Shown: positions 1 to 32,000 of the stretch, piece by piece
Position numbering within the stretch: the stretch's first letter is position 1
How the letters are laid out: each line of letters opens with the position of its first letter
NCBI GenBank assembly: GCA_964373795.1
Contig: CAYJVY010000007.1
Location: 60,001-92,000, forward strand
Length of the DNA: 32,000 nucleotides
Origin: an uncultured archaeon
Lineage (GTDB): Archaea; Iainarchaeota; Iainarchaeia; Iainarchaeales; DATDZZ01
Direction of reading: 5' to 3'
The notes under the pieces: generated by a model
What the model was told of the DNA's origin: nothing
The model's input: the letters and a program-made list of their open reading frames with translations, nothing else
Databases searched by the model: none
Made by a program: the position numbers and the translations under genes

Positions 1-1191
1 AATAAATTAAATAAAGGAGTTATTCCAATTTATGAGCCAGGATTGAAAGAATTAGTTGATAGAAGTGTTCGAGAAAAAAGATTGTTTTTTTCTATTGATG
101 CTGATTCAAGTATTCAAAAATCTGGAGTAATTTTTATTGCAGTTGGAACTCCTCAAGGAAGTAAAGGAAAAGCTGATTTAACTAGTATATTCAATGTTGC
201 TGAAAGAATTGGTCAAAACTTGAATGAATATAAAGTTGTTGTAGTGAAGTCTACAGTGCCTGTTGGAACAACTGAAAAAGTAAGGCAATTAATTAAAAAA
301 AATTCTTTAAATAAAAATGGGTTCGATGTTGTCTCTAATCCAGAGTTTTTAAGGGAAGGCGAAGCAGTAAACGATTTTTTGTTTCCAGATAGAGTTGTAA
401 TTGGAGTTGAAAGTGAGAAAGCAAAGAAAAAATTGGAAGAACTTTATAGTGGAATTGTTCGAATTAAAAGGCCTTTAATTATAACTGATGTGAAAAGTGC
501 TGAAATGATTAAATATGCTGCTAATTCTATGCTTGCAACAAGAATTTCTTTTATGAATGAAATTGCTCGTTTGTGTGAAAAAGTTGGAGCAGACGTTAAA
601 ATTGTTTCAAAAGGAATTGGCTTGGATTCAAGGATTGGGCCAAGATTTTTGCAAGCAGGAGCAGGTTATGGTGGGAGTTGTTTTCCAAAGGATGTTCAAG
701 CTTTTATTAAAACAGCTGAGGAGAATGGAATTGAATTCAAAATTTTAAAAGCAGTTGAAAAAGTAAATGAAGAGCAAAAAAAGTCTTTGTTTGAAAAATT
801 GAAGAAATTTATTCCAAATTTGAATGGAAAAAAAATTGCGTTATGTGGTTTAGCTTTCAAGCCTAAAACTGATGACATTAGAGAAGCTCCTGCGCTTACT
901 TTAATTAATCAATTATTAAATGAAGGAGCAATTGTTCAAGCCTTTGATCCTGAAGCAGAAAATAATATAAAAAAAGTTTTTCCTCAAATAAAGTGTTGTT
1001 CAACTCCTTATAATGCTCTTGAAGGTTGTTCTGCATTAGTAATTGTAACAGAATGGAATGAATTTAGAAACCTAGATAAAGAAAAAATTAAATCCTTATT
1101 ACTTGAACCAGTAATTGTGGATGGAAGAAATGTTTACGAGCCAAAAGAAATGAAAGAATTGGGGTTTAAGTATGTTGGAATTGGAAGGTGA
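1..1191 (+). CDS. ugd: UDP-glucose 6-dehydrogenase, 5' end cut by window edge
   Basis: The frame is open from nt 1 (NKLNKGVIPIYEPGLKELV...), so the TTG at 43 in the ORF track is not the true start. Catalytic-Cys motif GGSCFPKD and C-terminal stretch GLAFKPKTDDIREAP are present. TGA stop at 1189-1191. Confidence 0.9.
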   Translation, partial: NKLNKGVIPIYEPGLKELVDRSVREKRLFFSIDADSSIQKSGVIFIAVGTPQGSKGKADLTSIFNVAERIGQNLNEYKVVVVKSTVPVGTTEKVRQLIKKNSLNKNGFDVVSNPEFLREGEAVNDFLFPDRVVIGVESEKAKKKLEELYSGIVRIKRPLIITDVKSAEMIKYAANSMLATRISFMNEIARLCEKVGADVKIVSKGIGLDSRIGPRFLQAGAGYGGSCFPKDVQAFIKTAEENGIEFKILKAVEKVNEEQKKSLFEKLKKFIPNLNGKKIALCGLAFKPKTDDIREAPALTLINQLLNEGAIVQAFDPEAENNIKKVFPQIKCCSTPYNALEGCSALVIVTEWNEFRNLDKEKIKSLLLEPVIVDGRNVYEPKEMKELGFKYVGIGR

Positions 1192-1195
1192 ATAG

Positions 1196-1993
1196 TTGAA
1201 AGCAATTTTATTGGCTGCAGGTTATGCTACTAGAATGTATCCATTAACCTTGAATACTCCTAAGGCTTTGCTTAAAATTGGAGAAAAAACTATTATTGAC
1301 TTCATTATTGAAAAGTTATTAGAAATAGATGTTGATGAAATCTTTATTGTTTCAAATGAAAAATTTTATCCAGAGTTTATTAAATGGAAGGAAAACAGTA
1401 ATTATTCCATTCCAATTCAGGTTTTCAATGATCAAACCAAATCAAATGATGATAAATTGGGTTCTATTGGAGACATTGATTTTGTATTAAAAAAAACAAA
1501 TTTATTTGACAAATTTCTTGTAATTAATGCTGATAACTTGTTTGATTTTAGTTTAATTGAAGTATTTAATTTTTTTAAGAAAAAAAATAAATGTGTTATT
1601 GGATTATATGATGTTGGTTGGCTTGAAGAAGCAAAAAAATTGGGGGTTGTAGAAATTGATAAAAACAATAAATTAATTGGGTTTGAAGAAAAACCGGAAA
1701 ACCCTTCATCTACTTTAGCTTCGACTGGAATTTATTTCTTTCCACCAAATATTGGTGAATTAATCAGGCAATATTTAGAAGAAGGAAATAACCCTGACAA
1801 GTCAGGAAAATTTATTGACTGGCTTTATCAAAGAGAGCCAGTGTATGGAATAGTTTTCAAAGGAAAATGGTTTGATATTGGTTCTTTAGAGTCTTTTGAG
1901 CAGGCAAAAAAAGAGTTTTTAAACAAGACTTCAATGTCAGAAAAAGTTGTAGTTTTAGATGACAAGGAAAAAAGCGGAAGTTTTTTTGATTAA
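1196..1993 (+). CDS. sugar-1-phosphate nucleotidyltransferase (UDP/dTDP-glucose pyrophosphorylase-like)
   Basis: N-terminal nucleotidyltransferase signature ILLAAGYATRMYPLTLNTPKALLKIG, with FEEKPENP and WFDIGS motifs downstream. TTG start 5 nt after the ugd stop, with GGAAGGTGA upstream. Confidence 0.75.
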   Translation: MKAILLAAGYATRMYPLTLNTPKALLKIGEKTIIDFIIEKLLEIDVDEIFIVSNEKFYPEFIKWKENSNYSIPIQVFNDQTKSNDDKLGSIGDIDFVLKKTNLFDKFLVINADNLFDFSLIEVFNFFKKKNKCVIGLYDVGWLEEAKKLGVVEIDKNNKLIGFEEKPENPSSTLASTGIYFFPPNIGELIRQYLEEGNNPDKSGKFIDWLYQREPVYGIVFKGKWFDIGSLESFEQAKKEFLNKTSMSEKVVVLDDKEKSGSFFD

Positions 1994-2037
1994 CTTTTTG
2001 GAGAAATAAAAATGGGTTTAAAAAATTTAAAATTTTT

Positions 2038-2050
2038 TAAAACTTTAAAA
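2038..2050 (+). promoter_or_regulatory. BRE/TATA-like box TAAAACTTTAAAA upstream of the phosphohexomutase gene
   Basis: It ends 18 nt before the ATG at 2069 and shares the AAAACTTTAA core with the other boxes. Confidence 0.3.
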
Positions 2051-2068
2051 TTCCGGGAGGAATTTTAA

Positions 2069-3412
2069 ATGGAGTTTAAAGTTTTTAAAGCATACGATAT
2101 TCGAGGAATTTATCCGAATGAATTAAATGAAGAAATGGCTTTCAAAATAGGTCAAGCATTTGTTCAATTCTTGAATTGCAAAAACGTTGTAGTTGGAAGA
2201 GACATGCGTTTAAGCTCTCCTTCCTTATTTGATTCTCTTGTAAAAGGAATTACTTTTCAAGGAGCAAACGTAATTTACATTGGTTTAAGCACTACTCCTA
2301 TGATGTATTTTGCTGTTGCAAAACATAGATTTGAATCAGGAATTAATATTACTGCTTCACACAATCCAAAAGAATTTAATGGATTTAAATTAGTTCGCGA
2401 GAAAGCAATTCCTTTAAATTGGGATACTGGAATTCAAGATATTAGAAAATTAATTGAAGAAAACAAAGTTTTGCAAGGTAATACAAAAGGAAAAATAATT
2501 AAAAAACAAAATTTAGTTCAAGAATATGTTGAACATGCATTAAATTTAATTGGCTCTGATTTGAATTTTAGTTCTTTTATAGTAGTTGTTGATACAGCTA
2601 ATGCAATGGCTGGAATTGTTGCTCCACAATTTTTTTCAAAACTTAAATGTAAATTAATTCCTCTTTATTTTGATTTAAATGGAGAGTTTCCAAATCATGA
2701 AGCAAACCCATTAAAAGAAGAAACATTGCAGGACTTAAAACAAAAAGTTTTATCTGAAAAAGCTAATTTAGGAATAGCATTTGACGGGGATGCAGATAGA
2801 GTTGTTTTTTTAGATGAAAAAGGCAATGTCCTTCAAGGAGATTTAATTACTGCATTGATTTCTGAATATTTATTGAAAAAGTTTCCTGGAGAAAAAATAA
2901 TGTATGATTTAAGGTCAAGTTGGATTGTAAAAGAAACCATTGAAGCAAATGGTGGGAAACCAATTATTTATAGAGTTGGACATGCATTTATTAAGCAAAA
3001 AATGCGTGAAGAAAATGCTTTATTTGCTGGAGAGCTTTCATCCCACTTTTATTTAAGGAGTGATTTTTTTGTTGAATCTCCTTTTGTAGTAGTTGGATTT
3101 GTTTTAAGTTTAATGAAACACGAAAACAAAAAACTTTCAGAATTAATTGCACCATTACAAAAATATTTTCAGTCAGGAGAAATTAATTCAACAGTTAAAG
3201 ATAAAGATGTTGTATTAAAAAAATTAGGGAAAAATTATTCTAATGCAAAAAAGATTTTTTACTTAGATGGTTTAAGCATTGAATTCAATGATTGGTGGTT
3301 TAATGTTCGCCCTTCAAACACTGAACCTGCACTTAGATTGAATTTGGAAGCCAAAACAAAGCAATTGATGGAGCAAAAAGTTCAAGAGGTTTTAAATTTA
3401 ATCAGATCCTAA
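2069..3412 (+). CDS. phosphoglucomutase/phosphomannomutase
   Basis: Active-site serine loop [13 protein letters not shown], metal-binding loop FDGDADR, sugar-binding GELSSHF and C-terminal RPSNTEP. GGAGG lies 8 nt upstream of the ATG. Confidence 0.9.
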
Positions 3413-3426
3413 GAAAGGTATTTTTT

Positions 3427-4356
3427 ATGAAAACAATTTTAGTTACAGGCGGAGCAGGATTTATTGGAAGCCATTTATGTGAAGCATTGCTTTCGCAGGG
3501 CCACAAAGTAATTTGTGTTGACAACTTTATTACTGGTTCAAAAAAAAATATAAATCACTTGTTTTCAAATAAAAATTTTTCCTTAATTGAACAAGATATT
3601 TGCAAGCCACTTGAATTAAAGGAAAAAGTTCATGAAATTTATAATTTGGCTTCAATTGCTTCTCCAAAATTTTATTATAAGTATCCCATTGAAACTCTAC
3701 TGGTTGGCTCTGTTGGGGTAAAAAACATGTTGGATTTGGCTTTAAAAAACAATGCAAAGTTTTTGCATTCCTCTACTTCAGAGATTTATGGTGATCCTTT
3801 ACAGCATCCACAAACTGAAAGTTATTGGGGAAATGTTAATCCAATTGGTGAAAGATCTTGTTATGATGAATCAAAAAGATTTGCAGAAACATTAATAATG
3901 ACTTATCATAGAAAACATTGTTTGAGTTCAAGAATTGTTCGCATTTTCAACACATATGGCCCTAAAATGAGTGAAGGAGATGGAAGAGTTATTCCAAACT
4001 TTATTTCTCAAGCTTTAAGCAATAAACCTTTAACTGTTTATGGTGATGGCTCTCAAACTCGAAGTTTTTGCTATATAGATGACTTAGTTGAAGGCCTTGT
4101 TAAAGCAATGAATTCTGAATATAATTTGCCAATTAATTTAGGCAATCCAAATGAGACAACTATTCTTGAACTAGCAAAAAAAATAATTAAGTTAACTGAT
4201 TCTAAATCTAAAATTAATTTTCTGCCTTTACCTAAAGACGATCCAGCGAAACGCAAACCCGATACTTCTTTAGCAAAAAAAGAATTAAATTGGCAACCAA
4301 AAATTTCTTTAGAAGAAGGTCTTAAAAGATTGTCACATCAAATATCATCTACTTAG
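3427..4356 (+). CDS. uxs: UDP-glucuronate decarboxylase (UDP-xylose synthase) type SDR
   Basis: [12 protein letters not shown] Rossmann motif, catalytic YDESKRFAE and [19 protein letters not shown], typical of the UXS/ArnA-decarboxylase clade. It follows ugd in the same operon. TAG stop at 4354-4356. Confidence 0.8.
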
Positions 4357-4361
4357 AAGGT

Positions 4362-5067
4362 ATGTTAGTGAAAGAAAAACCTTTTGCAGTTATTATTCCA
4401 ACCTATAATGAAGCAAATAATGTTGGTAAATTGATTTCTTTAATTTTTCAACAAAAAATAAACGTTAGATTAATTGTAGTGGATGATGATTCTCCTGATT
4501 TAACTTGGAAAATTGTAAGAAAATTGAATGATAGAAAAATAAAAGTTGTGAGAAGAATTAATGAAAAAGGAGTCGGCAGAGCAATTTTAGACGGAATTAA
4601 AAAATCTAAGGGAGGGTTAATTCTTTGGATGGATTGTGATTTTGGCATGCGTTCTAAATATATTCCAAAGATGCTGAAAGAAATAAAATATTAGGATATT
4701 GTAGTTGGTTCCAGATATGTTAAAGGTGGAATGGATAATAGAGATTTTATTAGAAAATTATCTAGTTATATAATAAATTTTTTAGCAAACATTGTTTTGG
4801 AACTTATGGTTTTAGATTATACCACTGGTTTTGTTTTAGCAAAAAAACAGGTTTTTAAAAATGTTTCTTTTGATTCGGCTGGACATGGAGAATATTGTAT
4901 TGAATTTTTATACAAAGCAAAAAAACAAGGTTTTAAGTTGAAAGAAATTCTTTATGATTAATGAAAGAAGGGTAGGACAGTCCAAAACAACTAGATATAT
5001 TTTTTCAATATTTCTACATACATTCAATTATATCAAAAGAATCATCAAAATAAGATTTAACCTTTAA
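4362..5067 (+). pseudogene. Dpm1-like family 2 glycosyltransferase, disrupted (in-frame TAG plus frameshift)
   Basis: The N-terminal part reads AVIIPTYNEANNV...VVDDDSPD...WMDCDF. An in-frame TAG sits at 4692-4694, directly before the conserved DIVVGSRYVKGG. The frame changes near 4948-4953, and the conserved C-terminal NERRVGQSK is only readable in frame 1 (4954-5067). Confidence 0.8.
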
Positions 5068-5094
5068 TGGCGTTTAAAATCTTTATACTGGAGG

Positions 5095-5747
5095 TTAGTG
5101 GGAAATATATCCCACAGCAATTGCATTGGCACAAGAATATGGCGCAGAATATTTTAAATTTTGAATATCCTCCAGTGTAACTTCTTTCCAAATGTTCCAA
5201 TGGGAAATTCTTTTTAAGTAATATTGTGAGGTGAATCCAATTCTTTTATTCTTAATAGCGACATCAAGATTTGGGTTATATCCAAGTGGAATTGTTACAA
5301 AAATTTTTCCACGCTTTTTTAAATGTTTTTTTAACTTTTTTATTGCTCTAAAAATTTTTTTTGGTTCTTTTGGAGTTTCATCAAATCCAATATGTTCTAA
5401 AGTGGAAACACTAATTATTAAATCATATTTTTTTTAGGCTTGAAATTAACTATGTCTTCGTTAATTACTCCTTCAGCTTTTTCATATTTATCAACAATGT
5501 CATGTTTAAATGGAAAATATTGTGATAAAACATTACCAACTTCTAAAATATTGCCTTTTTGGCAAGAATGAATCTCACTTAATGCAAGTGGGATTTCTAC
5601 AGCTCTTTCATTTCTCCACACCATATTAAGCCAATTACAACAGTACTTATATTTTTTATTCCTAAAAATAAAACTAGGGCCAATGATTTTATATAAGAAA
5701 AAAAAAGATCTAAGAATTAAATATTTAATATTTAAAAATAATGTCAT
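5095..5747 (-). pseudogene. class I SAM-dependent methyltransferase-like gene, frameshifted at a homopolymer
   Basis: The upstream part (5418-5747) ends ...NEDIVNFKPKKNMI*. Shifting frame at the A8 run (T8 on the plus strand, 5428-5435) continues as YDLIISVSTLEHIGFDETPKEP...GKIFVTIPLGYNP... to a stop at 5095-5097. The plus-strand ORF 5231-5437 is its antisense shadow. Confidence 0.7.
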
Positions 5748-5783
5748 ACTTTTAATTAGATTATTAAATATTTAAAAATGTAG

Positions 5784-5882
5784 TCACGATTTCTTGTAAA
5801 AAAGTGTTTCCTATTTGTAAACAATAGATATGTTTCTTTAGAAGAAGGATTAAAGAAGTTAATTAAAGAAAGAAATTTTTGA
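5784..5882 (+). pseudogene. orphan C-terminal remnant of an SDR epimerase/dehydratase
   Basis: A short stop-to-stop frame ends ...YVSLEEGLKKLIKERNF*. This resembles the C-terminal SLEEGLKRL of the UXS gene at 3427-4356 and GLKKTIEW of rfbB. No start codon or upstream SDR body is present. Confidence 0.35.
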
Positions 5883-6024
5883 TGACCGTCTTACTGAAGA
5901 TTGTATGTGAAGCAATTACAGAGAATATAGTAAAAAATGGGATTTAATCGAAAACTGGTTCATTTCGTTATTACTTAAATTTAAAATACTTTCAAAGAAA
6001 TAATCATTCTATTAAGTGGTTTGA

Positions 6025-6447
6025 ATGAAAGAACAAATTAAAGATTTGAAAGTTTTTTTGGATGATCGCGGAAGTTTGTTTGAAGCTTTAAGAGTTGATG
6101 ATAAAATTTTTGACACTGAATTTGCCCAATTAACTGTTGCAACTGTTTTTCCTGGAGTTGTAAAAGCATGGCATAGGCATCAAAAACAAACCGATTTTAT
6201 GGTTTGTGTGAAAGGAAACATTAAATTATGCTTAACTGAGAATGGTAAAGACATTAGAACATATTTTTTAGGAGAAAAAAATCCAATTTTAATTAAGATT
6301 CCAAAAAAACTTTGGCACGGATATATTTGTATTGGAGATCAATCAGCAATAGTTCTTTATGTAACAAATCAAACATATAATAAAGAAGATGAAGAAAGAT
6401 TAGATTGGCAAGCATTTGGAGATGTTTGGGCTATTAAAAACAAATGA
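6025..6447 (+). CDS. short RmlC-like cupin (dTDP-4-dehydrorhamnose 3,5-epimerase-related)
   Basis: FLDDRGSLFE followed by KAWHRHQKQTDFMVCVKGNIKL resembles the RmlC RG-F-E / GLH-Q...LV-C-G motifs. At 140 aa it is shorter than classical RmlC. Confidence 0.6.
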   Translation: MKEQIKDLKVFLDDRGSLFEALRVDDKIFDTEFAQLTVATVFPGVVKAWHRHQKQTDFMVCVKGNIKLCLTENGKDIRTYFLGEKNPILIKIPKKLWHGYICIGDQSAIVLYVTNQTYNKEDEERLDWQAFGDVWAIKNK

Positions 6448-6456
6448 GGTTAATTT

Positions 6457-8256
6457 TTGATGGACTTTAAAAAATTAGAAACCTTTCTTCTTTTAAAAAA
6501 AAACACTTTTTTACTATTTTTTATAATTTTACTTTATTTATTTTTATTTTTAAATCATTTTTCGACTTTATTTTTTGATGATTTAGGTTTTGATTTTGCA
6601 GGTTATGCACAAAGATATCATTTTGCTTTTCGCGGTTGGGTTCATGAGCTATTAAATGGGGTTCCAGCTTCAACTTTCGATCCTTTTTTGCCTGCTTTAC
6701 TGCCACTATTTATCAAATCTTTTGGATTTGGTTCCTTTACTTTGCCTATTTCAATTAGCTTACTTTTAGTGAAATTATTAATTCCATTAATTTTTGGTTT
6801 TATTGCTTTAAAGCTTGGGAAAAACAAGTTTTTTGGAGTTTTGCTTGGATTAATTTTTGTTTTAAATCCAATTACATTTAATTTTTTAAATAGATATTAT
6901 GAATTGGTTTCATGGATGTTTTTTATTTTAGCATTTTACTTTATTTATGTTTTTTTGGAATCAAAGGAATTCAATAAAAAATATTTCATTTTGTCAATTC
7001 TTTTTACAACTTTATCTTCTTTAAGTCATTTAAGTTCACTTTTTTTTCTTTTAAGTTCATCAATTTTTTTAATTACTTCTTTAAAGGACTTAAAAAAAGT
7101 TTTAAGTATTTACATTTTTTCTTTTCTTATTGGAGCGTTTTGGTTTATCCCATTTTTATCTTACATAAATTTCTCTGTTTTAATTAATTTAACTGGAAGT
7201 AAATTGAAAACCTTTGGAATAATTTCTTCAAGCGTTTTCCTTATAATTATTTTATTTATTTTATTGTTTTGGCTTAATACTGTAAAAGGCAAAACATCTA
7301 GATTAAGAAATTTTGTTTTAGGTATTTTAGTTTTATCTTTGGCTCAATTTTTTTTCAGTGAGTTTTCACTAATTAACAAACCATTTATTCACAGTTACCA
7401 TGTTTTTTACATTTTTGCAATTATTTTTGTTTTACTTAATTATTTTAATTTAAGTCTTTTAACTAAAAAAAATATTGCAGTTTTTGTAATTCTTTTTTTT
7501 GTTCCAACAATCTTTTTGTGGCCAAAGATTTCCGAACAATACTTTCAACTTCAACCAAGATTAAGCAATTATTCTATTTATAATGAAAAAATCGATTTTA
7601 GTGAAATTGATTTAATTCTTCAAAGAATTCCAAAAAATGTCAGGTATGAATCTTTTCCTTATGATCCAATTATTTCATCTTATTCTTCCACTAAATATGG
7701 TTTGATGAATTTGTTTGGATGGGGTTACAATGCATATCATATAAAAAATAGCTATAAAGCTCCTGAAGAACTGTTAGATCCTATAAAAACAACCTGTGAA
7801 GACCTGCAAAAATACGTTAAATTCAATGCATTAAAATATTTAATTGTTTTAAATAATTCTGCTTTTAATAAGTCAGTTGAATGTGGATTTAAAGAAATTC
7901 ACAAAGATGGAAAGGTTTTACTTGTTGAGTGGCCAGAAGAAGTTAGTTTAATTGAAAATGGAGAATTATTAGAGTTAAAAGAAAATTTCATTAAATTTGA
8001 AGCTAATCCTCCTTTAACTAAAATGAAAATGAGTTTTTTTCCTCGTTGGAACGCTTATATTGAAGGAAAAAAATTAGAAATAAAAAATGCAAATCCTGGA
8101 ATGCAAATGGAAATTTATTCATCTTCAATTGTTGAATTAAGATATGAAAAAACTTTGATTGATTTGATTGGGGTTACATTGTCAATAATTTCTTTGCTTG
8201 GGTTAATTTTTTATTGGTTTTTTGGACTGCCTAAAATTGAAAGACTAATGCAGTAA
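6457..8256 (+). CDS. polytopic membrane protein, GT-C-like glycosyltransferase / oligosaccharyltransferase candidate
   Basis: There are about 13 hydrophobic segments over residues 1-350. An acidic first loop (FFDDLGFDFAGY) follows TM1. A soluble domain of about 210 aa contains LFGWGYNAYHI, and there is a final C-terminal TM. The likely start is the ATG at 6460 (TTG at 6457). Confidence 0.5.
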   Translation: MMDFKKLETFLLLKKNTFLLFFIILLYLFLFLNHFSTLFFDDLGFDFAGYAQRYHFAFRGWVHELLNGVPASTFDPFLPALLPLFIKSFGFGSFTLPISISLLLVKLLIPLIFGFIALKLGKNKFFGVLLGLIFVLNPITFNFLNRYYELVSWMFFILAFYFIYVFLESKEFNKKYFILSILFTTLSSLSHLSSLFFLLSSSIFLITSLKDLKKVLSIYIFSFLIGAFWFIPFLSYINFSVLINLTGSKLKTFGIISSSVFLIIILFILLFWLNTVKGKTSRLRNFVLGILVLSLAQFFFSEFSLINKPFIHSYHVFYIFAIIFVLLNYFNLSLLTKKNIAVFVILFFVPTIFLWPKISEQYFQLQPRLSNYSIYNEKIDFSEIDLILQRIPKNVRYESFPYDPIISSYSSTKYGLMNLFGWGYNAYHIKNSYKAPEELLDPIKTTCEDLQKYVKFNALKYLIVLNNSAFNKSVECGFKEIHKDGKVLLVEWPEEVSLIENGELLELKENFIKFEANPPLTKMKMSFFPRWNAYIEGKKLEIKNANPGMQMEIYSSSIVELRYEKTLIDLIGVTLSIISLLGLIFYWFFGLPKIERLMQ

Positions 8257-9177
8257 AATTAATGCCCACATTTCAAAACCTGTTTTCAAGCCTTTAATTA
8301 TGTCACTTCCAACTCCTTTGCTTTCTCCAATTCTTTTCTTGAAAGTGATTGGAATTTCAATTACTCGTAAATCGTTTTTTAATGCAATTAAAATCATGTG
8401 AGGAGAAAAAGAATTTCCAGTTACAGTTAATTGATTAATTATTTTGTCTAATGCTTCAGGGCGAATAACTCTAAAAGTTGTTCCAACATCTGTTAATCTT
8501 AATTTATCCCAATAACGTAGTTGAATTAATTTTGACAAAAATAGGTTTCCATATCTAATGAATGGAGTTACTTGTGAATCAGAGTTAACTAATTCTTCAG
8601 TTGTTCGAGTTCCAACAACTATGTCAACATTTTCAATGTATGCAACCAATTTTTTCAAGTCAGCTGAAGAGTAAGTGCAGTCTCCTTCAACCAAGCAAAT
8701 TAAGTTTCCATATTTTCTTGCTTCTTTTAATGCTCTAATGCATGCAGCACCATATCCTTGGGTTGACTCTTTTACTACTATTGCTCCTGCTTTTTTTGCT
8801 TCTAAAGCAGTATTATCAATGCAGTTATTGTCTATTACAATTATCTTTTCCACTTCTTTTAATTGTTTAAAGTCTTTAACTGCTCTTCCAATAGCTTTTT
8901 CATCATTGTATGCAGTCATTCCTATAGAAATTTGTGGGTTTTTAATTGGTTCAAACTTAAATTTTTTTTTATGTGGAAAAAAGATTGTGGGAATAAATAA
9001 ATCCACAAAGACAGCAATAAATGCAATGAATGCGAAAATATTTGCAGCAAAAATTAAGTTGTTTGTTAAAGGAAAATTAACTTTTAATAAAGTTAAAACA
9101 AATGCTAAAAAATATAATATATAAAAAAATATTCCGGCTAAAAAAAAGTGGAAACCATATAAAAGAATTCTTCCCAT
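8245..9177 (-). CDS. membrane-anchored family 2 glycosyltransferase (polyprenyl-phosphate glycosyltransferase-like)
   Basis: Two N-terminal TM segments are followed by a GT2 core: ISIGMTAYNDEKAIG...IIVIDNNCIDNT...LVEGDCTY...VVGTR. Its 3' end overlaps the convergent gene by 12 nt. Confidence 0.8.
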   Translation of the reverse strand: MGRILLYGFHFFLAGIFFYILYFLAFVLTLLKVNFPLTNNLIFAANIFAFIAFIAVFVDLFIPTIFFPHKKKFKFEPIKNPQISIGMTAYNDEKAIGRAVKDFKQLKEVEKIIVIDNNCIDNTALEAKKAGAIVVKESTQGYGAACIRALKEARKYGNLICLVEGDCTYSSADLKKLVAYIENVDIVVGTRTTEELVNSDSQVTPFIRYGNLFLSKLIQLRYWDKLRLTDVGTTFRVIRPEALDKIINQLTVTGNSFSPHMILIALKNDLRVIEIPITFKKRIGESKGVGSDIIKGLKTGFEMWALILLH

Positions 9178-9288
9178 GCAAAACTTAGCTTGACAAACTT
9201 TTTTAAAGATATTTATGTTTCACGAAGAAATAAAAATATTTTCAATCAATTAATCTAATACTTGCTTTTAAATTAATTTAGTGATTTT

Positions 9289-10173
9289 TTGTCGAAGAAA
9301 ATTTTAATTCTTGGAGAAGGTTTTTTAGGAACAAAACTTAATTCTAAATTAATTGAAGCAGGTTTTAATTCACTTGCAGTAAGTCCTTCTCATTTGAAAT
9401 ATAAAGTTGATATAACTATTCCAACTCAATTAAAAACAATATTCAATTCATTTAAGCCAGACATAGTAGTTCTAGTTGCAGCAATAACTGATGTTGATTT
9501 TTGTGAAAAAAATAAAGATTTAGCTTCAAAAATTAATATTGAAGGAGTCAAAAATGTTGTTGAGGCATGTAAATCTCTTGGTTGTAAATTGATTTTTATT
9601 TCAACAGATTCTGTTTTTGATGGTAAAAAAGGCAATTACTTTGAATCAGACCAAGTGAATCCAATTAACCATTATAGTTTGACTAAGGTTGAAGGAGAAA
9701 AACTTGTTTCAACTCTTAGTGATTATCTTATTTTGAGGGTAGCGGCTCTCTATGGTTTTAATCATTTAGTTAATAGAAAAACTTTTGTTAACTGGATTAT
9801 TGATTCATTAAAAAATGGTAAAAAAATTGACATAGTTACTGATCAAATGATGTGTCCAACTTTAATTGACGATATTGGTAATGCAATAATTTCATTAGTG
9901 AATCAAAATGAAAAAGGTTTATTTCATTGCTCTGGAAGTGAAGCAGTTTCAAAATACGATTTTGCTCAAAAAATTGCTAAAGTTTTTGATTTAGATTCAT
10001 CTCTTATTCAAGAAACGACTTCTGCAATATTAAAACAAACTGCTTTAAGACCTCATAATATTTCTTTAAATATTTCAAAGCTTGAAAGCAAGGGAATTAA
10101 AATGCATGGTTGTTTGCAGGGATTAAAAATTATGAAAAAACAAATGAATGAATTAATTGAATTGAATAAATAA
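9289..10173 (+). CDS. RmlD-like NDP-4-keto-6-deoxyhexose reductase
   Basis: KILILGEGFLGTKL glycine-rich N-terminus, STDSVFDG and catalytic YSLTKVEGEK, with length typical of dTDP-4-dehydrorhamnose reductase. TTG start about 20 nt downstream of a TTTTAAAT box. Confidence 0.65.
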   Translation: MSKKILILGEGFLGTKLNSKLIEAGFNSLAVSPSHLKYKVDITIPTQLKTIFNSFKPDIVVLVAAITDVDFCEKNKDLASKINIEGVKNVVEACKSLGCKLIFISTDSVFDGKKGNYFESDQVNPINHYSLTKVEGEKLVSTLSDYLILRVAALYGFNHLVNRKTFVNWIIDSLKNGKKIDIVTDQMMCPTLIDDIGNAIISLVNQNEKGLFHCSGSEAVSKYDFAQKIAKVFDLDSSLIQETTSAILKQTALRPHNISLNISKLESKGIKMHGCLQGLKIMKKQMNELIELNK

Positions 10174-10176
10174 TTC

Positions 10177-11391
10177 TTAAACTATTTCTGGAAAAGGAAT
10201 TGGAATAATAAATTTTCCTTTAAATCCTTTTTCTTTGAGTTTTGGAATAATTATATGTTTAATATTCCAAGCCAAAAGTAAAGCATATTCAGGTTGGTCT
10301 TCAAATAACTGTTTTTCGTCTATTACTTTAATATGCATTCCAGGACTATATTTTCCTATTTTTAATTCATTTCTTTCACAAAGATAATCTAAAATAAATG
10401 GCCCTATTTTGCAAAAATTTAGTAAAGTATTTCCTTTTGCTGGAGCGCCTATTCCTACAATTTTTTTGCCTTTTGATTTTAAATCATTTACTATGTCTAA
10501 CAATTTTTGTCTGTTTTCTACAACTTTTTGCCCAAATTTTGTAAAAGTTTCTTTTGTATACAATCCTGCTTTTTCCTCTTCCATTAATGTTTTTGAAACA
10601 TTTTCAATTATTTTGTATGCATTTTTTTTGCAAGCATATACTCTTAGCGAACCTCCATGAGTATCAACTCTTTTAACGTCAAAAACATCCAAGCCATATT
10701 TATTGAACAAATAAATTAATGGTTTTAATGAATAATACCTTAAATGTTCTGCATAAATTGAGTCGTATTCCATTTCATGAATTAAATCCAATAAATAATG
10801 GGATTCTTCAATGAATACTCCGTCATTTGTTAATAGTAATTTTATTCCTTTCATTAAAGAATCTAGTTCTCTTACATGAGCGAAAACATTTGTTGCAGTT
10901 ATAATTTTTGCTTTACCATTTTCTTTTAAAATTTTTTTTGCAGTTTCTTCATTAAAAAATTCAGGTAAAGTTGGAATTCCTTTTTTTACAGCTATTTTTG
11001 CTGCTTCGGATGGATCAACTCCTAATATTTTTATTTTATCAGGTAAATAAGCTTCTAATAGGGTTCCATCGTTTGAACCAATATCTATAACAAAGTCTTT
11101 TGATGAAAGATTAAATCTTGGAATTGCTTCTTTAACTAGTGCATGAAAATTGTCTTTTAAGTTTTTGTTTTCTCCAGTAAGATATACAAAGCTATCAGTG
11201 AATAGAATTTTTGGGTCAACTGCATAACCTGTTTGAACTAGTTTACATTTTTCACAAAAAAACAAGTCTAATGGATAATGTGTTTCAGGTTTTATTAATT
11301 CTTCTTTGCTTAAAAATTTATCACTTGGAGGTTGATGCCCTAAAGATAGTACTTTAATTAAGTTTTCGTTTTCACAAACTTGGCATTTCAT
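10177..11391 (-). CDS. NDP-hexose C-methyltransferase (TylCIII-type), paralog 1
   Basis: N-terminal zinc ribbon CQVC...LG.QPP...FFCEKCKLVQ, class I SAM fold VIDIGSNDGTLL and TATNVFAHV, and a C-terminal domain ending GFKGKFIIPIPFP. The start lies 2 nt after the upstream SDR stop. Confidence 0.8.
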   Translation of the reverse strand: MKCQVCENENLIKVLSLGHQPPSDKFLSKEELIKPETHYPLDLFFCEKCKLVQTGYAVDPKILFTDSFVYLTGENKNLKDNFHALVKEAIPRFNLSSKDFVIDIGSNDGTLLEAYLPDKIKILGVDPSEAAKIAVKKGIPTLPEFFNEETAKKILKENGKAKIITATNVFAHVRELDSLMKGIKLLLTNDGVFIEESHYLLDLIHEMEYDSIYAEHLRYYSLKPLIYLFNKYGLDVFDVKRVDTHGGSLRVYACKKNAYKIIENVSKTLMEEEKAGLYTKETFTKFGQKVVENRQKLLDIVNDLKSKGKKIVGIGAPAKGNTLLNFCKIGPFILDYLCERNELKIGKYSPGMHIKVIDEKQLFEDQPEYALLLAWNIKHIIIPKLKEKGFKGKFIIPIPFPEIV

Positions 11392-11393
11392 TT

Positions 11394-12386
11394 TTATTTC
11401 CCCTTTTTATTAAAGTATTTTTCATACCATTTAAAAGTTTTTCCAAGTCCTTCATCTAAATTTGTTTTTGGTTTAAAACCTAAATCTACAAGCCTTGATA
11501 TATCTGGGCATCTTCTTGAAACACTTCCTTTTGGAGCTGGATGAATGTCTATTTCTGGATTTACGTTTGCAATTGTGAAAATTTTTTTTGCTAAATTCAT
11601 TATTTTGATTTCTTCATCACTTCTTCCAATGTGAATTGTTTGAGCAGTTGTTTTAGGGCTTTCCATTACAATTTGTGTTGCTTCAATTGCGTCATCAATG
11701 AAGCAAAAAGTTCTAGTTTCTTGCCCTCCAAATATTTTGAATGGATTTTCTTTTTTCACTATTCGTTCAATAAATTGAGGAATTACATGTTCTTCCCCCA
11801 TTCGCGGACCATAAATATTGTGATATCTGATAATGCAAAAATTCATTTTATGCAAATGGTGGTAACAATTTAATGTTACTTCATTCATTATTTTGCTTGC
11901 GCCGTATGACCATCTAACATTTGATGGATTATCAATGCAGAGGGGAACGTTTTCTGGAGTTGGAATTGGGAATTTTTTTCCTAAAATCTTTAAAGTTCCT
12001 GCATAGGTTTCAGAACTTGAAGAAAACAATATTTTTCCGTGCTTTGATTTAACAAACCAATCCAATAAATTGATTGTTCCAATTACTCCTACTTTAATTA
12101 CTTTGTCTGGAATTTTGTAAAAATTTTCAGTTCCATTAATTGCAGCTAAATGGTAAACAAAATCATATTTTTTTTCTAATTTTGAAAATTCATTTGCATT
12201 AGTAATATCCATTTTAATGAAATCAGTGTTTTTGTTTTCTAAGAGTTGTTTAAACTCTTTATCTTTTTTTCCTCTAGCAAAATTATCCATTATGGTTACA
12301 TGGTATTTTTCTGCTAATTTTTTGGATAAATGAAATCCAATAAATCCTGCTCCGCCTGTAACTAAAACAGTTTTTAATGTATTCAT
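11394..12386 (-). CDS. NAD-dependent nucleotide-sugar epimerase/dehydratase/ketoreductase (extended SDR)
   Basis: [14 protein letters not shown] and catalytic YGASKIMNE, with extended-SDR length. Its first 12 codons and promoter are repeated, inverted, at 24607-24770. Confidence 0.8.
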   Translation of the reverse strand: MNTLKTVLVTGGAGFIGFHLSKKLAEKYHVTIMDNFARGKKDKEFKQLLENKNTDFIKMDITNANEFSKLEKKYDFVYHLAAINGTENFYKIPDKVIKVGVIGTINLLDWFVKSKHGKILFSSSSETYAGTLKILGKKFPIPTPENVPLCIDNPSNVRWSYGASKIMNEVTLNCYHHLHKMNFCIIRYHNIYGPRMGEEHVIPQFIERIVKKENPFKIFGGQETRTFCFIDDAIEATQIVMESPKTTAQTIHIGRSDEEIKIMNLAKKIFTIANVNPEIDIHPAPKGSVSRRCPDISRLVDLGFKPKTNLDEGLGKTFKWYEKYFNKKGK

Positions 12387-12500
12387 GTTATTATTTAACT
12401 AGAAGTTAAAGTTTTTATATCCTAGTAATACAAACTTGTAATACTTGTTTTAAGTAATTGTTTGAGTTTTTGTACTAATAAACCTTTTTAAAGTTTTATT
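12337..12500 (-). repeat. inverted repeat arm L (promoter region plus first about 17 codons of the SDR gene)
   Basis: The reverse complement aligns by hand with 24607-24770. That gives a 40-nt block with 1 mismatch and 1 indel, a roughly 26-nt diverged patch, then about 99 nt with roughly 4 differences, including ATGAATACATTAAAAACTGTTTTAGTTACAGG. Confidence 0.85.
12405..12418 (-). promoter_or_regulatory. BRE/TATA-like box ATAAAAACTTTAAC upstream of the SDR gene
   Basis: Part of inverted repeat arm L, 18 nt upstream of the start codon. Confidence 0.4.
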
Positions 12501-12552
12501 GAATTAACTGTACTATTAAATTTTAATTAAAAATAATTAATAAATAAAAAAA

Positions 12553-13794
12553 GTGAAAAAGTTGGAAAAAATAGCAATTTTAGGAATTGGAAGAGTTGGC
12601 TTGCCCTTATCATTGATTATTGCGGAAACAGGTTTTACAGTTTATGGAATTGATGTAAGAGAAGATTATGTTAATTTAATTAAATCTAAGAAAATGCCTT
12701 TTGTTGAAGAAGAAGCACAAGAATTGCTTGAAAAACAGGTTGGGAAAAACTTTTTTCCCACAACTGAAATAAAACATTTATCTGAAGTTGACATAATTAT
12801 TTTAACTCTTGGAACTCCTGTAGATGAGCACTTAAATCCGGATTTCAAGCAAATTAATTCTGTTTTACATGACTTGAAAGACAAGCTTCGAAAAGGGCAA
12901 TTAATTATTTTGCGTTCAACTGTTTCTCCTGGTACAACTGAATATATTAAGGAATTTATTGAAAAAAATACTTCTTTTCAAGTTGGAAAAGATTTATTTT
13001 TGGCTTTTTGTCCTGAAAGAATTGCTGAAGGAAAAGCAATTGTTGAAACAAAAGAAATTCCTCAAATAATTGGAGGTATTGATAAAAAAAGTTCTGAAAT
13101 GGCGAAAAACTTTTTTTCAAAAATAACTAAGGAATGCATTTTAACTGATTCTCGAAGTGCAGAATTGGCAAAAATTTTTACAAACATGTATCGTTACATT
13201 AATTTTTCAATTTCAAATGAATTCATGATTTTGGCTGAAGAACATGAAAGAAATATTTACGAAATTCTGCATTTAATTAATTACAATTATAAGCGTGGAG
13301 GAGTAAAATCCCCTGGATATACTGCTGGGCCTTGCCTTTACAAGGATGGATTTTTTTTAGTTAACACAATGCCTTTCACTGAATTAATTTCCACTAGTTG
13401 GAAAATAAATGAAACTACTCCATTGTATCTTTTGAAAAAAGTTAAAGAAATGAAGGGAAGCTTGAAAGGAAAAAAAGTTGTAATTCTTGGAATGAGTTTT
13501 AAAGCAGATATTGATGATACTCGTAATTCTTTGAGTTTTAAAATTAAAAATGCATTAATTCAGGAAAACACTGCAACAGTATGCCATGACCCATTAGTTA
13601 AGGAATTCAATTCTGATTTAAGCAATACATTAAAAGACGCAGATGTATTGTTCATTGGAATAAATCATTCTTTTTACAAAAAAAATCTCTCAATTGATTT
13701 TCTTAAAAAATTAGTGAAAAAGGATTGCATTGTTTGTGATATTTGGAATTTACTTGGCAAAACAAAAATTTGTTATTCTCTGAAAGAAGTTTAA
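12553..13794 (+). CDS. nucleotide-sugar 6-dehydrogenase (UDP-glucose/GDP-mannose dehydrogenase family, WecC/TviB-like)
   Basis: IAILGIGRVGLPLS Rossmann motif, FCPERIAEG, catalytic Cys in GPCLYKD and C-terminal ILGMSFKADIDDTRNS. GTG start. Confidence 0.8.
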   Translation: MKKLEKIAILGIGRVGLPLSLIIAETGFTVYGIDVREDYVNLIKSKKMPFVEEEAQELLEKQVGKNFFPTTEIKHLSEVDIIILTLGTPVDEHLNPDFKQINSVLHDLKDKLRKGQLIILRSTVSPGTTEYIKEFIEKNTSFQVGKDLFLAFCPERIAEGKAIVETKEIPQIIGGIDKKSSEMAKNFFSKITKECILTDSRSAELAKIFTNMYRYINFSISNEFMILAEEHERNIYEILHLINYNYKRGGVKSPGYTAGPCLYKDGFFLVNTMPFTELISTSWKINETTPLYLLKKVKEMKGSLKGKKVVILGMSFKADIDDTRNSLSFKIKNALIQENTATVCHDPLVKEFNSDLSNTLKDADVLFIGINHSFYKKNLSIDFLKKLVKKDCIVCDIWNLLGKTKICYSLKEV

Positions 13795-14736
13795 TTATTT
13801 TTTTTTGAATTCTTCTTTTAATGTTTGAATTGTTTTTTTCATTCCGGAATTAAAATCTGTTTTTGCAGTGAATCCTAGAGCTTGTTTTGAAAGTGAAGTG
13901 TTTGCAATAATTTTTTGAATTTCTGTTGCAACATTTTCTTTATGGTTTAAAGGAACATTTGTTTCAAGTAATTCATTTATTTTCATAACTAGTTCATTTA
14001 AAGTAGTGCTTTCGCCAGTTCCAATATTGAACGATTTTCCATCCATATTTTTTGGAGCCTTTGCTGCTTTAATGAATCCTTTAACTATGTCTGAAACAAA
14101 TACAAAATCTCTTTCTTGAGTTCCATCTCCATTAATTGAAGGAGCTTTTCCTTGAAGTATTTGCTCAGCAAAAATTGATATTACTCTATTTTTCATTCTA
14201 GGCCCATAGGCATTGAAGATCCTTAAACAAATAGTTGGCAATCCTTTAACATCGTTAAAAAATTTTGCATAAAATTCACCCATAACTTTAGTGAATCCAT
14301 AAGGGCTGTTTGGTTTGAATGGATCTGTTTCAGGAGTTGGATCATGTTCTGGTTCACCATAAATAATGCAAGTACTTGGAAACAAAAATCTTTCAACAGA
14401 GTTTTCATGACAAGCTTTTAAGACATTCAAAGTTCCCCCGATGTTAACCGAGTTATATGCTTCTGGAATTTTAATTGATTCTCCAACATAACTTAATGCA
14501 GCCATGTGAAAAACAAACTTTGAATCCTTTACAGCGTTATTTATTTCATTAAAGTTTCTTATATCTCCTTTAAGTATTTTAACCTCGTTTTTTACTTTCT
14601 CGAGATTTTGCATGAAGCCTGTACTAAAATTATCGAAAACTGTTACTTCAAAATTTTCTTTAACTAGTCTTTCCACTAAATGGCTTCCAATAAATCCTGC
14701 TCCACCTGTTACAACTACTTTTTCAGTCATAAGCAT
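13795..14736 (-). CDS. NAD-dependent nucleotide-sugar 4-epimerase-like SDR
   Basis: [18 protein letters not shown], catalytic YGFTKVMGE and INGDGTQERDFVFVSD. Its stop directly abuts the stop of the convergent dehydrogenase gene. Confidence 0.8.
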   Translation of the reverse strand: MLMTEKVVVTGGAGFIGSHLVERLVKENFEVTVFDNFSTGFMQNLEKVKNEVKILKGDIRNFNEINNAVKDSKFVFHMAALSYVGESIKIPEAYNSVNIGGTLNVLKACHENSVERFLFPSTCIIYGEPEHDPTPETDPFKPNSPYGFTKVMGEFYAKFFNDVKGLPTICLRIFNAYGPRMKNRVISIFAEQILQGKAPSINGDGTQERDFVFVSDIVKGFIKAAKAPKNMDGKSFNIGTGESTTLNELVMKINELLETNVPLNHKENVATEIQKIIANTSLSKQALGFTAKTDFNSGMKKTIQTLKEEFKKK

Positions 14737-14777
14737 TTTGAATTCAAATAGTATTTTAAAGTTTTTTAAGCACAGTC

Positions 14778-16049
14778 TTGGTTGTTGTTATGAGCAAATT
14801 TTTTGAAGTAAAGGAATGCAGAATTTGTAATTCAACTAATTTGAAAAAATATTTGGATTTAGGTGAAATGCCTTTAGCAAATGCATTGGTTGATCTTTCA
14901 AGTAAAGAAAAAGACTTGTTTTTTCCATTGCAGTTATTGTTTTGCAAGAATTGCTTTTTGACTCAATTAAGTGTAGTTGTAAATCCTGAAATATTGTTTT
15001 CAAATTATCCTTATCAAACATCTATTTCGAGTACTTTTCAAAAGCATTTTTTTGAAATGTCTAAAGAGGTTGCAAAACTTTTTCCCAAAAAAAATGAATG
15101 CCTTGTATTAGATATTGCAAGCAACGATGGCTGTTTATTAGAGCAATTCAAAAAAACTGGTTTCAAAGTTTTAGGAGTTGAACCCGCAAAAAATTTAGCC
15201 AAAATTGCTGAAGAAAAAGGAATTCCAACTATTCCCGAGTTTTGGAATGAGGGCGTAAGAGAAAAAATTATTTCAAATTATGGCAAGCCACTGGTTGTAA
15301 CTGCTACAAATGTTTTTGCACATGTTCACGATGTTAAATCTTTTGCTGAAAATGTTAAAGAGGTTTTAACAACTGATGGAGTTTTTATTCTTGAATTTCC
15401 TTATGCATTAAATTTGTTTGAGAAAACAGAGTTTGATACAATTTATCATGAACATTTATCTTATTTTTTAGTTCATCCTTTAATTACTTTGTTTAATGGC
15501 CTTGAAATGCAGGTATTTAATATTCAAGAAATTCCAATTCACGGAGGAAGTATTAGAGTTTTTGTTAAAAAATCTGAAAATAAAAAAATTAAAGTGAATG
15601 AAAAAGTAATTAACGAGTTTTTGGAAAGAGAAAAAAAGCATGGCCTGAATGAATTTAAATCATATGCTTCTTTTGCAGTAAAAGTTGGAAAAGTAAAAAA
15701 AGCTTTCACTAATTTGTTGAATAAATTAAAAGGTGAAAAAAAATTTGTTGCAGGTTTTGCAGCTGCAGCCAAAGCAAGTACTTTAATGCATTATTGTAAA
15801 GTTGGAAAAGAGCATATTAGGTTTATTATTGATGACGCTCCATTTAAACAAAACAAGGCTTTTTCAGGAAATCGAGTTCCAATTTATTCAAGGGCAAGGC
15901 TTGCTGATAACCCGGATTATTTGATCCTGTTTGCTTGGACTATTGCTGGAGAATTGATTAAAAAAACTAGAGAGCGAGGATTTAAAGGCAAATTTATTAT
16001 TCCAATTCCTTTTCCAAGAATTATTTTGAGTGAATCTGAATTGCTTTGA
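14778..16049 (+). CDS. NDP-hexose C-methyltransferase (TylCIII-type), paralog 2
   Basis: Zinc ribbon CRICNS...LGEMPLANAL...LFCKNCFLTQ, SAM fold VLDIASNDGCLL and TATNVFAHV, and C-terminal GFKGKFIIPIPFP. The likely true start is the ATG at 14790 (MSKFFEVKE). Confidence 0.8.
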   Translation: MVVVMSKFFEVKECRICNSTNLKKYLDLGEMPLANALVDLSSKEKDLFFPLQLLFCKNCFLTQLSVVVNPEILFSNYPYQTSISSTFQKHFFEMSKEVAKLFPKKNECLVLDIASNDGCLLEQFKKTGFKVLGVEPAKNLAKIAEEKGIPTIPEFWNEGVREKIISNYGKPLVVTATNVFAHVHDVKSFAENVKEVLTTDGVFILEFPYALNLFEKTEFDTIYHEHLSYFLVHPLITLFNGLEMQVFNIQEIPIHGGSIRVFVKKSENKKIKVNEKVINEFLEREKKHGLNEFKSYASFAVKVGKVKKAFTNLLNKLKGEKKFVAGFAAAAKASTLMHYCKVGKEHIRFIIDDAPFKQNKAFSGNRVPIYSRARLADNPDYLILFAWTIAGELIKKTRERGFKGKFIIPIPFPRIILSESELL

Positions 16050-16063
16050 TCAATGGTTACTAT

Positions 16064-17524
16064 CTAGGTTTTTTGAAGTGTCTCATTCCCACTAAGTTTA
16101 ATTAAGACATATTCCTTTATTTTTTTTATATAATGCAAAATTATTTTAGGGTCTTTAAATACTATTTTTAATTTATGTCTTATTAATTTGGGTGTTGCAG
16201 AAAAAGTTATTTCCACTGGAAGTTTAGTATTATATTGTTCAACTTCTTTTCTAGTAAAATTGGTTCCAACAAGTCCTGTTTTTTCCAAAGCTTCTTCATA
16301 AGAATCTCCTTTTAGAGTGCCTTCTTTTATTCCTTCTTCCCAAAGAGCGGTTCCAGGAATGGGTGTTGCAGAAGCCATACTAATTGACACGGGTTTTACT
16401 TTTTTGAAAAAATTCAATGTTTTTTGTAGTGTTTGAGTTGTTTCACCAGGTAAAAGGCTTATGGAAAATAAATGTAGTATAATGTCATACTTTTTTCCTA
16501 AAGCAATTGCTTTTTCAACACTTTCTAATTTTCCATGTTTATTAGCTCTATCAAGAATTTCTTGTGCTGCAGATTCAAAACCCACTCCAATCCACATGCA
16601 TCTCGATCTTTTTAATGCATCCATTATTTCATCGTTCAGGAACTCACTTCTAGTTTGAATTATGTAAGTTAAGTTTGGAAATTTTTTCTCAAGATAGTCA
16701 CAAATTTTTAAAGTTCTTGTTTTATTTAGTGTAAAAATTTCATCTGAAAATGCAAAACTTTTCAAACCTTTTTTACTAAGATATTCAATTTCTTTAAAAA
16801 CATCTTCAAGATTTCTTTCCCTATATTTTTTGTTTAATATTTTTGAAGAACAATAATTGCAACTATAAACGCATCCTCTTGTAGAAACTATTTGAAAAAG
16901 ATCTCCTGAATTTGTTGAAAAATATTTTTCCACAGGAAGAATTGAATAATCGGCTGCCATAATTTGTTGCATGTCTGGAAGTTCTTGTGAGGGGTTTCTG
17001 ACAAATTCATTCCCTCTAAAAAACGAAATTCCCTTTACTTCTTTCAAGTCATTAAAATTTTTTACTATATTAAGAAAAACGATTTCTGGTTCTCCTTGTA
17101 TTGCAATGTCTGCGCCAGTTTCTCTTAAAGTTTTCTCAGGAAAAATAGTTCCATGAGGACCTGAAACAACAAATTTTGTCTTAACTCCATTTTCTTTGAG
17201 TGTGCTTAAAATCTCCTTAACATGATTTGTAAATGGAATATTACATCTTGCAGAAATCCATACTTCAGTAGGAATTAAAATTATGTCCGGATTGAAGTCT
17301 TTGACCATTTCTATTATTTCAATATTTGAAAGTTTTTGAATAGTTGGATCTAAAGCCAATATATCATTAAATCCAGACTTCTTCAATAAAGCACTAATAT
17401 GGAAAAACTCATTTGGACATTTAGGAGCTGTATTTATTATCATTGCAGTATTCCTTGAAAGCGCTATCTGTGATTTTGAAAATGAGCTTAAAGCAACTCG
17501 TGGGTTTAATAAAAGAATTTTCAT
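16064..17524 (-). CDS. B12-binding-domain radical SAM enzyme (class B radical SAM, putative methyltransferase)
   Basis: N-terminal Rossmann-like MKILLLNPR...DIILIPTEVW, then the radical SAM cluster motif VSTRGCVYSCNYCSS. The longest ORF runs to 17719. The ATG at 17524 has GGAG 7 nt upstream, and the extra 65 codons are low-complexity K/N/S/Y. Confidence 0.75.
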   Translation of the reverse strand: MKILLLNPRVALSSFSKSQIALSRNTAMIINTAPKCPNEFFHISALLKKSGFNDILALDPTIQKLSNIEIIEMVKDFNPDIILIPTEVWISARCNIPFTNHVKEILSTLKENGVKTKFVVSGPHGTIFPEKTLRETGADIAIQGEPEIVFLNIVKNFNDLKEVKGISFFRGNEFVRNPSQELPDMQQIMAADYSILPVEKYFSTNSGDLFQIVSTRGCVYSCNYCSSKILNKKYRERNLEDVFKEIEYLSKKGLKSFAFSDEIFTLNKTRTLKICDYLEKKFPNLTYIIQTRSEFLNDEIMDALKRSRCMWIGVGFESAAQEILDRANKHGKLESVEKAIALGKKYDIILHLFSISLLPGETTQTLQKTLNFFKKVKPVSISMASATPIPGTALWEEGIKEGTLKGDSYEEALEKTGLVGTNFTRKEVEQYNTKLPVEITFSATPKLIRHKLKIVFKDPKIILHYIKKIKEYVLIKLSGNETLQKT

Positions 17525-17878
17525 TAAAAAACTCCAAATGATATTTGACTTTGATTTAAATTTGTTGTATGAAAATATACTTCTTATTAAATAATTTGAA
17601 TTATATTTATTGTATCTTAAAAAGTATTTAAACCTTTCTTTAGGTTGATGCTTTGTTTTATCCCAACTTAGGTTCCCTATATTTTTAACTATTACGTGGC
17701 CATCAAAACAAGAGTTCATAATTCATAAACAAGCGGCAAACTAGAACGCTGGTTTGGGACTGCAAAAAAACTCAAAAAACATTTTGGCAGAGGGAACATT
17801 AATTCAGAACAATACAAGAGCAGTGTTGAACCAAAACACTTAAAAACATTAAAAAAATACATATTTAAGAAAAACTTT

Positions 17879-18775
17879 TTGATTTTCATGGCGGAACGCG
17901 GAAAACTAGTTTCAATTATTTTAATTAATTGGAATAACTATGACATGACTAAAAACTGCATTAAATCGATTAAGCAAAACACTGATTATTCTAATTATGA
18001 AATTTATTTGATTGATAATGGTTCAACTGATGGAAGTTTTGAAAAATTGAAAAAAGAATTCAAGGATTTGAAGACAATTGTGAATTCTCGTAATAAGGGA
18101 TTTGCTTATGCCTTAAATCAAGGCTATAAAACTGCTAAAGGATTTTATTTATCCCATATCAATAACGATGCAATTGTTTTAAATGGATGGCTTTCAGCTG
18201 CAATTAAAGTGCTTGAATCAAATTCAAAAATTGCTATTGCAGGCTTTAGAGAAGTATCTTTAGAACAATCAAAGAATGCTGAAGAATTGAAAAAAATTCG
18301 GGAAGAGCCAGACATTGAAAAAATGACTTTGCCTGTTGGATGGGTTACTAAAAAGAAAATGATTCAAAAAATTGGTTACTTGGATGCTGAGTTTTTTTCT
18401 CCAATTTATGGAGAAGAAGCTGACTGGAATTTTAGGGCGAGAAACATGGGTTATAAAATTGTTCGCGTAAGTAAAGCAAACGTAGTGCATTTTAGTTCAG
18501 TTGATACTAAAAAACATTTAGGTTACTCTAAATACCTTGTTTTAATTAATTATCACAGATTAAGAGCAATGTTATTTAATTTGTCTTTACTTGATTTGCT
18601 TAGATTTGTTCCGGGACTTGGATTAATTTTATTTAATTCTGTTTGGCAGGGAACACTTATTCCATTGCTTAAATCTTATTGGCTAAATTTAATGGATTGG
18701 AAATTAATTTTAAAGCAAAGAAAATTTAAAAGAAGGTTTATTCCTTTTAAGGACGAAAAGTTTACAGTAATTTAA
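17879..18775 (+). CDS. family 2 glycosyltransferase
   Basis: VSIILINWNNYDMTKNCIKSI...YLIDNGSTDGS...INNDA and EEADWNFR are typical GT2 (rhamnosyltransferase-like) motifs. The likely start is the ATG at 17888. Confidence 0.8.
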   Translation: MIFMAERGKLVSIILINWNNYDMTKNCIKSIKQNTDYSNYEIYLIDNGSTDGSFEKLKKEFKDLKTIVNSRNKGFAYALNQGYKTAKGFYLSHINNDAIVLNGWLSAAIKVLESNSKIAIAGFREVSLEQSKNAEELKKIREEPDIEKMTLPVGWVTKKKMIQKIGYLDAEFFSPIYGEEADWNFRARNMGYKIVRVSKANVVHFSSVDTKKHLGYSKYLVLINYHRLRAMLFNLSLLDLLRFVPGLGLILFNSVWQGTLIPLLKSYWLNLMDWKLILKQRKFKRRFIPFKDEKFTVI

Positions 18776-18814
18776 TATACTTATGGATGAATAAATTATT
18801 TACGAGGATAGGAA

Positions 18815-19876
18815 ATGTTTCAATCAAAACAAGCCTTAATAGCAAAAACCCTTGAGAGAGGGGGTTTGGCTGGATTAACTAATTTAGCTTTAAGGTATTA
18901 TGAAAGAAATAATCAACCAGACAAACCTCATTTTGTTCCAACTGCTTTGCAAATAGAAGTTACAACTGCTTGTAACTTGAAGTGCACAATGTGTGAGCAT
19001 ACTTACATGCAGGAAGTTGGAGGACACTTTGGTTTTAAGGAGTTCAAAAAATTATTGGATGACAATCCCACAATTCAAGTAATTAATTTAACTGGAATTG
19101 GAGAAGCTTTAATGAATCCAGAATTTTTGGAAATGGTTGAATATGCTAAAAAGAAAGGAATTTATGTATGGTTTTCAGATAATTTTACTTTAATGATTGA
19201 AAAAAACATTCAAAAAATTATAGATGTAGGGGTTGACTTTGTAGTTATTTCTTTGGATGGAACAACAAAAGAAGTGTTTGAAAAAATAAGGGTTGCAGCG
19301 AACTTTGAAAAAGTAATAGGGAATTTAAAAAATTTAATTAAAATGAGAAATGAGAGAGGATTAAAAACTCCTTTAATTGGAATTAACATGGTTGTAATGA
19401 ATGAAAACTATCACCAAATTGCTGACATGGTTAAACTTGCAAATGAACTTGGAGTAGATAAATTAATGTTTATAACAATTGTTTTATCTGATACAACTGG
19501 AAATTTATCTTTGTGGAGTGTGCCCAAAGACAAACTTCAAGCAGAAGTTGAAAAAGCAAAAAAAGCTGCTGAAGGAACAAGTATACAAGTAATTAGTTGG
19601 CCAAATGTTTCACCTGAAAGAAAAAAAGAAACAGGTTGCGACTATCCTTGGAGTAATCCCTACATTACATATAATGGAGATGTAGTTCCTTGTTGTTTTA
19701 TTCCACAACAAACAGGTGCTCGTACAAATTCAGAAAATCTTATGGGAAACATTTTGAAAGAAGACTTGAAAAAAATTTGGGTAAACGAAAAATACGAAGA
19801 ATTTAGAAAAAAAATTAAATCTAAAGATCCTCCAACTTCTTGTAAGTCTTGCCCGAAATTTTATGGACAAATTTAA
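18815..19876 (+). CDS. radical SAM protein with C-terminal SPASM/twitch-like Cys-rich domain
   Basis: CNLKCTMCEH (CxxxCxxC) near the N-terminus. The C-terminal part reads GCDYPWSNPYITYNGDVVPCCF...SCKSCPKF, giving auxiliary-cluster cysteines. Confidence 0.8.
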   Translation: MFQSKQALIAKTLERGGLAGLTNLALRYYERNNQPDKPHFVPTALQIEVTTACNLKCTMCEHTYMQEVGGHFGFKEFKKLLDDNPTIQVINLTGIGEALMNPEFLEMVEYAKKKGIYVWFSDNFTLMIEKNIQKIIDVGVDFVVISLDGTTKEVFEKIRVAANFEKVIGNLKNLIKMRNERGLKTPLIGINMVVMNENYHQIADMVKLANELGVDKLMFITIVLSDTTGNLSLWSVPKDKLQAEVEKAKKAAEGTSIQVISWPNVSPERKKETGCDYPWSNPYITYNGDVVPCCFIPQQTGARTNSENLMGNILKEDLKKIWVNEKYEEFRKKIKSKDPPTSCKSCPKFYGQI

Positions 19877-19891
19877 TTTCACGCGATCTAC

Positions 19892-21007
19892 ATGAAAATT
19901 TTATATATTACTTCTGTTTTAGGAAATATTGGTGGAAGCGAGATTTATACTAGAGATTTAATTAAGGAGCTTGCAAAAAGAGGCCATGAAATTTTTGTTG
20001 TAACAAATGCTGTTTTTCAATTTCCCGAAAAAAATGTTTCAGTTTTTAAGATTCCAATTTTTGGACATCATGCTTTTCACAAATTTCAAATGCCTTTATC
20101 ATATTTTAAAATTTTGGAAAAAGTGAAAGAGTTTCAGCCTGACATAATTCAATGTCATAGTAATTCTTTAATGGGTTTGATTGGGCATATTCTTAAAAAA
20201 AAATTTCAAATCCCAATGTTTTTATTAATTGAATCAGTTAGCGATAAGAACGCCAACATTCACACTGAATTAATTTTTCGAGTTGAAAAATTTTTAATGC
20301 CAAAACTTAATTACAATAAATTAATTGTGTGGACTGAAAACATTAAAAATAAGTTTTGCATTCCTTGGGGAATTTCTGAAAAAAAGATTAAAGTAATTCC
20401 CGCAGCACTAAATTTAAATGAGTATCCCTTAAATGCAGATAAAAAAGCACTTCAAAAAAAACACGGAAAGCATTTAATTATTTCAATTAAATCTTTATGG
20501 GGAACTAATACTGAAGGATTGAAAACCATTGTTGAAGCCATGAAATTTGTTCATGAAAAACATCCTGAATATAAATATTTAATTTTTGGGTGGGGGCCAG
20601 GAAGAAAAGATTTAGAAGAACTAGCTGAAAAACTTGGCTTGCGAGATTGTGTACAATTAATGGGTGCATTTGAAAAAAATGAAAAAAATAGTATTTTTTC
20701 AGCTGCAGAAATAACTCCTCATTCACTTGTTTATGAAGTTGCAACCTCAATTTCTTTGCTTGAATGCATGGCTTTTGGAAAAGCTTGTGTAGTAACAGAT
20801 ATTGGTGCAATTAAAGATGTAGTAAAAGATACAGCTATTTTAGTAAAGCAAAACAATCCCAAATCAATGAGTGAAGGAATAATTAAATTAATTGAAAATA
20901 CTGCATTAAGAAAAAAACTTGAAAAGAAGGCAAGAAAATTAGTTGAAAAAAAATATTCTATTCAAAGCACGGTAAATGAATTAGAAAAACTGTACTATGA
21001 TGTTTGA
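19892..21007 (+). CDS. GT4-family (GT-B) glycosyltransferase
   Basis: N-terminal MKILYITSVLGNIGGSEIYTRDL and a C-terminal E-x7-E-like region LLECMAFGKACVVTD. Confidence 0.75.
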   Translation: MKILYITSVLGNIGGSEIYTRDLIKELAKRGHEIFVVTNAVFQFPEKNVSVFKIPIFGHHAFHKFQMPLSYFKILEKVKEFQPDIIQCHSNSLMGLIGHILKKKFQIPMFLLIESVSDKNANIHTELIFRVEKFLMPKLNYNKLIVWTENIKNKFCIPWGISEKKIKVIPAALNLNEYPLNADKKALQKKHGKHLIISIKSLWGTNTEGLKTIVEAMKFVHEKHPEYKYLIFGWGPGRKDLEELAEKLGLRDCVQLMGAFEKNEKNSIFSAAEITPHSLVYEVATSISLLECMAFGKACVVTDIGAIKDVVKDTAILVKQNNPKSMSEGIIKLIENTALRKKLEKKARKLVEKKYSIQSTVNELEKLYYDV

Positions 21008-22146
21008 GTATAAATTATATTATATTTGGGGATAATGTGCATTTTTGTATTTTGGCGGAATATTCAGCAGCTAAATATTTAGAGGGAACTAATAGAATAG
21101 TTTTTGAAGTTTCAAAAACATTAGTAGAAAAAGGACACAAAGTAACTGTATTGTCACCTGCATGGAATAAAAAGTCAAACCCTTTGGATATTGATCCGTG
21201 GAAGAAAGAAGGAATTATTGTTAAGCCTTTTGAAGGTTTTTTCTTACACAATCCTTTTTTTCGGATTTTTTTTTATATTTTAGCTGGATTAAAGTCAAGT
21301 CCTACTAATTTTGATGTTTTTTTTGGAGTTTATACAGCGCCGCCTGCAATTGCCGCAATTGTTTTAGGAAGTTTATTTAGAAAGAAAAAATTTGTTGGTT
21401 TGTGGGAACCAAATACTATTGAAAAACTTAAAAACAATCCTTTTTTTAGGTTTTTTATTAAAAAAGCAGACAGAATTCAGACGTTAAGTGATTATGTAAA
21501 AAATTTAATTTCTAAATCTTTTTCATATCCAAGCAAAAAGATTTATTCAATTAAAGGATTTGTTGATACTGAAAAATTTTATCCAGAGGCAATGGATAGA
21601 AATTTAGTTAAAAAATTTGATTTGAAAAACAAATTTGTTATCTTAAGTGTTGGGAGAGTCTCAAAATTAAAAGGGAGCGATACTTTGATTAAAGCAGTAG
21701 CCAAAATAAACGATCATTCCATTAAATTATTTTTTGTAGGAAGACCAACTCCAGATTTTGATTCAAAGAAATTAGTTAAAGAGTTAGGCATTGAAAAAAA
21801 TGTCGTTTTTATTGGTTTTAAAAAACATGATTTTTTGCCTCCTTATTATAATTTATGTAATTTGTTTTCTTTACCATCTTTAAGTGAAGGGTTTGGATTA
21901 GTTGTTGCAGAAGCGCTAGCTTGTGCTAAACCTGTAATTGTCAGTGACCATGGACCTTTGCCAGAGGTTGTATCAAATGCAGGATTTGTTGTGCCAGTTA
22001 ATGATGTTGATAAATTAGCTCAGGCAATACTTAAAATTAAAAATAATTCAAATATTTTGAATTTGCAAAAAAAAGCATTAATAAGGTCAAAAGCTTTTAC
22101 TCTAGAAAATGCAATGAATAGATATTTAAACTTTTTAACAAAATAA
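21004..22146 (+). CDS. GT4-family (GT-B) glycosyltransferase
   Basis: VGRVSKLKG and PSLSEGFGLVVAEALACAKPVIVSD (E-x7-E). The TTG start overlaps the upstream stop by 4 nt. The exact start is uncertain. Confidence 0.75.
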   Translation: MSINYIIFGDNVHFCILAEYSAAKYLEGTNRIVFEVSKTLVEKGHKVTVLSPAWNKKSNPLDIDPWKKEGIIVKPFEGFFLHNPFFRIFFYILAGLKSSPTNFDVFFGVYTAPPAIAAIVLGSLFRKKKFVGLWEPNTIEKLKNNPFFRFFIKKADRIQTLSDYVKNLISKSFSYPSKKIYSIKGFVDTEKFYPEAMDRNLVKKFDLKNKFVILSVGRVSKLKGSDTLIKAVAKINDHSIKLFFVGRPTPDFDSKKLVKELGIEKNVVFIGFKKHDFLPPYYNLCNLFSLPSLSEGFGLVVAEALACAKPVIVSDHGPLPEVVSNAGFVVPVNDVDKLAQAILKIKNNSNILNLQKKALIRSKAFTLENAMNRYLNFLTK

Positions 22147-22185
22147 TTTCTAATAACTCAAATTAATTTATATTAATATTTAATT

Positions 22186-23256
22186 TTGGTGATAAAAATG
22201 AGTGAAAAAAAAGCTTTACTTACTGGTGGTGCAGGATTTATTGGAACAAATGCTGCCAATTATTTTTTGAAAAAGGGGTGGGAAATAACTATATTAGATA
22301 ACTTTTCTAGAAGGGGCACAAGAGAAAATGCTAATTGGTTAAAAAATCTTTTTCCAGAAAAACTTAAAATAGTTGAAGCAGATATTGTTACAAATTTTAA
22401 TGTGTTAAAAAGTAAAGTTAAAGAAAGTGATTTAATTATTCATTTAGCTGGACAGGTTGCTGTAACTACTTCTATTTTAAATCCGAGAGACGATTTTAAA
22501 GTGAATGCCTTAGGAACATTTAATGTTTTAGAAGCTTTAAGAAAAACAGATTCAGATGCTACATTAGTCTATCCCTCGACCAATAAAGTTTATGGAAAAA
22601 TGCAACAACTTGAAGTTCAAGAAAAAGAAACGCGCTATATATATAAAGATTATTCTAGTGGAATTCCCGAATCAATGCAGTTAGATTTTTTTTCCCCTTA
22701 TGGATGTTCTAAAGGAACTGGGGATCAATATGTGCGAGATTATGAAAGAATTTATGGTTTAAATACCGTTGTATTTAGACAAAGCTGTATTTATGGTGAA
22801 AGGCAATTTGGAATTGAAGACCAGGGATGGATTGCATGGTTTGTTATTTCCTCAATATTAGGCAAGCAAATTCATATTTATGGAAATGGAAAACAAGTTA
22901 GAGATGTATTATATGTAAATGATTTAATTGAAGCATATGAATTGGCACATCAAAAAATTAGTTTTTGTAGAGGACAGATTTTCAATATTGGAGGAGGAAC
23001 AGACAGATCAATGAGTTTATTAGAGTTACTTAGTTTTTTGGAAGAACTTGTTGGGAGAAAAATGAATTATATTTTTGAAGATCAACGACCCGGAGATCAA
23101 TTAATTTATATTAGTGATATTTCTAAAGTTCACGATAAGCTTGGTTGGACTCCTAAAACAAGTGTAAATGAAGGTGTGAAAAAATTAGTTGATTGGGTTT
23201 TTGAAAACCAAAAGTTAGTGAAAACTGTTTTAGCAGATTTATTGAAAAAAGTTTAA
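22186..23256 (+). CDS. CDP-paratose 2-epimerase-like SDR
   Basis: [18 protein letters not shown]...LDNFSRRG...NWLK, HLAGQVAVTTS, STNKVYG and SPYGCSKGTGDQY...FRQSCIYGERQFG.EDQGW closely follow the pattern I recall for RfbE/Tyv-type 2-epimerases. The likely start is the ATG at 22198. Confidence 0.7.
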   Translation: MVIKMSEKKALLTGGAGFIGTNAANYFLKKGWEITILDNFSRRGTRENANWLKNLFPEKLKIVEADIVTNFNVLKSKVKESDLIIHLAGQVAVTTSILNPRDDFKVNALGTFNVLEALRKTDSDATLVYPSTNKVYGKMQQLEVQEKETRYIYKDYSSGIPESMQLDFFSPYGCSKGTGDQYVRDYERIYGLNTVVFRQSCIYGERQFGIEDQGWIAWFVISSILGKQIHIYGNGKQVRDVLYVNDLIEAYELAHQKISFCRGQIFNIGGGTDRSMSLLELLSFLEELVGRKMNYIFEDQRPGDQLIYISDISKVHDKLGWTPKTSVNEGVKKLVDWVFENQKLVKTVLADLLKKV

Positions 23257-23293
23257 AGTAATGATCATTTTTTATGAGGGCATTACTCAATTT

Positions 23294-23306
23294 TAAAAAC
23301 TTTACT
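23294..23306 (+). promoter_or_regulatory. BRE/TATA-like box TAAAAACTTTACT upstream of the orphan rfbB fragment
   Basis: It ends 16 nt before the GTG at 23323. The upstream ATTACT element is also shared with the 24677 and 12429 copies. Confidence 0.3.
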
Positions 23307-23352
23307 AGAATCTATTAAGTACGTGGGCAGAACTTTTCTTATTACGGGTGGT

Positions 23353-23577
23353 GCAGGATTTATTGGTTCGAATTATGTTGAATTTCATTTAAATAAATAT
23401 CCTGAAGATGAGGTAATTGTTTTGGATAAATTAACTTATGCTGGTAGAAAAGAAAATTTAAAAGAATTTGAGTCAAACTCAAATTTTGAATTTGTTAAAG
23501 GAGACATTTGTAATAAAAAATTGGTTGAAAAACTGGTTAAAGATGTTGATGTTGTAATTAATTTTGCTGCTGAAACT
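23353..23577 (+). repeat. 225-bp perfect direct repeat, copy 1
   Basis: Compared base by base with 24757-24981, and identical throughout. Confidence 0.95.
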
Positions 23578-23584
23578 ATGACAA

Positions 23585-23686
23585 TATGCAACAAGAATCA
23601 TACTTCAAAACACAACTATGCAACCAACTACTCTAACTACAAACCAGTTAAGCCAACATGCTCAACAAAACCACAAGTTATGCAAC
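23585..23686. repeat. three exact TATGCAAC octamers in a C-rich, G-poor block
   Basis: TATGCAAC occurs at 23585-23592, 23617-23624 and 23679-23686, each in a different reading frame. A 7/8 copy, TATGCAAA, is at 23730-23737. Confidence 0.6.
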
Positions 23687-23836
23687 AGAGCATCACTCCT
23701 CGCCGATGAATTAATTTTTTAATCCTTTCTATGCAAACTTTGTGATTAGGTTATGGTGGAGAAGAAAAGAATAATGAAAAAATGGCGAATCTTTCTTGAA
23801 ACCATTTTTAAATGTAGAAAAAACAGAGTTGTTTAA

Positions 23837-24511
23837 ATGAAAACCAATCAAACATTTGAAAGCAAAGATCTTAAGGAGCAAAAAGAATATGCAGAACATT
23901 ATGAGGAATTTTCAGAACTGGAACTATTTAATATAAAAATTCTTAAAAAAATAGCCAAACACCTAAAAGAGCCCATACTTGATGTTGGTTGTTTTACTGG
24001 GAGGAAAGCAGCGTTTTTTTATGAAAATGGGTATAAGGATATTTCTGGATGTGATATTTCAAATAACTCCATCAAACAAGCAAAAAAATCATACCCCTTC
24101 ATAAACTTCTTCCAACATGATATGGTAAAAAGTTCAACAAGTGAAAAATACAATTCAGTAATCTGCTTTCAAACAATTGAGCACATTTTTAACTATCATA
24201 GATTCTTAAAAAATATTGTTGGTTCATTGAACAATGGAGGAGTGGCGGTTATTGAAACGCCCAATGCGTGCAGCATAATTACTAGAGCAAGGCTACTACT
24301 TGGTGATGCTAGGAATTTTACAGGAAACATTGATGAGTCACATATAAGGTTTTTCAGTAAGACCTGTCTAGAGAAAGCAATGGAAAAACAAGGGATGACT
24401 ATTGTTCAGTCGTTTGGCTACAATATTAGGCCAATTGTCAAACCAATTGAGTTTATTTCTTCAACTAGTTGGAAAGAAGTGCTTGTTGTAATTGCAAAAA
24501 AACAACTCTAA
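23837..24511 (+). CDS. class I SAM-dependent methyltransferase
   Basis: SAM-binding motif ILDVGCFTGRKAAFF...GCDIS and motif II/III region YNSVICFQTIEHI...LNNGGVAVIETP. It lies inside the insert between the two rfbB repeat copies. Confidence 0.75.
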   Translation: MKTNQTFESKDLKEQKEYAEHYEEFSELELFNIKILKKIAKHLKEPILDVGCFTGRKAAFFYENGYKDISGCDISNNSIKQAKKSYPFINFFQHDMVKSSTSEKYNSVICFQTIEHIFNYHRFLKNIVGSLNNGGVAVIETPNACSIITRARLLLGDARNFTGNIDESHIRFFSKTCLEKAMEKQGMTIVQSFGYNIRPIVKPIEFISSTSWKEVLVVIAKKQL

Positions 24512-24523
24512 AAAACTCACAAA

Positions 24524-24531
24524 TTTTTTTT
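24524..24531 (+). terminator. oligo-T tract after the methyltransferase gene
   Basis: A T8 run lies 13 nt downstream of the TAA at 24509-24511. Oligo-T is the usual archaeal termination signal. Confidence 0.3.
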
Positions 24532-24606
24532 ATGCTGATTTAGGCGTCCCAGTCTAGAAAAATTGTGAAACTCCTGTTGTAATTAAAATCTAGATTTATA
24601 TTACCA

Positions 24607-24770
24607 AATAAAACTTTAAAGAGGTTATTAGTACAAAAACTCAAATTATTTCCCCCAACTTATGTTGCAAATTTGTATTACTAGGATATAAAAACTTTAA
24701 CTCACTAGTTAAATAATAATATGAATACATTAAAAACTGTTTTAGTTACAGGGGGAGCAGGATTTATTGG
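24607..24770 (+). repeat. inverted repeat arm R (promoter region plus first about 17 codons of rfbB)
   Basis: See arm L. The encoded N-terminus [17 protein letters not shown] is identical in both genes. Confidence 0.85.
24688..24701 (+). promoter_or_regulatory. BRE/TATA-like box ATAAAAACTTTAAC upstream of rfbB
   Basis: It ends 19 nt before the ATG at 24721. The same box on the minus strand at 12405-12418 ends 18 nt before the ATG at 12386. Confidence 0.4.
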
Positions 24771-25692
24771 TTCGAATTATGTTGAATTTCATTTAAATAA
24801 ATATCCTGAAGATGAGGTAATTGTTTTGGATAAATTAACTTATGCTGGTAGAAAAGAAAATTTAAAAGAATTTGAGTCAAACTCAAATTTTGAATTTGTT
24901 AAAGGAGACATTTGTAATAAAAAATTGGTTGAAAAACTGGTTAAAGATGTTGATGTTGTAATTAATTTTGCTGCTGAAACTCATGTTGATAGATCAATTC
25001 AAGGACAAGCAGAGTTTCTTGAAACAAATATTATTGGAACTTACAATTTATTGGAAGCCTCACGAAATTCAAGTGTTAAAAAATTTTTGCAGATTTCAAC
25101 TGACGAAGTTTATGGTTCGGTGGAAAAAGGTTCTAGCTTAGAAACGGATGAATTAAAGCCTCGAAATCCTTATTCTGCTTCAAAAGCAGCAGCTGATAGG
25201 TTTGCTTATTCTTATTTTGCAACTTATGGATTGCCTGTTTTAATTACTCGTGCTTCAAATAATTATGGTCCAAAACAATTTCCGGAAAAGGTTTTACCTT
25301 TGTTTATTACAAATTTGTTAAAAGGAAAAAAAGTTCCATTGTATGGTGATGGAAAAAATGTTCGAGACTGGCTTTACGTGGAAGATCATTGCAAGGCATT
25401 AGATGTTGTTTTGCAGAAAGGCAAATTTGGAGAAGTGTATAATGTTGGAGGAAATTGCGAACTTCAAAATATTGAATTAACTCATAAAGTTTTAAAGGCT
25501 TTAGGAAAAGGAGAGGAAATGATTGAATTAGTTAAAGACAGGCCAGGACATGATAGAAGGTATTCATTAAATTCAAGCAAATTAGAGGTGCTTGGATGGA
25601 AAACTGAAACAAGTTTTGAAGAAGGGTTGAAAAAAACAATTGAATGGTATAAAAAAAATGAAGCTTGGTGGAAACAATTAATAAAAAGTTAA
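24721..25692 (+). CDS. rfbB: dTDP-glucose 4,6-dehydratase
   Basis: [29 protein letters not shown], catalytic YSASKAAADRF and C-terminal DRPGHDRRYSL. Confidence 0.9.
   Translation: MNTLKTVLVTGGAGFIGSNYVEFHLNKYPEDEVIVLDKLTYAGRKENLKEFESNSNFEFVKGDICNKKLVEKLVKDVDVVINFAAETHVDRSIQGQAEFLETNIIGTYNLLEASRNSSVKKFLQISTDEVYGSVEKGSSLETDELKPRNPYSASKAAADRFAYSYFATYGLPVLITRASNNYGPKQFPEKVLPLFITNLLKGKKVPLYGDGKNVRDWLYVEDHCKALDVVLQKGKFGEVYNVGGNCELQNIELTHKVLKALGKGEEMIELVKDRPGHDRRYSLNSSKLEVLGWKTETSFEEGLKKTIEWYKKNEAWWKQLIKS
24757..24981 (+). repeat. 225-bp perfect direct repeat, copy 2 (inside intact rfbB)
   Basis: Identical to 23353-23577. Confidence 0.95.
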
Positions 25693-25705
25693 GGAGGGAT
25701 TTGAA

Positions 25706-26434
25706 ATTAAAGGAGTTATTTTAGCTGGGGGCACTGGTTCAAGGTTAAAGCCTCTTACAAATGTAACAAATAAGCATTTGCTTCCGGTTTACGATAAGCC
25801 AATGATTTATTATCCAATTGAAACTTTGAAGTCTGCAGGCATAAAAGATATTTTAGTTATTACTGGAACTCATCATGCTGGAGCAATTTTTAATCTTTTA
25901 GGTAGTGGAAAAGATTTTGGAGTAAATTTTACTTATAGAGTTCAAGATGAAGCTGGAGGAATTCCAAGCGCAATTGGCTTAGCTGAAGGCTTTGTTGGAA
26001 ACGATAAATTTGTTTCCATTAATGGAGACAATATTTTAACTCATTCAATTAAAAGCTTTGTAAATGAATTTGAAAAAGGCAATGAGGGAGCAAGAATTTT
26101 ATTATATAATGGAACTGTTGAGCAAGCAAAAAAGTCTGGAGTAGCAGTTTTAAAAGGAGATAAAGTGCTTGAATTAATTGAAAAACCATTAGATCCTCCT
26201 TCTACAATGATTTCAATTGGAGTCTATATGTATACTTCAAAAGTTTTTGATGTAATTAAAACATTAAAGCCTAGTGCTAGAGGAGAAACAGAGATAACTC
26301 ATGTTAACACTCATTACTTAAAAAAAGGCTCACTAAAAGCAAACGTAATTGAAGGGGAATGGCTTGATGCAGGAACAGTTGAAGAACTATTAGAGTCAAA
26401 CATTAAATTAAAAAAATTGGCTGAAAAAAAGTAA
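25706..26434 (+). CDS. rfbA: glucose-1-phosphate thymidylyltransferase-like nucleotidyltransferase, probable non-canonical ATT start
   Basis: The frame is open from 25685 and encodes (I)KGVILAGGTGSRLKPLTNVTNKHLLPVYDKPMIYYP. The essential GGTGSRL loop lies upstream of the first canonical start (TTG 25778). AAGGAGG at 25691-25697 is 8 nt before the ATT at 25706. Confidence 0.75.
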   Translation: MKGVILAGGTGSRLKPLTNVTNKHLLPVYDKPMIYYPIETLKSAGIKDILVITGTHHAGAIFNLLGSGKDFGVNFTYRVQDEAGGIPSAIGLAEGFVGNDKFVSINGDNILTHSIKSFVNEFEKGNEGARILLYNGTVEQAKKSGVAVLKGDKVLELIEKPLDPPSTMISIGVYMYTSKVFDVIKTLKPSARGETEITHVNTHYLKKGSLKANVIEGEWLDAGTVEELLESNIKLKKLAEKK

Positions 26435-26448
26435 TAATTTGATTTTTT

Positions 26449-27528
26449 ATGAAAGTTGCTTTAATTAATGATTATCCTAAAAGCACTGGAATTGGAAACT
26501 ATGCTTTTTCTCTTTTCGATGAATTAAAAAACAAGCTTGACATTGAAATGGTTTACTTAAACCATGATTCAACTAAAGAATTGAATGAAAATGTTTTAGA
26601 AATTAAAACTCAGTTTAATTTTCCATTTTTTAATAAAACTTTAAAGAATTTGTTTTTCTTTCCAAAAAAAATTCCAGAAGGATTTGATTTATATCATTGC
26701 TCTAACCAGTTTTTAAGCAGAATAACAAAGTACAGAAAGCCTACAATAATTTCTTGCATGGACATAATTCCTTATATATTGAAAAACGATTATCCTAAAA
26801 GTCTGAGAGTGCTTTTAACACATTCATTAAATGAAATGCATAACGCGAAAAAAATAATAACTATTTCTGATTACACTAAAAAAGAATTGATTAAACATTT
26901 TGGGTTTGAAAAAAGTAAAATTCAAACAATTTATTTAGGTTTTAATAAATCAGTTTTTAAACCTAGAAATAAATATTTTGCTAGAGGCAAACTTAACTTG
27001 CCTAAAGACAAAAAAATTATTTTAAGTGTTGGATCTGAGGAACCAAGAAAAAATATTGAGACAATTTTAGAGATTTTGCCTGAACTTAAGAAAGAGTTTT
27101 CAAATATTTTATTTCTAAGAATTGGGGAACAAAGCAAGAAAAATAAAAAATTAATAAAAAAACTAGGAATTGAAAAAAATGTTCAATATCTTGCAGGAGT
27201 GAATATAAATGATTTAGGGCATTATTATAATACATGTGACTTGTTTGTTTTTCCAAGTTATTATGAAGGTTTTGGCTTACCTGTTTTAGAGGCAATGGCC
27301 TCAGGAGTCCCTTTTTTGACAACTAACTGCACTTCAATTCCAGAAATAACTGGAAACAAATTTAAATTATTAGATCCATTTAATAAAGAAGAGTGGATTG
27401 AAAGCGTCATTAAAGCTTTAAATGAAGAGAATAGAAAGCGGGTTCAACATTATTTGAAACAAGCAAAAGAATTTTCTTGGGAAAAATGTGGAAAAGAAAC
27501 TTTGCAAATTTATAATAAATTAATTTAG
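26449..27528 (+). CDS. GT4-family (GT-B) glycosyltransferase
   Basis: VGSEEPRKN and FPSYYEGFGLPVLEAMASGVPFLTTNCTSIPEI (E-x7-E). Confidence 0.8.
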   Translation: MKVALINDYPKSTGIGNYAFSLFDELKNKLDIEMVYLNHDSTKELNENVLEIKTQFNFPFFNKTLKNLFFFPKKIPEGFDLYHCSNQFLSRITKYRKPTIISCMDIIPYILKNDYPKSLRVLLTHSLNEMHNAKKIITISDYTKKELIKHFGFEKSKIQTIYLGFNKSVFKPRNKYFARGKLNLPKDKKIILSVGSEEPRKNIETILEILPELKKEFSNILFLRIGEQSKKNKKLIKKLGIEKNVQYLAGVNINDLGHYYNTCDLFVFPSYYEGFGLPVLEAMASGVPFLTTNCTSIPEITGNKFKLLDPFNKEEWIESVIKALNEENRKRVQHYLKQAKEFSWEKCGKETLQIYNKLI

Positions 27529-27535
27529 TGGTTTT

Positions 27536-28171
27536 ATGAGTGAATTAAAAAGAAAGGATAAAGAAGAATACAATAAAATTTATTTAGTTAGAAAAGATGT
27601 TCAAGTTGAAAAAGTTTTTTTTCCTTTTAGTTCAACTGGTTGGATTGATAAAAATTACAATTATTCAGGGGATGTTTTGGATTTTGGTTCTAATATAAGT
27701 TCAACTACGTTTCAAAAAGTTTTAAGAGATAAAGGAAATTATTTTGGTTATGATGTTGACAAGGAAACTATTTCATGGCTTAAAAAAAATAATTATTTTA
27801 TTGATTTTTGGAAAACAAACAAAAAATTTGATTTCATTGTAGCAATTCAAGTTTATGAACATTTAGACTTAAATACAAGAGAAAAATTTATTGAAAGAGC
27901 TTATAAATTACTTAAACCAAAAGGATTTTTAATTTTAGAATATCCTTACATAAGAAATTTGGGGGGAATAAATTATTTTACTGATAAAACCCACCAACAT
28001 CCCCCTGCATTTGAGGATGAAGCAAGTTTGTTGGCATTGTATAAATTTAAGCCTCGCTTAGTTTTGGTTGGAATAAGTTTTTGGCCTTTCACTAATTTTT
28101 TTAAATTAGTTTTAAATATGGCTTTAGGATTTGATCCTCAACATAATGTTGTATTAATTGGGCAAAAATAG
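27536..28171 (+). CDS. class I SAM-dependent methyltransferase-like protein
   Basis: VLDFGSN...YFGYDVD (degenerate motif I) and FDFIVAIQVYEHL...LLKPKGFLILEYP (motifs II/III). Confidence 0.6.
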   Translation: MSELKRKDKEEYNKIYLVRKDVQVEKVFFPFSSTGWIDKNYNYSGDVLDFGSNISSTTFQKVLRDKGNYFGYDVDKETISWLKKNNYFIDFWKTNKKFDFIVAIQVYEHLDLNTREKFIERAYKLLKPKGFLILEYPYIRNLGGINYFTDKTHQHPPAFEDEASLLALYKFKPRLVLVGISFWPFTNFFKLVLNMALGFDPQHNVVLIGQK

Positions 28172-28175
28172 TTTT

Positions 28176-29123
28176 TTAAGCACCCTGTTTTTTGTCAATA
28201 TTAAACAAATAAAGTAGCAACCCATGAATTAAACCAATTCCAAAAATTAAATAAGTTATTATTCTAAAAATATGGAAAGGCGCTTTAATTGAATGAATAA
28301 CTATACTTAAAACAATTACGATGAATGGAATTGAAAAAATTAACAAAAAAATATAATTAAAAATTAAATATAAGCAAAAAAATGTGAATGAAATTAGGTA
28401 AATTAGTCTTAGATATACTGCGATTACTTGTTTAACTAATTCTATGCCTGAAAAATGATTTAAAAAAGGTACTCCAGTTTTTCCATACCATTTTGCTTGC
28501 TTGTACAATTCTTTAATTGAGTGAACTCCGTGGCCTGAAAAAAATGCTTTTTTAGTTGTCTTAGTTTTCAAATTATTTTCCTTTGCAAACAATTCAATTT
28601 TTTCTTTATACAATTGATCTTCTCCAAAACCAATTTCAGGGAACCCCCCTAAATTTAAGTAAATATCTCTTCTAACAAATCTTGGTTCTAAAGAAACTCC
28701 AAATTCGTTTGTAACAATTTTTTCAATAAATTTTTCCTGAATTGTATGAAAAGCTGTATACAATGCAATTGTTTTTTCGTCAAATTCTTTAACACATTTT
28801 TCAATATATTTTTTGTCTTCCAAATAACAATCGGCATCCATTGAGCCAATAATTTTTGCATTTGTGTACTTTGCAGCCTTATTCCGTCCGAATGCAGGGC
28901 CTCTTCTTCCTGGATTATTAATTAAAACAATTGCTCCTTTTTTTTTTGCTATTTCAATTGTTTTATCTTTTGAGCCATCATCTACAACTATTACTTCTTT
29001 ATTTTTGTAAGAGTTTTCACTAATTGAATCAATTAATGCTCCTATGTGTTCTTCTTCGTTTAGTGTTGCAATTAATATAGCTACTTTAGGGTTTTTGCTT
29101 AATTTTTTTAATTTGAATGTCAT
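28176..29123 (-). CDS. family 2 glycosyltransferase with C-terminal membrane segments
   Basis: VAILIATLNEEEHI...VIVVDDGSKDKT...SMDADCY GT2 core, followed by 2-3 hydrophobic segments at the C-terminus. Confidence 0.8.
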   Translation of the reverse strand: MTFKLKKLSKNPKVAILIATLNEEEHIGALIDSISENSYKNKEVIVVDDGSKDKTIEIAKKKGAIVLINNPGRRGPAFGRNKAAKYTNAKIIGSMDADCYLEDKKYIEKCVKEFDEKTIALYTAFHTIQEKFIEKIVTNEFGVSLEPRFVRRDIYLNLGGFPEIGFGEDQLYKEKIELFAKENNLKTKTTKKAFFSGHGVHSIKELYKQAKWYGKTGVPFLNHFSGIELVKQVIAVYLRLIYLISFTFFCLYLIFNYIFLLIFSIPFIVIVLSIVIHSIKAPFHIFRIITYLIFGIGLIHGLLLYLFNIDKKQGA

Positions 29124-29568
29124 TTTAATTCCTTTATTTTTTTTGCTGGCACTCCTGCTACGACGGTATTTTTCGGGACACTTTTTGTTATAATTGCTCC
29201 TGCTCCAACAACAGAGTTTTTTCCAATTTTTGTTCTAGGTAAAATTATTGTTCCTGCATCGATATATGCATTGCTTTCAATTAATATTGGTGTGTTTTTA
29301 ACTGGTTTTTTTGAACTATCATGAGTTAAAAGTAAAACTTTGGAGCAATTTGAACATTTTAGCCATTTATATCAGAAGTTAAATCAATTATTGAATCTAT
29401 TTCAATAAAACTGTTTTTACCAAAAATTTTCCTTTTCCTCTTTTATTGTTATAAATTATTTTAACACTTCTTCCTAAACCTGCATTTAAATGAATTTCGT
29501 ATCCATGAATTATTCTTTCAAAAAATCCTTATTTTTGAAGGCATTAATTCAAATAATGGTTCAAACAT
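29120..29568 (-). pseudogene. hexapeptide-repeat (LbH) sugar O/N-acetyltransferase, multiply disrupted
   Basis: The minus-strand frames join as MFEPLFELMPSKIRIFERIIHG...NNKRGKGK / IFGKNSFIEIDSIIDLTSDING * NVQIAPK / VLLLTHDSSKKPVKNTPILIESNAYIDAGTIILPRTKIGKNSVVGAGAIITKSVPKNTVVAGVPAKKIKELK. There are frame changes near 29421-29436 and 29338-29343 and an in-frame TAA at 29359-29361. The stop overlaps the ATG of the downstream GT2 (ATGA). Confidence 0.75.
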
Positions 29569-29576
29569 TTTTTCAC

Positions 29577-29873
29577 TTATATCAGAAAAACCGGTTGTCC
29601 AAAAGCATGAATTATTGAGTTTGCTGTTGCAATAAAAGAAAAAGGAGTGGTTAAAACCCTTTCATCTCTTTTTAATCCAAGTGAAAGTAATGCTATTTTC
29701 AATGCAGAAGTTCCAGAGTTAACTGCTATTGCATATTTTGAGCTACAATATTGGGTAAATTTTTCTTCAAACTTGAAAACTGATTCACCTAAAATAAATC
29801 TTTCATTTTGTAAAGCATTTAACGCTGCTTCTCTCATTTTTTCATTAAATTTTAGTTTAAAAAATGGAATCAT
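29577..29873 (-). pseudogene. DegT/DnrJ/EryC1-type sugar aminotransferase, N-terminal 98-codon fragment only
   Basis: MIPFFKLKFNEKMREAALNALQNERFILGESVFKFEEKFTQY...AVNSGTSALKIALLSLGL matches the start of this family. The ORF stops at ...GQPVFLI*, where PVF-DID normally continues. The PLP-lysine region is absent. Confidence 0.75.
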
Positions 29874-29909
29874 AAATATTTGCCCCTTTAAATTATATAA
29901 AACTTAAAT

Positions 29910-29921
29910 GTTAAAGTTTTA
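29910..29921 (-). promoter_or_regulatory. AAAACTTTAAC box upstream of the truncated aminotransferase
   Basis: The minus strand reads TAAAACTTTAAC, 36 nt upstream of the ATG at 29873. A second TTTTATATAAT box lies closer to the start. Confidence 0.25.
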
Positions 29922-29953
29922 ATAACTCTTTTAGTACAATTTTAATCATTTTT

Positions 29954-31054
29954 TTAATTATTTATCACTTTTTTATACATTTCTAAATACTTTTCCATTA
30001 CTAATTTTTTATTAAATAGTTTTGCATTATTTATTGCTATTTTTCTGTATTTTTCAAAAAATTTTTTATCTGTTAAAATTTTCAACAATTTTTTGGTTAA
30101 ATCATTTACATTATTTGGTTTAACTGTTAATGCTTCTTTCCCATTTTTTTCTGGAGAACCAATAATATCAGTACTGATTACTGGTTTGCCACAACCCATT
30201 GCCTCCATTAAACTTAAACCAAAACCATCTCTATGTAATGCTGGAACAACTACTAAATAAGATAAATTATACATTTCATTTAATTTTTTCTCTGAAACAA
30301 ATCCCAGCAAGTCAACTTGTTTTTCTAATTTAAGTTTTTTAATTAGTTTTTCTACATTTTTCTTGTCATAGGTAGGGCCAATCAATACTAGTTTTGCATT
30401 AACTTTATTTTTTATTTTTGCAAAAGCCTTCAGTAATACAAATATTTCTTTTTGTTTTTCCATTCTTCCAACAAATAAAACAATTTTTTTCTTTTGTTTT
30501 TTGACTTTTATTTTTTTAAATTTTGGTTCAATCCAGCCTTGAGTTGTAATTAGGTTTTTTTCTTTAAAATATTTTTCCAAAAACCAGGTGTAAGTGGTTA
30601 CCTGATTTGCCTTGTTTAATATTTTTAAAATTGCATGTTTTTTTATTGGATTAGCAAAATTATTTTCTAGTTGATCACGGCCAAAAAAAGTAATAATTGA
30701 TTTAGCATTTTTTAGTTTAGCTAAAAAAATAGTTGAAATTAATGGAGGCAAAGTGTAAAATCCATGATATACGTCATATTTTTCTAAACTAAATCCAGCT
30801 ACAATATATTGCATGATTCTTTTTAATGGCTTTGAAGAGTAAATATTGTGCGTTTTAAATCTGTAAATTGTTATATTGTTAATTTTTTCCCTTTCTTTTT
30901 CATTTTTCCAGTTTGGAGTTAAAATATCTACTTTTATTTTATAGTTTTTAGTAAAATAATCAGCTATTCCAAAAACAATTCTCTCAGTTCCAGCATGTAC
31001 TGGATAAGCAAAATCTGAAATCAATAAAATGCTTTTAATTTTCATTTTTTTCAC
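29954..31054 (-). CDS. GT4-family (GT-B) glycosyltransferase
   Basis: VGRMEKQKE and RDGFGLSLMEAMGCGKPVISTD (E-x7-E-like), with the N-terminal ISDFAYPVHAGTERI typical of GT4. Confidence 0.75.
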   Translation of the reverse strand: MKKMKIKSILLISDFAYPVHAGTERIVFGIADYFTKNYKIKVDILTPNWKNEKEREKINNITIYRFKTHNIYSSKPLKRIMQYIVAGFSLEKYDVYHGFYTLPPLISTIFLAKLKNAKSIITFFGRDQLENNFANPIKKHAILKILNKANQVTTYTWFLEKYFKEKNLITTQGWIEPKFKKIKVKKQKKKIVLFVGRMEKQKEIFVLLKAFAKIKNKVNAKLVLIGPTYDKKNVEKLIKKLKLEKQVDLLGFVSEKKLNEMYNLSYLVVVPALHRDGFGLSLMEAMGCGKPVISTDIIGSPEKNGKEALTVKPNNVNDLTKKLLKILTDKKFFEKYRKIAINNAKLFNKKLVMEKYLEMYKKVINN

Positions 31055-31055
31055 T

Positions 31056-32000
31056 TCATTTATTAATTAATTTGGAAAAAATTCTTTTGTCTTGTTCATT
31101 AAATACTTTTAATATTATTAAAATTAATAAATAAATTATTGGGCTAATCAAAACTAAATCTAATAAATTCAAAAAACCAAAAAAATAATAAAAAATTGAT
31201 AGAGCAACCCCCCCTATTACTGGTTTTAAAAATATTTTCAAATTTATTGCAGTAATTTTTTTATTTGTTAGATTTAATGCTATAATGAAAAGAAATATTT
31301 CGCTTGAAAGCGTTGCTATTGCTGCACCAATAAATCCATTGCTTGGAATTAAAATTAAATTTAATATAATATTTAGTGTAACATATACTGCTACGACTTT
31401 TGCAATTTGTTTTTCAAATTCAGTTGAGCTAAGCGCATTTAATAATGTGTGGTTTAAGTAAGAAAAAACTTGAAACCAAACCAATATCTGTAATGCAATA
31501 GTTGATGGTTCAAAATTATTTGTCGGGGTAGTGGGGTAAATTAGTTGAATTATTCTTAATCCAAAAAAAGTAGTTCCAATAGCTATTGGAAATATTAGTA
31601 GAAACAAATAGAGTAATGATCTTTCTATAATGGTTTTTAATGACTCTTTTGAAGATCCATAAAAATTTGACATTACCGGAAAAATTGATGATAAAAATGT
31701 TGCAGATAAAAATGCAAGAGTATTAACTATTCTTACAGCCGCACTATAATATCCTGTTTCAGTGTTTCCTTTCAATATTGATAACATCACTATGTCGATA
31801 TTTGCATAAACAACTAAAAAAAACACCAGTAATGCAAAAGGAAATGCTTTTACTATTAAGTTAATATATTTTGTAAAATTGATTTCAGGTTTAGGAAAAG
31901 AGAAATGTTTTATAAATAATAAAAAGCTTGTTAAGAAATTAATTAAATTCGAAAGTATGGCTGCAATAAACAAGCCTGTCAAACCAAAGCCTAAATACAA
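31056..32000 (-). CDS. Wzx-like polysaccharide/oligosaccharide flippase (MOP superfamily), N-terminus beyond the window
   Basis: The ORF runs off the window end. It is wholly hydrophobic with about 8 visible TM segments, sits in the typical position next to GT genes, and ends just 1 nt before the GT4 start. Confidence 0.65.
   Translation of the reverse strand: MYLGFGLTGLFIAAILSNLINFLTSFLLFIKHFSFPKPEINFTKYINLIVKAFPFALLVFFLVVYANIDIVMLSILKGNTETGYYSAAVRIVNTLAFLSATFLSSIFPVMSNFYGSSKESLKTIIERSLLYLFLLIFPIAIGTTFFGLRIIQLIYPTTPTNNFEPSTIALQILVWFQVFSYLNHTLLNALSSTEFEKQIAKVVAVYVTLNIILNLILIPSNGFIGAAIATLSSEIFLFIIALNLTNKKITAINLKIFLKPVIGGVALSIFYYFFGFLNLLDLVLISPIIYLLILIILKVFNEQDKRIFSKLINK

Follow-up and report, generated by a model that had tools for sequence, protein, structure and literature searches.

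The analysed window is a 32,000-nucleotide stretch of DNA from an AT-rich, uncultured archaeon, probably of DPANN type, and it encodes two predicted NDP-ketosugar C-methyltransferases (MT1 and MT2) among genes for sugar-nucleotide synthesis and glycosyl transfer. The features under discussion are the following:

6025..6447 (+), small cupin, RmlC/FdtA/WbuC-like (Pfam FdtA 1.4e-10, dTDP_sugar_isom 1.3e-9)
8245..9177 (-), polyprenyl/dolichyl-phosphate GT2, AglJ/DPM1/ArnC-like (AglJ model 1.9e-25)
9289..10173 (+), RmlD-like 4-ketoreductase (RmlD_sub_bind 1.7e-65), convergent with MT1
10177..11391 (-), MT1, clade 1, 404 aa; zinc ribbon, class I SAM fold, and Methyltransf_14
11394..12386 (-), SDR1, extended SDR (Pfam Epimerase/GDP_Man_Dehyd), upstream of MT1 and co-transcribed; proposed generator of the NDP-4-keto substrate
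12553..13794 (+), DH, WecC/Cap5O-like NDP-sugar 6-dehydrogenase (TIGR03026); proposed uronate supplier for SDR1
13795..14736 (-), SDR2, GalE/WbpP-like extended SDR; proposed to serve the MT2 branch as 4-ketoreductase or epimerase
14790..16049 (+), MT2, clade 2, 419 aa from ATG 14790 (alternative start, TTG 14778)
17879..18775 (+), GT2 glycosyltransferase (Pfam), kept directly downstream of MT2 in relatives
18815..19876 (+), radical SAM/SPASM protein (Pfam), member of a conserved module
19892..21007 (+), GT4 glycosyltransferase (Pfam), also a member of that module
24721..25692 (+), RmlB, dTDP-glucose 4,6-dehydratase (TIGR01181 equivalog, 468 bits versus a cut-off of 365)
25706..26434 (+), RmlA-type glucose-1-phosphate thymidylyltransferase, short form (NTP_transferase 4e-41)

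Each methyltransferase matches Pfam Methyltransf_13, Methyltransf_23, and Methyltransf_14 (2.3e-21, 1.7e-14, and 1.4e-50 for MT1; 1.1e-18, 1.2e-11, and 1.9e-42 for MT2), in agreement with the three-part architecture given in a preliminary description of this DNA, and the patches TATNVFAHV and GFKGKFIIPIPFP singled out there are common to both proteins. The positions it gave for MT1, the two SDRs, and the dehydrogenase between them hold as well. Its MT2 frame does exist from TTG 14778, but public gene calls and homologues place the start at ATG 14790. The closest solved relatives of MT1 are MtmC (3.9e-79), KijD1 (4e-63), and TcaB9 (2e-59), and those of MT2 are MtmC (1.2e-85) and TcaB9 (6e-61). 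The four zinc cysteines and the catalytic His/Tyr/Glu/His are kept in both proteins (C3, C6, C46, C49, H172, Y213, E215, and H216 in MT1). MT2 also retains the equivalent of TcaB9 Tyr76, a position at which MT1 has Phe (F68). By these sequence features MT1 and MT2 are genuine members of the TylCIII/TcaB9/MtmC C-methyltransferase family, as had been proposed, and their similarities to each other and to solved relatives, together with the matches of their neighbours, are far beyond chance.

MtmC has been described as bifunctional, a C-methyltransferase whose second activity is that of a 4-ketoreductase. Its position as closest solved relative of both proteins and the Phe of MT1 are consistent with one paralogue acting in vivo as a 4-ketoreductase, or as an inactive scaffold, instead of as a methyltransferase. 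However, the SAM-fold motifs and H181/Y222/E224/H225 are kept in both, the Phe is conserved in 28 of 121 clade members and is therefore under selection, and dedicated reductase candidates adjoin both genes. This is the least probable of the readings considered here, and a very improbable one.

MT1 and MT2 are 38% identical over 399 residues by BLASTP (E 2e-85) and 40.7% identical in a global alignment (55.7% at the nucleotide level), close to the 35-40% estimated earlier by eye. The family comprises 3,755 clusters at E<=1e-30. In a tree that took in the characterised members MtmC, KijD1, and TcaB9, MT1 and MT2 fall into separate deep clades (bootstrap 100 and 96, respectively), both apart from the MtmC/KijD1/TcaB9 clade (bootstrap 99). 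Because of this separation they are regarded from their sequences as old paralogues and not as a recent duplication, which was also the earlier view.

The end of SDR1 and the start of MT1 are 2 bp apart, and 40 of 79 loci have an SDR1 homologue immediately upstream of that of MT1, in hosts that include Planctomycetota, Verrucomicrobiota, Acidobacteriota, Proteobacteria, Chloroflexota, CPR, Omnitrophota, Methanosarcinales, and DPANN. DH tracks this pair: a homologue is found <=8 kb away in 24 of 30 loci with SDR1-MT1 and in 0 of 15 where SDR1 is absent (Fisher p 1.6e-7, with loci counted irrespective of phylogeny). A polyprenyl-phosphate-type GT2 is present in 21 of the 30 SDR1-MT1 loci, a DegT aminotransferase in 6, a formyltransferase in 1, and an RmlA homologue in none. 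For instance, locus L030 has an Arn-like set of annotated formyltransferase, DH, DegT aminotransferase, GT2, SDR1, MT1, and a large membrane protein, and in L042 the protein after the MT1 homologue has a weak, sub-threshold match to PMT_2 (GT-C; E 2.6e-5, 24.9 bits versus 26.1). Exceptions within the MT1 clade are a fusion to an RfaE-like nucleotidyltransferase (L172) and RmlA/RmlB neighbours (L011, L014, and L140). Because the context of SDR1, DH, and a frequent GT2 resembles the Arn pathway, it suggests by analogy that MT1 may methylate a uronate-derived 4-keto sugar.

The alignment of SDR1 to the ArnA decarboxylase domain is full-length (E 3e-20); SDR1 matches ArnA S433/E434/Y463/K467/R619 and the RWxYxxSK motif and is also similar to UXS1 (E 8e-31). 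It has the Ser-Ser-Glu motif typical of dehydratases and decarboxylases. These features suggest that SDR1 probably makes an NDP-4-keto substrate by oxidative decarboxylation of an NDP-uronate. Precedents for release of an NDP-4-keto-pentose are ArnA, CalS9, AtmS9, RsU4kpxs, and EvdS6, although SDR decarboxylases and GMD-/LegB-type 4,6-dehydratases are inseparable by sequence alone (PMC10338323). Scores for SDR1 are as high with the RmlB and LegB models as with those of UXS and ArnA, and the top-scoring models for it and for its L030 homologue are those of dTDP-glucose dehydratase and LegB (129 and 154 bits). SDR1 could then be an ordinary GMD- or LegB-like 4,6-dehydratase acting on a second nucleotide sugar, e.g. 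a GDP- or UDP-hexose or HexNAc, with MT1 forming a 3-C-methyl-6-deoxyhexose, as proposed for Coxiella virenose, and DH making an unrelated uronic acid. GMD has the Ser-Ser-Glu motif as well, many other members of the family have a 4,6-dehydratase-like SDR immediately upstream of the methyltransferase, and ManC, for GDP-mannose synthesis, adjoins the cassette in L061. Such a dehydratase is nevertheless rather unlikely: the strict association of DH with SDR1 is hard to square with unrelated functions, and the GT2, DegT, formyltransferase, and weak PMT_2 matches described above are Arn-like.

The same co-occurrence leaves the order of steps free, so DH might act last, oxidising C6 of a C-methyl hexose made by SDR1 and MT1 to give a C-methyl-branched hexuronic acid. 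Moenomycin contains a comparable 4-C-methyl uronamide, and uronic acids are abundant in archaeal N-glycans. However, among SDRs in this family context there is no known precedent for releasing a 4-keto-hexose with its C6 hydroxyl retained, and the Glu of SDR1 is typical of enzymes acting by elimination or decarboxylation at C5/C6; DH acting last is highly improbable.

Several observations count against the uronate-decarboxylation route itself. A textbook Ugd and UXS pair is already present in the window (43-1191 and 3427-4356), and DH is like UDP-ManNAc dehydrogenases rather than Ugd. It scores 315 bits against the NDP-sugar dehydrogenase subfamily model TIGR03026 (cut-off 190), bears the catalytic Cys motif GPCLYKD, and has Cap5O (1.5e-58) and the P. 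horikoshii UDP-ManNAc dehydrogenase as closest solved relatives; the match to the TDP-glucose dehydrogenase CalS8 is 1.7e-27. No WecB is present alongside this UDP-ManNAc-dehydrogenase-like DH. Additionally, the window lacks the Arn-defining aminotransferase and formyltransferase, which few of the SDR1-MT1 loci contain.

MT2 has different partners. SDR2 is divergent from MT2 across a 53 bp spacer, and this arrangement is kept with a spacer of ~80 bp in L002, L004, L006, and L173. The best PDB match of SDR2 (6dnt, 4.8e-54) is a UDP-GlcNAc 4-epimerase (PMC12820599), and it has the motif STC without the dehydratase Glu. By motif, the two SDRs are not equivalent: SDR1 is of the dehydratase/decarboxylase type, whereas SDR2 appears 4-epimerase- or reductase-like. 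The RmlD-like reductase (TIGR01214, 216.6 bits, slightly below the cut-off of 224) is a conserved partner of MT2-clade genes; it adjoins MT2 homologues in L088, L090, and L174, is found ~8.5 kb downstream within one cluster in L087, and is fused to an MT2 homologue in L089 and five further proteins. Similarly, homologues of the cupin, which is matched weakly by the WbuC and RmlC models, lie beside MT2-clade genes in L087-L090 and L174, and the cupin is a candidate for an epimerase or isomerase step in the MT2 branch. The rmlA models match 25706..26434 at 1e-52 to 1e-55, under their cut-offs. Codons for the N-terminal KGVILAGGTGSRL lie in frame ahead of the mechanically assigned TTG start, and GGAGG (25693-25697) precedes ATT 25706; rmlA probably starts at this ATT and would then be intact. 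L087 combines MT2 (61% identity) with orthologues of both GT2s, the radical SAM/SPASM protein, SDR2, RmlB, RmlA, the cupin, and RmlD, and has no MT1, SDR1, or DH, while L088, L090, and L174 hold the GT2 of 8245..9177, MT2, RmlD, and the cupin. By analogy, the MT2 context resembles noviose or methyl-rhamnose synthesis.

The preliminary description had the rfb (rml) genes supplying dTDP-4-keto-6-deoxyglucose for either one doubly C-methylated sugar or two different sugars. The supply fits MT2 and not MT1, whose partners are SDR1 and DH. In the doubly methylated case, MT1 and MT2 would act sequentially on the same dTDP-4-keto-6-deoxyhexose, one at C3 (TylC3-like) and one at C5 (NovU-like), before a reductase. 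Both carbons beside the C4 ketone are known targets in the family (C3 for TylC3, TcaB9, and MtmC; C5 for NovU), the window contains rmlA and rmlB, and in three related archaeal genomes both cassettes are merged and interleaved in one compact 8-gene module. However, L087, L088, L089, L090, L173, and L174 have an MT2 unit but no MT1, SDR1, or DH, ~70 loci have an MT1 unit but no MT2, and the MT1 cassette is tied to a 6-dehydrogenase and not to RmlA. Because each cassette is found without the other, double methylation is improbable and two different methyl-branched sugars are more likely.

The 8-gene module adjoins AglB/STT3 in two of the three genomes (L004 and L006); no AglB was found within the flank covered for the third (L002/L003). 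The MT2-only loci L087 and L173 also adjoin AglB, with AglH-like and Alg13/14 genes. Orthologues of the downstream GT2 (53-66% identity), which has a weak rhamnosyltransferase-subfamily match (1.4e-10), adjoin MT2 in L002, L004, L006, and L087, and the same loci contain orthologues of the radical SAM/SPASM protein (57-60%) and the GT4 (48-57%). No NCBIfam model passed for the radical SAM/SPASM protein, which is reduced to fragments in L173. The GT2 of 8245..9177 matches the dolichyl-phosphate hexose transferase model (3.3e-19) and E. coli ArnC (26% identity, E 3e-11), and its orthologues (54-60%) adjoin MT2 homologues in L087, L088, and L090. The region is probably the core of a surface-glycan island, and the recipient probably an N-glycan.

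The explanation favoured here, to which roughly an even chance is given, is that of two separate branched-chain-sugar cassettes, each centred on a TylCIII/TcaB9-type C-methyltransferase. In the first, the WecC-like DH would oxidise an NDP-hexose or NDP-HexNAc to the uronate, SDR1 would oxidise C4 and decarboxylate, like ArnA or CalS9, to an NDP-4-keto-pentose, and MT1 would deprotonate beside the ketone and move a methyl group from SAM, with ketone reduction following. The second would comprise RmlA, RmlB, the cupin, MT2, and the RmlD-like reductase and/or SDR2: the cupin may epimerise dTDP-4-keto-6-deoxyglucose, MT2 would methylate at C3 or C5, and reduction of the 4-ketone would give a methyl-rhamnose or noviose-like 6-deoxyhexose. 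The module GT2 and GT4 would pass the products on, possibly through a dolichyl-phosphate intermediate from the GT2 of 8245..9177. If so, one of the two sugars, that of the MT1 route, is made by an uncharacterised pathway. The preliminary description knew of no characterised pathway of this kind in such an AT-rich, probably archaeal, host, and among the papers searched none was found that ties the family to archaeal glycans.

Among known systems, the MT1 cassette shares with the Arn route to L-Ara4N (Ugd/ArnA/ArnB/ArnC/ArnT) and with CalS8/CalS9 of aminopentose synthesis a 6-dehydrogenase and an ArnA-like SDR with matching catalytic residues, and with Arn an ArnC-like GT2 and, in bacterial cassettes, the DegT aminotransferase, the formyltransferase, and the weak PMT_2 match. 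In contrast to Arn, DH is WecC-like, and the window is without aminotransferase, formyltransferase, or a detected ArnT homologue. It also differs from both systems in the C-methyltransferase inserted after the SDR, for which we know of no characterised precedent.

TylC3, EryBIII, TcaB9, KijD1, and MtmC are NDP-4-keto-(di)deoxyhexose C3-methyltransferases of actinomycete antibiotic pathways. MT1 and MT2 share their three-domain architecture, four zinc cysteines, and His181/Tyr222/Glu224/His225 set, with full-length similarity (E about 1e-59 to 1e-85), but are 28-43% identical, form two other clades, and reside in an archaeal glycan/N-glycosylation island instead of a secondary-metabolite cluster. 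No 2,3-dehydratase or aminotransferase accompanies them, and the sugars would therefore keep O2 and O3. A family member serving a cell-surface glycan is also represented by the TylCIII-like CBU_0691 of Coxiella burnetii, in LPS virenose biosynthesis, where the nucleotide carrier is uncertain (PMC3539893), as it is here. That system differs in its bacterial LPS, its single methyltransferase, and a proposed substrate from a 4,6-dehydratase. In the noviose cassette, NovW (3,5-epimerase), NovU (C5-methyltransferase), and NovS (4-ketoreductase) act on dTDP-4-keto-6-deoxyglucose. MT2-clade genes similarly accompany, or are fused to, an RmlC-like cupin and RmlD-like reductase with RmlA/RmlB nearby, although the product would here go to a glycoprotein or glycan, whereas noviose goes to an aminocoumarin.

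The window has a G+C content of ~28%, and nearly all of its coding capacity is given over to nucleotide-sugar and glycosyltransferase genes. The preliminary description had recognized two three-domain methyltransferases, each with an SDR, flanking a WecC-type dehydrogenase, and Pfam, BLAST, and PDB matches confirm this arrangement in every detail. The five genes are:

10177-11391, minus strand: MT1, a methyltransferase of 404 aa with a zinc ribbon, a class I SAM fold, and a Methyltransf_14 domain
11394-12386, minus strand: SDR1, an extended SDR separated by a 2 bp gap from the start of MT1
12553-13794, plus strand: DH, a WecC/Cap5O-like NDP-sugar 6-dehydrogenase between the two methyltransferase/SDR pairs
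13795-14736, minus strand: SDR2, an extended SDR divergent from MT2, with a 53-bp spacer
14778-16049, plus strand: MT2, read from a TTG codon, with a probable start at ATG 14790 (419 aa) and the same three domains as MT1

The ATG 14790 form of MT2 is the version present in public collections. An HMM search of the kind suggested in the preliminary description found all three domains in both proteins: the zinc-binding Methyltransf_13 domain with its four Cys (PF08421; 2.3e-21 for MT1 and 1.1e-18 for MT2), a central class I fold matched by Methyltransf_23, _12, and _11, and Methyltransf_14 across the full profile (PF08484; 1.4e-50 and 1.9e-42, respectively). The SAM-fold motif is kept as DIGSNDG in MT1 and DIASNDG in MT2. 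No NCBIfam model names either protein, and both match the solved structure of MtmC over their full length (3.9e-79 for MT1 and 1.2e-85 for MT2), as they do those of KijD1 and TcaB9 (1e-59 to 1e-63). In a 180-sequence alignment, the four zinc-binding Cys of TcaB9, MtmC, and KijD1 have counterparts in both proteins; these and the equivalents of TcaB9 His181, Tyr222, Glu224, and His225 are kept in MT1, MT2, and nearly all members of their clades. The equivalent of TcaB9 Tyr76 is kept in MT2 and is Phe68 in MT1, a substitution found in 28 of the 121 members of the MT1 clade. Together with Tyr76, these four residues are the active-site residues reported to have been targeted in TcaB9 (numbering per Bruender & Holden 2012); PDB entry 4e31, a TcaB9 mutant, departs from wild type at the Tyr76-equivalent Tyr, in agreement with this numbering. 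By sequence, MT1 and MT2 clearly belong to the known NDP-ketosugar C-methyltransferase family (TylC3/TcaB9/MtmC). With 3,755 clusters (50% identity) matching MT1 at E<=1e-30, this family is very large, and its occurrence in an environmental genome is therefore unsurprising by itself.

The earlier view that the two are old paralogs of only moderate similarity also holds. They are 38% identical (E 2e-85) and fall into separate clades of a neighbor-joining tree (402 columns, 200 bootstraps) whose sampling was seeded by MT1 and MT2: the MT1 clade has 121 sampled sequences and a bootstrap value of 100, and the MT2 clade has 53 and a value of 96. The characterized enzymes covered by the tree, MtmC, KijD1, and TcaB9, group apart from both in a clade of their own (bootstrap 99). 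Each protein finds its best matches among DPANN archaea (Diapherotrites, Micrarchaeota, Woesearchaeota, and unclassified archaeon MAGs) and CPR bacteria, and the host is assigned to the archaea on the basis of such relatives. By sequence comparison, MT1 and MT2 are deep paralogs; a recent duplication or an assembly artefact is ruled out, since nucleotide identity between the genes is no higher than 56% and separate orthologs exist for each.

The C-terminal GFKGKFIIPIPFP is common to MT1 and MT2, and 38 of 39 nt are identical at the 3' ends of the two genes, which could reflect a short gene-conversion tract or codon bias; MT2 orthologs mostly have GGKYIIPMPFP at this position. Fusions occur in both clades, joining an RfaE-domain-II-like nucleotidyltransferase to the methyltransferase in the MT1 clade (P0056 and P0061; L172, 10001-11731) and an RmlD-like reductase to it in the MT2 clade (P0162, P0163, P0170, P0182, and P0184). 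Many further family members of 550-930 aa were seen in the representative search.

In three related archaeal genomes, the two methyltransferases are part of one compact module, SDR2(-) MT2(+) GT2(+) GT4(-) DH(-) rSAM-SPASM(-) SDR1(+) MT1(+), in which all eight proteins are 53-70% identical to those of the window. AglB/STT3 flanks the module on one side in two of these loci (L004 and L006), and none was present in the fetched flank of the third genome (L002/L003); in L002 and L004, genes for TBP, ribosomal protein L21e, and an RNA polymerase subunit follow on the other side. All eight module genes recur in the window, where they are ordered differently and a gene for a B12-binding radical SAM protein has been added behind MT2, and no STT3 match was found among the window ORFs scanned. 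Overall, AglB adjoins the orthologous module or an MT2 unit in L004, L006, L087, and L173.

The rSAM/SPASM protein (18815-19876, plus strand) is conserved with the MT2-GT2 unit in L002, L004, L006, and L087, with fragments in L173; it reaches no curated family, the best model being a tungsten-cofactor maturase (177 bits vs a cut-off of 380). The B12-binding radical SAM protein (16064-17719, minus strand) is convergent with MT2 and absent from the module of the relatives. The models closest to it (HpnJ, BchE, and P- or C-methyltransferases) are matched with scores far short of the cut-offs; a possible identity is a third methyltransferase, of the radical type, with a sugar or lipid as substrate. 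A DPM1/AglJ-like GT2 gene (4362-5067, plus strand) is split over three frames (4362-4694, 4731-4961, and 4954-5067), probably as a pseudogene or through sequence errors, and is followed by ~1 kb of ORF-poor sequence up to 6025. An SDR ORF at 23323-23709 (plus strand, 128 aa) has the N-terminal Rossmann part only and looks like a truncated gene remnant.

The genes around homologs of MT1 and MT2 in other genomes separate into two groups, here called cassette A (DH, SDR1, and MT1) and cassette B (RmlA, RmlB, a cupin, MT2, and an RmlD-like reductase and/or SDR2). For cassette A, a genome scan with the MT1 sequence alone confirmed no relatives; an alignment of the MT1 clade, run against one genome per species, gave 80 loci, which were then searched by tblastn with the window proteins. 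An SDR1 homolog lies directly upstream of the MT1 homolog, on the same strand, in 40 of the 79 loci with enough upstream sequence. These 40 loci come from Planctomycetota, Verrucomicrobiota, Acidobacteriota, Alpha- and Gammaproteobacteria, Chloroflexota, Gemmatimonadota, Actinomycetota, Omnitrophota, Melainabacteria, Saccharibacteria, Microgenomates, Methanosarcinales, and DPANN. Flanks are long in 54 loci, and in 30 of them SDR1 immediately precedes MT1. A WecC-like dehydrogenase is found <8 kb away in 24/30 of these vs 0/15 loci without SDR1 (Fisher p 1.6e-7, from counts uncorrected for phylogeny). The same 30 loci frequently include a small polyprenyl-phosphate-type GT2 (21/30), and RmlA was detected in none of them by tblastn (0/30).

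Among individual loci, L030 comprises a formyltransferase, DH, a DegT aminotransferase, a GT2, SDR1, MT1, and a 692-aa membrane protein, and L061 comprises a GT2, a GFO/IDH/MocA oxidoreductase, SDR1, MT1, DH, a NUDIX gene, and ManC. The gene after the MT1 homolog in L042 encodes a protein that matches PMT_2 (GT-C) weakly and below threshold (E 2.6e-5; 24.9 bits vs a cut-off of 26.1). Other MT1-clade contexts, which call for caution about this pattern, include RmlA/RmlB neighbors (L011, L014, and L140) and the RfaE-like nucleotidyltransferase fusion of L172. NUDIX hydrolase genes lie beside MT1-clade cassettes in unrelated organisms (L039, 6496-7062; L061, 12491-13051; L172, 9501-9983), with a possible part in controlling the nucleotide-sugar pool.

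The alignment of SDR1 with the ArnA decarboxylase domain of E. coli covers its full length (E 3e-20), and human UXS1 aligns with it similarly. The aligned motifs are SSSE with STSE of ArnA (S433/E434), VRWSYGASK with PRWIYSVSK (Y463/K467), and GGQETRTF with GGKQKRCF (R619), so that all five ArnA residues are matched; some 4,6-dehydratases have these residues too, and SDR1 stays below the cut-offs of the curated models. SDR decarboxylases that release NDP-4-keto-pentoses include ArnA, CalS9, AtmS9, RsU4kpxs, and EvdS6 (PMC10338323). Sequence alone cannot tell SDR subclasses apart (PMC10338323), and it is therefore from context that we infer SDR1 to be an oxidative decarboxylase. No formyltransferase-SDR (ArnA-like) or DH-SDR fusions were found among the best 120 SDR1 homologs, all of which are stand-alone proteins with generic names. 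DH passes TIGR03026 and has the catalytic Cys motif GPCLYKD; as it is WecC-like, the starting sugar may be a UDP-HexNAc. A further caution on this reading of cassette A is that the window already holds a separate, canonical UDP-xylose branch:

43-4356, plus strand: Ugd/UXS branch, with genes for Ugd (incomplete at the edge of the window), an NTP-transferase, a phosphoglucomutase, and a textbook UXS whose motifs include QTRSF

Cassette B has a different set of partners. In the window, the cupin, MT2, and RmlD-like reductase lie within 9 kb, with rmlA/rmlB 9 kb downstream. RmlB passes an equivalog model. The conserved N-terminus of RmlA, KGVILAGGTGSRL, is encoded upstream of the first ATG, GTG, or TTG (25693-25778), and rmlA is probably intact, with its true start at ATT 25706, 8 nt past GGAGG. 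SDR2 is most like UDP-GlcNAc 4-epimerases (E 4.8e-54 to PDB 6dnt, a UDP-GlcNAc 4-epimerase; PMC12820599) and lacks the dehydratase Glu, and is therefore more likely a ketoreductase or epimerase than the source of the ketosugar. A further SDR (22186-23256, plus strand) has an STNKVYG motif typical of CDP-tyvelose 2-epimerase-like enzymes, and its 53% identical ortholog adjoins SDR2 in L087.

A metagenome scan with an alignment of the MT2 clade returned mostly distant family members (35-42% identity), with only L090 and L091 inside the clade, and the rest serves as a general context survey. Cupin, MT2, and RmlD-like genes are adjacent or fused in L088, L089, L090, and L174 and form one cluster in L087. 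The dolichyl-phosphate-type glycosyltransferase GT2_8245 (8245-9177, minus strand) accompanies them in L088, L090, and L174 (MT2 50-54% identical), and RmlD::MT2 fusions preceded by a cupin occur in L089 and five other proteins. L087 (MT2 61% identical) is an AglB, AglH-like, and Alg14/Alg13 locus with orthologs of GT2_8245, the glycosyltransferase GT2_17879 (17879-18775, plus strand), rSAM-SPASM, SDR2, the SDR at 22186, GT4, RmlB, RmlA, the cupin, and the RmlD-like reductase; MT1, SDR1, and DH are absent from it. Similarly, L173 (MT2 59% identical) has AglB, SDR2, MT2, and a GT2, without cassette A.

These contexts bear on the proposal that both methyltransferases act on dTDP-4-keto-6-deoxyglucose. 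For MT2, its Rml-type partners fit this substrate; for MT1, the likelier substrate would be a 4-keto sugar derived from a uronate. They also bear on whether the island builds one doubly methylated sugar or two sugars, which had been left as alternatives. Action of MT1 and MT2 on one sugar would agree with the interleaving of both cassettes in the closest relatives, but each cassette also occurs alone in other genomes, and a single doubly methylated product is therefore disfavored. The two separable cassettes instead favor two different methyl-branched sugars.

A possible, though still doubtful, joint reading is that DH, SDR1, and MT1 would constitute a widespread route, found in >12 bacterial and archaeal phyla, in which an NDP-uronate is oxidatively decarboxylated to an NDP-4-keto-pentose that is then C-methylated, the product being a methyl-branched pentose or aminopentose delivered via polyprenyl-phosphate in many lineages. 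In DPANN archaea, this route would be combined with a cassette of methyl-rhamnose or noviose type, beside AglB in some genomes, to place two different branched-chain sugars on N-glycans. If this is true, the substrate of a large and so far unstudied clade of the family is a ketosugar derived from a uronate, which would widen branched-sugar chemistry and offer new biocatalysts, and uncultured DPANN archaea, whose cell surface mediates attachment to host cells, decorate surface proteins with two different branched sugars. The eight-gene module would be a concrete, clonable set for testing; should the reading fail, the window would remain a clear example of a glycan island with two ordinary members of the family.

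To our knowledge, actinomycete antibiotics and a few LPS antigens are nearly the only known sources of C-methyl-branched sugars, every assayed family enzyme uses a 4-keto-6-deoxyhexose from a 4,6-dehydratase, and neither branched sugars in archaeal glycans nor a methyl-branched pentose class or decarboxylase/C-methyltransferase coupling has been described. A literature search found no characterized counterpart of the DH-SDR1-MT1 cassette and no paper tying the TylC3/TcaB9/MtmC family to archaeal glycans. The nearest known system for cassette A is the Arn pathway, and the comparison extends to a membrane protein beside GT2_8245:

6457-8256, plus strand: polytopic membrane protein of 599 aa with a C-terminal beta-rich domain, adjoining the dolichyl-phosphate-type GT2

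This protein has no similarity to ArnT; it has a weak EpsG (Wzy-like) match (E 0.0018) and otherwise no family assignment, and its AlphaFold2 single-sequence model was unusable (mean pLDDT 44.6). GT2_8245 matches AglJ and dolichyl-phosphate hexose transferase models and E. coli ArnC (E 3e-11), with no matches in a PDB search, and by context it tracks MT2 at least as closely as MT1. The ArnB-type aminotransferase (DegT) and ArnA-type Formyl_trans_N domains that define Arn were not found in the scanned window ORFs, which again calls for caution; among the 30 related cassettes, DegT aminotransferases occur in 6/30 and a formyltransferase in 1/30. A 6-dehydrogenase with a catalytic Cys is shared with the Arn pathway, though DH is WecC-like rather than Ugd-like. 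Cassette A resembles Arn logic with an added C-methyltransferase, and the gene content around MT2 matches that of the noviose pathway (3,5-epimerase, C-methyltransferase, and 4-ketoreductase on dTDP-4-keto-6-deoxyglucose). Relative to these systems, what appears new from the gene comparisons is the setting in an archaeon with a link to AglB, the presence of two deep paralogs side by side in a single conserved module, and, above all, the widespread DH-SDR1-MT1 cassette.

Follow-up and report, generated by a model that had tools for sequence, protein, structure and literature searches.

Remnants of wzy, partial duplication of wzy and recombination between clusters have been described in polysaccharide gene clusters (PMC3715488). 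Such scars are common in surface-polysaccharide loci, and the structure considered here, at the 5′ end of an rfbB gene, represents no new kind of system. It lies in a 32-kb window (the whole stretch of DNA that was analysed) that is a glycan locus with NDP-sugar and glycosyltransferase genes. Six paralogous SDR genes are found there, and at least one further gene is in decay. We consider it probable that the structure is a genuine insertion-duplication recombination scar of an ordinary kind in a surface-glycan locus. Its features, in window coordinates, are the following.

22186-23256 (+), SDR epimerase/dehydratase gene (geneX), left neighbour of the scar; Pfam Epimerase/GDP_Man_Dehyd over its full length
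23257-23322 (+), intergenic region between geneX and the fossil; T6 run at 23268-23273 past the geneX stop, AAAACTTTA at 23296-23304
23323-23709 (+), truncated rfbB ORF (the fossil) of 128 aa, with RmlB sequence for 85 residues before an unrelated tail of 44 codons; TGA at 23707-23709
23323-23352 (+), head X1 of the fossil; GTG start, MGRTFLITGG
23353-23577 (+), repeat R, copy 1; 225 bp, 100% identical to copy 2, with the 14-mer GCAGGATTTATTGG at its start
23578-23709 (+), C-rich, G-poor and T-poor block of 132 nt at the left junction
23715-23720 (+), T6 run 6 nt past the fossil stop; possibly an oligo-T terminator if the host is archaeal
23753-23836 (+), 27-codon ORF whose TAA adjoins the next ATG; no family
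23837-24511 (+), class I SAM-dependent methyltransferase (MT); Methyltransf_23, E = 2.5e-20
24524-24531 (+), T8 run 13 nt past the MT stop; terminator-like, and may act as such
24607-24756 (+), module X2: promoter region with AAAACTTTA at 24610 and 24691, and the first 12 rfbB codons
24721-25692 (+), dTDP-glucose 4,6-dehydratase (RmlB) of 323 aa, intact, chimeric
24757-24981 (+), repeat R, copy 2, within the intact rfbB
25706-26434 (+), RmlA-like nucleotidyltransferase directly 3′ of rfbB; Pfam NTP_transferase 1-242 of 245
12347-12500 (-), sibling of X2: promoter region and first codons of the SDR gene at 11394-12386 (-), here SDR-12386

Bacterial O-antigen and capsule clusters (e.g., those of Salmonella that are galactose-initiated) resemble this locus in the company of NDP-sugar pathway and glycosyltransferase genes, in a dead fragment beside a functional copy, and in a junction of blocks differing in composition and origin with rml genes, which are recombination sites in such clusters, at the boundary. 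Unlike in those clusters, there is no IS or H-repeat at the junction, and the host is an uncultured organism with 28% G+C, probably a DPANN archaeon to judge by the names of RmlB homologues and a BRE/TATA-like motif. Also different are the perfect identity of the duplicated fragment, which flanks the insert as a direct repeat, and the position of one junction on a cofactor-motif microhomology common to paralogues.

Campbell-type insertion-duplication ('pop-in/pop-out', as in insertion-duplication mutagenesis) produces the same topology of homologous segment, insert and homologous segment, with one truncated and one complete gene copy and the possibility of precise excision. Direct repeats of 225 bp in the same phase, one complete gene copy and an intact excision product of 321 aa are all found here. 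However, neither a vector nor a circular element can be recognised, the insert is without a replication or integration function, and the differing heads X1 and X2 are unexplained by a simple crossover with a circle that carries only R. Homology-facilitated or microhomology-mediated illegitimate recombination offers another likeness, as one end lies at the 14-nt GxGxxG motif, the other is without meaningful homology, and the insert is foreign in composition. Classical homology-facilitated cases have a long one-sided homologous anchor and no target duplication, whereas the target duplication in this locus spans 225 bp. Its presence may point to the involvement of two sister copies of the chromosome, or of template switching during replication.

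Integron cassettes, including those in archaeal MAGs, are similar as single-gene, ~1-kb, promoter-poor foreign cargo in a gene array, but the 225-bp repeat that flanks the insert here is target coding sequence and not an att site. An integron cassette was rejected, as there is no IntI integrase in the 32 kb and, in a coarse test, neither 24512-24606 nor 23578-23752 contains an imperfect palindrome of attC size (60-140 nt). An insertion sequence or transposon was rejected because none of the window's ORFs has a transposase or integrase domain and no inverted repeat pair lies at 23578/24606-24756, and on account of the size of the duplication, 225 bp compared with target-site duplications of 2-15 bp. 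The locus has no defining feature of a prophage. A self-splicing intron or structured RNA was likewise set aside, as Rfam models gave no match over 23200-24800 at E ≤ 1 and none at the gathering score in the window. Scans for sigma-70 promoters and rho-independent terminators gave no enrichment over shuffles, and would be uninformative for an archaeal host.

Results

The repeat pair and its edges

The two copies of R are identical base for base and in direct orientation, as the original prediction had it, and a repeat search over all 32 kb returned R as the largest direct repeat. Both copies are at codon phase 0, and the codon score of R (-0.61) is host-like. R cannot be a product of chance in 32 kb of DNA at 28% G+C. 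Its edges are sharp, with identity extending 0 bases further to the left or the right. In the 22 nt to the left of R, 15/22 positions match between the copies (alignment A1), which is the level seen between any two SDR paralogues of the window.

The left edge falls on GCAGGATTTATTGG, the 14-mer that encodes the GxGxxG motif. Exact copies are found at 3454, 12350 (-), 22231, 23353 and 24757, and A1, which aligns six SDR genes including the one at 14736 (-), shows no variation in the 14-mer. This edge is likely a microhomology breakpoint, a point new to this analysis. Given that it lies in 14 nt common to six SDR genes, recombination between paralogues, through microhomology or short homology, is the probable origin of at least one of the two head junctions. 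The right junction is illegitimate: ACT/ATGACA faces ACT/CATGTT, with a microhomology of at most 3 nt that is offset.

The two rfbB copies

Copy 2 does belong to an intact rfbB. The protein scores 468.3 bits against TIGR01181 (cut-off 365.1) over profile positions 2-321 of 321, covers Pfam GDP_Man_Dehyd from 1 to 332 of 332, and matches solved RmlB structures end to end (PDB 6bi4, E = 4.5e-115). The extended-SDR motifs GxxGxxG, the acid/base pair in TDEVYG and YxxxK in the form PYSASK are present and align with 6bi4. The best homologues are 75-76% identical, and the adjacency of rfbB and rfbA is also seen next to the relative P0002.

Copy 1 was described in the original prediction as having its own GTG and different first codons before it departs into a G-poor block and a stop, and this description is accurate. 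Only residues 5-85 of the fossil match RmlB (Pfam; TIGR01181 profile positions 2-84 of 321), and its TIGR01181 score of 101 bits is far under the cut-off. We rejected it as a member of the dTDP-glucose 4,6-dehydratases on the lack of the catalytic domain (TDE, YxxxK and the substrate-binding C-terminal half), and the 128-aa ORF is a pseudogene fragment. Its 44-codon tail has an atypical codon score. Among 5.8 billion proteins no near-identical relative of the fossil was found, the best match being 64-68%. The promoter-like AAAACTTTA nearest to the fossil sits 27 nt 5′ of its GTG. This BRE/TATA-like motif occurs 13 times compared with 4.9 expected, mostly 20-45 nt 5′ of start codons. Further upstream, geneX falls under every NCBIfam cut-off and has host-like codon usage.

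The DNA at 24607-24760 is 88% identical to the reverse complement of 12347-12500, consistent with the suggestion that the promoter and first codons of SDR-12386 are copied here. The sub-blocks of X2 differ in this respect, with 97% identity to the sibling over 24705-24770 and 79% over 24605-24702. Within GCAGGATTTATTGG, rfbB copy 2 switches from SDR-12386-like to copy-1-like (A1). Judged from sequence, the downstream rfbB is a chimera of a promoter and head like those of SDR-12386 with a body like that of copy 1.

Ancestral head and age of the duplications

The similarity between X1 and X2 is no higher than the SDR-paralogue background. X1 has the length of the heads of the closest orthologues, P0003 and P0004 (MAKTVLVTGG and MSRKILVTGG), whereas the X2 residues MNTLKTVLVTGG fit those heads better (8/8 to KTVLVTGG), and the orthologue DNA is too diverged to tell a borrowed head from an ancestral one. 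Of the proposed rebuilding with a borrowed promoter and N-terminus, the chimera stands, while the evidence on which head was borrowed points both ways. Given that X2 is 88% identical to its sibling and the copies of R are 100% identical, either the duplications are of different ages or from different sources, or R has been kept identical by gene conversion. A single recent rebuild within the genome, as proposed originally, fits these identities poorly.

It had also been proposed that an ancestral rfbB lay directly 3′ of geneX. This arrangement is not seen in the two relatives with context, where a GT2 gene or a 78-aa ORF is upstream of rfbB. In the synteny check, the orthologues with 75-76% identity were on short contigs with different upstream genes. 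A scan of the genome collection for RmlB gave at best ~60% identity, which is useless for synteny.

The foreign segment

The DNA between R copy 1 and module X2 (23578-24606) is 1,029 bp long, and the G-poor block, the small ORF abutting an ATG and the T8 tract that had been reported in or next to it are all present. In the block, the C fraction is 0.295 compared with a mean of 0.127, the highest for any 132-nt stretch on the plus strand, and three of the window's five ATGCAAC motifs occur there. No Rfam match was found for it as RNA, and its fold z is ~0 on both strands. It contains a 7-bp hairpin at 23647-23666; a search for tandem repeats found none. It was rejected as an inverted gene piece, given that every minus-strand frame holds stops, and a 23-mer from it was not found in viral contigs. 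The 27-codon ORF has an atypical codon score (-1.01).

MT scores 73 bits against Methyltransf_23 (cut-off 27) and has a motif I (xLDxGCGxG-like) at residues 47-55, ILDVGCFTG; in NCBIfam no equivalog reached its cut-off. Its GC3 is 0.284, compared with 0.13-0.23 in the 30 other ORFs. Its synonymous-codon z is -5.1 relative to 346 length-matched segments, none of which is so low, with AGG, CCC, GCG and CTA enriched, and no other of the 31 ORFs deviates strongly in codon usage. The original prediction had suggested a composition scan of the insert. At the codon level MT stands out clearly in such a scan. A strand-symmetric order-3 Markov scan gave a modest z of -2.4 for MT and flagged the middle of geneX equally; this k-mer scan is weakly discriminating and tracks G+C, and the codon-level test was used instead.

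MT belongs to a rare subfamily: among 1.84 billion representatives, only 6 reach E ≤ 1e-30. The only close relative, L082, is 67% identical in amino acids and lies on a contig with 35.8% G+C, where homology is limited to the coding region and the flanks are non-homologous. The context of P0122 is uninformative on the origin of the insert. Searches of the insert DNA against phages and plasmids gave no match, and no viral relative of MT was found. The GC3, the codon z and the higher-G+C context of L082 support the claim of a foreign-looking insert, and by these measures MT is horizontally acquired cargo of a rare subfamily.

The deletion product

When recombination between the two copies of R is carried out in silico, 1,404 bp are excised precisely and an uninterrupted, in-frame RmlB of 321 aa is left, the length of the orthologues P0002 and P0004. 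The predicted junction of this deletion allele is the X1 head followed by GCTGCTGAAACT joined to CATGTTGATAGA. The possibility of precise excision by homologous recombination had been raised before and is supported by the sequence, as the copies share a phase and the 321-aa ORF is intact. That such recombination restores an in-frame 321-aa RmlB is a point new here. The structure would be metastable, in that RadA/RecA recombination between the repeats would delete the 1,404 bp.

Discussion

From this anatomy we infer an order of events, a mechanism and the expression of the present gene copies. In this scenario, a foreign segment of ~1.0 kb (the C-rich block, the 27-codon ORF, MT and the oligo-T run) would have entered the 5′ part of rfbB together with a 150-bp promoter/N-terminus module, and the insertion would have duplicated the first 225 bp past the GxGxxG motif. 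The layout, with Campbell or 'pop-in' topology, is head X1, R, foreign DNA, head X2, R and the remaining rfbB. Upstream lies a dead 5′ piece of the gene, which retains a promoter-like motif of its own. For the downstream copy we predict a working chimeric RmlB, whose expression would come from a promoter module homologous to the one in front of SDR-12386. MT presumably puts a methyl modification on the glycan of the cluster.

It is possible, but unlikely, that the structure is an assembly artefact in which the contig threads a graph loop at a 225-bp sequence common to two strains or loci. One source would then carry geneX, X1, R and rfbB without the insert and the other MT 5′ of X2, R and rfbB, and the two copies would not stand 1.4 kb apart in any single genome. 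A collapsed or re-threaded repeat would indeed look like this, perfectly identical and with abrupt edges, the source is evidently a 95.6-kb metagenomic contig from an uncultured lineage, and an independent assembly with the same structure was not found by protein look-ups (exact-protein look-ups of MT and RmlB returned no record), by the search with the fossil, or by the 29-mer search (an exact 29-mer of R was absent from metagenome contigs and viral contigs). However, a de Bruijn or overlap assembler must have the junctions from R to the C-rich block and from X2 to R in real reads, and some genome must therefore contain a 5′ stub of rfbB next to the foreign block. The traversal X1-R-Y1...X2-R-Y2 also uses each edge once, as would be expected of a correct path through a repeat that has two copies and a length under the typical insert size, and there are no Ns or other assembly marks in the sequence. 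An old duplication, with R kept identical by gene conversion between the fossil and the chimeric rfbB, seems similarly improbable to us. Many archaea are polyploid and have efficient gene conversion, which counts in favour of this explanation, as does the combination of 79-97% identity between X2 and its sibling with 100% identity in R, and the identity stops where homology stops on both sides, as for conversion tracts bounded by non-homology. Yet the codon usage of MT is still strongly unameliorated (z = -5.1), pointing to a fairly recent insert, deletion should quickly remove a functionless direct repeat of 225 bp that lies 1.4 kb away from the other copy, and X2 could equally have come with the cassette from a diverged donor.

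We give very little credence to a programmed or selected on/off switch, in which the copies of R would be the sites for reversible loss and re-integration of a 1,404-bp MT circle. The present form and the deletion form each encode an intact RmlB with its own promoter-like motif, and the cargo, an enzyme of a kind that modifies glycans, sits among surface-glycan genes, as such a switch would have it. Against it, the would-be circle carries no recombinase, specific site structure or replication function, searches that included viral, phage, plasmid and metagenome contigs found no second example, and by general homologous recombination a cassette is easily deleted but rarely re-integrated. The dead tail of the fusion and the C-rich block, itself unexplained, give an impression of accident rather than design. 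The chance is accordingly very slim that a polyploid DPANN archaeon toggles glycan methylation by pop-out and occasional pop-in of the 1.4-kb cassette, with RmlB kept both ways, although if true this would be recombinase-free surface-glycan phase variation in archaea.

The insertion-duplication scar, which is the reading we favour, has a practical consequence, in that annotation pipelines will list the fossil as a spurious 128-aa 'dehydratase'. From the perspective of genome evolution, the locus would be a base-resolved example of how surface-glycan loci are remodelled in uncultured, small-genome microbes: a foreign modifying enzyme would have been captured in a housekeeping sugar-pathway gene, which would have been rescued by a promoter/N-terminus module common to a paralogue. 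It also suggests that paralogues can recombine at the DNA coding for the conserved Rossmann motif, a portable site made near-invariant by the extreme AT bias in codon usage.

Structure of the rfbB region

We consider it fairly probable that this locus carries a recombination scar, ordinary but tidy. The layout of the rfbB region, X1-R-insert-X2-R-rest, is the topology of an insertion-duplication product, where R is a 225-bp direct repeat, X1 (23323-23352) the head of a truncated rfbB, the fossil ORF, and X2 the promoter and first 12 codons of the intact rfbB.

Features of the rfbB region and sites of two short motifs
22186-23256, geneX, an extended-SDR gene (Pfam domain match)
23257-23322, 66-bp spacer that contains a T6 run and, 27 nt 5' of GTG 23323, the motif AAAACTTTA
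23323-23709, 128-codon ORF, truncated rfbB; residues 5-85 match RmlB (Pfam, NCBIfam)
23578-23709, C-rich block, 42% A, 29% C, 11% G and 18% T (base counts)
23715-23720, T6 run
23753-23836, 27-codon ORF, abutting the following ATG
23837-24511, MT, a class I SAM methyltransferase (Methyltransf_23)
24512-24606, 95-bp stretch containing a T8 run
24524-24531, the T8 run
24607-24756, module X2 (similarity to the 12347-12500 region)
24721-25692, intact RmlB (TIGR01181; aligns full-length with solved RmlB structures)
25706-26434, RmlA-like gene (Pfam and NCBIfam profile searches)
3454, 12350(-), 14700(-), 22231, 23353, 24757, the 14-mer GCAGGATTTATTGG
2039, 12407(-), 12489(-), 14757(-), 23296, 24610, 24691, 29912(-), the motif AAAACTTTA

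The two copies of R (23353-23577 and 24757-24981) are identical at 225 of 225 bases with no additional matching base beyond either end, confirming the original prediction that they agree base for base. Also as predicted, copy 2 lies in an intact rfbB, whose product scores 468 bits against TIGR01181 (cut-off 365). R is the largest direct repeat found in a repeat search of the 32 kb. To its left 15 of 22 nt match, no better than any pair of SDR paralogues over the TGG-coding motif in an alignment of the 5' regions of the window's six SDR genes. To its right the sequences are unrelated (ACT followed by ATGACAAT versus ACT followed by CATGTTGA), with a possible 3-nt ATG microhomology at a one-base offset. 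The copies share codon phase, and the computed product of recombination between them loses exactly 1,404 bp and leaves an uninterrupted RmlB of 321 aa, as in the close orthologues P0002 and P0004, which the promoter-like motif at 23296 would precede.

Annotation should record the 128-aa ORF as a fragment of a pseudogene; its final 44 codons have no match in Pfam or NCBIfam. The C-rich block is the most C-rich 132-nt stretch on the window's + strand. The heptamer ATGCAAC occurs three times in it (23586, 23618, 23680) and five times in the window as a whole; the variant ATGCAAA occurs at 23731. The searches made of this block returned no Rfam match, fold signal, tandem-repeat call or homologue. 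T-runs lie directly 3' of the stops of geneX, the fossil ORF and MT, where they would terminate transcription in an archaeon, and thus these genes may be separate transcription units. The motif AAAACTTTA resembles archaeal promoter elements of the BRE/TATA type: it occurs 13 times versus 4.9 expected (0 of 100 shuffles reached 13), and eight of the 13 copies are correctly oriented 20-45 nt 5' of start codons.

The intact rfbB as a chimera

The segment 24607-24760 matches, at 88%, the reverse complement of 12347-12500, which spans the promoter-bearing intergenic region of the SDR gene 11394-12386(-) together with its first 13 codons. This sibling is 97% identical in the 66 nt that surround the start codon and less so (79%) farther upstream. 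In the 5' alignment, rfbB tracks the sibling up to the 14-mer GCAGGATTTATTGG and thereafter follows copy 1 exactly; the intact rfbB is thus chimeric, and the switch falls within the 14-mer. This 14-mer codes for the AGFIG part of the GxGxxG motif and does not vary among the window's six extended-SDR genes, so the left edge of R falls on microhomology common to the SDR paralogues. Around the 14-mer some SDR genes share longer stretches, up to 49 nt with 90% identity (3430-3478 versus 12326-12374).

As to which head is original, length favours X1 (MGRTFLITGG), which is as long as the heads of the closest orthologues (MAKTVLVTGG, MSRKILVTGG), and residues favour X2, which contains the KTVLVTGG of P0002 and P0004; orthologue DNA is too diverged to discriminate.

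A compositionally foreign methyltransferase

By the codon test the insert is foreign. MT has the highest GC3 of 31 ORFs (0.284 versus 0.13-0.23) and the worst synonymous-codon likelihood, with a score (z = -5.1) that none of 346 length-matched segments from 28 other genes equals. Its over-represented codons are AGG (5 of 7 Arg), CCC (3 of 5 Pro), GCG and CTA, much as the original prediction had described. The 27-codon ORF (-1.01) and the 44-codon tail (-1.17) are also atypical, and R is very host-like (-0.61). The predicted compositional difference was weaker in k-mers: an order-3 strand-symmetric Markov scan is less decisive, flagging the 3' half of MT (z = -2.4) less than mid-geneX (-2.9). 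Within geneX, 22400-22950 has the window's lowest order-3 likelihood and a normal codon-usage score, which may reflect higher G+C alone or a mosaic segment.

MT is a member of a rare subfamily. Among 5.8 billion proteins, a word-indexed search picked up one partial relative (46%), and full HMMER scanning of 1.84 billion representatives gave six matches at E<=1e-30 (top 49%). Scanning of metagenomes added one contig (1,067 bp, 35.8% G+C) that encodes a protein 67% identical to MT; at the nucleotide level homology to this contig (67.7%) does not extend outside 23876-24502, and its flanks are unrelated. Given this relative and the codon bias of MT, the gene fits acquisition from a lineage of somewhat higher G+C.

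Locus context

Pfam and domain annotation of the ORFs identifies the window (28.4% G+C) as a glycan-biosynthesis locus. It encodes UDP-glucose dehydrogenases, a phosphomannomutase, nucleotidyltransferases, six extended SDRs, RmlD, a cupin sugar isomerase/epimerase, C-methyltransferases, radical-SAM enzymes and many GT1/GT2/GT4 glycosyltransferases; tRNA, Rfam families, transposases and integrases were absent from the window. Named RmlB homologues (59-66% identity) are mostly from 'Candidatus Diapherotrites/Iainarchaeum', Woesearchaeota and Altiarchaeota, plus some bacteria. Taken with the BRE/TATA-like motif AAAACTTTA, they make a DPANN archaeon the probable host.

The rfbB-rfbA adjacency is present also beside the closest orthologue, P0002. 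The RmlA-like gene here has no ATG, GTG or TTG start before 25778; coding for the essential GxGTRL motif of its N terminus (KGVILAGGTGSRL) nevertheless starts at 25709, and the codon expected for Met is ATT (25706), 9 nt 3' of GGAGG. The gene either initiates at this ATT, a rare start, or is crippled by a start-codon mutation.

A second decaying spot of the locus is the GT2 (dolichyl-phosphate-mannose-synthase-like) pseudogene at 4362-6024, with an in-frame TAG (4692-4694) followed by ~90 aa more in the same frame, a frameshift near 4960 with the conserved RRVGQSK in the next frame, and then ~1 kb without a family-matching ORF. Elsewhere, paralogous C-methyltransferases (Methyltransf_13/14) lie inverted at 10177-11391(-) and 14778-16049(+), with 54-70-nt stretches ~80% identical; an SDR gene adjoins each of them, the two SDR heads being similar. 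This suggests that an SDR-plus-C-methyltransferase pair was duplicated in inverted orientation at some older date.

Discussion

It had been proposed that a cassette interrupted an rfbB directly downstream of geneX and that this rfbB was rebuilt with a promoter and head borrowed from elsewhere, leaving its old 5' end as a fossil. This fits the anatomy, because of the X1-R-insert-X2-R-rest layout and the in-phase repeats; the ancestral neighbourhood fares less well, geneX being absent upstream of rfbB in relatives with known context. X2 is 12% diverged from its sibling versus 0% for R, and therefore the two duplications do not stem from a single recent intragenomic event. Either X2 and the cassette came together from a diverged donor, or R was homogenised by gene conversion. 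In the course we favour, illegitimate joining would have formed the right end of R and short-homology joining would have occurred at the SDR 14-mer, possibly between sister chromosome copies.

The divergence of X2 would also agree with an older duplication whose copies gene conversion has kept identical, but the unameliorated MT fits this reading less well, and we regard it as unlikely. Misassembly of the repeat-flanked structure seems equally doubtful: the window has no Ns, and although an independent assembly of the same population was not found in the collections searched, both novel junctions must occur in reads, so in some genome a truncated 5' end of rfbB does adjoin the C-rich block. 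Nothing specific speaks for a selected on/off switch, which is less probable than either. The defining features of a transposon and an integron cassette are absent, as are those of an intron and a structured RNA (Rfam and fold tests).

Bacterial O-antigen and capsule loci are well known for gene remnants, partial duplications and junctions left by inter-cluster recombination. In Salmonella, for instance, there are wzy remnants and a partial wzy duplication (PMC3715488). The recombination scar described here is thus a further instance of a remnant/duplication scar and not a new kind of system; unlike those loci, it is in a poorly known, probably archaeal lineage, and it is marked by a neat arrangement of direct repeats and by a breakpoint that falls on cofactor-motif microhomology. 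Because of extreme AT codon bias, the cofactor-motif DNA is near-identical among the SDR genes, and this shared segment could seed recombination among SDR paralogues.
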